64,000 nt of DNA from Takakia lepidozioides (Eukaryota; Plantae; Bryophyta), in contig CM060733.1 of NCBI GenBank assembly GCA_030704615.1, forward strand, positions 60,698,001 through 60,762,000, written 5' to 3'. The translations under genes and the position numbers were made by a program. Under the pieces are notes generated by a model. It was not told the DNA's origin. It worked only from the letters and a program-made list of their open reading frames with translations, and searched no databases. Below, piece after piece: positions 1 to 64,000 of the stretch. Within the stretch, counting starts at the first letter, position 1; each line of letters begins with the position of its first letter.

Positions 1-3000
1 TTGCAGAAAACTTTCACTCCATGTAAAGCATTTCTATCCTTTGTGTAACCATTTGCAAGAGAAGAATGAAAAAGGCCCTGAGGACATGGCACAAAGTAGA
101 ACAATAAAGAAAATGGGTCTGATTCTGCATGCTGCATCGGCAAGGGAGATGACTAGGTCCACTTGCAACAGTCAATATGGTTCCAAAACTGTCAGCATTG
201 TTGTGGACTACAACATTGCACGAAAAGAAGATTTGTGGGTGGAACCCACAAACAACAAGTTATTCAGCAAATGTCTAGAAAGAAGGAAAGATTACTGCAC
301 CTGAAACCAGTAGACATCAACATCACTTAAGAGAACATTATAGCCGAGGTGCAGAAGGTGCAAAACTGTGCGGGACTTTGTCTTTGTGACATCTTGGAAG
401 CACTTGGTCCCGAAGTGGCAGTTGTCACGGCTCATATTAACGTTGTGGACCCCCTTGATAACTGGCAAACCCTGCTCCTCTACCACAATTAGAGATCAGA
501 GAAAGAATATGGACATTCTGTCAACAGGTTGTATCTGTTTAAGTTGGTACCTTGAGCTTCAGCCTGTTGGAATTGTTCCTTTGTGAGTGGTCTCAGAAAT
601 TATTGAATCGGCATCAGACCTCCATTACAACAGGTTGCATGTTTGCTCACATGCAAACAAGAAATTAATTACTAGACTATTCCGAGCAACTATCCGAGGG
701 CAACATTGACTCTGGCAAAACCCAAAAGCTTGCTTCTTACCGTTGAATGGAATGAGGTCAGTTCAACTTGTACGTGAATGTAAAAAGAACAAAAGCATGG
801 TACTTGGTCCTGATCCTGAACAAACATGGAATCATGCTTTCAAGGACCGGCTTCTAAACATATTCCAGGATGTGTATCCCATTGAGGCACAGACGCTGGC
901 AAAATAAAAGTAACGAGTCTTAACAAAAAATTAAATTCTTTTTTGAAAATAGAGTCTTACCTGAAGGACAGCATACTGATAGAGCTCTTCATCCAGGGCA
1001 GAGACAAGAAAATTGAAGATCTTGAGGCGCTGAAGCCGGCAAGCCCAACTCATGAGCATGTCTCTGTAGTTGTTTCCGACAACAGCCAAGACCACAACGT
1101 GGTCTGCGCTGGCCATCCTTGCGACCAATGCTTCCGAAGAGAAAGGTAACCATAGCTGAGAGATCCTCGCTCCCTGGCTCTTCACGTTTAGGCAGTCTAT
1201 TTCTTTCGTGTGTGCCATTATGCTCTGCTGGCAGAGCAGTGCTTGCCCCCTTTGAGGAAGGAAGGCAGACCCCAGCCACTGCCATAATGTGAACCCACCT
1301 GCTGCATTTTAGACAGGTAAGAGATGGCAAAAAGGATTATGCATTCAATGCTGACCATGTCTGCAGGCTTTGAACGATTCCAAACCAAATGCTGATATTA
1401 GGTGTGGAACGGGAACCACCATCATACCAGCAGTGACAAGCCAAGACATATTTCCACCATGACGGCAGAAACTAACAATCTACTAAAAACGAAAGTACAA
1501 ACTTGTCAGGTTCCTTTGCCCCTCTTTGCCACATGGTAGGGGTGGATCGTCCCCAGTTTGCTCAACTATATGCCTACACAAGACCAATGAAAGCTTACCA
1601 TGGGTCGAACCAAACTCTCCTGCTTTCCTGATAGCCTTCTCGGTGGCCGGCAAGCAAGCTCCAGACAGCTCAGACGTATTGTAAAAACAAAGCATCTGCT
1701 GGAATGAGTTGCCACATTTCACTAACTTCAAAGGTATGCTCGAGTAAGCAGCCGGCCGGTAGTAGTAAGTGCCATATTGCATCACTAGATTAGTGTTTCC
1801 TGCTGCATCCCACAGTCTTGCCTCCACACCATCACCTGAAATCAAAGTCTTTATTGAAGGCCCAAAAGTTCCTTTTCAAAAACACGAATAACTATATCGG
1901 CAGTGAGTTATCAAAAAGCATTGTGAAGGAGGGGGATGAGAATTCCTACAGCAACAAACTCAACCTCTTCCCTCAACCAGTGGATTACACATACCCATCA
2001 ACCAGTTGTGGACACTCCCATGATGTGCTAGACGATCAGAGTAGAAGTACTACATAATCTTGTTTTCTCAAATCCAAAAACCTTCAACTCATTCATATAG
2101 TACCATCATAAAAGCGGCTTGGCAGATGCTGCGGGGATAGAAGAGAGAGCACGGTGCTTGCGTCGACAACTGTGCGAAACTTGGAAGCCAGAGACTCTGT
2201 CAACAGCCACTCATTGTGATGCCCGCTTCCATACACAAAAGGGGGCATAACCCCTGCATGAAGTGGGACTCCACCAGTGTTCCATGCCCAAAGCCCAGGA
2301 CCCTGGCACTTCTTCCACAGACCATTTTCTTCAGCAATGGCACGTACCTGAGACAAACAACTGCTGTATTGGAATATATCTTAAGTGGATCCTTACAAGG
2401 TGGAGGTTTCTCTGTGTCTATATGTTTGTCTCTCTGGCTCACTCAACAAAGGCTATGCCAACACCTGTCCAAATCTCTGCAGTACAGATGACTGTAAGAG
2501 TCACAGAATACAACACAATTCAATCATTCCTTAAATCACAGTGACTGGCTGCTAAGACTCCCCACTGACCTCAGCAGCTCCCCCCAGGGGGTACAAGCAT
2601 ACCAAGTTTATGTCATCTTTCCAGGAACGCTCAGCCAAGGACCAATGTAGCAATCAAATGAGACCATTCTGATCACAGAAAGTAGAAAGCCTGCAAATAA
2701 GGAGAAGCAAGGCAAGGCGGGACCTAACTACGTGAACTAGGAGTTTGGACCCACCTCATCATCGTCAGAATACAGACCATCTTCCCGCAGCCAAAGTCTG
2801 GAGGGCCCCTGTAGATGGAAAGGGAAGATATCGACCCTTAAAGGCTTGGCAACCACCAACCAATCACCATTAATGCCCCTCGCTTTCTCAATTACAGTTG
2901 TGAAATCTGGCAAGAGAATAAGCACAGGATCTATCACCACAGCAATCTCTGCATCTGAAGCCCGTGCTCGTCCCACCATGCTGTGAAACATGGCAGTCCC

Positions 3001-4968
3001 CATGAATCTGTATCCAAGAGATTGTCCTATTATGAGTGTCAGACGTAACCAGGAAACCTTAGGATGGAAACTGCACAGTATTCACTTGAAAGCCTCTTCT
3101 CTGCTCTAGTGTTGTTTCCTGGTCTCCTTAACTTTAGCTGATCCCTCTCTCTTACAACTTACTACCTGACAACTGGTGATTGCTTCCCCAGAGATGTAAC
3201 TGCTCTTTGAAGGGCAAGGGGAATCTGCAGTCCTAGCTTCATTGGTATACTTTGTATGTATACCCCTCTAGGTGAACTCAATGGAGAACATTATTTGCGT
3301 TTTCTTGCTTTCATACATGATCTTGCTGGGATGCAAGAACACTATCAAAGCTCAATTTCATAATTCCAAGAAATTATATTATACAGACAGGAAGAATTTC
3401 TATGGCCCATACAGGTTGCAGCTCACACACAGCAACAAGAGTCAGGCATCATACGTGAAATCAATATCTGATTCGACAGAGACATGGGGCTCAAGAGTGT
3501 GTGCAAATGATATCAGTGAAGGATGTCGGCCGAAGAGGACCACGTCAGGGCAGGGATTTAGGCGCAGCCATGAATGGACTGCAAGCCTCTGGCGCACACC
3601 TTCGATACCTTCAAAGGGGGCAGGGGCTGTGTAGAATGTGATGCCGCTCTTCTTCACCTCTCTCTCAGACAGTATCATCAAGTGACGTCCTGCAAGGCCC
3701 GTGTACAATCAATCCAATTGTTGTTCTGCACTTCCATCCATTGAGACCTCTGTTCCTCCGATGACTCTAAGAAACTCATGCATGGAAACCAAAGAACTCA
3801 CCAAAGAATCTTAAGTATCGTACCCCATATCAGCAACTCCACCACAAACAAGCCTATCGATGACCAAGACCTCTAGCCCTGATCTCTTTGTCTGGATGAC
3901 GGTCACTGTGGCTCCACAGCAGTACCAGCATGAGGGGCAAACAAGCCTATCGATGACCAAGACCTCTAGCCCCGATCTCTTTGTCTGGATGACGGTCACT
4001 GTGGCTCCAAGCAGTACCAGCATGAGGGGCATCATATTTTCATGGATGGTGCTAAAGTCTGTCCAGACCCCACAACGGAACTAGGCTAGTTTGGACACTC
4101 ACTCATTGACCCAGATTGACTTAGGGGGTTTTCCACTTAGTGAATCATGGACGCTACTTCTAAAGGTTGGCAGAACCCCAGTGTCGCTTTCCTATCCCCC
4201 TGCTGCCACAGGCTGTGACACAGGATCAGCCCAACTGCCCTTTGCTGTAGTGAAAAGTCCAAGCCACAAACTCCAAGAGAGTTGATCCAATGATGCATGT
4301 GATCTGGTCACAGGGGCTCAGTGTGTTGGCCTTTACAAGTAGGGCAACTGACATAACAGATGCCCCTTGAATGCCCCCCATTCAAGAACTCTCAGATGGC
4401 ATTGGCTACTCTGAACACCCTTTAGCAAGGTCATGCAGTCAACCAATGCCAGAACAGAGACGATTCAACATCAAAGAAGTACATAAAAGGCGAACGCTCT
4501 TCCAACTTCAAGAGATTCATGGTTGAAGCAATGAATGATAGTATGGAGGGTATGTTCCAATGCACGACTGGGCCCAAGCACATTATGAGCTTTCCACCGC
4601 TGGCTTCAACCATGGTTTGCAACTGCCCTCTTCGTCAAAATCAAGTTAGAACTAACCAAGAATTCCTCAAAGTCAGTGACTTTCTGGCACTATACAGCAC
4701 TTTATAGTTTTGTAAACAGACACGGGGAGAAACTATAAAAGCTCTGACATGTGAGTGGAGGATTTTCACGATGGGATGAACTTGGGAAACCTCAAAGGAA
4801 GTAGACGAGAGGATGTTTGTGCAGGAGAATTACCGTGCTGCCCATCTGACACCTCTCTCTCCCACTCCCTCACTGGAGGCAATAGCTGCGTCGCGCGCAG
4901 AGATACAATCAGTAGCAGCAACCCTGCCACGCATAGTACTGCCGGAGTTGCTTGTAGCTCCATGGCCA
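1..4968 (-). CDS. RAY1: Beta-arabinofuranosyltransferase RAY1-like (nucleotide-diphospho-sugar transferase family), multi-exon, runs off the left edge; exon boundaries approximate
   Basis: Minus-strand exon ORFs: N-terminal TM anchor LLLIVSLRATQLLP (~4780-4968), ITFYTAPAPF...AVHSWLRL (3447-3689), MGTAMFHSMV (2755-3005), LWAWNTGGVPLHAGVMPPFVYGSGHHNEWL (2098-2480), NYRDMLMSWACRLQRLKIFNFLVSALDEELY (961-1200), DNCHFGTKCFQDVTKTKSRTVL...GYNVLLSDVDVYW (301-472). GT-AG junctions are visible. Confidence 0.85.
3846..4030. repeat. Near-perfect ~92-bp tandem duplication, probably intronic
   Basis: caaacaagcctatcgatgaccaagacctctagcc...cagtaccagcatgaggggca occurs at 3846 and again at 3938. Confidence 0.9.
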
Positions 4969-5737
4969 TGAGGAAAGATTGTATGTTGTTGGAACTTGAG
5001 CCACTGTATGGCAACTTTCAGGCAAAGAGTGTCCGCTACTCACAATCAGCTTCAGATTATTCGTCGTCTGGCGAGTTCCTTACGAGATTTGCTCTGACAT
5101 CATAACTGTGGGACTGATTTGCATACATACAAATCAGTCGTGGCCTGATCTGAAAATGCACCAAACCCCTCCACATTGCTGCTACATGGGCTGCAGATTA
5201 TACAACCCCCTTTGTCAAACAAACAGGAACTACCAGAACAATGGGACCACCACAACTACAGGCTAGGACCCCCGTCCAGTAAGTCCCGAAGCCGGAGTCC
5301 CACATTTTCCCGATCTCTATCTTCGCACAGACCATTCTAGGCTCCAAAAACATCGATCAGGGCAGCTCAGACTCACTTGAGTGTGAGAAGCGAACAATCG
5401 CTGCTAGAGTCTTATACAACAGTGACATGGTACCGACCCCAATCTAATCTCACTTATGAATATCAAATGTATACGTTCTGACTGAATCAGTGTACCTCAA
5501 TACGCATCAAGCCCTTCAAATTGATATTATCTGTGCGCGGGAATCAGCCATTTCCCAGTTACTGAAGATCTCTAGAGAAGGCTTAAGGATGGCAATGCAA
5601 AACCGGTAGGCAGCAGCAGCGCAGAAATTTACAACCCCGCCAGCGGATGAATAGACTGTGACAATCTTCAGTCCGAAACATCAGGGGATCACTTTCCTCC
5701 AATCCCAGAGTCCTTACGGATGGTTTTCGATCATCCA

Positions 5738-5887
5738 TCATAGGGCCCACCCCTATAAAGGGGCATTAGTCGCAAGGCCGCAAGGCGAAGTGGCTCTTAG
5801 TTATCATAGGGCCACCCCTATAAAGGGGCATTAGTCGCAAGGCGAAGTGGCTCTTAGTTATGCCGGCTTGGCGGGAGTCTTCTCTCT
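5738..5887 (+). repeat. Short structured SINE-like element, with its 5' ~67 bp tandemly duplicated
   Basis: tcatagggcc(c)acccctataaaggggcattagtcgcaaggc...gaagtggctcttagttat occurs twice, followed by gccggcttggcgggagtcttctctct. Homologous to 42247-42336. Confidence 0.75.
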
Positions 5888-5899
5888 TTGGATGTTATC

Positions 5900-6909
5900 T
5901 GACTGAAGATGTTTGTGCACCATCCCTTTCTACAAATGATGAAAACTTGTACAGCTTTATTTACAGGAAACATGAGGTATTTGAACAGATGATAGAAAAA
6001 CCCCAAAACCTGGGAAAGAACAAAGAAGGGAGGAAAGGGAAGCAAAACTATTCAAACTTCTTAGTCATCCCAACCTACTGCCTGAAGTAGGTCGGAGGGC
6101 AACATGGGTGTAACATCTGGGAGAGTTGGGAGGTGAGATGAGGCTGATCCAGTTATGTCTGCCCCATGTAAAATGGTCATTGCTTGAGCTCTCTGTAATG
6201 CAACGGCCACTTTTTGTCTCTAAAAGGCCACAAGAACGGAGGCATAAGGAATGCTCGTGGTCTTGTTTTGGGCTGCATGATGGGCGCATGAATGGAGTAG
6301 GTCGTCAAACCGGCGACAGCCGAATATCTCTACAGCCAAGGGGATGAAAGTGTCGGTAGGATGTCTGTCCTGATAATCGCGCTCCTTGACTTGAGCAGCA
6401 ACCAAAGCCACAGAGCCCTGAAAAGATGCCGAACGTGAAAGTAAGTCGGATCGGGTAGGGTCGGCAATGACAACGTCGGCTAGGGTGCAAAGACCATCTT
6501 TAGACGGAATGATGCCGTCGTGTCGACTTAAGAGAATGAGAAGGGAGGACATGAGATTGCTCTCGCAGGACATGGAAACCAGCCTCTCGCGTAATCGATG
6601 CGACAGCGTCTCGGACGACGTTATAGGTGGCGGTGCGATCTCCCCCACATGGACATCGAAGGAGGTGGACAGCAAGTACGTCGATAGGCGGTAGCAAACA
6701 TAATGTTGCAGACCTAACACAGAAGGATGCGGTAGCCCAAGTCGCAAACGAAGAGTCGTGGCAAAGATGGATGATGACAAGTGAGGGGGTAGTGGTGGGT
6801 CGAGCTGTCAGCCATGCGCCTACACCTGGCTCTGCACAGAATAGAAGCCTGGTACGATGCACATCAGAGGAAGAGCTACTGGAAAGCATGTCGGAGAATG
6901 AGTGTCGGT
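5900..6909 (-). mobile_element. 3' half of a CRE-type (restriction-like endonuclease) non-LTR retrotransposon; degenerate, 3' boundary approximate
   Basis: GVGAWLTARP...FATTLRLRLGLPHP, a CCHC-like segment (HLLRCPCGGDRTATYNVVRD), and an RLE motif (TLADVVIADP...AAQVKERDY...FIPLAVEIFG). Frame joins 42138 across the CACTA insertion. Confidence 0.85.
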
Positions 6910-7103
6910 CACTACAGGAAAAGGGGGGGTTAATGACACCGCGGAAACGGCGCAGCCACGCCGCAACGTCACTAAACGCCGCTTTTGAGGCAGGGGCGCA
7001 GGCGCCCTTTTGCCACGTCCGGGCGTGGCACGATCGTCCCCGGGGCGTCACTAATCGGTCGTCGCATAAATGCGACGAATGGGGGTTGTAAGTCGTTACC
7101 CCA

Positions 7104-7734
7104 TGTCAAGGATGAAAACATGACTGAACACCAACAAGAGATCAAACTAGAGGTACAAGACTAGACAAGAAGTCAAGGTCGGCGTGGCCGAATGCATGAT
7201 GAGTAAATATGAATCAATACAATCTTTATAACAATGAACAAGAGTACAAGATATTGGAACACGACTTGAATACTGGAATGCTGGAAACTGGATTGGAGTA
7301 CCAGATATTGGAAACTGGGCTAGAGTATTGGAAACTGGAAACAAGAGTAGTTTGAACTGGTGTTGGTGAGACTGAACAGTGTCCAGTCTCGTCTCATATA
7401 TATACTGGCTACTAAGAAGCTTCCCTAAGAAGCTTCCCCTATAGAGGTTTCTTGATGGAGAAGTTTCCAAGATTAAACAAAGATTTCTTGATGGAGAAAC
7501 TTCCTTAAACAAAAGAGGTATCTTTATGGAGAAGTTTCCTCCAAAGGAGGCTTCCTGAGCAGTTTCCCAAGTTACTCTTGGTAATTTGGTAAACTCTCGG
7601 TAACTTGGTAACTAATGATAAATCATGGTAGATCATGATAAATCACGGTAAGTCATGATAACTTCCGATAACATGGTAACTTGGAACTTCTGGTATTTAC
7701 TCCTGGTAAGTTCCTCTGGGCTATGTCCGTGACA
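7104..7734 (-). repeat. 3' LTR (631 bp) of the chromovirus
   Basis: TGTCA...TGACA termini. A polypurine tract aaggagggggtga on the minus strand abuts 7734. Confidence 0.85.
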
Positions 7735-10700
7735 TCACCCCCTCCTTTAGCGCCGAGTTCCTCGAGGAGCGGTAAAATCTTGGTCTTGCTTAGAGTTGGA
7801 GAAAATCCGAAATCCGACGAATGATACTTGCCAAGTATTCGGCTCTTCGTTCTTGACTCAAATGATTTATAGGTCCCTACAACCATCGATAGTGTCCAAT
7901 ACCTTGAACTTGGGACCACGTAGTGATTTGAACATTCTGACTTTCGAAACTGCTTTCAAACATGATTTCGTTGCCCTCTGGGTCCGAAGCCTCAAACTCC
8001 AACAGAATTATCAGACTTCGAGTAGGCTCCACTTGCCGTCGTACGGGATCCAGACGAAGAAGTACGCGTCGCATAGGTGGTCCATGCTCTCGAGAGCGTC
8101 GGCATGATGTTGAAGGTCGTGAGAGTCGGAACGGCTGATCTGGTAGTTGGGTAAGTGACAACTTCAATGTATCTGGTTCATGTGACTCCATGCTGCCAAT
8201 ACAAGATGCAAGAGTGTTGAAAGTGTAGCTATATATACTTATGTGTGGTACTCCTCCCTCCTTAGCGTGTATCAGGTACATTGAATGTGGAGTCTTCACC
8301 TTGAAGATAACTTGGCTGACATCATCGTTGTGACGTCTTATTGACGTATAGCTCAGGGCTTAGCCGGATATCGTTGATGAAACTCTTAGACTTTGTCAGA
8401 TGCATTGGCGAGGTTGGATGAAGGTTCTCACGTTTGTTCGATGTTGTCGTAGCCTTTCCAATGTACGAAATATTCAAGACGTTTATACTTGATGCGAGAG
8501 TCTAGGACTTCGTCGACTTCATACTCAATTTCCTGATTGACTTCAATTGGTGGAGGTAGTACGGAGACTCTCCCTGGAATATTCGATGGATGATACAACT
8601 CCAATAATGAAACATGAAAGACTGGATGGATGCGCATACTTCGTGGGAGTTCAAGCCGAAAACTGACCGGATTTATTTGTCAAATAATTTTGAATGGTCC
8701 CAGGCGTTGATACTCCAACTTCCTTGATGGTCGCGAGGTTTGTATGTCCCGTCGAAGAAGCCACACACGATCTCCGACCTTGAACTGGGGTTGGAATTGG
8801 CGACGTTGATCTACATACTCCTTGTATTGTTTTTGAGCTTCTGCGAGGTGGAATGTAAGCTCCTTGTGAATCGTAGCAAGATGAGTAGCAAGGTTTTCTG
8901 CAGCAGGGCTTCCAACAGTTTTCATGTAGAAAGGATTTGTTCGAGGATGATGACCATAATTGGAGAAAAATTGAGTTTGATTGGTCGAAGAATGTATAGT
9001 GTTGTTGTAGGCAAACTCAGCCAATGACAGAAGGTCCGTCCAATTATCTTGATGATAATTTATCGTACAGCGAAGATACTGCTCCAAAATCCGGTTTACA
9101 CGTTCGGTTTGACCATCAGTCTGTGGATGATTGAAGAAGGCCGTAAGGTCGATGTCGTGGTCCATTCGCTCTAGCACACGTGTCGCAAGATTTTATAAAT
9201 TCTTTCACGAGTTTCCACATCTGCGGCCATCAATAGTCCCTGGATATTAATTCCATTGTTTTGTTGAAGCCGAAATGTCCTGCAGCCGGAAGATCATGAC
9301 ATGTTTGAAGAATTCGAAGTCGTGTAGGTCCTAGAGGTACATAGAGAAATCCCTCTCAAGGTCGATTTAATTGACTTCGTAGTGTCGTAGCAAAATGGTC
9401 GCTCTTCAGTGCTTCTTGAATCTCTTTTATGATCTCTGCATCGTCATAGGTGGACATGGATAACATATTCAATTGGAAATTTGTTGGTTTCAAGATGATG
9501 GATTTTTGTTGGTCAAAAGCTGCATCCCCTTCCTTTGGCGCAAGATACGATCGTCGAGAAAGAGCATTTGGTTTTCCTTGAAGGTGTCCGAGACGGTAGG
9601 TAATAACAAATCAAACATGGCCAGTGACATACTTCATCTCACTTGACGTCGATTCAAAACACGAGCACTCATAAAATACTCGAGGTTTTTGTGATCGGTA
9701 TAGACAGTGACCTGATGTTGAGCTCCATCCAATAGATGACGTCACTCCTCAAAAGCATCGATAATCGCTAGAAGTTCTTTGTCATGGATTTCATAATTGA
9801 TCTCCACAGCAGAAAATTTGCGAGAACGAAAACCAACAGGGTGAGGTCGGACATCTGTACCGTATTGAGAGAGTATCGTGCCAAGTGCAAAGTCCGATGC
9901 ATCTGCTTCCAAAAATAATAATTTAGATGGGTCTACATGTACCAGTATTTGAGCCGTTGTAAATGTCTGCTTCAGCCTTTCAAATGCTTGGTCAACCTTC
10001 TCGTCCCATACAAATTTGTCATTCCCTGTGAGTCGTGTCATTGTTGCAGCAATTTTGGAGTAGTCCTTGATACAAATTCTATAGAAATTTGCAAATCTTA
10101 AAAAACATTGTACATCTCGGACCGAAGTTAGTTTAATCCACTCGATGATTGTTTGTATTTTCTTCTGATCCATAAAGACTCATTTGTCGGAAATAACGTA
10201 GCCCAAAAATTCGACTTCAGATTGGTGGAAAAAAATATTTTTCCAACTTGGCATATAGTCATTTTTCCCTCAATTTATTAAGGACAAGGTGTACATGGTG
10301 ACCATGTTCTTCTTCAGTATGTGAAAATATCATAATGTCGTCCAAATAGATGACTACAAAGTCATCTAAAAATTCTTGAAAGATGTCATTCATCATGTGT
10401 TGAAAAATTGCTGGAGCATTTGTAAGACCGGAAGGCATAACATTGTATTCGAAATGTCCGTACCTTGTGCGAAAAACAGTCTTCCATTCGTCTCCTTCTT
10501 TTATTTGTACAAGGTTGTAAGCTCCTCTCAAGTTGATCTTTGTGAAAAAATTTGCTCGTCCAAGTTGTTCGAGGAGTCCGGAAATCAGCGGTAGTGGGTA
10601 ACGATTTTTTATAGTGACTTTGTTGAGCCCACGATAGTCCACACACATGCGTAATGATCCGTCTTTCTTCTTCACAAATAAGATAGGTGCTCCCGTGGGG

Positions 10701-11596
10701 GATTTCGAATATCAAATGAAATTCTTTGACAGATTTTCATCAATGTATTCGCGTAAAGCAGCCAGCTCCGTCTGAGATAAATTGTAGATCGGGCCAAATG
10801 GTGGTTGAGCTCTTTCTTGCAACTCAATTGCACAATCATAAGGTCGATGTTCTGGCAACTCTCGAATACATCCTTGAAATCTTGATATTGAGTGGGTAAT
10901 GTCGAAGTACCTTGGTCTGTTGTGGTTTTGATGGGAGTCGCATAAAGTGCAAATGTCGCGTCTTTCTTCGTAGCTCTCATGAAGGCTCTAGCTCCAAGAA
11001 ACAAGGGTTGAATACCTTTGGTATTTTTGCATTTTTGTCTTGCCGAAATTTTTCGTGATCGCCAGTCGATGTTAGGATTATGAAGTACAAACTTAGGGAA
11101 GTCCAAGGATCACAGGATTCATTGGAGATTGGATGACATTGAAAACAATCTGTGATGCTTGATTTTTAAGCTTCACTTCAAGGGGTCGAGTTTCATGGTC
11201 AATATTTCTTGATGCTAACGGTCGTCCATTGATGACTTCAACAGGGGCCGAGAATTTCTTTCTTACGAGCGTTAAATTGTGTTGCTTCGCAAAGTCTTTG
11301 TCAATAAAACACGCTGAAGCGCCCGAGTCCAAAAGTGCTTTTACGGAGATATCTCGATTTTGCATCCTGATCTTTACTGGAACTGTGAAACAAGGTACAG
11401 GGTCTGGAGGTAGAAAGAGACCCTTTTTTTTTGAGGAATTTGGAATGTCTAGCCGCATGGTCTCTACTATGACTGGACATCTTCGTTTTCCGACCTCCTC
11501 GTATCGAACACTTGAGTTGTGCCCCGAGCTTTGAATCTTCTCTTGTTATGGCAATTTAATGCTATGTGATCATCTTCTCCGCAATAAAAGCATAAT
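7104..11596 (-). mobile_element. Ty3/Gypsy chromovirus (Tcn1-like), defective; gag interrupted and 5' part missing
   Basis: Gag zinc knuckle CFYCGEDDHIALNC (~11550-11592), protease ALLDSGAS (11093-11458), [13 protein letters not shown]...IYLDD (10259-10675), RNase H EADASDFALG...YEIHDKELLAI (9742-10173), integrase HPQTDGQTERVN (8680-9177), chromodomain [25 protein letters not shown] (8428-8637). Many stops and frameshifts. Confidence 0.93.
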
Positions 11597-12647
11597 TGTC
11601 GAGCGGCTTTTACTCACCCATCCCTTCGCTATCCGAGGTGGGAACTCCAAGATAGAAGAGTTGGATATCTCTAAGCACTCAGCCCGCTCAGAACAACCTA
11701 CAGCTAGTGTATCATGGTTATGCTTCGTATTTGTATTTCTTCTTGCCTTCATGTTAGCAAATTACCTTATTGTGTATACTGAAGCATCAGATTGCTTCAG
11801 TATCTATCAGGTTCCATTCACTCATCCATTCATTCCACGGCTTCACTCAAGTCTCTTTACACAGTGTGATTGTATCGAATAAGTATCAGATTAAGATTTA
11901 TCAGGTATCAGGCCGAAGCCATGATGTCTCTAATCTGTTCTACAGTATCACTACAGCTTTGCATGTAACGAGCATCTACTGATCATCTCTCCTCATTCAC
12001 CGTGCTCTCCATCCTTGCTCCCGTTCCTGCTCTCTGTCTGATCTCTTCTCGTGAATGACCAAGAAGTGCTCTCCGTTCAGTATCATCCATGTCACTGCTC
12101 TGCTTAATCTATCTGCAAGCTCTTCTAACCGCCTAACTAACTAACTGTCACCCAAGAAATAAGTACGTTCCCCCTGCAGATGTCGTTCCCACATAGTCGT
12201 TCTCTGCCAATAATAACCGTTCCCTATGTACGCTGTGACGGGCTGTGCCAAGCTGTATCGGGCTGTGACTGCGTCGAGCTGTAAGTGGCTGTGTCGGACT
12301 GTGTCAACTGTGACTGGCTATGTAAAGCTGTGTCAGGTTATGTCGAGCTATGTCGGTCTGTGACTAGTTGTGCGAAGCTGTGTCGGGCTGTGATAAACTG
12401 TGACTAACTGTGATAGGCTGTGATTGACTGTGACAAACTGTGTAAGGCTGTATCGGGCTGTGTAAGACTGTGTATGGCTGTGACTGACTGTGCAACCTTG
12501 TGTACCACCCCCTAAGCTTGTGTTGGTCTAAGTCTACCATCGTAAGTCTACGCAAAAATTAAGGGTACCCCCCAGAACCCGTAAAACTGTCTAAGTGTAT
12601 CCCACAGAACTCGTAACACTGTCTAAGTTCCAGACAACCCTCTAACA
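11597..12647 (-). repeat. 3' LTR (~1.05 kb) of a second LTR retrotransposon inserted in the chromovirus gag; contains a ~10-bp ctgtg-type minisatellite (~12230-12500)
   Basis: On the minus strand it starts TGTTAGAGG directly after a polypurine tract (gagagagggaggggtaaa, ~12648-12666) and ends ...CTCGACA at 11597, where chromovirus gag resumes. Confidence 0.7.
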
Positions 12648-12686
12648 TTTACCCCTCCCTCTCTCAAAAAGCCGTGTCCTCACGGT

Positions 12687-15600
12687 TTACAGTCTAGGAT
12701 CAGCAAACCTTTGTGAGCGAGCACCCTTCTGTCGGTGAGAGTCCCTTGGAGGGCTCTGTGTGCGAGCCCAAGCCCTGTCACTGGCTGATGAAGGCGATTG
12801 AGCACCAAATGGAAATGTCTGACCCTCATGTGGTTGATAATGAGGTAACATCTCAGGCATAAGAGATCCCCGTCGTTTCTTCTCTGCCATCTGTAGTGCA
12901 TAGTCCTCCGCCATGTCAAAAGGTTCATCTATAGAACCAGTAGTATCAGAATCATCTTCCCCCCTGAGGTGTTTCGGTGGCCGAACTTTAAGTGGCTTCT
13001 CCGGAATTTTGCGTGGCATACAGTGTTGGCCCACCATGTCTGGAAGCTTAAACTGTACGACTTGCATTAGTCGCTTGCAAGCAAAATGACTGTACTCCCC
13101 GAATTCCTTGTCCGTATAAGTGAGAGGTGTGTCAATGACTTTGGAACATTGTAAGTATTTCCAGGCCTCATGTCCCTTATAAAAAATATCGTCAGGGCCC
13201 AATTTTTCCTTGGTCAAGTTGGTCCAAGCCAAATTAAACCATGAACGAAGTTGAAAATCCTTCTGCAACATGACTTTCGCATCATATAGATACATATGAG
13301 GTGGAACTGAAGGTAAGACCCAATGATCCCCAGTGGAATAACTCAAAAATCTTGACTACATCTTCTGCTGCTCAATGTGATAACGTGCAATGAAACAAGC
13401 AGCATAGTATAATCCACAACCCATAACCAAACTAAATATCTCATTGATCTTGGTGTAGATGTACCCATGAACAACCTGGAAGGCAATTAATTCCTTCAGC
13501 ATGGTGCCTGCCTCAGACCAGTACCGTGCAAAATGATGATCCTCAATGGATCGATTGTTCGGAAGAACCTTAGTCCGAGTTGCCACTGGCAACCAAATGC
13601 GCATGATCTGGTAATAATGTGCCAAAGACTGTGGAGGACTGAATTCCTTCCAAGCCAAATCCATCACAATGGGAATTTGGTTGAAGGGCTTAATCATAGC
13701 CCGATTGTACTCAAGTGCAGCAGAAGTCCTAGGTGGGTTAAAAGTAGCATCCCCCCAAACCTCAGATTGTGGCATTGCCATGGTATCAACAGTGTCAGCC
13801 ACCTGCACAGCCTCCTTCTGTGGGGGCTGTAATATTGCCGCCATTGTCCCTCCTATTGTTGGCAACTCCTGCACCTCCTGTGATGAGGACTGAAAAATCA
13901 GAGTCATGGCATGCAAATAAGTAGCCACCAGCTGCTCCTCAGGAACAAAGACTCTTTTGTCAATGTTGGAACTCAAGTCATCCACTTGAGTCTGCAGCCC
14001 TTCCACATCATCATGTAACTCCGCTATTCTACTATAGACATTGTCTATAGTAGTTGTGACAATGTTCTGCACCTACAACCTGAGATCATTCATCTTCCCC
14101 TGGGTGAGCTTTCTTGGTGTCTTCTCTTCCACCGCCCCTTGTGTTAACCATACTTGCATAAGATGATTATCCACCCAAGTCCTGTGTAGCACCGCTGAGA
14201 GTCTGCTCCTCCTTGAGTCTGTACATATCTAACTGCTGCTGTAAAGCCTGCATGCGCTTCGCATGAGGTTCAACCAGGGCCGCATAGGTAGCAGTCACAT
14301 TATTGGCTTTCTTCCAAACCTTGTTAGCCACAAAGAGTTCATTCTTTTGGCCCGTGAGTGTTTGCTGCAACTTCAGGATGTACCTTTCCTTCTCAGCCTC
14401 AACCTGACTGTACTGTTGGAAATTATCCTCATTGTGATGGATAGTAGCCTTCAAATCAGCAATGAGTTTCTCTTGCTCTACTGTCTCAGCCTCCGCTATC
14501 ATACACCTCTCTGCTTGTCTGTTAACTTCTAATGCAGTTTGCTCCAGAGCAGTTGTTAGTGTGGCACATTGGATGGTCATTTTCTGATGAACTACCTCCA
14601 ACTCTGTATAGAGCACCTTCACTTCCTGCAATTTGCCCTCATGCTTCACCTGCAACTGGTATAGTTGTTGCTTATGTATTTCATGCAACTTCTCATGCTC
14701 CAGATCCGCTTCAATCAGATTCCCCTATGCTAGCTGCAGGGCAGCCTTCATGTCCTCCAACTCTTTCTGCAACTTGAGGTTGGCCTCCCAATCCATCTTG
14801 TTTGCACACTCAATGGCAATTCTAGCCTCAAACTCCTGCTTGAGTTCCTCCCTCAAAGTTGTCAATTGTGTGGATGGAATATGGGATTTCACATAAGTGC
14901 CCAACAAATTGAGTGTCCTATTTATGGAACTCATAAGCATGGCCTGATGTAGGTCTTCATGGGAAACTTGTTGATGGTCCCCCTGATTCTCCATAGTGTG
15001 ATGTTTCACCAACCATTCAGGCCATGATCCCACAAGATCTTCTTCCTGAACAACCTCATTCTCCACAGGTGTTGCAGTGCCCTTAATTTCTACCCCTGGA
15101 ACCTCCTCCACAGGTTCGGGCATCACATGCATAGCAGGGATTTCCTTGGTCAAACTGTGCATCTTTGGCACTATTGGTTCTCTGACCAAGTCAGAGTTTT
15201 TATAGAGAAGGTCACCCTTCTCAATTTCTGCCACTACCTGCTCTGTAGTGGGGATGTCCAACCCTTCTCCTTCCACAGCAATAGGCTCGGGTGTAACAAC
15301 ATGTACTAATTGAGTGACCTCTGGAACAACTGAGTCAACTGGCTGTGGTGGCTGTGGTACTGAGGTGACTTCTTCCTCCATCTCCAAAGACCGTGCCTCC
15401 AGCAATAACAACCCCCCGTGCTGGTGTTCCTCATCTTGCACAAGAGCTATGGAAACATCATCTTGCGGTTTCCTTGAAGCTAGTGGATCTGCCAATATCA
15501 TTGTATCCCGCTTCTGCCTCTTGGACTGATGCTGCCCCTCCAATCCTCCTTCACCGTGTGAAGAGCCCTGCTCCTCAATTGCAGTGGTTGCTGTCTCAAA

Positions 15601-16470
15601 CATTCCCATCTCCTTGCGTTCACGCACATCAAGCAAATAAGAGTCAAGAATAATTTGAGCAATTATTGGGCCAGACACAATGATCGGAGACTTAGCAGCA
15701 GTGCCCTGTAACCGCTTCATCTCCTCCACCAGACCATTGTACATCAACTCCGCCCAAGCCACATCCTCTCCCCTCAAGGCTTTCAGTATCTCCTCCGTGA
15801 ATGATCTGCTAAGGTACTGTTGGTTCTACTTCATGGCAAACAGAACGTTCAGTATTTGGCCAACTTCCCTTAACCTTGGGTACTCGACCTTGGTGCAGGT
15901 GTATCCTTGAGTCTTAAAGAAACTCGCTTCTTGGAACAAATTCCCTATTTGCAATCTTGCCCTGTATTCATCCACATTCACATGCCCAGATGGCAATTCA
16001 AACAGTTGTTGCAAGTACTGGGGAGTAATATCTATATCTACTCCCCTCACCTGTGTAACTCCTGTCCAGGGCTCAAAGTTCTGAATGAATTGGATCATGT
16101 ACTTTCGATGATGCAAGGACCATTCCTTGCGTAGCAGCCCTTCCAATTGCAACTCCTTCAGCAGTTGCACTGCCTGTGGTGTAGCAATTGTTTGCTTCTG
16201 CTGAATCGTGGTGCTCTTCACCATGATATCCTCCATTTCCCTAATTCTCTTCATCCCAGACAAACAAGAAGGCCTTGTTTGGAATAGCTGTAGGAAAGCT
16301 TGCAGGGCAAGGAGCATAAAGGTATGGTTGGCACAAAAAAAAACGGGTAAGTGCGTGTAAGCCTGTGGGGCTTGCAGATAGTGGGTGAGAGAAAATGTCA
16401 TTTCAACTCGTCCGTCCTTACGCCACTGCGTGAGAAGTAAAGCTAGCGTATAGTCTGTAATATCCGCCAT
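12687..16470 (-). pseudogene. Large accessory ORF (~1250 codons, broken) of an Athila/Tat-like LTR element: plant-transposon-protein-like N-terminal domain, acidic linker, coiled coil
   Basis: Collinear minus ORFs 15826-16470, 14725-15777, 14167-14688, 13356-14072 and 12687-13346 are separated by single stops or frameshifts. FIQNF...VRGVDIDITPQYLQQLFELP...RGEDVAWAELMY resembles LTR-element extra-ORF domains. The ORF ends just upstream of the PPT. Confidence 0.65.
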
Positions 16471-17914
16471 AGCTACAAAGCTATAGCTTTGATTGCTCCT
16501 CCCGTCAAGACGCTAGTTATTCGGAGCCACCCCGACTCCTCCGCTCATAACTCTTCTAATTTCTTGTTCTTGATTCTTGGAGGGAACCACCTGCATGAAA
16601 TTCTCGCTCCTGATTGACTGTTGCCTCCTCGGGTAACTTCTTAATTTTACCCCCATCTGCTCACATTCCCACCTGGAATGTCCACTAGGACAGCACATGT
16701 GGCAAAGATCCCCCTTTGCTGTACGTGTAAAGGGTTCCGTTACCTGTTTCCTGGATGCATTAATGGGCCCGCAATTAATTTCGGCTGCTGTACCGGGTAG
16801 GTACTTCGACGGCCCAGTTTGTCTTTTTGCATGATGATACCCGCTATTGCAGTTCATGCAATGCGGAGCACTTTGCCCCTTAGGCCACGTACTCGAATTC
16901 AAACAATTTTTCATCGCCCTATGTCCGCGTGGCTTTTTCTCCGAGTTTGACTTCCAAGCTGACCTTACACTTACCGGCCACTCTTCTGACGTTAACCCGT
17001 GTCCACCTGTCACTGATCCTATGGACTGTGCAACCCGTGTGGGCTGTGTTAGGCTGTGACAGCCTGTGTCAAACTATGACGAGCTGTGATAGGCTGTGTG
17101 ATGCTGTGATGGGCTGTGATAACTGTGCAAACACCCGTGTTCTATGCTCAGGCCATACACATTCGGCTTTACGACAAGTACCTCATGCTCCGTTGGTATT
17201 ACCGATGTCACTGCTCCATGAAAGTCCATGACCAAAAAATTGATGATACTATCCAAAATATTTTCTTAGTGATAGATAATCGTATACTGAACATATTTAG
17301 TAAAGAGTTCTACCCCAAATATTAAAGATATAATTCATTAAACATTTTAGTTTATTATTTAGAAAATTATGAAAAACTAAAAATTAGAGTTTACAAAATA
17401 AATTCAATATGCCACCTAGCCATTGAAGATTATAGGTTTTTATACTTCTAGAAAAAAAATGACACCCAAAATCCAAAAAACAAGATGAGCTATGGACTTT
17501 TCAAAAAACGCCTATTTGTTTTACATATATTAGTCCATATGAGTCAAATGACAAATGATTTTGCCACTTCAAATCCATACCTATGATGTGGACCAAAATG
17601 GCCACCTTAAGTCCAAATTTCAATGGAATTCACCAATGGCACATATGAGAACTTGAGTCCATTGTAATTCCATTCACTGCGGTAACAGTCCACAATGACG
17701 GTGTTCAAAAGTCCATAGCAGAGTCATTTCTTATCGGATTCATGATTGGAGAGTTGCTATGGGTGCGTATTGAAGCTAAGAATCCAATGACATATATATT
17801 TTCTGGTTTTAATGAGTTAATTCAAATTCAATTGATGACACCATCAATTGCAGTCATCTAAAACTGTGTCGGTAACGTCCATTTTGGTCCAGTCAACCCT
17901 GCATTCACCCAATG

Positions 17915-18440
17915 ACGTCGCAAACATGCGACGTATGGGGGTTGCGAGCCCCCGCCCCAACTCCCGTGACTGCCGGACGTCGATTTTTCAGGCCGTCCGC
18001 GCCGATGGCAGGGGCTTCTTCGAGCGACGTCTCGCCGTCGCGGCCCTCCAGCCGACGGCGTTGGTGGGGGCGCCGGCGCGGCATCGCATCCCTTTTTTTT
18101 TCTAACCTGCCCGGGAGTCCCATCCTAAAACCCAAAAACACGTGGCGTAAGCCGGGTGATACGCCAAGCAACGCCCGTGCGTCGCTGCAAGCGACTATTG
18201 GGCGTGGCAAAAAACAGCAGGAGCAGGAGTCGGTCTCCGCCACGCCCGAGCGTGGGTTGTTGCGACGCTTCGGTGTTGCTTTTGTTTTGAATTTAATATA
18301 TATAAAAGACGTGGCGCAGGCAGGGTGGCGGTCTCCGCGACGCCAGGGCGTCGCGGCTTGCGACCCCCGGACTAAAAAACACGTCGCAGGGGGTGGCGTG
18401 CTGCAGTCGCGAGGGCAGCCTGGTGGGGGGGTTGGGGGTT
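17915..18440. repeat. GC-rich CACTA-type subterminal repeat region lacking its own CACTA terminus
   Basis: Clustered gcgacg/cgtcgc inverted motifs. gtcgcaaacatgcgacgtatgggggttg resembles 7061-7088 and the 38960-39500 region. Confidence 0.65.
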
Positions 18441-18678
18441 GATTTTGGGGGTGAATTGGGGGTGGTTTTTTGTTTTTTGCCTGGTTTTGTATTTGGGGAT
18501 GGGAGACCTTACAGTTCATTTTCTCTGATTTAGCAGGTACACAATTGAGCAAGCATGAATCGAGGGTGAGGACGGTGCGACACATGAATAAGATGGAAGA
18601 TGGAAAGATGGAAATATTTTTACAGGAAATGAACTGAAAAGCTCTCAAGGGTTCAGTAGGCTGACCCTGGGACTAGGA

Positions 18679-20850
18679 CTAGTCATCCTCATCCTCATCC
18701 TCAGTGGAGGACTCAGAGCTATCCGATGAGCCTGATGACTCCGCGCCCTTTGCCAAAGCACGTAAATGAGGCGGCGTTCCCCTAAGTCCCATAGAGCTCT
18801 CATCCAATCCCTGGCCATGACCCTCAACCTCATCCATACTAGTGCCCTGTAGTGCATTCATCCCCTCTGTGTTGGCCATGTTCTTCATGAGGGATTGCCA
18901 ACCATGCTCCTTGGCGTAGTTGTACTCTACCGGAGATGGACTCCTCTTAAACGCGCGTAGCTACACATGCCACAAATTAAAGTTAGTTCTTCGCGATGAT
19001 GGAGCCAAAAAGAAGACATAATAAAATCCATAGGGAAGTACGACTTACAAATCGCAAGATAAAACCCTTGGATCCGCCGGTGCCCCACTTGTGTGTGGAT
19101 TCGTGCTTATCAAGGCGGACTGTTGTTGCTTCGCATGCCCGGTCAAATTTGGCCTTGTTTGCGGCATCAGTCTCTCCCGCAATGAGTGCATCCCACGATA
19201 CCTATGCACCCCTCCCCCCAACAATTAGTGAATTACACACATACGTTGCATCGAATCCACCTCATTAATGCACATGCAACAAATGGAAGGTGACATGATT
19301 CAAGATTTGCCAACCTGTGTAATTCCATAAGGTGGTTTGGGTATGGCCCCCTTTTCCGTTGCCCTCCGAATGATCTGTCTGGCACGGTACCTCCTGTCCT
19401 TCAAGTTTCGCCCCACCATCTCCATCACCCTTGTGTCACTCCAATTGCCTGGAAACCGGCGGTCTAACTCACGGGCATACGCCCGCTTTGCGCCAAAGTG
19501 CTGATCAGCCCACTCGATGTGCAAAGGGAACCACCTCAATGCGAGTTCGAAGGTTGGCTTCTTCATAGCCTCCCAGAACGCACCGCAGGGGTCACCATGG
19601 CGATTCAGCTCCACCGGTGGCACCACGATCTTTGCCAACTCCACGTCCTGTATCGCCAAGGCCATCCCACCCTCTCCCTTCTTTGTAGCCTCCTTCCCCT
19701 GCTCCTTTGTTACCCCATTGCCCTCCCCCGCATGCACACTCACCCCTTCCTCTCCATGGGACTTCTTTTTCTTCTTCTTCTTTTCCTTCCCATTCTCCAC
19801 GACCATCTCCTTTCCCTTCCCCACTACTTCCTCTCTCTCCTTCTCCCTCTCCCTTCTCTCTCTCTCTCCTCGGCATCCCCTTCATTGATGGTAAAAGAGA
19901 TCTCGGGAGATCGAGGCCTCTTCTTCTTACCTTTGGTGTTCAGGTCCTTCATGAACACCACGTGCTCTCCCTCATTGGCAACCCCACGGGACTGCACCAA
20001 TGAGGCCAGCCATGTTGCTGCCTCCTGAAGACAAATAACCCCTCCAAATTCAAAAAAAGAAACAAACAACAAAGAAAATCATGATGCAAAGGAAAGGATA
20101 AATCATGGAACAAGGTGCGACAGCTGTACCTTTGCAAGCTGTCCAACTCGCCCCTGGTGTCACCCGATGTGGGAGGAGTCCCCGTTTCCGGATGTGCCCG
20201 CTCTATCCCCTCCCGGAGCGCCACTAGAAGTAGATTGCAGATGTGGATCATAGCCGGCGGCGGCGGCGGCGCCCCGTAGTCCAGGCCCTTCTTTGCTGAC
20301 CGCTCAGGCTCAGGGGGCGGTGTCGCTGATCGGCTAGGCTGCTCCGAACCGGCCCATACCTCCTCCTCTCCCCCCCCCCCCCCAAATGCGTATCAGGGTA
20401 GAAGCCCTCACCTGGCTTGACTTCTTCGAGGCGCTTCGCTATCTTGGCCACTTCATTGGCCCTCCTCGTCTCCTCCTCCCTCATCGACAACAATGGGCTG
20501 GCAATGGAGGCATTCAAAGGCCCTTGAACTTGACGTTGGGCCTTGGCAAGTGCAGCCTTTGCTGCGGAGGAAGGGGTCGCTTTGGGGGTGACATCCCAAA
20601 GGTGCCCATACCGGGCCCCCGAACGGGTGATGTGCTTGCCAAGGTACATTTCACCCGTCTTGGTGGCCGGGGTGAGGGGGGGGTACTGGCCTCGGGGGCA
20701 GACGAGCCGTCCGGCTGTGGCTGTCGACAAGGCTGGTTAGCCGTGAGACGCCCTGGCGAGTCACACGTGCCGGCAGAGCAAACGGATTGTCCGCCCCTTT
20801 CTTTGGGGCACGGGACTTCTTCTCTTTCCCCATAAGCTGGCACCTGTCAT
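18679..20850 (-). CDS. CACTA TnpA-like accessory protein, multi-exon, probably degenerate
   Basis: Exon 19316-20025 (ELNRHGDPCG...WADQHFGAKRAYARELDRRF...GRNLKDRRYRAR...PPYGITQ) splices to SWDALIAG...THKWGTGG (~19050-19201). Acidic C-terminus. Lies inside the CACTA element next to subterminal repeats. Confidence 0.6.
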
Positions 20851-20979
20851 GCAAACCCACAAGTTGGCCTCATTAGGAACATTCCAGATCTAAAACAAAA
20901 AAAACCAAGCATGTCAGGGGCTGAGAGCAGCAAGTGCTCGGGGTCTCGAGAGGGGGCAACAAAGAGAAAAGAAAAAGGT

Positions 20980-21051
20980 GGGGGGGGGGGAGTGACTGAG
21001 CACCACCACCAGCTGCTGAGCACCACGGGCTCAGTCACTCCCCCCCCCCCC
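20980..21051. repeat. Inverted repeat / foldback (22-bp arms, 27-nt loop)
   Basis: G11-AGTGACTGAGC ... GCTCAGTCACT-C12, flanked by an A-rich arm on the left and a T-rich arm on the right. Confidence 0.85.
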
Positions 21052-21137
21052 ATTTTTTTTTTTTTGGTTTCCTGATCTCTCCCTCTCTTTGTCCCTCTCT
21101 CTCCCTCTGTTGTTGGTGGATCTACCCACTCAATGTA

Positions 21138-21563
21138 GTGGAGATCAAACCTGAGTTACTACGCACTAAAACCGATTCCCAATACGTGGGGTTGGAAGCT
21201 TGTTTCATGAATATCCAGATTACAGTCTCAAACAGTGACACAGGTGAGTTCCATTTCCAGAAATATGACAAGAGAAGACTACTCCCTTTCTCTTACACTC
21301 AATATATCCAGTTCTTATCCAATAGGCCTGTGAATCAATCTTATAACATTGTGATTTCACAAGCTGTGCCTATTCTATACATTTCCAGCAATGCTGATTT
21401 GGCTGGGAAGGAGTGTAGCATTCTGATTAACACTCTTGGGAGGAATGGTTTCAAGACCAGAAAACTTGCTCGTATCTTGACAAAATTCCTTGAACGTGGT
21501 TCATTCCCTGGCCTGTTCTTCCCTGTACAAGAGCTTATTGAGAAACTGAAAGGTACTTTCTAA
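21138..21563 (+). mobile_element. 5'-truncated Penelope-like retroelement fragment (RT thumb / C-terminal region)
   Basis: FMNIQI...FQKYDKRRLLPF...FLSNRP...YNIVISQ...LINTLGRNGF matches the YDKR-type PLE RT thumb. The ORF stops without a C-terminal GIY-YIG. Confidence 0.65.
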
Positions 21564-24543
21564 GAACTTATCCAGAGCTAAGTTATACCATTGAACTCTC
21601 CAATCTTTTCTAGTGATACTATACTAGTTTTGCTATGATACATTTTATGCCAACGTTTCATTCTTGATCCAAGGAAGTGAGGATGTAGGATTCTACTCCT
21701 TTGGATAATATAATATGAGGATAGAACTACATGAAAGAGGGAAAAACTTATGAGAAGAGGTCTGGTATGCACTCCCTTACGGGGTGAGTGCATACCACAC
21801 TCACTCCGTAAGGTTCTGCCATGCCAAGGGATTGGCTGGTGGGTCCCTCTCTCTCCCTCTCTCCTTCTCCCTCTATAACTCTTTGGATTTCATCTGGCCT
21901 TAACCTTTTGAGGTTATTTAGTTTTTCATCCCAACCTTTTTCATCCAAATCTGGATGATATTATTATAGGATGATGAAACTTAATGTACAGAAAGCTTGG
22001 TTTACCATCTATTTCTTTCATCTAAACTGGATGAACTACATGAATAATGGTTACCTATTTTAAAATCCAAAAGAATAATAAAACTACCATCATAAATGAT
22101 GGCAGTTATTAAACCTAAGCCTATACCATAACCCTAAAAGATACATTTTTATTGGATGTCATCCATTGACAAAGTGCTTCTCTTGATAAAATGTGATTTT
22201 TCATCCACCCTGGATGAGAAATCGGGAAGTTGTGCCCTAAGCAGGCCGACACATTTCACAGCACTGAACTCGTGCTTCAGTGAACCTTGATGATGCGCCG
22301 TGTAAACCTGCTCCCCTGCTGCTACATGGTACTCGTGATGGCTGGCTCTTGGGATGCGCATTGGCGGTTTGACAGATTCCTCTCTGGCAGACGACAACGC
22401 GATGATCGCTTTGCTCAGAAACTCATGGTTCTTTATTTTGCAGCGACGCTTTTACTCCTCATTGGGAAGTACTCTATCCCTATTTATCTACAGATTACAT
22501 GTTGCTCTCTTTTTGTATGAGCCATTCTCTATCTGTGAATGCTTCTACTTTGATTGCGTTCTGTTGGAGACGATCTGTTGGACGCCATGGCGCAGGGCAT
22601 ACCACAAACACTCAAGGTTTTTTGAGTTTACCCTTGCTTGAATTGTGATCTGTACATGCTTTAGAATTCAACACTGACATGGATAGCAACTGTGAAGACC
22701 TGCCACTCACCTGCTGCATCCTCACTAACACACATCGCTATGTGGTGGTTTTTGGGACGGGCACAGGTGAGGGTCTTCACTTGTCTTGATTTCTTGAAGC
22801 TTGCAGCTCCTGTTCTTGCAAATGTGGATACTGCTACTGCCTAAGCTGCTGATGCCATTTGCTGTTTCAAACTGCCACCATGCTGCTTCAGACCTGCTCC
22901 AAGATGGCTCCAATGAGGATCTGCTTCTCTCCTTACCCCTGTTTTTGGTTTTTTACAACCACATTTGCATGTGTAGGAGTTAAGCTATGAAGGGTACAAG
23001 GGTACAAAATAGCAATTATTACTCTGACTGCTCTGATACTTGGCTCTGAAATGAAACTTCTTGGTATGACTTTGATGGATCAAAAGGATAGGCTCTGATA
23101 GATAACACACATTCTTCAAGGCCCTCATATCATTTTGGTTTCATGGCTTGATAATAAACAGGGTTCTGATCTGCTCTTTCACCTTGGCAGAACTATTTTA
23201 TGAGGCCTTAAAATACCATTCTAGGCCTATACCTGCTTAAGGGGGCTCAACCCTGTTGTTTCTTCTTCCTTTTTAAGAATCTTGCTTGTATCTTGGTTCT
23301 GAAACATCAACTTCAAACCAGTACTGTTTCTTAGGGAAGTGAAATGATCAAGACCTGGATTTTGTTTGCCTTGGCCCGTTAAAGACTCTCAATTTAAAGG
23401 CCTGGCTGCAGGCAGGGTTCTTCTGAGTTTCTTTGTTAACTCAGATCTTTGGAGGTTCTAGAATACCACTCAAGACCTAGATCTGTTTTGGAACACTCAA
23501 CCTTGCATAGGTTTCATGTTTGTGGTTTGGCATTGATACATCACCAAACTAGCTTTGGAACGAAACCTCTCAGCTTGACTCTGTTGTGTCAAACAGGTAC
23601 GCCTTGTTTAGGGAACACACACACTCATTAAGGCTCTCATAGCAGTCTGAATTTGAGGGCTGATAGCAGGCAAATTTGAGATAATTTGCCTTGCTTCTGT
23701 TTTATGATTCCTGCTTGTGACACGACACTGAAACGTCACCTTCAGGCCAGCAATAGCCTCTAGGGAGAAGACTTGTTCAAAACCTGGATGTTGGCATGCA
23801 GCCTCATGATATATACCATGTCTTTAACCATGCCAATAGGGCAAGAGGAAACATGATGTAAACCAGCAAATGCTTAAGGCATATTTGTTTGAATGTTTCA
23901 AACTCAACTTGAATTGTTTTTTAGCATGAGTCTTGGGGACTGTCCCAAGACCTGCAATCTGGTTTTCACAACTTGTTTTGCTAAGGTGTTGTGTCTACTT
24001 GCAAATACTTAAGGCATGAATGGCTGGCTGTTTCAACTTGAAGTGCTATGAGCTTGATTCTGGGAAATATCCCCAAACCTGCAATCTGGTTTTTGAAATG
24101 AGTTTGAAATGAGGTTTTGAAATGATGGTGCAAACTATGGTGCTTTCATGATATGATTGACTTGGAATCCCACCCTCCCACCCTGTTTTTTCAGAGACCC
24201 TGAAATGTAATGGGGTATTCAAATGAGATTGTAAACATGAAAGGGAATGTTAGATGGTGCCCTGTAAAGGGCTGTTTTGTCTTTCAATGACAATGACCTT
24301 AGCGGTCTTGTCCATGTCTTGACATGACATGTATATCTTCCCTCTCTTTATCTGATCAGTGTACTTAGTGGTTTTTGTACACACCATCTACCCTTACCCT
24401 TCTCCTTTTCACCTTCTCATTTTGATATATTGACAAACGTTCTCGGGGGGCCTTGACAGAAAGTCACCAAAGGAGGTCCTAGCTGGAATGAGGACCTCAT
24501 AGCCCTGGGGTATCAGTCCCCACTACCTCCTCCAATTCCTGTT

Positions 24544-25371
24544 GTGCAGGCAACCCTCGCACAAATCACACCAAGTGACTTCCATGCTGCATTGCAAAAG
24601 ATGGATACTGAGGCCTTGGAAAATTCAGGTGATGAAAACCCCGTGTTACTACTTGAAACCTTGGCTTTGGAAAATTGGGTTGCACTTGGCATCATGGCAA
24701 ATAAGAATGGCAGGTACCTGGAGAAGCTCCAGGAATTCAATACTAAAATGATTGAGGTACTGGAAGATGATGCCGAGGAGCTGATACAATGGGAAAAGAA
24801 GGGATCAGCCATTGAGGCAGCTCTTAGAATGGCAAACCCAGAAGATGACCAGACTGTCTCTACGCAGAAATCTGCAAACACATCTGAAAAAGACTTCATC
24901 CCTTCTGTAAGTAATCACCCAATCCTTGGGCACATGATTTTACCGGATGAAGAAAAAGAGGCAGTGAGAGAATTCTGTGAACAAGTAGAAATCTCACAAG
25001 TGGAACAAGAAAGGGCAGCAGGTGCCACTCCTGGAAATCTGCAGTTTGTCCCTTGGTTGCCTCCCCGTGCAGTTGAATTAGAGGTTGCCAATAACGACCA
25101 CATGATGTGGCACCCACATGCTAATATCAACTTATTGGCACCCATTTCTATTGAAATGTGGGTCAAATGGGGCAACATAACTCCTGCTGAACGCAATAGA
25201 TGTGCACATGATGCTAAGGAGGGAACTGATTCAAGTCCTTTACTGTTTGATCTGAGTTCCATATCTCCAGCCACCTTATTTTTGTTTGTGGGTCGACCAT
25301 CGATATGGCCAGCCGGTGCAATTTCTCCTGCTGCATCTCCGGATGCACATGCTTGTCATAGTGTGTTTTGA
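24544..25371 (+). CDS. Orphan acidic, predicted helical protein; converges on and overlaps the ParB-like gene
   Basis: 275-codon open frame with protein-like composition over the first ~225 aa. No motif recognised. Confidence 0.4.
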   Translation: MQATLAQITPSDFHAALQKMDTEALENSGDENPVLLLETLALENWVALGIMANKNGRYLEKLQEFNTKMIEVLEDDAEELIQWEKKGSAIEAALRMANPEDDQTVSTQKSANTSEKDFIPSVSNHPILGHMILPDEEKEAVREFCEQVEISQVEQERAAGATPGNLQFVPWLPPRAVELEVANNDHMMWHPHANINLLAPISIEMWVKWGNITPAERNRCAHDAKEGTDSSPLLFDLSSISPATLFLFVGRPSIWPAGAISPAASPDAHACHSVF

Positions 25372-26510
25372 TCTGCTGAAGGAACTCAGAACCAAGTCCA
25401 GGATCTACTATTCTAAGCTGCTTTCCGAAGGCGGACATCAATTTGGTTCTTCGCATTTCAAACTCCTTCTTTATTGCAGCTTCCACACCCTTTGATGTCC
25501 TTAGTTCCTCTGGTGTAGTGCGGTAATATTCGGATTTTCCCTTCTCAGCTGCCTCTGCCAGTTTTTGCTGCATTGATTCAAGTAGCGATTAGCACCGAAG
25601 GGACTACAAACATGTATTCAAAAAGTAAACTGAGTACAGACTCGGGCTTACCGCATACATGTACTCCAGAAACGCCTCTCGTGTCAAAGAATACCAAGTG
25701 TCTGCAGCTCTTCCTGTTTCGCACTTCTTGATTATATTAGGTGGGAGTACTATCCGAAAATCATCCAGCTTCATCAGACCAATCCTCTGAATTCGGAATA
25801 GTGTGTGGACCAAGCTTGTTGTCACATGCGATTTCTCTGTCGTTCTGCAAAAACATTGGAAACATTGCATTCCTTAACACTGTTTTTTGGGGATTAATAA
25901 GACACTACAGAGGGAATGAAATCTCCTGGATGACTTACTTGTTCACGTCGTGCATAGCTGTAAGAAGCCTAGCGATGTCGTTTCCAGGATCCAAAACCAT
26001 TGCCTCCACAGCAACATGCTTGTCTTTGTCTTTCGCATGGTGTTTCTGAATGTATCCCATCCATGCCAGCAATCGGTGGTTGTCGTCCCAGACGTAGAAC
26101 ATGTGATTGCAGAATTGCTGGGTGTTCTTTCCCATCATGAGGCCCAGCTCGAACTCCTCATTGGCATCTTTCCAGCACTCATCCCAGATATCACTGATCT
26201 CTGGAGACACTAATGTGCTTTTCCCATTTATATCCGTCAGTGACACATAAAAAACTTGTGCAACAAGTCTATATCCATGCACAAAATCACTCTCCAATTT
26301 TGTTATGTCATGGGAAAGAGGTGGATGCACAACAGGCATTGATATCATCCGGCACAGAGGGATGTCCAGACGCCCTCCAGATACGAGCATGTCCCTTATA
26401 ACCTCCTGAGAGTTTACCTTCTGGAATGACATGAGTTCTTTCACCTTGTCAAGGTAGTGCACTTCAATCAGCTTTGCTTGTGTAGATTGTGCTGAATTGT
26501 TTCACACCAT
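25214..26510 (-). pseudogene. ParB/sulfiredoxin-like domain protein, spliced, with premature stops
   Basis: VVHPPLSHDITKLESDFVHGY...FYVS...MFYVWDDNHRLLAW, where DDNHR at 26073-26087 is a variant of the ParB DGxHR motif. GT-AG introns at 25938-25845 and probably 25651-25604. In-frame TGA at 26502-26504 and TAA near 25590. Confidence 0.7.
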
Positions 26511-26717
26511 TCATAGTGAGTTTCTTTGAGACAAAGTGATGGTCGTTACCGCCGTTCACTATTTGCATATTACTCAGTCAGAATTGAATGGCATCGTGCA
26601 GAAAACTGTGAGGTCGAAGCCTACAGGATCAGAGGGGAAAAGATCTGGAGATGGGGACGAGTCCGGAAAAAGCTCAGAGAATACAGATGAAGCTCAATAA
26701 AAAAAGAACCTATTGCT

Positions 26718-27550
26718 GTGGCATGGCCACTAAGGACCTTCTACTACAAGCTCTGTGACAAAGGTGAGAACCTTACCTTGAGGACCAAAAATGACTTGCC
26801 GACTGGTTCGGCCAGATCCAAAAATCACAAGAGTCAACTCTTCAATTGGCATCGTCCCTTCATAAGATGTAACTGTGGACAAGGAGGGGCACCCTCTTCT
26901 TGCATTGGGAGTGTTGCTTGGTTTGACCATATGGTATGGTATATGCTGAACAATCTGATTGTGTTCTTCCCTGATGATGCCTATCCTTCGGTGCAAACCA
27001 AGTATTACAGCTTTCTGGTGTGGATCATGCGGGCTGCCAGATCTGCTGCACTGGCACAAATTACCTTCCACATGACCCGGGGGTTCATAATGGAAGCAGC
27101 TTGTGAATTCTCAATTGACCCCCAAGCCAAGTTGCTTGCGAAGTTAGGAGAATCCAAGGGGGCCAGATACATTGAGAAACTTGTGAAACCTGGGTCTTTT
27201 TCAGACAGCCTTCCCAGGCCACAATTCAATAGCTACAAACGGCAACGTATGGAGGGGATTTGCAGCTTGAAAAACGCGCCGTCATTGTGCTGGATCAGAC
27301 TTTGAAAGACTTGAACATTTTGATTGTTTCCCCTCCCCAAATGTCATTGGAGGCATACATAAGGAAGTGGAGAGGTCTCACCTGGAGATATTGTTTTTTC
27401 CGGGAGTTCTCCAAAGATGGTAACATTTTACGGTCCAACGACTTTGACAGTCAGGTTGGAGGAGAGTGGGCCATGATGCGAGTTGTGTATAGGTGCAATA
27501 TCATACTGGAAACTCTACTGCACTTTTTGAGAAATAATAAGGCTTCATAA
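26718..27550 (+). pseudogene. Orphan ORF, frameshifted near 27260-27300, divergent from the ParB-like gene
   Basis: Overlapping ORFs 26718-27305 and 27260-27550 with protein-like content (RCNCGQGG...CIGSVAWFDH). Ends immediately before the palindrome array. Confidence 0.45.
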
Positions 27551-27572
27551 GGATTGTAATCATAGATCCAAA

Positions 27573-28981
27573 TTGAATGTCGTTGACGACATTCACTTCT
27601 TTGTCTGAGTCATTCTTAAGCGAGAATTTGAATTCACCTGGATTAGGAGCTTAGGGTGTATTTATAGTGTCCCTGATTAGAATTGATAATGTCCCTGAAT
27701 GGCGTTGACGACATTCACATCCAGAGTTGTTAAGAGGTCCTCAGAGATATGTAAGTTTTTGTAATGTCCATAGAGTTTACAGTGAGGGTTCCTCACTCCA
27801 GTTTGTTGAATGTCAATGCAGACATTCAGTTGTTCTGCAATGCTTTTGCCTCTTGCGAGAAATCTTAAGGCTTGATTAGCTGTGTTATCAGAAATCCAAA
27901 GTGAATGTCGTTGACGACATTCACTTCTATGTCTGTGTCATTCACCAGCAACAATTTGAATTTACATGGATTAGGAGCTTAGGGTGTATTTATTGGTTCT
28001 TTGTTCGGAATTTTGTGAATGGCGTTGACGCCATTCACATCCAGTGTTATTATGAGGTCCTCAGTGTTATGTACGTTTTGAATGTCCATTGAGTTTTTAG
28101 TGGGGGTTCCTTACTCGAGTTTCTGAATATCGTTGCCGACATTCAGTTTCCATCCAATGATTTTGCCTCTTTTGAGAAATCATTAGGCTTGATTAGCAGT
28201 TTATTCACAAATCCAAAGTGAATGACGTTGACGACATTCACTTCTATGTCTGTGTCATTCCAAAGCGAGAGTTTGCATTCACGTGGATTAGGGTGTATTT
28301 GCAGTATCATTGAATGGAATTTTTTGGATGGCGTTGACGACATTCACATCCAGAGTTGTTAAGAGGTCCTCAGAGATATGTAAGTTTTTGTAATGTCCAT
28401 AGAGTTTACAGTGAGGGTTCCTCACTCCAGTTTGTTGAATGTCAATGCAGACATTCAGTTGTTCTACAATGCTTTTGCCTCTTGCGAGAAATCTTGAGGC
28501 TTGATTAGCTGTGTTATCAGAAATCCAAAGTGAATGTCGTTGACGACATTCACTTCTATGTCTGTGTCATTCACCAGCAACAATTTGAATTTACATGGAT
28601 TAGGAGCTTAGGGTGTATTTATTGGTTCCTTGTTCGGAATTTTGTGAATGGCGTTGACGCCATTCACATCCAGTGTTATGAGGTCCTCTGTGTTATGTAC
28701 GTTTTGAATGTCCATTGAGTTTCTAGGGAGGGTTCCTTACTCGAGTTTCTGAATGTCGTTGCCGACATTCAGTTTCCATCCAATGATTTTGCCTCTTTTG
28801 AGAAATCATTAGGCTTGATTAGCAGTGTATTCACATATCCAAAGTGAATGACGTTGACGACATTCACTTCTATGTCTGTGTCATTCCAAAGCAAGAGTTT
28901 GCATTCACGTGGATTAGGGTGTATTTGCAGTATCATTGAATGGAATTTTTTGGATGGCGTTGACGACATTCACATCCAGAG
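27573..28981. repeat. Higher-order tandem array of 14 x 24-bp palindromes GTGAATGTCGT-TG-ACGACATTCAC
   Basis: Copies start at ~27573, 27695, 27806, 27901, 28015, 28123, 28218, 28324, 28435, 28530, 28644, 28749, 28844 and 28950. Three spacer types form a ~315-bp unit; two units form a ~629-bp unit. Confidence 0.92.
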
Positions 28982-29383
28982 CTGTCGCGTGGTCCTGAGA
29001 GCTCCTTGGAGCAGTTCTCAGAGCCATTTCATTCCTTGTTTTTTTCATTCTGTGCTACTTGCATCTTACTCACTTCGCGCTTTGGTGGGTTGGGATTTAT
29101 CTCCTGTTTAACAAGTACACGAAATATGTGCTTATGGAAGGAAATCACCTGAGCGGTATTCCAGACTATCTTGACATGTGGTCAGACCCACAAACGATCC
29201 AACCATGTATACTGCAGGGATATTGAAGGACTGGAGTCCTCCTCACTTCATATACTGTGGCTGGTACCTTGACTGCCCACCGGAGCACACGACCTTTCAA
29301 GAACAACACATGAAATATTTGAACAATAATGTTGAGATGTTGGCGCCTCTGACTGACGAGTAGTACCAAAGAAACATAGCAAA

Positions 29384-30954
29384 TTGGCTGCCAAGGAGCC
29401 TGATGCTCAGGGAACGCCGCAGAAGGGAAAGAAGGCGGGCCGCAAACCAAAAGACAAGGCTCCTGATGTCATAGCCATCTCACCAGCAAAGCCAAAGGAC
29501 AAAGACAAGTCCAAAGAGAAGGAAAAGGAAAAGGACAAGGGGAAGGAGAAAGAAAAGGAGATGGAGAAGGAAAAGGAGAGTGGGCAGGACTTCATTGCTG
29601 GAAGATATACCCGCACAGTTCAGTGCGTGTTCGATGCCGCACCCTTCCAGTTCTGATTTGGCAGGAGAGATTAAAATTGTCAATGAGGTTTGGCTGGCGA
29701 TGATGCAGAGTCGAAAGAGAGGATACACTGGGGTGCCTTCGCCTACCTGGGACAACATAATCTCATTCCTCAATCTGGTGAGAATTCCAGTTTCTTTCCT
29801 TTTTCTCTGAAAGTTTCATTGGCAGTATTTCAGTCTGGTTCTTTGAACACATTCTTGCCATCGTTCTTAAAATAAACATGTCTGTTGCAGGTGAGCACTG
29901 GTCCCACCTTCGTGTGCGGTGTGCAGAAAACATATGCGGCTGACATTGTCATTCTCGATATCCCGGATGGCCAGCCTGTGCCAAAGGTTCTTCCAAAGGG
30001 CAAGACGCTAGGCTGGAACAAATTCGAGGACAACTACTGGAGCTGGGTGTTCGGGTTCTGTAATAATTTCCTCTCTGATGCAGGGACACTTCTGCTTTTT
30101 CAGTCATGTGACAAAGATAGTCGTCGGTCATTGGCATCATACTTGAAGTCTTCAGGGTTTGAAGTTTTGCGCACATGGGATTGTGTGAACAGCCTCTACT
30201 TTGTGAAAGGGGGTTTCCCTGGTCAGCTGGTATGCCATCTCCCTTCTGTTTGTGCTTTCATGGTGAGTTTCAATGTTCTCTGCAGCTCCACTCTAGAAGA
30301 ATCTGTCATGATCGACACCGATCATCACCGATTCGTGATAAAAATGATTGTTTTATGCCTGAGTTCTGAATAGCCGGTGTACACACTTCTACTATAGATT
30401 GTGTTTACCACACTAACCTGCTATCTTTGGCAGACAAGGATGTTCGAGGCGATCTACTTGCGGAGGATTCGCACCTCAAAGACACCATCCTCCATCCGTA
30501 GCTTTGAGATTTCTGACCAGGGTTGTTTCGTCAACCCCCCCTATGAGCCGCATGTCGATGATATTTTGTACAACTTCATGCAGTCTAGTCAGGCTCTGAA
30601 GAGACCAGATGGCACTCCCTGGAGAGGTGCAAAGGAAAAATCCCCTGCGTTCATGCAAATACTGCTGGAGTCATGCAGCCACCACTCTGCACGGGTGGTC
30701 GATCTTTCTGTGTCCACAGGTTCGTTCTCTCCCTTCCAAATTGATTTTCTTTCACCAGTTCCATCTGCTTAAATCCCCCCCACCAAACTGTTCATGTCCT
30801 CCTGTCTGGTGCAGGAGCAACTTACCATGCATGCAAGGCAGGCGGAAGAAGCCTTTTTGGCATGGAGGGTGATTCTGACCTCTACAACACAGTGCTCCTC
30901 CCCCTTTTGTCTGGCTCCACTTCAGGCACACAGACTGATCGGATTCAAATTTGA
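29384..30954 (+). CDS. Beta-class N6-adenine/N4-cytosine DNA methyltransferase-like gene (N6_N4_Mtase type), intron-containing; 5' end uncertain, possibly degenerate
   Basis: Exon 29891-30229 carries a motif IV-like ADIVILDIPD and FLSDAGTLLL. Exon 30434-30719 (WRGAKEKSPAFMQILLESCSHHSARVVDLSVSTG) splices in frame to 30815-30954 (ATYHACKAGGRSLFGMEGD), giving motif X/I-II after motif IV. A K/E-rich region lies upstream (29384-29656). Confidence 0.78.
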
Positions 30955-32172
30955 AATGATGACGATCCCGAAGATAAGCAGGTTGACAATGACTTTTCAT
31001 GTGCGTAAGTGCTAAACCCACTTTGGGAGCCATACTCAATTTCTCAATAACATCAAAGTTACAGTAATAATTTTTTCAGGCTGTCTTTCAGGAAAGGCAG
31101 CGGTGGATCTTCAGGAGATACAGTCATTTGTGGCGAGTCTGTTTTTCGACAGCCCCCTTTCCAATTTTCTGCTTCCTGATTATGCCGAAGCAATGGCACT
31201 TCACGCGGCCGAGTCCCTATCCCCTGACTTTTAACTGCCCGGCCGTAGGTGTAGCCAGCGTAGATCCGGAGTTCTTAAATACTTAGACTTAGATGCAGAG
31301 GAAGCGGGGATACATTGTATTGACTCTAAGTCAGACTGAACTATGTTCTTTTAATATTTTGTTTCATCCTCTTTGGAAAACGTTGAATCCCCTTCCTCCA
31401 CCGTAGTTGTTCCTTTGGAAAGAAAAATAATCAAAGAATCAACTACCATTTAAATTGCAATATGTATGAATCCATCTCACAAACCTCCCTCACTCTTGTC
31501 ATATCCATTTTGCTTTCATCTACAGTGTATTCATGCGTGCTCCATTCATTAATGTTTTCCTTTGTTCAACATCCATTGTACATTCATCCTCTGTACTCTT
31601 TAATCCACCCCACAAACCTATCACACTCATGTCATATACGTTGTGCATTCGTCTAAAGTTTTAGTCATGCATCTTCTTGTCATAAATGTTTTCCATTGTT
31701 CAACAACCATTATACATTCATCCATTTGACTCTTCTCCATCCCTCATTCATCCATCTACATTCATTTTTCACACTCATCCATATGTTTATCATCCAACTG
31801 TACATTCATCCATCATTTATTCATCTGTTGCTTTCAGGTGGGAATGACCATTGCCTTTTATTATGTCGTCCAGCTTGTTTCCGCGGTAAAGGGTGCCAAT
31901 CCGCGGGAATACACTCCACTTCTTCCTGGGCGCGTGGTGACGCGGCCTTCAAGTGTGATGACGTGGAGTGAGCCCCGTGATGTGGCATTGGCGCAAGGTG
32001 ACGTGGCGTGAGCGCAGTTGCGCTCACGCGCTCACGTGACCAGGCTCACGCCGAGGCATCCCTGGTCCAACCACATCCACCTTTGACCCCCCCGACAGGA
32101 TTGAGTGTTGGTGCACTAAGTGTTGGGAACGGATACCGCCGGGCGGCACCAGACCACCGAGGCGGCGACCGC

Positions 32173-33432
32173 ATGTTGTCGAAAAACATTACAAGAAGAA
32201 CAAGATTGCGGATGCGGCAAAGGTGAGTGTTTTTCCCACCTCTCTCATTAACATTCATTCAAGGTACATTTAGGTTTATCTAATAATATAGTATGATTGG
32301 TAAGCATACATGAATCAAAATTATGACATAAGTATTGATGCGTCGTTCACTACGCACATTGCAGCCACGACTTGATGCCCAAGCTCGCAATCACATTGCA
32401 CAGGAGGCATTTTGCGCCGGATTACTTACAGAATTTGTGCCAGAGCATGTGCCCGATGTGACCAATTGGTTCCCCCAGCAGCACGTAGATGAGATGCGTA
32501 GGGTCGAGGGGTATCGTAGGTGTCGTAGGTGTTATGGCCGGCGACGAGCAGCCCCCCCCCCCCCCCTGTTTCTTTGCCTAATCGGCTGCACCTCCGACAT
32601 TACATCCTCAACCACCTCCACTTTCATCTCCTCTGCCAGCAGTACCACCTCCACCTTCACCACCACCACCACCTCAACCTCCACCTCCACGTGCATGTGC
32701 CCCCCGAACCCCTAGGAGGGGTTGGCTTTGCCCTAGGTTTCCTCCCCTTCGGCTTGGGCGGCCTGAGCCGGATCCTCGCCCCCGATGGGAAGCGCATATG
32801 ACTATGTTACTAAGGACCGTCCAGCCTCGTTGTTGGGGGAATCATCTCGACCCTCCCACCCCCATCCGAGAAAATGTGGAGTTCGAGTATTGGGGAGACG
32901 GTATGTTGTGAGAGCCGCTACAGACCCTGCTATGGGTTGGGGTTTATTCACGGTCAATGATATTGTGGTTCCTCCTTGGAGAAACAGCATGGTGGACTTG
33001 TTTCCTTACTACGGTCCATACTACACCTCCGCGGAGTTCCGTACATTACGCCTCGAAGCCCCATACATCCTACCCTATATTTCGTGTGTCAACGGACAGG
33101 ATGTACGTAGACGGGGGTTGTCTCCTATTGAGGTCAGATTTTGTGATGGTGACCCCGACATCTTCAGCAATGTTGTTGGGCTGGTCAATAGTTCTTTTGG
33201 TCATCCTAGGATAACCAATGTAGTATGGGACGAACGAAGCGATGGGCATGAGAGCTTTTGTGGTCATACGTCAGTATACTGTGAGGGGATGCACATGTTT
33301 GTGATGAATGTGCTAGTAGGACTATTAGGGCTGGCAGCGAACTATTTGCATCATACGAGTTCTCCCGGGATGATTGGGACCTCCGATTACAGCGTGAGTA
33401 GGATGTGTATGATAGAAATAGGGTTCCTTTGA
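32173..33432 (+). pseudogene. SET-domain (lysine methyltransferase fold) protein with Pro-rich N-terminus; frameshifted
   Basis: YVVRAATDPAMGWGLFTVNDI...LFPYYGP...Y...DGDP...NVVGLVNSS...NVVW follows the SET pattern GxGLF...YxG...xxN(H/S)S..N. Putative first exon 32173-32222 with a gtgagt donor. Confidence 0.65.
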
Positions 33433-34421
33433 GACAGGGATCGCGTAGAGGGGCATTATAGATATCCTCATGATGTATTTTGTATACATCCGATTAATCG
33501 ATTGATGTAAATTTTTTTCTTGTTGCTCGTGTGGGTTGCAACTTTGCATATGTGATCTAAACATACTTATGCACATGTGGACCAAATATGAGCTTGAACC
33601 AAGTTGATTCAATGGGTCATTCTAGTGTTGAACGCAGTTACGTGTCATAGAGACGGAAAATTGTGTTTCGCCTACAGATGATTTTTTTTAATTCCATTTT
33701 CAAGTCATATGCTTAATGATAGCATATGCAATGTGCGTGCAAAATTTGGGAGTAAACAAAAGTCATTTGGACCCATAACCAGATTTTGTTTTCTCATTTG
33801 CACTCCAAAATTGAGTTATCTTCAACTTTGTGCACTCTTCCTAGAGAGTTCTGCAAAAGTGACCCTAGAAACACACTTATTTTTTTTCCATTTTTTGCAT
33901 GGATGTAGTGGTGCAAAGCTCGATGTCACAGAATAAAATAGAGCTAAAAATAAAATCATTACGCCCCTCAAAACCGCAATCATATATTTTCTAAATGTAA
34001 ATATTTATTTTAAATTCATTTAAATTCGATTTAATTCAAAATTGGTGCAAGGGTGAGTGCGTCGTTGGGGAGACAATTAATTTTTTATTTTTTTTTAATT
34101 TTTTTTTAAATTTTTTTATTTTTACCTGCTGGATTTTTGTACAGGTGTTGCACACATATTTAAGCACATGTAGGAAAAAATGAAGCTTGAGCCACATCCG
34201 TTTGTTGGGTGCAATGGCATGAGAGGATTTTCTTTCACATTAATAAACAAAAATTGGTTGATAGGGTGAATGCGTCATTGGGGGGGCAAATGATTTTGTT
34301 TGGGTTTGAAACTTTGCATGCGTGTACGTTGCGCACATACATGTAATTATTGAATGACATATTTGATGCACACACACATTGAAGGTTGTTGTTTGCATTT
34401 CGCTTATAATGAAGTGTATGG

Positions 34422-37400
34422 TTGCAAGGACACATTATAATATATGTCCCTATGTTCATTTGTTCGTATCAGGACTTTGTCCATCCCTTCCCGGTCTTTT
34501 CTCTTGGCACCCCATCCGAAAACAACCCAAGTACATCAGGCGGGAGCCGTGGGCGAGACGCCGCCCCCACGGTACCGGACGATGATGACGATGACAGTGA
34601 TAGTGACAGTGACAACAACAATGAACATGGAATTAACCAGGAGGATGTGCAAGCCATGGAGGATCTCTTCATGCATCATGTGGGCGCTGATGCATCCCAT
34701 GAAGAGGGAACCCGACCAATCGATGATCCTGAAATGGCCCCCTCAAATGACATGGAGAGGGAGGCGAGAACTCTCTTGTACGAAGGGGCGAAAGTGAGTC
34801 GACTTTCAACAATCTTACTTTTGCTCAATCTTCAAATTCGATTTGGCATAAGTAATGTTGGGATGTCTGCCATAATGCGAACTATTGCAAACTATATCCT
34901 TGCTCCACACTTGAAACCCAAGTTGCCACGATCGCGGAAAGAGACGCGCGAAGTCTTGGACTCTGTGGGGATGGGCTATAAGATTTTTCATGCATGTCCA
35001 TGTGATAAAACCCTATATTACGGAGAGGATTCGCATTTCACCAAGTGCCCAAAGTGCAAGAAAGACCGATATCGGGATGATGTCCAAGGGAAAAAAGTAC
35101 CACGCAAGGTATAAGCACCATTCCCCCTCGCATGGAGATTATTAGAGAGTAGTACTCATGCAAGATCTGATTGTGGTTTTGGAAGGAGTGAGTGAGGAGT
35201 GGAAGGAGCGACGTTTGGTTTTGACCATTTACACCCAAATGAGGGAGAAGCTGCATAAAGGGAAAGACATAAGGGTGTTGTATTATGTGTGCTAATGGGA
35301 TGATTACATGTGGGGGGCGTGGGGTATTTCATCCTAGAAAATGCATTACTTTCCGATCATCCCGCGATTGAGGGCACAGCACCGAAGCCCCGAATTGGCC
35401 AGACTCATGAGATGGCACGCCTCGCATCGGAGCCCCCCGAGAAAGGTGTGCGGGCCACAAGATTCACGAGCATGGAGGCATATTGAAGAGATGTGGCCTT
35501 TTCTCTTGGAGGACCCACGACATGTCCACCTCGGCTTCTCCTCGGATGGGGTCAACCCATTCTCTGTCCAGTCATGTAGTCATTCCACTTGGCCGGTGAC
35601 CATGGTGAATTACAACATCCCTCCGTATCTTTCAATTAAAAAAGGTCATATCATGTTGGCTGCCATTGTGCCAGGTGAGTGTACTCATTTCATGTTTATT
35701 ATTGCCTTCGACTTTACATTAACTTCTGATCTTTGACGCAATTCGGATGCAAGATTGATGAGTGACATAATCATGGAGTAAGACGTGTAATTCATTTTGT
35801 AGTATAATCTGCATATTGATGGAGCATTGAAACAATGATATAAATGTCTCAAAGGGAAAAAACAAGTGGCAAACATGGACACGTACTTGCGACCTCTTGT
35901 TGATGAACTTAAGAGCTATGGAGGGGGGTCCGGCATTGGATGCTTCACTTGACCCTATGGCCGGACAATCTTTTCAGATGAGAGACATCTTGCTTTGGAC
36001 AATGCATGATTATCCAGGTATATTATGTTCCCCATGAACAACCCGCGTACATTCACTTGTCAATGCCGGATGAGGATGAGGATTGGGATTGATTGAAGTA
36101 GCGGCGACAGTCTTGTGCACCGTAGTGGGATAGATGGCATTATGGGCCATGCACATGACAACTTTTTGTTTTTGCTAATGTGGCGGGATGTGTAGTACAA
36201 GACTAACTGTTTGCTTGGGGCTAAGCACCAAAGGGTACCATGCATGCTTGCATTGTGGCGATGATTTTGATGCACATAGCTCCCGCCATCTTCACAAGAT
36301 GGTGTATCCTAACTACCGCAAATTTCTTCCTATGAGCCATCGATGGAGAAGAAGAGAGAAACACTTGTTTGATGGCAAAGAGGAAGTACGTCCCCCCTCT
36401 ATGACACCGTCCGGGCAGTTTTGGGAGGACCGATGGAAGGAGGCCCATGCGGGCACGGACGGTGAAGTGGACGTGCCCGACATGAAACGACTTTCAATCT
36501 TCCACGAGTTGCCATATTGGGCGGTACATATTCCACAAAAACACCGTCAATATCCCTATGCATGCATGTGATATTGCACATTTGGTATGCGTTGCATTGT
36601 TACTTTCACGTAAATTTTTTTGTGTAAGTCTTTGTGGGTGGGGATATATGTAGGACCTGAAGATTCACCATCTTCCAGATCCCATGCATATTGAGAAGAA
36701 TGTCTACTCGTCATTTTTTCGGGTTCTTCATGGCACGCCGGCAAAGAAGGGAGTGGCTGCAAAAAGAGATTCTCTCGGTGTTAGAAAGGAGCTTGAGGAG
36801 CAGGGTTGCATACGCCATCTATGGGCCGAACAAAATTGTGTGGACCCAAAGGGTGTTGTACGGTGGAAGTATAGGCGCGCACCTTGGCAATGGACAAAGG
36901 AGGAATACAAGAAAGTGATAGCCACCATAAGTGCTGTCCGAACACCAACTGATTATGGGTCATCCCTCCGTACGAAGTTCAGCGAAGAAGACGGGGTCCA
37001 TGGTTTGAAATCTCATGACTACCACAATCTATTGCAAGACATCTTACCCATTGCAGTACGTGGGACATTGACTCCCGAGGTTCGTGAGACAATCTATAGA
37101 TTGGGAGGCTTGTTCTGGTGGATTTGCTCCAAAGAGTTGGAAGAAGCAGATTTTCCACGCATGAAGAAGGAGGCGATGGAGGTAATATGTATGTTGGAGA
37201 TGCACCTCCCTCCCTCCTTCTTTGACATCCAAGTGCACTTGGTAGTGCACTTAGTGGAAGAGGCTTCGATTGTCGGCCCCGTTCATTCTCGGTGGATGTA
37301 CTTCCTTGAGCGTTATATGAAGACTTTGAAAGGATTTGTAAGACAAATGGCGCACCCGGAGGGTAGCATGGCGGATGGGTATACGTTGCAAGAAGCTATG

Positions 37401-38623
37401 TTCTATTGCACGGAGTACATGGCAAGGGTGGATGAGGAATCCCCTCGGATGTGGAAGGAAGAGGAGGATGCATGAACCAATGACATCGTTTTGCCCAAAA
37501 AATCGAAGAGGGTAAAATTGCCGACCTTGGTGATTGAGCAAGCGCATGACTTCATACTGGAGAACACCCTATCCATACATGAGTGGGAGGCAAGATATAA
37601 TAATTTTGTTTAGCAACGAGAGGAGGAGATGCTTGCATGGAGGCGGAACCATCCAAGGCCAGTTACTAGACGCCCACGACGAGGAGCGTTCGGAATGTTC
37701 CTTCACAAAATTTGCCCATGGAATTGCAACCTCTAAGTTCATTCCAACAGTGGCTTCGGACTTCAGTTTATGACGCTGTTGCTCAAGGAGAGGTGGTTTC
37801 AGATTTGGTGCAAGACATTGCAAAGGACCCCTCTCAATTCGCAACCTCATACACGGCGGTTTGGGTTCACGGTCGTCATTTCCGCATTCGTGCTCTTAAC
37901 ATGAAGCGCAAAACAACCTTTGATTCTGGCTTGTGTGCCACATATTGGCAAGACTCCGTGTGGGGCAAGAGAGATACACGACCTGCTATGAGCAAACTTG
38001 AGTACATTGGAGAGTTTGAGAGCATACTCCAACTTCAGTATACAAGGTACCGGCCTCTTCTCTTCAAGGGAAGGTGGTTCCAGCCACATCTTGTGGAGCC
38101 TTCCGCAACACTAGTGCAAGATGATTGTGGTTTCATGCGTGTCAATGCAGATAGGCTCAACCCTACTCATCGTCCCTCCGATGAGCCTTTTTCACGGCCT
38201 TCAGACATGGAGCAAATTTTCTTCTCCGATGACAAAACAAGAGGGGGGAATTGAAAGGTGGTTGTGCATGCTCAGCCAAGAGGAAGACGTATCTATCATG
38301 GTCTCGGATCTCCATGGGGTGAGGCAATTGCGGTGGACGGAGAGACTGGTCATAATGATGCTGATGATGGAGGTTGGGTAGAGGGGATAGAAGAGGATGA
38401 TGACGCCCCGGACAATGCATTCTGGACCCTATATGATGAAGCTCAAGAAGATACGGATGTTGGAGAAGGAGACGAAGACACGGCCATTGACAACGAGGTG
38501 GAGGATGATTCGGAGGTGTCTTTTGAGAGCCGGGCCATTTATGACGATGACTCCGATGACGAAGAAGACTTGCAGCTTGATGAGGATGAAGAGGCTCCGG
38601 ATGATGATGTTCAAGTTGAATAG
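34422..38623 (+). pseudogene. tnpD: CACTA transposase TnpD (tnp2 / Transposase_21 with DUF4218 and DUF4216), spliced, with premature stops
   Basis: HACPCD..LY...CPKCKKDRY; HYFPIIPRL...DGVNPF...STWPV..NYNIPP; MHIEKN...GLKSHDYH...PPSFFDIQVHLVVHL...GPVHSRWMYFLERYMKTLKGFVRQMAHPEGSM; YIGEFESILQLQY...LFKGRW. In-frame TGA at 37473-37475 and 38252-38254. Confidence 0.93.
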
Positions 38624-38934
38624 ACACAAAATCAAAGCTACATAACAATTCTCGCACCGAACTGGACCCATCCCTTCGATTGATTGTACATGTACATGCA
38701 TATTGTACTTTATTTCTATGATTAATCAAATATGGCTGTGGCTGGTAGTCTATCAAGAAAGAAGGCAGATGCAATGAATATATTGGAGCAACACATACAG
38801 ATGTGGTATCAAGAGAATTATCAAAATGAATGTCACAATGTACAAGAAGGTCCACAACAACAAGCTAAACCATAAAGAAAAACAAACACCCTACACCAGT
38901 ACCATATGAAAAAAAAAAAAACTAAGAACCCCCA

Positions 38935-39504
38935 AAGGCCCTAACCCTAAACCTAGAAAGCCCTGCCGTCGCCGCCTGCGACCCCCACGCGTCGCAAACT
39001 GCGACGCGTTTTCTTGGATTTATGAGGCTGGGGGTCGCAAACGGCGATGGCCAACTGTCGCCAATTGCGACCGGTTTTTTGAATGGATTTATGAGGCTGG
39101 GGGTCACAAACGGCGACGGCCAGCCGTCGCAAACTGTGACATGTTTTTTTGTTTTGTAAGAATAGGGCAGCCGGGCAGTTTGCGACGCCTGTCCGTCGCA
39201 GGGGCCTTTTGCCCTTCATGCCACCATGCGACGGCCGGGCGTCGCAAGAAAGGGCTGCAATGAAAGAGAAGGCAAGAAATGGTTTTTTTTTTCCCGGCGT
39301 GCGACGACCGGCCGTCGCCAGAAAGGGCTGCCTTCTGCCCTTCGCTGGGGGCGACGCGTGGGCGTCGCATGGGAGGGCTGCCATTTTCGCTTCATCACTC
39401 TGTGCGACAGCCAGGCGTCGCCGCCTGGCCCCGACGCCAGGTTTCACTCCCGCGTGGTTTGGCTACGGGGTTGGCGTTGCAAACCCCCCCCATTTGCTGT
39501 AGTG
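38935..39504. repeat. Internal CACTA right end: subterminal repeats plus TIR
   Basis: ccctaaccctaaacc, then clustered gtcgca/tgcgac repeats, ending AAACCCCCCCATTTGCTGTAGTG at 39504. Confidence 0.85.
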
Positions 39505-39579
39505 TGACCATAGTGAACTAATGTGATAAGTTGAGTTGGGTGTTTCCTAGAACAAATCTAGGCTGTCATTGTCAGGTGC

Positions 39580-40570
39580 TAGCAGCAAGGCAAGGATGCT
39601 AAGCATGTGAAGATGCTTTGTGAGGCAGGTAGACTGACAGAGGCTCTACAGACTTTAAACCAACGAGGCATTTCAGTAGATTCAGATACGTATGTCTGTC
39701 TCTTGCTTAAGTGCATCAAGACGAAAGGTCTGGAAGCTGATAATAGGTGCACACTCACATTATCCAAAGTGCATTCGTGCCAAATGTTTTTCTACTCAAC
39801 ACCCTTGCCAACATGTATGTTAAGTGTGGGAGTGTCATGGATGCTCACCAAGTTTTCCACAGAGTGCCTCAACGATCTTTGATCACGTGGAATATAATGT
39901 TGGCAGGATTTACCAAGGATAGGTGTGGCAGGAATGCTTTGGAAACCTATGAGCAACTGTTGCGCGAAGGGTGAAGCCCAAGCACATCACGTTTGTTTGT
40001 GTTTGCAATGCGTGTGCAAGCCTGGGAACTCTGGAAAAGGGGAAAGAGGTCCATGGTGACATCGTCAAAGCTGGATTTGTACCAAATGGCATTCTGAACA
40101 CTGCCATGGTGGACATGTATGCCAAATGTGGGTGTTGCAAGCCTGATGCGAAGGGAGAGTTCGACAATATGGCTGAACGAGATGTGGTGTTTTGGAGTGC
40201 CATGATTGCAAGGTATGTGCAGCATGGGTACGAGATTAAGGCTTTGGAAACATAAGAGCAAATGATGTGGGAAGGGATGAAGCCAGACCAGGTCATATTC
40301 ATTTGTGTTTGTAATATGCGTATGCGAGCCTAGTAGCCCTGGGAAGGGGCAAAGAGGTTCATGGTGACATTATCAAAGCTGGAATTGTACCAGATGTCAT
40401 TCTGAACATTCCCTTGGTGTACATCTATGGCAAATATGAGCTTGGCAGCCCTAAAAAGGGCACAAAGGTCCATGGTGACATCGTCAAAGCTGGAATTGTA
40501 TCACTAGATGTCACTCTAAACACTGCCTTGGTGGATATGTATGTGAAGGCAACCCTGGATCAAGTGGATG
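39580..40570 (+). pseudogene. Captured PLS-class pentatricopeptide-repeat gene fragment
   Basis: NTLANMYVKCGSVMDAHQVF...TWNIML; ITFVCVCNACASLGTLEKGKEVHGDI...TAMVDMYAKCG; WSAMI. Frameshifts and stops. Lies between the two CACTA right ends. Confidence 0.85.
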
Positions 40571-42137
40571 TCACTTTGGGTGACATGGTAGCTGGCACCA
40601 TCATTCTCAAGAACTACAAGTTCCTGAATTCATTCTCGAAATGTTTTCTTTTGTTCTCTTGACATGTCCACGACAGTGCTTTACCTAGCTGCACATCAGA
40701 TTTTCCTTCCCCAATGACTTCACTTGGGCAGTGATCTATGGATATGGCAACATGGCCCTCATGTTGGTCATCTGTAGAATGTGGCCAAAACTTGTTTTAA
40801 AAACACTCTTGATATAAACCAGTTTTGAGCCATCCAAATGCTTTTGGTTCTTGCCATGTATTTGTATTCTATGTTTTGCTATTTTTTTATAAAAAAAAAA
40901 TAATATAAAGGGAAACACCTGGGAGCGACAGCTCACAAATCAGGCCCCTTGATTTGTTTTGCTGTATTTGTAATATATTTTCAATGCAGTGCAGCGAATC
41001 AATAAATTTAAATACAAAACCCAATAATTCATATTTATATAGATATAAAATGAAAAGTAAAGGAAAATAAATAAATAAAAACAAAATAACAGTAATAAAC
41101 AAAAACAATAAAACCAAACATTAAACAAAAAAGCCTCTCCAATTCATATATATATTATATATATATACTAGGTACACGCCATGCATCCACGTCATATTGC
41201 AGTAGAACTATTTTAGTACACGTCATGCATCCATATCATAATGCAGTTAAACCACTTAGCCACATCATAGCCACGTCATAGCCACGTCATACTGTGGTAC
41301 AATCACTTTACTACACGTCACCCCCTAGGTTTTACTATCACATTTCACTGTCACAACCTGGCATCTGGATTCGACTGCTTGACTGAAACGACTTGACCTT
41401 TGTCACGCACTTTTGACTATGGAGGCTGGGAGTAAAAATGTCGCAAACGACTCAAAAATGAGTCAAATACAGAGTAAAAAAACCCAGCTTGTATTGTAGT
41501 GCATTCAGTACAGGGTGGGAGGGCGGGGTTTATTCATGTTCAGATTTCTGACATGTACCCAAGTGACCCTCTTGCACAATACAAGTTAAATTGCAGCCTC
41601 ATATTGTATCATCCATAATTATCCCAAGACGCCCAGCCGTCGCAGAGGCCTTTTCCCCCTTCAAGCCACCTTGCCACGCCCGAGCGTGGCAAGTGGGGCC
41701 GCCCCCCTTTGCGATGGTCAGGCGTGGCAAGAAAGGGCTACCTCTTGCCCTTGAGGCCACCTTGCCACGTCCCGGCGTCGCAAGATGATCCCGATGCTGG
41801 GGGGCGACACCTGGGCGCTGGGTTGCCACGCGGCGGCGTCACAAGCAGCGCCGGGGCGCCGCCGTGCCACGCCCTGACGTCGCAAATCAGCGCTGTGGTG
41901 CCGGCGTCGCACGCTCAGCGCCGCGCGGGGTGTGACCCCAATTGGAGTAAACATTATTAAGATCTACTGATGGGTAAAATTGAATCCTAAAGTGGAATGA
42001 TAAACTACAGGCTGGTCCATCAAGATGCTTGTGTATACATATCTTGGATCTGTAATGTGCCAAGCTGTTCTTACGTGCCCATGATATCTTGCATGAGCGG
42101 CTGCCGTCACTAACCCCCCCTTTTTGCAGTAGTGGGT

Positions 42138-44930
42138 GCACGTGGTCCATGAGAGTCTCATATAGGTGATCGATGCCTAGGGCAAGCAACTGCTCGAATG
42201 GAGGAAGATGCGCTCGTGCTAGTGCTGGAAGAATATCTCGTGCAGATATAGGGCCCACCCTCAAAAGGGGGCAGTAGCCGTAAGGCGAAGTGGCTTTTAG
42301 TTACGCCGGCTTTGGCCGGAGTCTTCTCTCTCTCTCTCTCGTGCAGAGCGAAGATGTTGTTGGAAAGGGAAGATGCCAGTGTTGACGTGAGCAATGGGGT
42401 CCATGAGCAGGGGTCGTTGACTGCACAAAAAGCGGGATGCAAGGACATGGGCAATCAAAGCCCAGCTGCCCAAGAACGCAGAGGGGGAAGTGCTGAATAT
42501 GGAGAGCAAGACTACACCTCCAAAAGAGATGGGAAGGACAACCTGTTGGCACGCTAGAGCCCCCTCGGATCCATCCAAAGCTCCCGGTCCCATAAGACGA
42601 CCAAAATATTCATGATGGTAGCATCAAACCCAGACAATAATAGCAAAAACTCAGGGGTAGGGGGGTAAGTCCTGAGGAGATAGGATGGCCGCTGGATAAA
42701 GCATTTTGTGAGGATGCCATACGCTACCTGTAGGTCCCCGAGGTGAGGAATGAGGTCGGAATGAATGACATCTTGATCAAGGGCATTCTCCAAGAAAGAG
42801 GAAGTGAAAGAGGTGGTACCAAGGGGGACGCCCAAGACGCAAATGCCGTCAGACGGTGTGATGAAGTGTGTAGGAGGCACAAAGTCTGGGGGCAAACTGG
42901 CTGTAGACCACGCAACATACTTGCGAGGTTGAACTGATAGCCCCATACCCTGAAGCTGAGCGGCAAAGTGGTTGTACGCTGGAAGCACCTCAGAGGCTGG
43001 GCCAATGATGTGAGTGTCGTCAGCAACTGAGGGGAACTGGCACGTTGGGAATGCTGCTGCAGATGACATAAGGGTGCACAGATGTGCCATGGCAAACAAA
43101 GGTCCCCCTAAAGGATTGTCATGTCGGGTGCCAACTTCAGACCGGATGACAGTGTAGTCGCCTGTACAAGAATGGTGACTGTAGAAAAGGGGGGCTGTAG
43201 AACCATAGCACAATCTGACAAAAGGGATGAGCTGGTGAAAATCTCCTCCAGCTGAACAAAGTTCTTGGAAGATGGCGTTGCGGGAGACAGAGTTGAAAGC
43301 GTTTGCTACATCAACTTGAAACACAACCGATTCCGTATGAAGGTTGAGAATAGGCCGAATTTGAGATTGACAGGGCATGCCTAAATACGCTACGACGATA
43401 AGGTATGAGAATCTCAAACTTTATTTTTAGCCTCACAACCGCCTGGAGTGGCAACGCCAAACTGATGTGGGAAGAGGTGGGCAGATAATGCATCACGGTA
43501 CTGCATGACAAGGGAACGACTGACAAGACGATACAAATTTACTTCCCCGATGGCAATGGGACGGATGCCATTTCTAGAGTGCTTGGTCATGGCTAGTAGC
43601 CGGGAGGCTCCGAGAATATGTGCCACTGGAGAAGGGATGTGGCCAACGGTGATGAAGGAACAGACTTGAAATAGTTGAGAGAAGCCACTAGCAGAGCGAC
43701 AATAGTGTCCATAGAAGGTGGGGCAGGGGCAAATGGTGACATAGCGCGGGCTGCACATGAATACTCACCTACCTGTCCCAACATGAGGTTGTGCCGAAGA
43801 CGTCTGTGAGCAAAAGGGTCTGGTTGTGAAGAAGTGTCAGTAGGAGCACGTCCTGCTAGGGCTTGTGCTTGGAGATAATGCTCTTCTTGAAGATTCTCCC
43901 AGTCTCCCGCGAGAAAGCGTTGGAGCCGGATTCGAGTATCTCTATGACCAGCCTCACCACCACGTGGTGGCAAGACCAAACACCACTGGGCAAACAACAA
44001 AAGAAGCTACCACGCCGACACGTTAGCAGGATCCCGGGCTAGTTTGTCTAAAGGCATGTGAAAGCAATGCTGGACCTCTTGACGAAGGGCCACCGGGATG
44101 CGTGTGTAGAGGCGGGGGCGGGGTAGGGCGGGGTAAATGAAAAGCTCCAAGGACATCCAACGAGGAGAGCCACGCCCATGCAGTGGGTGGAGGGGGAACT
44201 TGAAAAACACCGAGGGGAGTGGGCACAGAAGAACCATCATGGTTAGCTTGCCGAAAGGATGTGCAAGTGCATTGGCACGCAAGCCAAACCTCTGATTCGG
44301 GTGAAAAGACGACCGCAAGCCGAGCAAAGAATACGTTCTGTAGTGGGAACAACTGGTGATTGTGGAAATGGTGGAACCATTAGAAGGGGTGGAGCTGCTG
44401 GAGGAGACGGCAAAATGGAAGGTCCAGGGGCAGAAGGAGAGTAAGAATGTACCCGTTGTCTTGAGTGAGATGGAGAACCCGGTGGTGAGGTGACCTCTGA
44501 GAGACTTCGAGTGCAGCCATAAAGTCGGAGTGGAGGAAGAGCGGTGATGGGATTGTGCACGCCGGTTGGATCTTCAAGCAAGTGGTCCTGTTGTTGAGGA
44601 AGACAAACGCGGTCGGGTTGGTGTTGTGGCAAACTGCTAGCCGCCGTCACTACCACTGGGGCGTCTTGCTGGTGAGGTTGGGGTGAGGGGGATACCACTA
44701 GCTGGGGTAGGGGTACAGACGCTAGTGCTACCGCAGAAGGAGAATAAGACCAGGGTACAGGCACAGTGGATGTGGTACGAATGCGGGAGCGTCTTCCTGT
44801 CTAGGCTGGTTGTCGACTCTCCGCTGGGTGTTGCGGTACTTCATGAGGGAGCCCATCAAGGAGCCAATTTCCTTCATCCTGTAGGGATTTGGAGTTCATG
44901 GTCTGATTCGGAATTCTGAATAATAACACA
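42138..44930 (-). mobile_element. 5' half of the CRE-type non-LTR retrotransposon (C2H2 zinc finger, RT); degenerate, 5' boundary approximate
   Basis: CSACGRLFTRIRGL zinc finger (~44260-44330); GIRPIAIGE...HQFGVATPGGCE; QVDVANAFNSVSR...GTRHDNPLGGPLF...VADDTHI...VLGVPLG; LPISFGG. Confidence 0.88.
42247..42336 (+). mobile_element. ~90-bp structured SINE-like insertion with (TC)n tail and 11-bp TSD, inserted in the CRE ORF
   Basis: TSD tctcgtgcaga at 42236-42246 and 42337-42347. Removing the insert restores QQHLRSARDILPALAR. Confidence 0.82.
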
Positions 44931-45459
44931 TGGTGCCCCTTCCTATACTATGACATGAACAAAGGTGGAAACTACTCTTGCACGGGTCAAAATGAGAACA
45001 ACAATGAACTAGACAAATTCATGGTAGACTAGACATTCTATTATACCAGCTTTTGTGCATCATTGAAAATGGTGCTATGGAAGCAAACAGCTAAGGAATT
45101 TTCGATTCCTACAAAGGAGAGACAAAGAGCTCACTTGCAAGCACTTCCATTGGTAAACAAGGTTTCCTGTAGAGATACTACGGGACCTATTGCAACTTGG
45201 GTTGTGAAGTGGGTTTGAAGTTTGAACTTAGAACTTAGGTCGCCCATTATTACAGTGGTCTAAAGTCTAAAGGCTGGGATGTGTGCTACTCTTTCACAGA
45301 TTCGACCGCCCAAGCTTCACAAGAAGAAGGGGGAGGACTTGCAGCTCGGTTGAAACGCTGGCACAAGCCTGAAATTGAGAGATACTGGGTTGGGAGATGG
45401 CAGGGGACTGTCGGCGTCTTCGTCATCCTATCTAGTTTCTGCTTTTGGGAGTATCTTCG

Positions 45460-46725
45460 ATGGCATCCCCGTTGTCGAGTTCTTCTTGTCTCACTCAATT
45501 TCGTTCTCTCAACCCTTCTTCATCCCGCCCTTCGTCTCTGTCGCCTTGTCACTCTCGGGCTGCCTCTCGTTTGAATAAGCTAGGTAGGGAAGTAGGGGCC
45601 GCGGATTACCCATGTGCCCGTTTTGAGAAGTGCAGAGGAAATGAGGGTGGTGAGAGTCGACTAAGGTGCAAGGATTTGAGGTGGGCGGGGCAATCTCAGC
45701 GTAGAGACAAGCTTGCAAAACCTTTTCTGCTGCAAACCCCTCGGAAAAGCAGGGGGCCAGTCAATGCATTGCGCAGGGGAGAAAACCTTCCCAACGAGGG
45801 GTGGCAGACAGCCACCCTTCCATTTTTTGGAGTAGTAAAGGTCCCTGACCTTTCTCAGGTCACCCCTCTGAAGGCAGCAAAATGGGCCACCATCATCGCG
45901 GTCGCATGGACGGTCCTCTCCAAAGTGGCAGCGCTGACTGTTTTTAATCCAAGTCTGTGGGTGTATGCAAGCTGGTTGCTGGTAATATGGCCGTGGCCCG
46001 CAGCGATAACACTTGGAGTATGGACTCTTGTCACGGCAGCAAGATATTCCAAAAGTGAAGCTAAGGAATGGCAGCAGGTCCTGATTTTATTTGGGGCGCT
46101 TGTATGGTTGATTCTGGTCCCGCTGGCGCATTTCCAAAGGTTTGTAGACGGATGGCCTCTTCTCCTTTTCTCATTGTATGCCTTCTTTTTTCTTATCAGC
46201 TCCATAGTCCGATATCGGTTGTATGGGACCCTGAGTTCTAAGACAGACGACAAGCAGTGGGCGACGGCCTTTTCCCGAGTGGCCCAGATTTCCTTCATTG
46301 TCGCAGTTGTGGGGGGTCACTGGCTGGCTGCATTTGAGGCCCCTTTCTTGGCCTACAGTTGGAACTGGGAATGGCAGAGCAAGCTTGCAGCAGTGATCCT
46401 GACTTTGGCAGTGGTGTTACACTACAATGCGACATACTTCTTGGGGAAATATTTTGATCGATTGGTGAGGCCCCGAGCTGTGGTTATGTTCGGCCCTTAT
46501 CGGATGGTGCGGCACCCCATATATGCAAGCTACATGCTGCTGTTTGCTGGGTATTGCTTGGCATTGAGATCATATTGGAGTCTCTTGCTTCTAACAGCTG
46601 CATGTGTTGCCTATTATGAACAGCGGACAAAGCTGGAAGAAGAGTTATTGATAGATACCTTTGGGGATCTTTACACTTCTTACAGGGAGCGTGTGAGGCA
46701 CAAGTATTTGCCCTTTGTCTACTGA
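45460..46725 (+). CDS. ICMT/phospholipid-methyltransferase family membrane protein with probable plastid transit peptide; intronless
   Basis: Ser-rich N-terminus from ATG 45460, several TM helices, and the C-terminal signature FGPYRMVRHPIYASY...EEELLIDTFGDLYTSYRERV..KYLPFVY. Confidence 0.88.
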   Translation: MASPLSSSSCLTQFRSLNPSSSRPSSLSPCHSRAASRLNKLGREVGAADYPCARFEKCRGNEGGESRLRCKDLRWAGQSQRRDKLAKPFLLQTPRKSRGPVNALRRGENLPNEGWQTATLPFFGVVKVPDLSQVTPLKAAKWATIIAVAWTVLSKVAALTVFNPSLWVYASWLLVIWPWPAAITLGVWTLVTAARYSKSEAKEWQQVLILFGALVWLILVPLAHFQRFVDGWPLLLFSLYAFFFLISSIVRYRLYGTLSSKTDDKQWATAFSRVAQISFIVAVVGGHWLAAFEAPFLAYSWNWEWQSKLAAVILTLAVVLHYNATYFLGKYFDRLVRPRAVVMFGPYRMVRHPIYASYMLLFAGYCLALRSYWSLLLLTAACVAYYEQRTKLEEELLIDTFGDLYTSYRERVRHKYLPFVY

Positions 46726-47334
46726 GGCAAGTAGCCGGTTACTGCAGGATTTAGGGTCATGTTTAAGGGCTTAAGGATTTTTCTGTGCACAGCGCCTTGG
46801 CGATTGCCAGCAATAGGCACATGTGATTTTGGCATGAGGCTCATGGAGAGGAGCAGAGTCTTTGGTTCTACTAAAGCCACTACAGAGTTTTGGCCTGGTG
46901 AGTCAAATATGTTGTGCGCAATACCAAGCAAACATGCAAAGGTACTTCGTATGTCAGATTGAGGGGCAATTCTGAATCCTTCCTTTGAGACTTCACACCT
47001 GATCAAAGTTGCCAAGCTTGGGGTGACCTGCCTGACTGGATTTTTGTTGCCTATCGGCGACAGAACACTGCTCAAGTTCAAAATTCCTTACTCTTTGGAA
47101 ATCGCTTTAACAGCTTCAAATCCATCACAGTGATCTCCATATCCTTCCCTTTTTGCTTTTGTCTTTTTGACTTGCATCTACAGGCCATCCTCATATACAG
47201 CCACAATGCACTCTTTTTGTAGCAGACCACCTCTCACAAGATGTGACTCCGATCGCTGAAGCTATTACTCAATCACTTGGGTAAGATGCACATGTTATGA
47301 TGAATTCCATGCAATGGTGAAGTAATCTGTTTAA

Positions 47335-48161
47335 CTACACTCTAGTGTGAGGGAAATTGGATCCTGCTCCAGAAGATTGACAATAAGTGAACAAGAAGGG
47401 GTCTTCACAGTCATACCCAATGTTCAACGAATGCACAACAGCCATGAACCGCCTAAGGACCGGTGGTGCCAACTGCGGTGTGCGAGAGATGATGAAGATT
47501 GACTGCTGGATGGTAGCAGATAAAAACTGTGGTTGGCATGAGTAAATCAGGGCAGCCTCGTAGCCGGCTCTTGGGAGCCCTTCCAGGGCTATGATCCAAT
47601 ATGGTGCAGTCAGCCCATTCATTGTCAACTGCATGAAGGTTTTTCTCCTTTTAAAGGATGGCTTAACACACTATGGGGAACTCTCTTTCTTTGATGCAAC
47701 TACATCAGATGACAGCAGAAAAGCTACCTTACTTCTATGATGCTTGCAGGTATGCAGTGGTTGTGTGGATTTATCTGCCTATGGTAGTTATTATACAGAC
47801 AACCCTATCTTCAAATTGAGGATGCAGAATGCTTAAACCAACTTCTGATGGCCTGCCAGTCCGGTGATACTTAATGTGATGTCAGTGTTGTGGACACCAC
47901 TGGTCCACTTACTGTATTGAATGATTAGCACATGAGAGGCCTAGCAGAGACTTGAGAGCGATCTAATGCTCTCATTCCTTACGGCAGCCCAAACAATGTG
48001 ACCAAAGTAGCAGACTCCATGTGTAGAGGGACTACATGCTCTGATTGCACTGTAGAAAGAGAGGTTCTAGGGGATGGGTATAATTGCCTCTGCTGCCTTG
48101 GTTGGGGGCCTGTGTAACCATTGTGATGGTTGGCAACTGGAGGTCTATGCCATTCCTTGCC

Positions 48162-48198
<37 letters not shown>

Positions 48199-49653
48199 TA
48201 GAGAGACCCGTGTGGTTTGTGCTCACATTAGCTTGTGGCCCATATCCAACAGCTGAAAGGAGAGAAAAAGATGGAGAGAAGAGTCTGTAAGCCAGTAAAT
48301 GTTTATCTTTGAGAGAAGGAGGTGGGCAAACATGTAGTGTAAATATGGTCTCAGACGCACTGGTGGAATGACAAGAACACACCTGCAATTTTCCTTTGAA
48401 GGTGGTGTTCTGGATGGCTATGCCAGGGATAGATGTGATTGTCGTTCCGTTGGGTGAATCAGCCAGTGTCAGCCCTGATGTCATGTCTACACTGGAAAGC
48501 ACAAACCCAATCTGAGAAGCCTTCGCTACAATAGCCTGCTCTGCAGTTGCAATGAAGAAGGATGCCTCGGTAATATCGACAGCAGTTACGAAATCCCCGG
48601 ACACCAACAGCTTAAAGGCCACCTGTGCCCATGAAAGATATGTCAACAAGAACTTCAACCGAATTCCAGGCTGAAATCTGCAAAATTGTTCAAGAACTGC
48701 ACTAGTGACACATCTTACCCGACTATGCTAGATAATAAATTTAAGTTCCCCGGAAGGCCATCGCTACCTTCTCGTGTAAAACACACCCCATGAATCTCCG
48801 ATAATATATGGTATCAATGATCGCAATCAATTAGGGATTTGTTGAGGATTCAGTCAGGTTGATCTCTCTCTCCACCCACCTCCACAAGCTGTAAGCGGGC
48901 AGCGGAAATCTCTTTCACCACCTCAACGATCGCAGCCTGACGTTGGGTTGCATTAACCACCGCAAGTCTGAATTTCTCCACATTATCGCCTGTGCTTCCA
49001 TTGCCCTGGCTGAAATCGCCATTGATCCTTTGTAGCTTTGTCACTTCATCTGCCAGCGTCTGTAGCTCCGCAGTGATGTTGTCTGTTAATTTGCTGATTT
49101 GCCCACTCACATCAGTTAAAGTGCCTGCCTTGAGGGGATCGCCCAGTGCAATTCTGAAGGCGATTGAGTTCAATTCTCCCAGGGACTGGATCAGGTCACC
49201 GGCGGGACCAAGCAAAGAACAAATATCACGCGCGCTCTCACACACAGTTCTGGAGCCTTTGTTGATTTGCGTGACTCCATACGTGGGCAATGGACCGATG
49301 GCCTGAATTCCAGTATTGAGCACTGTGACGTTGGCTCCTTCGCCCCAACTTGGCAGCTGTGCAGTGTAGTTCGCTTCTTGGCATACCAGCCCAGCCTCAA
49401 AATGGAGTTTGAATTGCGCAGAGCTCCCAATTTCGTACCAGTGCCCTGCATAGGCTGCGATGTCCACAATATCAAACGTAGGCAACTCTGGACATGTTGT
49501 CACATTGGCCACTGCTCTCTCGCAAAAGGGACTTAGATTGAGGCCTTGCACTCCTATGTGTCCTAGAAGCACCAGGAGGGAGAGGACGAGGAGGAGCAGG
49601 TCAAACGGCACAGATCCTGCCTCTGTCATACTCCGTTTTGCTGTCGGCCCCAT
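47335..49653 (-). CDS. Secreted lipocalin-like protein with a long internal insertion, multi-exon
   Basis: Signal-like hydrophobic N-terminus; DIAAYAGHWYEIGS...CQEANY (SCR1); last exon APYWIIAL...YEAALIYSC...IFIISRTPQL (SCR2/3). A helical segment and exon 48382-48621 lie between. Confidence 0.7.
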
Positions 49654-50545
49654 TACTTATATCAACCGGTCCAACTCTCTCTTTCTCTCTCTCAGGTATG
49701 AATCAGTACTGCAGTCTCCACAGGCAAACAGTGAGTCTGGTTTAAACTGCCCATTTCCTCCTCGTGTGGCTAGAGACACTTGGTCGGAAAAAGGTGACGA
49801 TACAAAGACCGTAGGATCACAATCTTGAGGCTATTCTTCACTCAAGTCTACCCCAAGGAGGCTGGATTACAAACCATGCTGTTTCTTTTAGCAGCAGCTC
49901 AGTTGTTATATAACTAATTTTCAGGTGGCCACTGACTCTAACTAACTCAGTGGGAACTGCCCATCTGCTGGTAATGCAGGCTGCTTCCATGTTTTGGTCA
50001 TGAAGAGAGCAGTTCCAGGAACAGGTAGTAGTGTCATTGAAGCCTGATTGTGCACTGTGATTGTCCACATTTCTCAGTTTCATCCCTTAAACATCACAAA
50101 GTTGGATTGGAATTTGGCATGTGCAGTTGCACATTTCCACCGTGGATACATCACACTGGACTGCTTTCTGAGGCCCAGCAATGCTGGCAAGTGGCTTGCC
50201 AGCAGGAGAGAATAGCTGAACTCTCCCTATCACACATACACATGATATAGATGCTCTGTCTTGTCCTTCTAAGAAAGTTGGGGCGCCCCAGAACAGTGAG
50301 TGGCACTACTACAGCATGCCTGTAGAACTGGTGATCCTGTTTAGCTCTGATCCCTTCCAATCCTGTTCAGCTTAGTGTGGAGCATACGTTGCGTGGCGTT
50401 GAGTTTGATTAATAGTGATGCACTTGACCATCACATGATGCATCTTGAACCAATCTCTTTCCTTTTCACGTAGAATTTCAATGGGAGCATGTACCTCCAG
50501 CAATGACAAGAACAAAGACCAAAGATGGTAGTCTATGAATTTGGA

Positions 50546-53500
50546 TTATCTATTATACCAGTCCAAAAACAGGAGCGTGCATATGAGAACAGAGAAAATT
50601 AGAATGATGTAAAGGCGGCTACTGCTGTTGCGCTTCTGGGTTTTGGTCAGCTCTTTGTTGCCTTTATCAACATTTTGTGTGGCCTCCACTGCCTGTCCAC
50701 CATGACCACATCAGTCTGGGTTACATGACTCGACACATAACTTATTGCATACTGTAGTAGATACAGTTTGCTCCACAACATTAAGCACAAAGATACAGTG
50801 ATTGCACTCAACAATTATGAGCTACCAGCTCCATGTTCCATCTTATGAGTTGCATGAGTATGTAATGTAGCCCTGGATATAGCTACTCAGTTGTTTCACA
50901 ATGCAAATAGACCCAAAATTGAAAACTACCTGTTGATACAACAGCTCTATTTGCTGAGCTTGCTGCAGCACATGGGTAGAGAACAAATGGTTTAGCGCTG
51001 ACATCTCCAGCATCTTTCTCTCAGTGTCTTGCACGGCATCCATCATGTTTGTAAGCTCTACCTGTAAAATTCACCATTAGAAATCTACTACAAAAGCATG
51101 TCGTTTTAATTCGGAGCCACAAACATGCCAGAGATGCTTGCAGTTTGGACAGTCCAGCCAATGCCGAAATCAGCCAAACACAGACGAGGCCTGCTGATTT
51201 GTTGAAATTCATCACAAGAGCCATTCTACTACTTGACTTATAACCTGTTAGTGTAATTTGGCAACCAGCACAAAACAGGGACTTAAAGCCCTAGGATCAA
51301 CAACTATTGCACTTGCCCACTGTACGCAATAGCATACAATGTCCCCAAGGCCATCCCGGTAGAGAACACTGCCACACACAACCACCAAAACCAAAATAAG
51401 AAATATCTGTCACCTGTAGGGCACGGGTTTCTTCATCAAGCATCTCTTGCCGGGTTTCGAGTGCCTCCGGTTGAGAGTTGTAATGTTCTGATAGCCAGTC
51501 TCTTGAGTAAATGCTTTGATCCATTTGCAATGTTGTGTCAGGCTCAGATGGGGGCAGAAGTTTAAGGCCCCGCCGGCGCTTGGGTAAACGTCGTTCGATA
51601 GCATCCTGAAACCGGACAGCCCGGAGACGGTCAAAGAGCGCTGTGACAGAATGGAGGCGCTCGCTCAAAATCAGCACCTGAAACATGAGTGATACTCCCT
51701 CATTAGATGATTGATGTGCAATCCAACCCCAAGAAGTCAGTCAGATGTAACAAACCCTCTCTCCCTCTCTGAGAAACATTGCATTCTTACAGCAGATTGC
51801 CCATGTCAACTCTAAATGTGTCTTCACACAAGCAAAGTCCGTAGTGCAATGACAAAGCCTGTGCTCAATGTAGTAAAAGTAGACTGAACATCCCAGAGGG
51901 CCCATGAGACGCGGTACAAGAGAAACCTACAAATGAACCCCCAAAGTTGCATCCAGAAGCAGGTGAGCTCTAAGCACTTTGGGTCCCAATATCGTCTCTG
52001 ATAACATAGTATGTAGGCCATGAGAAGAAAACTGACATTTTGTCTGAGATGGTGCTCATTGCATAGATCTTATCCTCGTGAGATCTCTTCTTCCATCCTC
52101 CTGTCCTAATCCGTAGAGCACTAGAACTAGTTCCACACAGTTTTCAAGATTGATGTAGAAAATCTAGAGGAGAGACAGAGAGGTATGATCATGTGGCTGG
52201 TTCTGATGCCGGGAGGTCTCTTTCGTAAAATTGTTTTATGGTATGGGATGGCTAATTGGTCCCAATATCTGTTTGCTGTAGCCTTGTGGCCATTGACCCC
52301 GCACCCAGTTTGAGCGGAACACAAAGGGACAGAGACGACCTTTGTCAGGGGCTGACGCAGGTAGTATGACTTACCTTGGAACAGACAATTGATCCGAGTT
52401 TTCCAGATATCCTCAATCTGCTGTGCGAGATTTGCCCAATAACTAGGCTCCAAAAGGGCCTGGGCTTTTGGCTCATCCTTGAGATTTTCAAAGATGGTAA
52501 AGAGAGGTACAGGCACAAATCCCTTGATGGATATGAAGAAAAAGAGGGCACCCTGTAAGGGTCTGTATTAATAAATAACCTTGTCATTTGAACTACCAAG
52601 TAGGCAACATCAGAGGCACTTCTAATTCTATACAAAAGAGCACCCTGAAGCCCTACTCTATAGATTGTACTCATAAGACATTGTTTGCCATAGCCTTGTG
52701 GCCATTGACCCCGCGCCCAGTTTGAGCGGGAACAAAAGGCGCAGAACCTACCTCTGTCAGGGGCTGACGTTGGTAGTAAGACTTACCTCCATATAAAGAA
52801 TTAATCCGGGTTTTCCAGATATCCTCTAGAAATCCCTTCACACAAGCATCAATCTGCTGTGTGTGATTTGCCCAAAAACTAGGCCTCAGGGCCCTACTCT
52901 ATAGAGAGAACATCTGAGCACAGAAAATCTATGGCTTGCGCCCGAGGATGTAAGACTAATCTTTCTACCCAGGGAATTTTACACCTTCCTCTACCAGCTC
53001 TTGGGTATAAACGGAAATTCGCACTTAGAGCGGGCTATCCTAGATGTGAGGGATCTTTCAAGGAGGATCACAGTCAGATTGTACTCATAAGACGTTGTTT
53101 GCCGTACCTTGTGGCCATTGACCCCCGCGCCCAGTTTGTAGCGGGAACAAAAGGGACAGACCTACCTCTGTCAGGGCTGACGTTGGGGGGGATAAGACTT
53201 ACCTCCATATAAAGAATTAATCCGGGTTTTCCAGATATCCTCTAGAATCCCTCTTCACACAAGCATCAATCTGCTGTGTGTGATTTGCCCAAAAACTAGG
53301 CCTCAGGAGGGCCTGGCTTTTGGCTCAGCCTCGAGACTTTCAAAGTTGGTAAACAGGGTACGGCACAATTCCCTTCATAGATTTGAAGAGAGCGTCTCTT
53401 TGGTGAGAGAACCCCGGACATGTATCAGAAAATGAATACTGTCTTCAGATTGCCCACACAACGGGCAATTGCCCTCTCCCTTTCTCTCTCTGCTTCTGTT

Positions 53501-56500
53501 TGCTGTTCAAGGTAGGCTTCCTGCCCTGAGTTTAAATTTCAGTCTAGTGCCGAGATATGGGTAACCCTTGAGGTCCTCCATATGTCCTCCCCCATGTCAC
53601 AAGACTGGAAACAGTTCAGGGAAGATTTCGTCCTAACTTCATTTTCATTCAGACATTCATGGCAACAGACATGGCTGAGGACACTACAGCCTCTAAGTCA
53701 GATTTATCCAGCAGTTCAATACTTGCGGATCCAGGTCCAGGTCCTTTGAGGATCTCTTCTACTCTCTTCTGCCAGGACTTGGCCTGTTTGACAGGGCGGT
53801 CCTGTTTCCAAGATATAGAGTCGATAATTAGGATATCTGGTGTTGGGTATATGTTGCAGCTGACCCCCCATCTGACCTTGAATTCATCTTGTCGGGAGCA
53901 TTAGGACGGAATGCCAAACTCACCCCGAACAGCCACATTGGCTGTTTTGGAGCATGCTGACATACACTCCTTAAGCACCCCCACTTGAATGGATTCTAGA
54001 GACTTAGCCTGGTTGGAGTTATCAACCCATATAGCAGATCCGTACTCCAAGGCAGGTCTAATAACGCGACAAAGCATGGTTTTTCTTAACCTCAGAGTTG
54101 ACCCCTCTGCAGTGGAAAAATTTAGTGAGCCCCAGAGCTTTGCCCTTGCCAGTTTGAACAACTTTCCGGATATGTGCATCCCAATTACAATTGGAGGAGA
54201 ACTCAACGCCCAGGTAAGTGTAGGAAGGGAGGACCGGGATCTCTTGGCTACCCCACTGCCACTTAAGATCACTTCCTCCCTCTCCTCTGTCGTTGAATGC
54301 TACCACTGCACATTTGCTGACATTAGCCTCTAGCCCCCAAAGATCAAAGTATCTCTTCGCGCAATCAATCAACTCCTGGAGATTGGTTGGAGTCTCCCCT
54401 ATGCCTGCGAAGTCATCCGCAAACATAAGGGCTGGTATGGTGGTATCACCCACCCTTAACCCAAATCCCTCACTTTCCACATCCTCGAGGAGTTGATTGA
54501 TGAAAACATTGAAGAGCAGAGGGGAGAGAGTACATCCTTGAGCTACACCTTGGTCTATGTCAAAGAAGTTGGACTTCTGTCTGTTAACAGTGACACAGCT
54601 TTTGGTGTGAGCATACAAGTTGTGGACAACTCTCCACATCTTTCCCTTGATCCCACAAGACCAGAGGCGGAACCATAGGCCATCTCTCCACACTGTGTCA
54701 TAAGCCTTTTTGACATCCAGGAAAAAGACATAAGTGGGTTTCCCTTCTTTTTTCCTTCCCTGGATAATCTGGCTTAGAGTGAAGATATGATCCACACAGC
54801 CCCTGTTTCGCCGAAAGCCAGCTTGGCCTTCGTGGAAACAACCTCTAGACTCCAGATCAACCTCGAGACGAGTACTTATAACTCTGCAGAATTTCTTGCC
54901 AACAGCATTGAGGAGCGTGACGCCACGGTAGTTCCCCGGTTCTTCTCTGTCACCCTTCTTGTATAGATTGACAATGACCCCCTGTCGCCAGCGAAAGGGG
55001 ATCATTTCAGTCTTCCAGATAAGGTTAAAGAGGAGAACTAGGGCCTCTATCATGGGATCGCCACCGTGCTTGATAAGCTCGTTGACAATACCATCAGGTC
55101 CACCAGCTTTATATCCATTTAAATGTTCAATTGCTTCCACAATCTCAGAAGAACTAATGGGAGCATTATAAGCCATTGAAATATACTCCAGTTCATCAGG
55201 GCTGTTTTGAATCATAGGAACAGTTTTTCCAACTGTGTCCCTCCATTCAGCAGAAGACCCCTCACTGTTAGACCTAGAAGTTCTGCCAAGGATACTGTAG
55301 TGAGTTTCAAAGGTTTTGACAATGTCAACCGATGAAGTCACCACTGCACCTTTGGTAGTCTTCAGCGCTTGTACTTGCTGACCGTTTTTCGGTTTGTACA
55401 AACGTTGAAGGGCCAACCAGAATTTCTTGTCATTACCACCATGGTGGTTTGAGTTTATTTCACTGTATAACTTGTCCCAGTATAATTTCTTCTGAGACCT
55501 AACAAGCTGATTGATATCTTTACGGAGCTGGTAGTACCTCGCCCACAATTCTCTGTTGGTTTCCAAATTGCAGCACTCTTTATAGAGGGCTCGTCTCTCA
55601 GCTATCTTGAGTTTAATCTCATTAGTCCACCAATTAACTGCTCTACCGCAGACAATGAGTTTCCTCCCAATGATCTTGTCAGCCATGGAGGAAACGAAAC
55701 TCTCCCAAGAGTCCACTGCTCTTTCGACTTCATTTCTTGCGTTAACAGAGCGTGACTGAAGTTCTTGGAGCGATTGGACAAAATGAGGGAGAGCCTCTTG
55801 CAAGGCCTGGACGTACTCAGCCTTGACCTCCTCATTGTGGAATTTTCTATGCGCCACTTCCGAATCAAACGTTTCACAGATCTCTTGGTGGTGGGAAAAC
55901 ACCTTTTGATCTCAGTCCAAACCAGGAAGTGGTCAGAGGTACCAATATCAGTTCTGTCGATCAACACATTGGCACACTGGGGGAACAAAATTTTGTCCAT
56001 TATGATATAGTCCACAATGGAACGTTCCCCAGTTTGGGGTTTCTCACGAGTCCACTGCACTTGGTCACCTCTTGTCCTGTTATTCAAGGTCAAAAGCTGA
56101 AGCTCTTCTAGACAGTTAATTAACCGTCTGCCATTAGAATTCAGCTCGTCGTCACCAAAAGGTCCAATGATATCGTCCTGATGGATCCCTTTGCCCACCC
56201 GGGCATTGAAGTCCCCCAATAGTACCACCTGACCTTTGGCAAGGAACGAAGCACAGTCCAGCTTTACATCTTCGAAGGCCTTGTCTGCGTCAGCACTAAG
56301 GGTCCCCTCTGTGGGCATGTAAACACAACCAACAAAGAGGTCCTTTGTACTCATGCCGCCCTTCAAATTCAGTTTTAGCCAGATACTATGCTCGTACCTC
56401 AAACCCTTGTTGATAATTTCACAATTGTCAAACAAGAAATCACGGACAAAGAATCCGACCCCTTTTTGACCGCGTTTGGCAGAGGCTGCCTTGGGCATCT

Positions 56501-58736
56501 CTCTCGTGAGAGTACCAAGGACAATGAATCAGAAAATGAACATTGTCTTGAGGTTGCCCACACAACGGGCCATTGCAATCCCTCTTTCCTCTCTGCATCT
56601 GTTTGCTGTTCAAAGGTAGGCTTCCCGCCCTGAGTTTAAATTTCAGTGTAGTGCCGAGGGTGGGTAAACCCTTGAGGTCATCCATGATATCCTCTCCCAT
56701 GTCACAGACTGGAAACAAGTTCAGGGAAGTTTTCTGCCCGACTTCATTTTCATCAGACAATTTCCTGGCCACAGACATGGCTTTGGACACTACAGCCTCT
56801 AAGTCAGATTTATCCAGCAGGGTCAAGACTTGCAGGCCTAGATTCAGATCCTTGAGAATCTCTTCTACTCTCTTCCACTGGGCGCGGGGTCAATGGCCAC
56901 AAGGCTACGGCAAACAACGTCTTATGAGTACAATCTCTTCCACCAGGACTTAGCCTGTTTGACAGGGCAATCCTGCTTCCAAGATATAGAGTCGATTAAC
57001 TTAGGATATCTGATATTAGACATATGTTGCAGCTGACCCCACCATCTGACCTTGAATTCATCTTGTCGGGAGCTTAAGGAAGGGATGCCAAACTCACCCC
57101 GAACAGCCACATTTGGCTGTTTTGGAGCATGCTGACGTGCACTTCTTAAGCACCCCCACTTGAATGGATTCTAGAGACTTAGCCCATACTGCAGATGCGT
57201 ACTCCAAGGCAGGCCTAATAACGCGGCAAAGCATGGGAGAGAGATTGTACTCATAAGACGTTGTTTGCCGTAGCCTTGTGGCCATTGACCCCGCGCCCAG
57301 TTTGAGCGGGAACAAAAGGAACAGAACCTACCTCTGTCAGGGGCTGACGTTGGTAGTAAGACTTACCTTCATATAAAGAATTAATCCGGGTTTTCCAGAT
57401 ATCCTCTAGAAATCCCTTCACACAAGCATCAATCTGCTGTGTGTGATTTGCCCAAAAACTAGGCCTCAGGAGGGCCTGGGCTTTTGGCTCAGCCTCGAGA
57501 CTTTCAAAGTTGGTAAACAGGGGTACAGGCACAATTCCCTTGATAGAGTTGAAGAGAGCGTCTCTTTGGTGAGAGAACCCCGGACAGTGTATCAGAAAAT
57601 GAATACTGGGCATGGGAGAGAGAGACAGAGAGAGATATAGAGCATGAAGAAGTGCAGGTGCAAATTCAAGCAGTCAACATACCAAGCCATGTTGGTGAGC
57701 AACAAGGTCTGCATTTTGAGAGCTTCTACCCAGACCTTGCAACCATCCTGTTCCCTGTGCTCGCTTCTCTTCCATTCCAATGCTATCCTTGAGAACCTCA
57801 ATGCGCTCCCGACATGCCTTCACAAACAGACCTACCTGCAACAAAAAGAAGCCGTTAATTTGTATGCAGATGCATACATGCTTGGCAATAACTTGCATTT
57901 GTCAGAATGCAACAAGGTCAGTTCATATTTAGAAATATTTAAAAGCATCAGGTTAGGGGAATGTCTTCAGGTGTTGAAGCAGTCAACTTGGCAACCAAGC
58001 CACCTTATGATTCATTTGTGTGAATATGTGAAAGAGAATATAAGTCTCACCTCATTTTCAATCTTGTCACGATCTTGCTCTGTGCTTCGATGCTTATCAG
58101 CATAGTCTTTGCCATGCATCATCACAAAGGAATGCATGGCCCGTATGTTTCCCAGCTGCATTCGCCCCATCCTCCCATCTCAATCATTCCCGTCGTTGCA
58201 ATGTATTTGTGTGTCTGCACTCAACTTAGATTTGACAAAGGATCCTACCCGAATTCACAGCCTACTTGACCCAACGTGATGCATTTCCTAACAGCAAATG
58301 TGCTGATGGGGAAATAATCGCCACACTCGAGTCAGCGAAAGATGCTACCGTAGTCTTCTGAAGTTACAGTTCTATCAAAAGTTTGCTACTTACAATCTCG
58401 ATGGCTGTCAGGGTGAAAGTTGAGCGCTGGGCAGTTGTATGCAAGATGAGAGATGCTGACACTTTCGCCATTTTTGTCTGCATCCACATCGATGGTCAAT
58501 TAAACACTGCATTTCCCCCTCCCTCTCTCTCCACACAAAAGAGTCTGCATCCACAAGACCTAGCAAACAGAGTATTGCAATCCAACAGACAGAAACGTGA
58601 ATTCTGGGAGGAGGCACTAGAGTTACAAATTCTGCTACTCTGAATTCACTCGCAATACCTCATCATATTGAAGCTTGAGGGCAGCTGATCGGACCGCTTC
58701 CCGGTAGCTTCCCGTCAAATCCTTAGCACTCGCCAT
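50546..58736 (-). CDS. SYP81: Syntaxin-81 (syntaxin-18/Ufe1-type Qa-SNARE), multi-exon, with a ~6-kb LINE-filled intron
   Basis: Exon 1 MASAKDLTGSYREAVR (58736-58659); FVKACRERIEVL...VAHQHG (~57670-57834); VLILSERLHSVTALFDRLRAVRFQ (~51415-51677); ERKMLEMSALNHLFSTHVLQQAQQIE; AVEATQNVDKGNKEL...TM...FLDWYNR* (stop 50546-50548). Confidence 0.9.
52665..52890 (-). mobile_element. 5'-truncated 226-bp copy of the same LINE 3' end, with a 15-bp TSD
   Basis: TSD gccctactctataga at 52650-52664 and 52891-52905. Confidence 0.85.
53080..56498 (-). mobile_element. APE-RT LINE, 5'-truncated within the endonuclease, frameshifted
   Basis: APE (GVGF...VYMP...LLGDFNARVG...SIVDYI...SDH, 55602-56498); RT (KAGGPDGI...NYRGVTLL...QAGFR...FLDVKKAYDTV...GVAQGCTLSPLLF...LMFADD...YTYLG, 54058-55902); C-terminal CPLCG..ED..HFL..CP; defined 3' end at ~53080. 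Confidence 0.92.
56499..57608 (-). mobile_element. Further rearranged 3' fragments of the same LINE family
   Basis: ~56500-57235 repeats ~53400-54075 with deletions. 57243-57608 repeats 53080-53440. An inverted 3'-terminal copy sits at ~56881-56936. An older diverged copy is at ~52265-52530. Confidence 0.85.
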
Positions 58737-59296
58737 CCTTAAATCAGACCAAAACAACCCCACCTAACTTGCCTTACTGACCCCAGCTTCGGATACCCCC
58801 AACATGACCTACACTTGCTCTGATCCGACACAGGAAAAACCCATAATCCGGCATGGAATGCAGTTGTAAGCGGATTCCGGAGCGAACTGCTCATCAAAAT
58901 GGATATGGGTGCTGGCGCAAATCACTCAGGGAGTGCGAATCGCTCAAAGAGATCTCTGCCAAATCACAAACTGATTTCCACCAGCTGATTTCTTCCCCTG
59001 CCCACCCCCCACAAAACCCTAAAATGCGTGGGAAAACTATTAGTTGCACCTGTGATTGGAATAGTTCGTCTGAAATATGGACGATCGTTCATTTTCTCCA
59101 GCGACGGGGCTTTGTGGCTCTCGATTCTCTCTAGGGCTGCTTTGTTCGGACTGTGCATCTTGAATCCGGCGTTGAAGAGAGACACAGAGAATTTCATCAG
59201 ACGTGTTGGTAATCGTCAGTCTGCGAAGGAATTGGTTCGAGACAAGGATATCCGGATTGGGTGTTGGAGTGGAAGAGATTTAGAAAGGTGGGCGAC
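58737..59296. promoter_or_regulatory. Short head-to-head intergenic region (SYP81/RPN7) with a telo-box
   Basis: Divergent ATGs 560 bp apart. AAACCCTAA at ~59014-59022. Confidence 0.5.
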
Positions 59297-60457
59297 ATGG
59301 AGGACCAAGAGGCGACCCAGGATGCAAAGCTGGTGCTAGCGCACAAGCTTTTTCTCCTGCGGTCTTCTGATGTACCAGACATTGAGAAATCGCAACTGAA
59401 GGATGAGGTGATGGTAGTGATCCGTGCGGATGACATGGTGGGGCTGTACGAAAGCTGCTGCCAGGAGCTTGGCTGGGATCTCGAACAAGCTCTTTTGGAG
59501 TCGATGCAGGCTAAGATTGCGGATGACGTGAAGAAATTAGAAGATAGGATCACAGACGCTGAGGAAAATTTAGGGGAGAGTGAGGTTCGTGAGGCATTGT
59601 TGGCCAAGGCCCTGTACTACATTCGCATTGGTGACAAAGAGAAGGCCTTGGAGCAGCTGAAAGTGACTGAAGGGAAGACGGTGGCGGTGGGCCAGAAGAT
59701 GGACCTAGTTTTCCACAGTTTGAGACTGGGGTTTTTCTTCCTGGATTTCAACCTAATTTCCACGAACATCGAGAAGGCCAAGAGCTTGTTCAACGAAGGA
59801 GGTGACTGGGAACGGAAAAACAGGCTCAAAGTGTACGAGGGTTTGTACTGCATGGCGACCCGCAACTTCAAGCAAGCAGCCACACTGTTTCTGGACTCCA
59901 TATCCACATTCACTACGTATGAGCTTTTCTCATATGACACCTTCATATTATATACGGTGCTCACCAGCATCATCTCACTCGACCGGGTCTTTCTGAAACA
60001 GAAGGTGGTAGATGCTCCGGAGATTTTGACCGTGATTGGTAAGATCCCGAATCTCTCTGACTTTCTGAACGCCCTCTATGGTTGCCATTACAAGACATTC
60101 TTCGTAGCCTTTGCCGGTCTTACAGAGAAAATTACGTTGGACCGATACTTGCATCCTCACTTCCGGTACTATATGCGAGAGGTGCGGTCTGTGGCCTACT
60201 CACAGTTTCTAGAGTCTTACAAGAGCGTGACTATGGAGGCCATGGCCAAGGCCTTCGGAGTAAGCGTTGCCTTTCTGGATATGGAGTTATCACGTTTTAT
60301 AGCTGCGGGGAGGCTGAATTGCAAGATTGACAAGGTGGCTGGTGTCTTGGAAACCAATAGACCAGATGCAAAAAATGCTCTCTACCAAGGAACAATCAAG
60401 CAAGGGGACTTCCTGCTTAACCGCATCCAGAAGCTATCCAGAGTAATTGACCTGTGA
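59297..60457 (+). CDS. RPN7: 26S proteasome non-ATPase regulatory subunit RPN7 (PSMD6), intronless
   Basis: AEENLGESEVREA...GGDWERKNRLKVYEG...YSQFLESYKSVT...LNCKIDKVAGVLETNRPDAKNALYQ..IKQGD.LLNRIQKLSRVIDL. ATG at 59297. Confidence 0.96.
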   Translation: MEDQEATQDAKLVLAHKLFLLRSSDVPDIEKSQLKDEVMVVIRADDMVGLYESCCQELGWDLEQALLESMQAKIADDVKKLEDRITDAEENLGESEVREALLAKALYYIRIGDKEKALEQLKVTEGKTVAVGQKMDLVFHSLRLGFFFLDFNLISTNIEKAKSLFNEGGDWERKNRLKVYEGLYCMATRNFKQAATLFLDSISTFTTYELFSYDTFILYTVLTSIISLDRVFLKQKVVDAPEILTVIGKIPNLSDFLNALYGCHYKTFFVAFAGLTEKITLDRYLHPHFRYYMREVRSVAYSQFLESYKSVTMEAMAKAFGVSVAFLDMELSRFIAAGRLNCKIDKVAGVLETNRPDAKNALYQGTIKQGDFLLNRIQKLSRVIDL

Positions 60458-63276
60458 TTTCTAAGAGATGAACTTTTAGCTGAGGTGAAGGTCATAAATC
60501 TGACTATTTTAGGTGCCAGGGAAGGCAGAATTTTGACCATGGGGATGTGACTAGTCCATCATCTAATAAAACCTCTAGGCTCTTGCTGTTTGACAGCAGA
60601 TTGTTGGGCCCGTCCTGCTGTGCCAAGGGGCCAAAATGGACTAATGCCTGGGGTTTCTCAGGATCGTCTAGGTTCAGCCTGTAGATGGAAGTCATTTGAT
60701 TCCAGACATGTATTCCAATCAATTTGGATACCTTCACACTTCTTGCAAAGTACTAGTTTCTCTTTTGAATTTTGTTGAGCAATCAGTACCACAATGTCAA
60801 TTTTAATGTAGCTTGCTTGGCGAGTTTTGTTGAATTGAGATTGCCAAGGATTAGTCTGTGCTTAATTGCCTGGTAATGATCCCTGGGCAGAGTTGTTCTG
60901 AGAGTTCCATCATTTTTGTGGCAGTTTGAAAGTTCACTCTACAGCACTGTCCAAGAGTCCTCCTGAATGTGACATCGCAATCTGTCTCTGTCATTACAGT
61001 TACTTCTTTGTCTATCTCTTCCACCCTCTTTGAACTAGGGTTGCATCTTGATAAGTATATGAGGGGAACATTGCCTCCCTCATTTACGACAACATATGTA
61101 TATATATACCTAAATGTCTGTTTGTCTGCAATATCGTGCTCAGTTCAAGTCATGATACATAAACATCAATGAATGCAAATTTCTTGGGTGGCACAGTGCT
61201 TGAGGTGCTCATTTTCAAAGTCTCGCTCGAGTACAAGCTGTAATCAGGCTACTTCCTGATGACAGTGCTTGTCAACAGCACTGACCCTTGTCAGTGTTCG
61301 GGAACTTTGAATCCTTGCAATTCTTATGTTGTCTCAAGACAGGATGATCTTGGCAAGAGCCCGTTTATAACCTGGTACTATAGTGGTTGAAAGGTAGCCA
61401 TTTGGATTCTGAAGATGACGATATTTTGGTTTCAGACCAACATACAAAGAATGTATCAGAGAAACGGGATGTAAAGAGAGGAGTTGCAGCTACAACCAAG
61501 TTCATTGCACTCAGTTGTGTACTGCTACAGTTGATAAATGCAAGCGGCTTAATTCTGCACGTATTGCAAAGCTAAAAGTTCACGAGGGAAAGACTACACG
61601 TGATTTACCGAAGTGGTTTAGGCATGGCCTTTGCTCCATTATTAGATTCACTATGCTCCACCAGCGAACAGTATCAAGACGATTAAAATGCAATTATGAA
61701 GGCTGTTGAAACGATTTGTTGAAGGTTTGCCAGGTTCATCAATCCATAGCAACTCATCGAGCGCTGTAGGCCAGGGCGTAGGAACAGGAAGTCGTGAAGC
61801 GAGCACAAGCTGTTCACAATTGCGCAATAGCTTCAACAGCTTCAAACATGCCAGCCCAGTAGCTCACAATTTTAACAACTAAATCGCATGATATGTACCC
61901 CACACACTAAGGTGAGAAGAGGACATCATCTGAAACCAAAGTCAAAGTGATACTCTGGTGAAACAGCCGCATCATGAGAGAGGGGTATCACAGTTTGGCA
62001 GATCAATGATCGGTGGGGTCTATCATGACTGTGAAGGGAAGCTGGGCTTGATGACATTATGCATCTGAGACATCCGGATCCTCTACGCAGCACTGAATGG
62101 GGTGGTTCAACACTAGTGGGATGCTGGCGGTAGCAGTTCTGATGACCAGTGGTGTGGCCATTTGAGGTGAAGAAGTGCCAAAGTGGCCCTGTCCATCGCA
62201 CACCTGCGGGAGGACGCTACGCTGGAATCTGAACAGTAGAGCATCCTAGTGAGATTATGAAGCATTTGTAATGTAAAGTTTGGCAGTGACACAGAGTGCT
62301 GTACTGATCTTGAGCTTCACAGTCCACACTCCACACTCGGAATTCATCACACTGTTTTAGGGCTCAGGGAGGGGGAGAATGGACGGGAATTTGTGGCAGA
62401 TGTGAGGACTGCGCAGGGTGAGTTCGTGATTTCCTCTGAGATCTGCAGGTAATGTACCCTGTACTTGGTCAGATCATTTTTGGCTCTGCTCTACTGATTA
62501 GATGTTCTTCACTGGGGTTTTTGGGGGGCTCTGGGAACTATGTTGGGAGCTGGACCTTCAGACTGGAAGGCACTGCTCGCTCTCAGAAGTCAAGTTATAA
62601 ACAGCATCTGGATGGCGGCAATGTTTCTTTAAATCTTGCAAACATGAGAATATGTGGAAGGGCAGAATTTTCGTGCTCGGGGTAGCTGCAGCCTCCCCTA
62701 CGATGATATGCATGTCCTGTATGAAAGTCCCAAGGGTTTCTCGCTGTCGTGGCTCTGAACTGCCCTGCTATTATCAGATTTCTTGACTCCGAATTGTGCT
62801 CTTGGTTCAATTTGAGGACATACCTGCAGTCTGCTGTCACGCTGGAAAATAATCGCTGAATAGACTTAGGCCTTTTCTTTGCACAGGTTTGGATTCCATG
62901 GTGGCTAGGTGAAGGTAGGTAGACTACATGCTTCTCTAGCCTGTTCTGCTTGGAGAAATGTTTGCTTCAGATATATCTGAATGGAACGCTTACTGATTTG
63001 CTGAAGAATGGAGGCCCATTATGGTCTTTGAAGTATCTTCTTGTGATGCGGGTGTGCAATGCATGGGAGTACTGCCAAAGATGGAGTGCTCCAGATCTGT
63101 AAGACGGTTCTTCTACTCTTGGATATCTCTGGGCGGGAGTGTCTTGAGCATGATTCATACCCTGGCACTTTTGTGTGGGCATTATCTACAGGTTGGAGAT
63201 CTGAAGTAGGATCTTCTGATGAGGTCACTTCAAAGAGCCTGTACATCTCACAGCACTATGTAGATGGGTAGATGCA

Positions 63277-64000
63277 ATGGAGGGTATGTTGATTCCAGGA
63301 CTGCCAAATGACATGGCACAAATGTGCCTGGCTAGGGTTCCCAGACTGAAGTACCCTGCACTGAGTGCTGTGTGCAAGGCATGGCAATCTCTTTTTAAAA
63401 GTCCAGAACTGTTTAAGATGCGGTCAAAGCTTGACCAGGTGGACCCATGGTTGCTGGTGCTTTGTGAAGACTCCCGAATGGAGGATGGGCTGGATGACAT
63501 TGTCTCATTTCTGGCGTTTGACTTGAAATTAAGGAAGCGATGCCGGATCCCACTGCCGGACTCAGAGGAACTAGTTCAGCGCTTGCAATATGGTGGCTTG
63601 AAGTGTGCCTCCATGGGCTACCTCTTCTTTGTTCTGGGAGGTGCAGTGAGGGATGACCTGGGGCTGCACGGTCAACGGACCGTCAACATTTTCAACACTG
63701 TGACCAATGAGTGGTCACAGGGTGCCAGCATGACGGTGGCCAGGTCTGTGCTCTATATACCATGGTCTCCTTTCTCTTGTACCATGCAGGTGTGCATGTG
63801 GCACTCTTCAGTATTTGCAGAAATTGAGTGGACTTCAGTAACCATATTATTTCCTCTCGCAATAACTTTACGATGAAACAGAAGTATATGCCGTGGACAA
63901 CTGCTCATTGTATCTGATACTTGATCATTCCTGGTCAGGTCATATTTTGCGTGTGGAGTCATCAACAGTTGCCTGTTTGTTGCGGGTGGGTACAATGCAG
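63277..64000 (+). CDS. F-box/kelch-repeat protein, continues past the right edge
   Basis: LIPGLPNDMAQMCLARVP...VCKAW F-box, followed by kelch FFVLGG...FNTVTNEWSQGASMTVAR. After an intron the frame resumes ~63940 (FACGVINSCLFVAGG). Confidence 0.88.

What the first reader, a model, noticed from the sequence alone, without database searches (positions are those of the whole stretch)
24544..33432. Candidate new system: CACTA-borne module of a ParB-like gene, a palindrome array, a prokaryote-type N6A/N4C DNA methyltransferase and a SET-domain gene
Seen: between tnpA-like and tnpD lie, in order, an orphan ORF, a spliced ParB/Srx-like gene (DDNHR), a second orphan ORF, 14 regularly spaced palindromes, a spliced beta-class amino-methyltransferase and a SET-domain ORF. 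Known: ParB plus N6_N4_Mtase is a common phage/prophage pairing; ParB proteins load on palindromic parS sites; land-plant DNA methylation is mostly 5mC from DNMT-type enzymes. Inference: this is a mobile DNA- and chromatin-marking cassette in which a ParB-like clamp targets amino-methylation to the element's own array, possibly for self-marking or anti-silencing. This copy is partly pseudogenised.
Basis: partly seen in the sequence, partly recalled or inferred. Interest (0 to 1): 0.92.

Follow-up and report, generated by a model that had tools for sequence, protein, structure and literature searches.

The report
Transposon-borne ParB-methylase gene with palindrome array
A 35-kb CACTA transposon carries a rearranged copy of one long cargo gene that fuses a ParB-like domain to a bacterial-type DNA-methylase-like domain and has 14 palindromes in an intron; cargo genes of this kind were recently described in algal transposons, so this is a land-plant-type example, not a new kind of system.

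Summary
The sequence features are mostly real. A CACTA element (6910-42134) has matching ends, a 3-bp target duplication and a TnpD transposase. It holds an ORF with a ParB/sulfiredoxin fold, exactly 14 palindromes and exons homologous to the C-terminal half of beta-class N6A/N4C DNA methylases.

The reading needs correcting in these ways:
- In 61 distinct related loci and two Adiantum fern proteins, the ParB-like and methylase-like parts are collinear exons of one gene. In this window the three 5' exons are inverted, so this copy is broken.
- The palindrome array lies in an intron. Two other lineages carry different palindrome arrays, one inside the same gene and one about 300 bp upstream of it. 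The array differs from the element's own subterminal repeats.
- The catalytic DPPY motif is replaced by D/N-[IVL]-P-x in every member seen, and the first glycine of the SAM loop is lost. Methylation activity is therefore doubtful.
- The window's NPPY lies in the wrong place and is not conserved.
- The SET ORF and both orphan ORFs have no statistical support and are absent from relatives.

ParB-like plus methylase accessory proteins, some with adjacent inverted-repeat arrays and a SET domain, are already reported in brown, red and green algal transposons. Verdict: a new member of a known kind, of moderate interest.

The parts
6910..42134 (.). CACTA/EnSpm transposon that contains everything below. 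Terminal inverted repeats lie at about 6910-6937 and 42107-42134, with GGT target-site duplications at 6907-6909 and 42135-42137.
   Evidence: TIR pair, TSD. A second TIR-like right end at 39504 has no matching TSD.
25938..26501 (-). Exon P1: ParB/sulfiredoxin-fold domain with the D-D-N-H-R motif (family consensus DGNHR). It is inverted relative to the rest of the gene.
   Evidence: 12 homologues. A profile finds 1148 cluster representatives. AF2 model pLDDT 85.6. Foldseek top hits are all ParB/Noc/KorB/Srx and phage ParB-like proteins. No Pfam hit.
25607..25873 (-). Exon P2: conserved helical segment that follows the ParB-like domain.
   Evidence: Conserved in 67 of 82 loci by tblastn; profile hits and alignment A4. 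No PDB-sequence match.
25217..25588 (-). Exon P3: conserved segment, the last exon of the inverted block.
   Evidence: Conserved in 44 or more loci. No PDB-sequence match.
27233..27547 (+). Exon E4 (the exon probably ends near 27491). In relatives it follows P3 on the same strand within about 135-225 bp.
27525..28978 (.). Intronic tandem array: 317-bp unit x 4.6, each unit made of three ~105-bp subunits. It holds 14 palindromes (10-11-nt arms, TG centre) at 27574-28972.
   Evidence: Relatives have about 110-190 bp between E4 and E5; here the gap is about 1.7 kb.
29175..29360 (+). Exon E5 (probably starts near 29218 after a ...ctgcag acceptor).
   Evidence: Profile hits in 43 loci; sequence.
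29384..29810 (+). Lysine/glutamate-rich linker and the segment before M1. In L002 this is one continuous ORF with E5.
   Evidence: TRF finds low-complexity repeats at 29494-29579.
29876..30370 (+). Exon M1: presumed N-terminal half of the methylase fold. The motif IV position reads D-I-P-D-G (29957-29971) instead of DPPY.
   Evidence: Profile hits in 34 loci; alignment A3. hhalign places it on the DPPY region of a phage methylase, but only at E 0.13. No PDB-sequence hit. The AF2 model is poor.
30398..30769 (+). Exon M2: target-recognition segment, motif X and the start of motif I (V-V-D-L-S-V-S-T-G at 30695-21). It contains the non-conserved NPPY near 30530.
30745..30951 (+). Exon M3 (probably starts near 30814): rest of motif I plus motifs II-III.
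   Evidence: Pfam PF01555 matches the equivalent ORF of L001 (E 1.8e-5) and L019 (E 0.021).
31016..31231 (+). Exon M4: conserved C-terminal tail, cut short here by a stop.
   Evidence: Conserved in 32 loci.
32767..33429 (+). SET-like ORF (G-W-G-L-F and V-N-S-S-F-G-H-P). A frame-shifted piece at 33285-33398 carries an E-L-x-x-x-Y-like motif. Unverified.
   Evidence: No Pfam, PDB-sequence or database homologue. Motifs seen. Absent from related loci.
24544..25371 (+). Orphan ORF 1 (275 aa). Its 3' end is antisense to exon P3. Not conserved.
26718..27305 (+). Orphan ORF 2 (195 aa), in the segment between the inverted block and E4. Not conserved.
34422..38254 (+). TnpD-type CACTA transposase gene (Transposase_21, DUF4218, DUF4216).
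41657..41886 (.). Subterminal repeats of the CACTA element, built on a different palindrome (inverted GCCACG half-sites). Related sets lie at 38960-39434 and 7002-7032.

Best explanation
What it is (shown). The region is cargo of a CACTA transposon: one multi-exon accessory gene. Its product, about 900-1100 aa in intact relatives, has an N-terminal ParB/sulfiredoxin-fold domain of the DGxHR type, a conserved middle region of unknown fold, a basic/acidic linker, and a C-terminal domain homologous to beta-class (N6A/N4C) DNA methyltransferases. ParB domain first and methylase last is the domain order common in phage and bacterial ParB-methylase proteins.

State of this copy (shown). The three 5' exons (25217-26501) are inverted relative to exons E4-M4 (27233-31231), so the full-length protein cannot be made from it. 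A 1.45-kb array of 14 palindromes fills the intron between E4 and E5.

How it most likely works (inferred). In intact copies the protein acts on its own element. It binds as a dimer to the arrayed inverted half-sites carried in or beside its own gene, through the ParB-like and middle regions, and so builds a protein-DNA complex on the transposon. The catalytic D/N/S-P-P-Y/F/W tetrapeptide is replaced throughout this clade, and the SAM loop has lost its first glycine. I therefore think the methylase-like domain more likely serves as a DNA- or SAM-binding module than as an active N6A/N4C methylase. The benefit to the element (escape from silencing, or help in assembling or keeping copies) is unknown.

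The SET-like ORF and the two orphan ORFs are not demonstrably part of this.
For: - One gene: in L001 and L002 and in all informative metagenome loci, exons P1-P2-P3-E4-E5-M1-M2-M3-M4 are collinear on one strand.
- Linkage: of 24 distinct loci with at least 3 kb downstream of P1, 21 have M exons and 16 have M1+M2+M3. None is in another orientation.
- NCBI models from Adiantum join the DGNHR domain to M1 (P0110) or to M2/M3 (P0150).
- ParB fold.
- Methylase homology.
- Degenerate motifs.
- Purifying selection on the ParB-like exon among intact ORFs: median dN/dS 0.14 over 43 pairs.
- Arrays with the gene in other lineages: a 51-59-bp-period array of inverted CAACTTT/AAAGTTG half-sites in the intron before M1 in six locus groups, and a third palindrome just upstream of P1 in L037. 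No such array lies elsewhere in 476 kb of 61 distinct loci.
- In those arrays the half-sites are invariant while the centre varies without covariation, which fits protein half-sites better than a hairpin.
- The internal array differs from the element's subterminal repeats.
- Published parallels: PMC12477816; bioRxiv 10.1101/2025.02.11.637652.
Against: - No DNA-binding domain was identified in the middle region.
- The ParB fold matches have weak E-values (0.01-1), and no Pfam ParB model matches.
- The M1 half of the methylase fold has no significant match, so the reading of motif IV rests on position and pattern.
- The closest relatives, L002 and L001, have no palindrome array.
- The arrays in the moss-like clade are one inherited event, and many of those copies are decayed, with 2-8 stops in P1.
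- TnpD lies near the gene in only one related locus group, L049/L050/L068.
- Nothing here shows binding, methylation or expression.
Confidence: 0.6

Rival explanations
1. One reading: separate ParB-like, methylase and SET genes form a self-marking cassette. A ParB clamp loads on the palindromes and directs active 6mA/4mC (and histone) methylation to the element.
For: - Domain homologies.
- Arrays recur with the gene.
- The same idea has been proposed for algal transposon proteins.
- Red-algal PAG2 joins PF01555 to SET, and the window has a SET-like ORF 1.5 kb after the methylase exons.
Against: - It is one fused gene in relatives.
- The ParB-like motif is DGNHR, not the CTP-clamp motif.
- Motif IV lacks P-P-aromatic in every member, and the window's NPPY is misplaced and not conserved.
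- The methylase exons are less constrained than the ParB exon in the same locus pairs: dN/dS 0.54 against 0.30.
- SET has no statistical support and is absent from relatives.
Confidence: 0.15
2. The palindrome array is an unrelated minisatellite, or an expanded hairpin-forming repeat, that happened to grow in an intron. It has no functional tie to the protein.
For: - It is absent from the two closest relatives and from most loci.
- Sequence, period and position differ among lineages.
- Copies vary by CpG-type decay, as expected for silenced repeats.
- It is one tandem expansion: all 14 palindromes have the same orientation.
Against: - Three different palindrome arrays lie in or next to the same gene, and none lies in the other 76% of 476 kb of related loci or in the rest of the 64-kb window.
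- Inverted half-sites stay invariant while the spacer varies.
- Red-algal elements independently show inverted-repeat arrays beside their ParB-like gene.
Confidence: 0.3
3. The whole region is decayed captured host or bacterial gene fragments (pack-type cargo) with no function for the element.
For: - This copy is inverted and truncated.
- Many related copies carry stops.
- The flanks are rich in other transposons.
Against: - The family is very large and diverse: 1148 representatives at 50% clustering.
- Nine exons stay collinear at down to about 35-40% identity.
- Intact ParB-like ORFs have dN/dS 0.14.
- The same architecture is present in ferns.
Confidence: 0.1

Closest known systems
ParB-like + DNA methyltransferase accessory protein of the Ectocarpus Sola1-1_Ec32 transposon (Dinatale et al., Genome Biol 2025, PMC12477816). 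[quoted passage not shown]
   Same: One long protein (1104 aa there, roughly 900-1100 aa here) with an N-terminal ParB-like domain and a prokaryote-type N4C/N6A methylase domain. It is carried as cargo by a giant DNA transposon and is proposed to bind and mark its own element.
   Different: - The transposon superfamily differs (Sola1 there, plant-type CACTA here), as does the host lineage (brown alga there; fern and moss-like relatives here).
- Here the catalytic tetrapeptide is degenerate and palindrome arrays lie in introns.
- Sequence relatedness could not be tested because the algal proteins were not available to the tools.
PAG cassette of red-algal Plavaka (EnSpm/CACTA-superfamily) elements (Petroll et al. 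2025, bioRxiv 10.1101/2025.02.11.637652; Curr Biol 2025): PAG1 (unknown), PAG2 (PF01555 methylase + SET), PAG3 (ParB-like + 2OG oxygenase), with tandem inverted-repeat arrays next to PAG3.
   Same: - Same superfamily of transposon.
- A ParB-like domain detected only by remote methods; their best HHpred hit, 7BNR, is also in my Foldseek list.
- A PF01555-type methylase, tandem arrays of inverted repeats beside the ParB-like gene, an ORF of unknown function, and possibly a SET domain.
   Different: - There ParB-like and methylase are in two genes, each with another partner domain. Here they are fused.
- No 2OG-oxygenase signal was found here.
- SET is unverified here and missing from relatives.
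- The transposase here is the plant TnpD type (Transposase_21/DUF4218/DUF4216), not Plavaka.
Phage and bacterial ParB-domain + N6_N4 methylase fusion proteins (ParB-terminase loci; Iyer et al., BioEssays 2016, PMC4738411)
   Same: Domain order is ParB-like at the N-terminus and beta-class methylase at the C-terminus. A mycobacteriophage 'DNA methylase' is among the structural matches of the ParB-like exon, and phage methylases are the only tblastn hits of the M2+M3 ORF.
   Different: The prokaryotic proteins are about 350-480 aa, have canonical DPPY and FxGxG motifs and no introns. Here a conserved insert of about 400 aa separates the domains and the catalytic motifs are altered.
Domesticated eukaryotic N4C methylases: Marchantia MpDN4MT1a/b (bioRxiv 10.1101/2021.02.12.428880) and bdelloid N4CMT (PMC8885841)
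   Same: A beta-class prokaryote-type amino-methyltransferase fold in a eukaryote. PDB N4C methylase chains (8s9m/8s9n) appear among the weak profile hits.
   Different: Those are host genes with an intact TSPPY-type motif and proven 4mC activity. They have no ParB-like domain and no palindrome array.

Membership tests
CACTA / EnSpm DNA transposon | CACTA... terminal inverted repeats with a 3-bp target-site duplication | tested here: met
   The ends at 6910 and 42134 both start CACTAC and match over about 24 of 28 nt; GGT flanks both sides.
CACTA / EnSpm DNA transposon | TnpD-type transposase (Transposase_21, DUF4218, DUF4216) | tested here: met
   E 3e-24, 6e-34 and 1.4e-3.
CACTA / EnSpm DNA transposon | Arrays of short subterminal repeats | tested here: met
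   Repeats at 41657-41886, 38960-39434 and 7002-7032.
ParB/sulfiredoxin-fold N-terminal domain (Pfam ParBc clan) | The fold | tested here: met
   AF2 pLDDT 85.6. PDB top hits are Noc, PadC, Srx, ParB, KorB and SbnI (prob up to 0.91, E 0.06-1, TM 0.3-0.54). BFVD top hits are phage ParB-like proteins (prob up to 1.0, E 0.011-0.2).
ParB/sulfiredoxin-fold N-terminal domain (Pfam ParBc clan) | Match to a curated sequence model | tested here: not met
   No Pfam family for any of 13 members at E up to 1. The profile finds no ParB chain in PDB sequences.
Chromosome/plasmid-partition ParB (CTP clamp on parS) | GERRxRA CTP-binding motif and an HTH that reads parS | tested here: not met
   The conserved motif is D-G-N-H-R-x-x-A-W. 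Profiles of the following exons match no HTH. Absence of an HTH is not proven.
Beta-class N6A/N4C DNA methyltransferase (Pfam PF01555) | Homology of the motif X-I-II-III half | tested here: met
   Profile A2 against PDB DpnA-type adenine methylase E 5.4e-7. hhalign against the phage SfV methylase gives probability 93.6%, E 2e-7.
Beta-class N6A/N4C DNA methyltransferase (Pfam PF01555) | Pfam gathering score | tested here: not met
   The best member, L001, scores 25.3 bits against a cut-off of 26.7. The window's exons give no hit. Exons were scanned separately, which lowers scores.
Beta-class N6A/N4C DNA methyltransferase (Pfam PF01555) | Motif order IV before X and I | tested here: inconclusive
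   M1 always precedes M2/M3, and its best alignment falls on the DPPY region of a phage enzyme, but only at E 0.13.
Beta-class N6A/N4C DNA methyltransferase (Pfam PF01555) | Catalytic (D/N/S)-P-P-(Y/F/W) | tested here: not met
   Window DIPD, L002 DLPE, L019 DIPE, L001 NQPS, A. nelumboides DVPF; others are D/N-[IV]-P/H/V-x.
Beta-class N6A/N4C DNA methyltransferase (Pfam PF01555) | SAM loop F-x-G-x-G | tested here: inconclusive
   The family has D-L-x-A-S-T-G: the first G is replaced and the second kept. A. capillus-veneris has Y-A-G-C-G.
SET domain (Pfam PF00856) | Match to the model or to a solved SET chain | tested here: not met
   No homologue in 5.8 billion proteins.
SET domain (Pfam PF00856) | GxG, NHSC and ELxF/YDY signature motifs | tested here: inconclusive
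   GWGLF and VNSSFGHP are in frame; SELFASYEF lies in another frame. The patterns were chosen after seeing the ORF.
Algal transposon ParB-methylase accessory genes / PAG cassette | ParB-like and PF01555-type domains carried by a giant DNA transposon, with inverted-repeat arrays beside them | tested here: met
   See the parts list; literature.
Algal transposon ParB-methylase accessory genes / PAG cassette | Sequence relatedness to the published algal proteins | not testable with these tools

The most novel reading that the evidence does not exclude
In this land-plant-type clade the methylase domain is catalytically dead. The ParB-like/pseudo-methylase protein together with its intronic palindrome array would then be a self-recognition device: the element carries both a sequence-specific DNA-coating protein and the sites it coats, for example to shield itself from 5mC/siRNA silencing or to hold copies together. 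This would be a eukaryotic transposon counterpart of a ParB-parS nucleoprotein complex that works without DNA methylation.
Probability: 0.15. Interest if true: 0.75.

Novelty: new member of a known kind. Interest (0 to 1): 0.45.

Why it matters
Transposons that carry their own chromatin or DNA-modifying cargo are rare, and they bear on how mobile elements escape silencing. ParB-like/methylase cargo has so far been described in algae. The evidence here places the same architecture in a plant-type CACTA element, with relatives annotated in two Adiantum ferns and many in moss/peat samples. It shows that the two domains form one gene, that palindrome arrays travel with that gene, and that the catalytic motif is altered across the clade. 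This yields clear tests: does the protein bind the palindromes, and does it still methylate DNA? It may also bear on where land-plant prokaryote-type methylases such as the Marchantia sperm 4mC enzymes came from, although no link to them was shown.

Tried and rejected
- Direct Pfam scans of all window ORFs in the region found nothing.
- phmmer of single ORFs against PDB gave only chance hits, for example an RxLR effector at E 2.7e-4 with two weak stretches.
- Database search with the M1 ORF and with the SET ORF found no hits.
- The AF2 model of the M1 exon alone was poor (pLDDT 66) and its Foldseek hits were meaningless.
- A family scaffold built on the L001 read-through, with X at its stop, recovered only the C-terminal methylase match.
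- The idea that the minus-strand block and E4 share a duplicated junction (the peptide D-Q-T-x-K-D-L-N) was rejected. The tail is native to P3 in relatives and there is no nucleotide similarity.
- The idea that the ORFs at 7880-10711 are tnpA co-occurring with the gene was rejected. They are Ty3/gypsy RT, RNase H and integrase.
- The idea that a 2OG oxygenase sits in the middle region, as in red-algal PAG3, gained no support.
- Covariation in the relatives' palindromes did not exceed shuffles.
- Rfam found no family in the window.
- Identifying the organism by exact look-up of the intronless RPN7 product failed: it is not on record.
- DNA for the two Adiantum loci was not retrievable.

Full report
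**Setting**

The window holds a CACTA element from 6910 to 42134. Both ends begin CACTAC and match over about 24 of 28 nt. The trinucleotide GGT flanks both ends. A TnpD-type transposase lies on the + strand: Transposase_21 at 35341-35733, DUF4218 at 36684-37472 and DUF4216 at 37712-38251. The subterminal regions carry their own short palindromic repeats at 41657-41886, 38960-39434 and 7002-7032. A second TIR-like right end lies at 39504. A Ty3/gypsy retroelement is nested at about 7.9-10.7 kb on the minus strand. I could not confirm a tnpA-like gene: the minus-strand ORFs at 12.7-17 kb match no family.

**The observation**

The ORF with the D-D-N-H-R motif lies on the minus strand (25938-26462).

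The palindromes are real and number exactly 14, between 27574 and 28972, with spacings of 95-122 bp. They sit in a tandem repeat of 317 bp x 4.6 whose unit is three diverged ~105-bp subunits. Shuffles expect none. No other site in the 64 kb matches even at 5 mismatches.

Direct Pfam scans of the window's ORFs gave nothing, so all domain assignments rest on relatives.

**The ParB-like part**

The 175-aa ORF has clear homologues, and their profile finds 1148 cluster representatives in the 1.84-billion-protein library. The only named ones among 20 looked up are hypothetical proteins of the ferns Adiantum nelumboides and A. capillus-veneris.

An AlphaFold model built with 13 sequences is confident (pLDDT 85.6). 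Its best PDB matches are all ParB, Noc, KorB, PadC, sulfiredoxin or SbnI. In the viral library they are phage partition proteins, a DndB-like 'sulfur modification protein', ParB-like nucleases and a phage DNA methylase. Scores are modest (E 0.01-1, probability up to 1.0), and no curated sequence model matches. The fold call is therefore supported; family membership at sequence level is not.

The invariant motif is D-G-N-H-R. From my own knowledge this resembles the DGQHR motif of DndB-type ParB-like proteins rather than the CTP-binding GERRxRA of partition ParB. Among intact ORFs the exon is under strong purifying selection, with median dN/dS 0.14 over 43 pairs. Selecting ORFs without stops biases this figure somewhat.

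**One gene, not two**

I fetched two contigs that encode homologues and 80 metagenome loci, mostly from moss- and peat-associated JGI samples.

In every informative locus the pieces homologous to the window's 25938-26501, 25607-25873, 25217-25588, 27233-27547, 29175-29360, 29876-30370, 30398-30769, 30745-30951 and 31016-31231 lie in that order on one strand. The gaps between them are intron-sized. I call these pieces P1, P2, P3, E4, E5, M1, M2, M3 and M4.

Of 24 distinct loci with at least 3 kb downstream of P1, 21 carry M exons and 16 carry M1, M2 and M3. None has them upstream or inverted. In L002, P2 and P3 share one ORF, and E5, the linker and the segment before M1 share another. The Adiantum gene models join the ParB-like domain to M1 or to M2/M3.

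In the window, P1-P3 read on the minus strand and E4-M4 on the plus strand. This copy therefore carries an inversion of at least 1.3 kb and cannot encode the full protein. I found no repeat that explains the breakpoints.

**The methylase-like part**

The ORF of L001 that spans M2+M3 matches Pfam PF01555 just under its cut-off (25.3 bits against 26.7, E 1.8e-5). L019 matches weakly.

A profile of M2+M3 hits a DpnA-type adenine methylase in the PDB at E 5.4e-7, followed by N4C methylases and M.MboIIA. It aligns to the C-terminus of the phage SfV methylase with 93.6% probability. tblastn of the L001 ORF against phages returns only DNA methylases. Homology of motifs X-I-II-III is thus established.

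M1 precedes this part in every locus. M1 has no significant match. Its best hhalign alignment (E 0.13) nevertheless places the family's D-L-V-x-x-D-[IV]-P on the phage D-L-I-V-T-D-P-P-Y, and the following hydrophobic G-x-x-x-L-F strand on the phage equivalent. From my own knowledge, the later W-x-x-x-N-x-x-P segment also resembles the PF01555 consensus.

At the motif IV position the window has DIPD, L002 DLPE, L019 DIPE, L001 NQPS and A. nelumboides DVPF. No member has P-P-aromatic. Motif I reads D-L-x-A-S-T-G, with the first glycine replaced.

Relatives have DPLA or DPLR there.

In the same locus pairs the M1 exon is less constrained than P1 (dN/dS 0.54 against 0.30), but those copies are decayed, with 2-8 stops in P1. 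I conclude that the domain is a true relative of beta-class amino-methyltransferases whose catalytic competence is doubtful.

**The array**

The array fills the E4-E5 intron, about 27492-29217. Relatives have only 110-190 bp there. The motif is absent from all 82 loci, and L002 and L001 have no array.

Other lineages do carry their own arrays at the same gene. In six locus groups (L020/21, L028-33, L039-41, L049/50/68, L062, L071), 3-8 copies of inverted CAACTTT/AAAGTTG half-sites separated by 8 variable bases repeat every 51-59 bp in the intron before M1. In L037 a third palindrome repeats three times about 300 bp upstream of P1.

No comparable array lies in the remaining 76% of the 476 kb of distinct loci. 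The six groups share one inherited array, so there are about three independent cases, not seven.

In the relatives' units the half-sites are invariant and the centre shows no covariation beyond shuffles. The variation there looks like CpG decay. This fits dimeric protein sites better than a selected hairpin. In the window, two copies (28016, 28645) carry a change on both arms that keeps the symmetry, but they are duplicates of one event.

**SET and the orphan ORFs**

The ORF at 32767-33429 has G-W-G-L-F and V-N-S-S-F-G-H-P. A piece in another frame (33285-33398) has S-E-L-F-A-S-Y-E-F. It is the only one of 15,135 ORFs in the window and loci with two of three SET-like patterns, but I chose those patterns after seeing it.

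There is no Pfam hit, no PDB-sequence hit and no homologue. Nothing similar follows the gene in relatives, where the gene ends with M4. The two orphan ORFs are not conserved.

**What is known**

- Dinatale et al. (PMC12477816) describe a 1104-aa ParB-like plus N4C/N6A-methylase protein carried by an Ectocarpus Sola1 transposon. [quoted passage not shown]
- Petroll et al. (bioRxiv 10.1101/2025.02.11.637652) describe red-algal Plavaka elements of the EnSpm/CACTA superfamily. These have PAG2 (PF01555 + SET), PAG3 (ParB-like + 2OG oxygenase), PAG1 (unknown) and tandem inverted-repeat arrays next to PAG3.
- Iyer et al. (PMC4738411) trace several eukaryotic methylases to phage ParB-terminase loci.
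- I found no report of this cargo in land-plant CACTA elements. The library searched is not complete.

**Verdict**

The finding is a real, rearranged copy of a transposon accessory gene of a recently recognised kind. The land-plant-type setting, the fused architecture, the intronic arrays and the altered catalytic motif are worth recording. The claim of a new system and the methylation mechanism are not supported as stated.

**Limits**

- Exons were searched one by one by reference.
- The source organism was not identified.
- DNA for the Adiantum loci could not be fetched.

Noticed in passing
window 7880-10711 (minus strand): A Ty3/gypsy retroelement (RVT_1, RT_RNaseH_2, Tf2-type integrase SH3) is nested inside the CACTA element near its left end. 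Similar retroelement ORFs in related loci gave a false impression of co-occurrence.
   Followed up: partly
window 38960-39504 and 41657-42134: There are two sets of right-end-like structures. A TIR-like CACTAC end at 39504 is preceded by repeats with inverted GCGACG half-sites. The end at 42134 is preceded by repeats with inverted GCCACG half-sites. This suggests a duplicated or second, non-autonomous end inside the element.
   Followed up: partly
window 12687-17013 (minus strand): A run of six long minus-strand ORFs (166-350 aa) has no Pfam match. It could be a divergent TnpA-like or other cargo gene.
   Followed up: partly
window 52270-57318: A LINE-type retroelement (endonuclease 55605-56498, reverse transcriptase 54061-55902, minus strand) lies among 40-79-nt inverted repeats.
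   Followed up: partly
window 59297-60457 (+): An intronless 386-aa RPN7 proteasome-subunit ORF, possibly a retrogene. The exact product is not on record in the collection.
   Followed up: partly
window 45445-46725 (+) and 63277-63876 (+): A 426-aa ORF with a C-terminal PEMT/ICMT-type methyltransferase domain, and an F-box/Kelch ORF. These are host genes or gene fragments outside the element.
   Followed up: no
L020, L028, L049, L062, L071 (P1 regions): The long moss-like contigs that carry the 51-bp palindrome arrays have 2-8 stop codons in the ParB-like exon, so that lineage of the family is largely decayed. Short peat-metagenome contigs hold intact ORFs.
   Followed up: partly
L001 13618-14544: In this 318-kb ENA contig the M1-like and M2+M3 ORFs are in the same frame, separated by a single stop. 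The gene has few introns there, which suggests a different, unidentified host lineage.
   Followed up: no

What the first reader, a model, noticed from the sequence alone, without database searches (positions are those of the whole stretch)
27573..28981. Array of 14 phased 24-bp palindromes with a compensatory change, next to a ParB-like gene
GTGAATGTCGT-TG-ACGACATTCAC recurs every ~95-122 bp, while the three spacer classes show no obvious similarity to each other. The palindrome is therefore the conserved unit. The copies at 28015 and 28644 read GTGAATGGCGT-TG-ACGCCATTCAC, changing both arms and keeping symmetry. CpGs persist in the palindrome although nearby genes show CG-to-TG decay. Inference: parS-like or iteron-like binding sites for a dimeric protein, a methyltransferase target array, or a hairpin-punctuated RNA.
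Basis: partly seen in the sequence, partly recalled or inferred. Interest (0 to 1): 0.82.

Follow-up and report, generated by a model that had tools for sequence, protein, structure and literature searches.

The report
Palindrome array inside ParB-methylase transposon gene
Fourteen copies of a DNA palindrome sit in a predicted intron of a broken ParB-like/methylase-like gene of a many-copy plant repeat (likely a DNA transposon) and are likely docking sites for that protein, a self-marking design already proposed for seaweed transposons but, in the papers found, never tested.

Summary
The array is real: 14 palindromes at 27573-28973, built as (A,B,C)x4.7 with a recent 629-bp duplication. The shared core is TGAATGTC-N6-GACATTCA. 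Arms stay 13-16/16 identical across classes whose spacers are unrelated. Two claims shrink. The 'compensatory' copies are one event, duplicated. The spacing is regular but not helically phased.

The array is not merely next to a ParB-like gene. It lies in a predicted internal intron of one ParB-fold + methyltransferase-like gene, between the two halves. Relatives keep the same exon order. This copy is dead: its ParB part is inverted and its motifs are mutated. The region is a many-copy repeat of a land plant with one hAT-like end; no transposase was found.

Best reading (0.6): family-specific binding sites for the element's own ParB-methylase, which would mark its copies, in the manner of VANC. 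Binding and methylation are untested. The design was proposed in 2025 for red algae (ParB + inverted-repeat arrays) and brown algae (ParB + N4/N6 methylase). This scan found it before on other DNA, there with the array in the first intron. New here: the internal-intron position and an exact site.

The parts
27525..28985 (.). Tandem array (A,B,C)x4.7, period 314-317 bp, with a 629-bp higher-order duplication; 14 palindromes with core TGAATGTC-N6-GACATTCA, spaced 95-122 bp
27493..29114 (+). Predicted internal intron (about 1.6 kb) that holds the array. GT at 27493; the acceptor is altered in this copy, while other family contigs end in a T-run plus CAG before 29115
   Evidence: sequence; loose end at 29115 in 12 contigs of X1; exon homology on both sides in L003-L005 with a gap of about 180 bp and no array. 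Splicing not observed
27258..27492 (+). Coding exon of the ParB-methylase gene just upstream of the array
   Evidence: tblastn to L005, 26% over 80 aa, E 1e-7; high-depth segment; an X5 contig bridges 27461-27624 into the array
25938..26466 (-). ParB/sulfiredoxin-fold domain exon, inverted relative to the family; conserved R47 and G128 are changed (H, D) in this copy
   Evidence: 452 relatives at E<=0.001; model pLDDT 93.8; top structural matches KorB, PadC, Noc, ParB, Srx; joint 26466/26693 on opposite strands in X1, X2, X5; column counts
25221..25870 (-). Two exons after the ParB domain (candidate DNA-binding region, fold not tested), inverted together with the ParB exon
   Evidence: tblastn to L001 and L005; BLASTP to Adiantum P0051, E 3e-4
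26467..26693 (+). End of the upstream intron with two degenerate palindromes (26493, 26537), plus the N-terminal start of the ParB exon, in family orientation
   Evidence: PWM scores 8.5 and 10.8, within the range of chance hits elsewhere in the window; joint to 26466
26694..27257 (+). Low-depth foreign segment lying where the inverted ParB block sits in the family; ORF of unknown kind
   Evidence: X1 depth 28-65 in bins 26776-27245 against 3,500-16,000 on both sides; no Pfam or PHROG match
29115..29800 (+). Coding exon(s) after the array, frameshifted, with a K/E-rich linker
   Evidence: tblastn to L005, 40% over 35 aa, E 1e-5; indels against family contigs at 29190 and 29382
29876..31213 (+). 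Methyltransferase-like exons, beta-class order by recalled motifs (D-I-P-D motif IV first, motif I later)
   Evidence: Atlas: all 10 best family-bearing hits share a family or clan with the best (MTS), N6_N4_Mtase clusters at 0.84-0.85, lead level; PHROG methyltransferase E 0.011 and DNA methyltransferase E 0.16; P0051 carries ParB and this region in one predicted protein; no Pfam match
31850..32064 (.). GC-rich subterminal region and candidate right end; reverse complement begins CAGGGATGCC (hAT-like by recall). No matching left end or TSD found
   Evidence: summed depth drops from about 3,500 to about 530 across the bin edge at 32217

Best explanation
The array is a set of 14 dyad sites (TGAATGTC-N6-GACATTCA) in a predicted internal intron of a ParB-fold/methyltransferase-like fusion gene of a many-copy plant repeat (likely a DNA transposon), and these sites are likely the docking sites of that fusion protein, which in intact copies would load there as a dimer and mark the element's own DNA. 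Shown: the array, its nested duplications, arm conservation across unrelated spacers, colinear exon order in relatives, the exon-array junction in another sample, the ParB/Srx fold of the model, and the breakage of this copy. Inferred: splicing; that the C-terminal part is an amino-methyltransferase (6mA more likely than 4mC from a D-type motif IV, by recall); that the repeat is a transposon; that the protein binds the sites; CTP-dependent spreading as in bacterial ParB; and an anti-silencing effect. Tandem duplication multiplied the sites (monomer, then ABC trimer, then 629-bp hexamer), as described for VANC targets. This copy cannot make the protein but could still be a target in trans.
For: Arms are 13-16 of 16 identical between classes whose spacers do not align. 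Within classes, arms differ at 3 of 48 positions against 46 of 237 in spacers (p=0.034). Two palindrome deviations of this copy (28851, 28953) carry the consensus base in nearly all laid family contigs. Mismatches fall on one arm and are tolerated (pair 5 broken in 5 of 14 copies), which fits half-site tolerance better than a hairpin. 4 of 6 palindrome CpG columns are fixed, against 0 of 6 spacer CpG columns. The dyad occurs nowhere else in 64 kb. All 8 structural matches at Z>=5 are ParB/Srx-superfamily proteins. One-strand exon order from ParB to methyltransferase-like parts in L003-L005, and both in one predicted Adiantum protein. Both distinct related loci carry their own, different palindrome repeats in the intron upstream of ParB (spacing 115-120 bp in L004, 112 and 83 bp in L001). 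Published parallels.
Against: No binding, methylation or expression data. No transposase, left end or TSD was found. The methyltransferase call rests on weak hits; Pfam is negative, and motif IV here ends in D, not an aromatic residue, so activity even in intact copies is open. The ParB structural scores are middling (Z 7.5; Foldseek best E 0.015) and cover the N-terminal fold, not a DNA-recognition domain. The arm boundaries were chosen from the same data, the test rests on three pairs, and the whole 22-bp core gives p=0.064. No helical phasing. The relatives' palindromes have a different build (about 46-52-bp imperfect dyads). No listed contig bridges the right-hand array junction with 31 or more letters on both sides.
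Confidence: 0.6

Rival explanations
1. The dyads are protein-binding sites, but for another protein (the element's transposase or a host factor), and the ParB-methylase gene merely hosts them.
For: Conservation and symmetry do not name the binder. The DNA-recognition part of the fusion protein was not identified.
Against: The array lies about 3 kb inside the candidate right end, which has its own GC-rich subterminal region. Related loci also keep palindrome arrays inside this same gene, in another intron.
Confidence: 0.17
2. A neutral intronic tandem repeat. A palindrome-bearing monomer was amplified, and hairpin-templated repair keeps the symmetry and produced the 'compensatory' change.
For: Nested recent duplications. 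The compensatory change is one event. The outer pairs differ by class while staying symmetric (3 pairs with changes on both sides). The within-class test is marginal.
Against: Self-correction keeps symmetry but, by inference, should not hold the arm sequence fixed while spacers lose all similarity. Many mismatches stay uncorrected. Independent arrays recur in the same gene in relatives.
Confidence: 0.12
3. A hairpin-punctuated RNA processed from the intron.
For: Each copy can form a hairpin (-5.7 to -17.8 kcal/mol as RNA). One trimer folds at z -3.6. Covariation score reached by 3 of 500 shuffles.
Against: Any palindrome folds. The spacers alone fold no better than shuffles (z -0.4 to 1.1, 7 of 7). 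Pairs with two-sided change are no more than shuffled (151 of 500), and 17% of cells are unpaired; the rows are closely related, which inflates covariation. No Rfam match at E<=1.
Confidence: 0.07
4. The dyads are site-specific recombination sites (arm-6bp-arm, as in tyrosine-recombinase sites, by recall) that shuffle the element.
For: 8-6-8 to 11-6-11 geometry. This copy is rearranged.
Against: The mapped breakpoints (25221, 26466/26693, 27257) are not at palindromes. No recombinase among the ORFs scanned.
Confidence: 0.04

Closest known systems
Plavaka accessory gene PAG3 of Bostrychia (bioRxiv 10.1101/2025.02.11.637652; passages read)
   Same: A ParB-like gene in a eukaryotic repeat element with a tandem array of inverted repeats beside it; the authors propose that the protein binds and modifies its own transposon.
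   Different: PAG3 fuses ParB to a putative 2OG oxygenase, and the methylase is a separate gene (PAG2). Red alga, Plavaka/EnSpm carrier. Here ParB and a methylase-like part are one gene, the array is in a predicted internal intron, and the host is a land plant.
Accessory gene of Sola1-1_Ec32 in Ectocarpus (PMC12477816; passages read)
   Same: One protein with a ParB-like domain and an N4/N6 DNA methyltransferase domain in a DNA transposon; self-binding and self-modification proposed.
   Different: Brown alga, Sola1 transposase. The word 'palindrom' has 0 occurrences in the main text (supplements not read). Sequence homology to that protein was not tested here.
VANDAL/VANC anti-silencing system of Arabidopsis (PMC5735166; passages read)
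   Same: Element-encoded protein, family-specific motif multiplied by tandem repeats in non-coding parts including introns.
   Different: VANC binds non-palindromic 9-bp motifs and causes loss of 5mC. Binding is shown there and only inferred here. No ParB or methyltransferase domain was seen in the passages read.
Bacterial ParB-parS (abstract starts in search listing)
   Same: ParB/Srx N-terminal fold; clustered palindromic sites.
   Different: parS is a 16-bp site in a three-part ParABS segregation system. This site is 22 bp or longer with a variable 6-bp centre, lies in a plant intron, and the protein is fused to a methylase-like part.
DAM-carrying retrotransposons (bioRxiv 10.64898/2026.05.21.726589; abstract and term search)
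   Same: Transposon-borne prokaryote-like adenine methyltransferase linked to 6mA on the element.
   Different: Retrotransposons. ParB, land plant, moss and tandem each have 0 occurrences in the text.

Membership tests
Transposon ParB-methyltransferase accessory genes (Sola1-1_Ec32 type) | ParB-like domain | tested here: met
   Model pLDDT 93.8; 8 of 8 matches at Z>=5 are ParB/Srx superfamily, best Z 7.5, rmsd 2.7, 90 aligned; Foldseek top ranks Noc/ParB but best E 0.015
Transposon ParB-methyltransferase accessory genes (Sola1-1_Ec32 type) | N4/N6 DNA methyltransferase domain in the same gene | tested here: inconclusive
   Same gene supported. Methyltransferase identity only by weak hits and recalled motifs; Pfam negative; single-exon model unusable, pLDDT 43
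Transposon ParB-methyltransferase accessory genes (Sola1-1_Ec32 type) | Carried by a DNA transposon (transposase, TIRs, TSD) | tested here: inconclusive
   Thousands of divergent contigs lay on it; one hAT-like end at 32064; no left end, TSD or transposase found
Plavaka PAG3 system | Tandem array of inverted repeats with the ParB-like gene | tested here: met
Plavaka PAG3 system | ParB fused to a 2OG oxygenase, in a three-gene PAG cassette | tested here: not met
   The C-terminal exons give methyltransferase-type leads and no oxygenase match
Bacterial ParABS / parS | 16-bp parS palindrome | tested here: not met
   The conserved unit is 8-6-8, 22 bp, with a variable centre
Bacterial ParABS / parS | ParA ATPase partner | tested here: inconclusive
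   None among the window ORFs scanned with Pfam; not every ORF was scanned and no genome is held
Bacterial ParABS / parS | Helix-turn-helix site-recognition domain after the ParB fold | not tested
Bacterial ParABS / parS | CTP binding, clamp closure and spreading | not testable with these tools
   The family keeps a G-N-H-R motif (G 59, N 64, H 58, R 56 of 64 rows), similar by recall to the ParB/Srx nucleotide motif
VANDAL/VANC | Family-specific motif in tandem repeats in non-coding parts of the element | tested here: met
   the dyad has no strong match in L001, L004, L006
VANDAL/VANC | Sequence-specific binding and loss of 5mC over the element | not testable with these tools
   Only indirect: CpG retention in the palindromes
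CRISPR-like repeat-spacer array | Unique spacers between constant repeats | tested here: not met
   Spacers recur in three classes at 78-100% identity
Known structured RNA families | Match to an Rfam model | tested here: not met
   0 matches at E<=1 in 24000-33000

The most novel reading that the evidence does not exclude
Land-plant DNA transposons run a eukaryotic version of the ParB-parS sliding clamp as a self-addressed epigenetic writer. A CTP-dependent ParB dimer loads at a family-specific dyad array, slides over the element and writes 6mA or 4mC, shielding it from 5mC silencing. The array is a movable module, first intron in some families and internal intron in this one, and each family has its own address; here it is TGAATGTC-N6-GACATTCA.
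Probability: 0.3. Interest if true: 0.8.

Novelty: new variant of a known kind. Interest (0 to 1): 0.5.

Why it matters
[quoted passage not shown] The algal ParB accessory genes are only proposed to do so. This family supplies an exact, short candidate site and a high-copy substrate in a land plant, a group described as having few N6A methyltransferases (PMC4738411, passages). That makes the proposal directly testable by binding assays and long-read modification calling. If true, it would be a compact, sequence-addressed DNA-marking module of bacterial origin working in plant chromatin. The window's copy is dead, and the scan has met the same design many times on other DNA, which limits how much this locus adds.

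Tried and rejected
Word-index protein searches found nothing for the ParB exon (longer forms) or the first methyltransferase-like exon (longer and near lengths); these are weak negatives. Pfam found no ParB family in 65 of 65 aligned members, and PDB sequence search found nothing. The Atlas search of exon 30434-30724 gave no family. The single-sequence model of exon 29897-30229 had pLDDT 43 and was not used for a fold search. The exact 24-mer has 0 matches in viral contigs. No RNA holder listed, which is no evidence on expression. Helical phasing was rejected. A hAT-like remnant upstream in L004 is a recalled resemblance only; Pfam was negative, and the loci could not be searched as genomes. 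The idea that the adjacent CACTA element is the carrier is unresolved: its side has much lower summed depth, which suggests nesting, but depth is no copy number. No binding prediction was run. Literature searches for a land-plant report found only the algal and retrotransposon papers; the library lacks most subscription journals, and supplements were not read and may list plant examples.

Full report
Context. The window is eukaryotic plant DNA. Pfam finds RPN7, an F-box/kelch protein, a LINE-type reverse transcriptase and CACTA transposase pieces (Transposase_21, DUF4218) at 35.3-38.3 kb. Named relatives of the ParB-like domain are fern (Adiantum) proteins in 6 of the 10 clusters looked up. 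The host is likely a non-flowering land plant; it was not identified. No genome is held.

The observation. Fourteen palindromes lie at 27573-28973, 95-122 bp apart. The dyad pattern has 14 hits in 64 kb against 0.15 expected. The array is a tandem repeat of a 314-317-bp trimer of spacer classes A, B and C. Units 2-7 are copied as units 8-13, 629 bp on, with 99% identity over a 300-nt block. The two 'compensatory' copies are therefore one event: all 5 B units have the left-arm G, 2 of 5 the matching right-arm C, and this pair is broken in 5 of 14 copies. The shared core is 8-6-8; the outer pairs differ by class but stay partly symmetric (3 pairs with two-sided change, no more than shuffles give, 151 of 500). 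There is no helical phase among the 7 non-duplicated intervals.

Is the palindrome the conserved unit? Between classes, arms are 13-16 of 16 identical while spacers do not align (z -2.0 to 1.8 in 16 of 16 comparisons). Within classes, over three non-redundant pairs, arms differ at 3 of 48 sites and spacers at 46 of 237 (Fisher p=0.034). For the whole 22-bp core it is 6 of 66 (p=0.064), and the arm limits were picked from these data. CpG O/E is 1.42 in palindromes and 0.33 in spacers; 4 of 6 palindrome CpG columns are fixed against 0 of 6 in spacers. Among the 40 of 140 variant rows shown, the two inside palindromes (28851, 28953) show the consensus base in nearly all family contigs. The evidence favours constraint on the arm sequence, moderately.

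Where the array sits. Contigs from public runs lay on the region in thousands, at 90-99% identity (X1: 23,946 on 13 kb; 4,416 on 2.8 kb), so this is a many-copy family; summed depth is not a copy number. High-depth parts are about 25.2-26.7 kb and 27.26-32.2 kb; 26694-27257 is low. A joint links 26693 to 26466 on opposite strands in X1, X2 and X5 (two samples), and loose ends mark 25221. So in the family the ParB block runs in the same direction as the rest, and this copy has it inverted, by a real rearrangement or an assembly error. A metagenome scan gave 6 loci, which collapse to 2 distinct ones. In L003-L005 the window's pieces fall on one strand in order: ParB exon, next exon, 27260 exon, 29115 exon, three methyltransferase-like pieces (the last two weak, E 0.05 and 0.4) and a tail (E 0.08). 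The Adiantum protein P0051 holds the ParB domain, the next region and the methyltransferase-like start in one chain. Between the 27260 and 29115 exons L004/L005 have about 180 bp and no array; the window has 1.6 kb, opening with GT at 27493, filled by the array. An X5 contig of depth 94.5 bridges 27461-27624, so exon-then-array is a family feature. Family contigs end in a T-run plus CAG before 29115, where this copy has lost the AG. The right-hand junction has no listed bridge with 31 letters on both sides. Both related loci instead carry different, longer imperfect palindromes upstream of the ParB exon, and the window's dyad has no strong match there. Array position and sequence thus differ between families while the gene stays the same.

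The protein. The ParB-like exon has 452 relatives. Its model (65 sequences, pLDDT 93.8) matches KorB, PadC, a ParB-N domain, SerK, sulfiredoxin and SbnI: 8 of 8 hits at Z>=5, best Z 7.5. Foldseek ranks Noc and ParB first at weak E-values. Pfam does not see it. Family-conserved R47 and G128 are changed in this copy. The methyltransferase call is weaker: Atlas leads at 0.83-0.89, PHROG E 0.011 and 0.16, and recalled motif order. Motif IV reads D-I-P-D here and D-V-P-F in P0051. A candidate right end at 32064 resembles a hAT terminal repeat (recall). No left end, TSD or transposase was found. CACTA pieces flank the block, with an end at 39504.

Mechanism. I commit to a self-addressing module (0.6). 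The fusion protein, likely a dimer through ParB, binds the dyads, may spread as bacterial ParB does, and would write an amino-methyl mark on the element that helps it avoid silencing. Tandem duplication multiplies the sites. CpG retention could reflect protection of bound sites or plain selection. Binding, catalysis, splicing and effect are all inferred. Rivals: another binder (0.17), neutral repeat with self-correction (0.12), hairpin RNA (0.07), recombination sites (0.04; breakpoints are not at dyads).

Comparison with what is known. The Bostrychia preprint reports tandem inverted-repeat arrays beside the ParB-like PAG3 gene and proposes self-binding (passages). The Ectocarpus paper reports a 1104-aa ParB + N4/N6 methyltransferase accessory protein with the same proposal (passages). 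VANC is the tested case of motif arrays made by tandem repeats (passages). The Marchantia 4mC preprint (passages) and the adenine-methylation review (passages) gave no match to this arrangement. It works like these systems; it is not a parS/ParABS member, a PAG3 member or a CRISPR array. My searches found no land-plant report; supplements were not read. Earlier unchecked notes of this scan describe the same design in other genomes (177 findings held my search words; 8 shown, most with Sola-like carriers and several placing the array in the first intron) and a 'shattered' copy elsewhere in this genome. They led me to test for a fusion gene and an intron, and are not counted as support. Sequence look-ups found no look-alike window.

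Verdict. A real feature and a new variant of a proposed, untested kind. Interest 0.5.

Noticed in passing
window 25221-27257: The ParB block is inverted and displaced, with a low-depth foreign segment in its place; three junctions.
   Followed up: partly
window 24457-25220 and 26694-27257: Two + strand ORF pieces of low depth with no Pfam or PHROG match; possibly halves of one unrelated gene split by the inverted block.
   Followed up: partly
window 26493-26560: Two degenerate copies of the dyad about 43 bp apart near the end of the upstream intron, where relatives keep their arrays; possibly relics of an older array position. Scores are within the chance range.
   Followed up: partly
window 27937, 28079, 28566, 28705: Lone half-sites of the dyad inside spacers.
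   Followed up: no
L004 8900-9550; L001 9400-9680: Two alternating long imperfect palindromes (about 46-52 bp), period about 117 bp in L004, upstream of the ParB exon: a different address in related families.
   Followed up: partly
L004 4742-5500: Degenerate ORF pieces that resemble a hAT transposase by recall, 4-5 kb upstream of the ParB exon on the same strand; no Pfam support.
   Followed up: partly
window 17900-20700 and 32100-39504: CACTA-type pieces on both sides of the block, with Tnp2 domains and a terminal TAGTG at 39504; another such end at 42134 and a CACTAC start at 6910.
   Followed up: partly
window 20967-21062 and 21000-21560: A G-run/C-run hairpin, followed by an ORF resembling the C-terminus of a Penelope-like reverse transcriptase (recall; no Pfam match).
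   Followed up: no
window 31469-31734: Two 134-bp tandem copies in the 3' region of the element.
   Followed up: no
window 12690-16512: A run of long minus-strand ORFs without a clear Pfam match, with low CpG, flanked by 10-bp microrepeat tracts at 12.3-12.5 kb and 17.0-17.1 kb.
   Followed up: no
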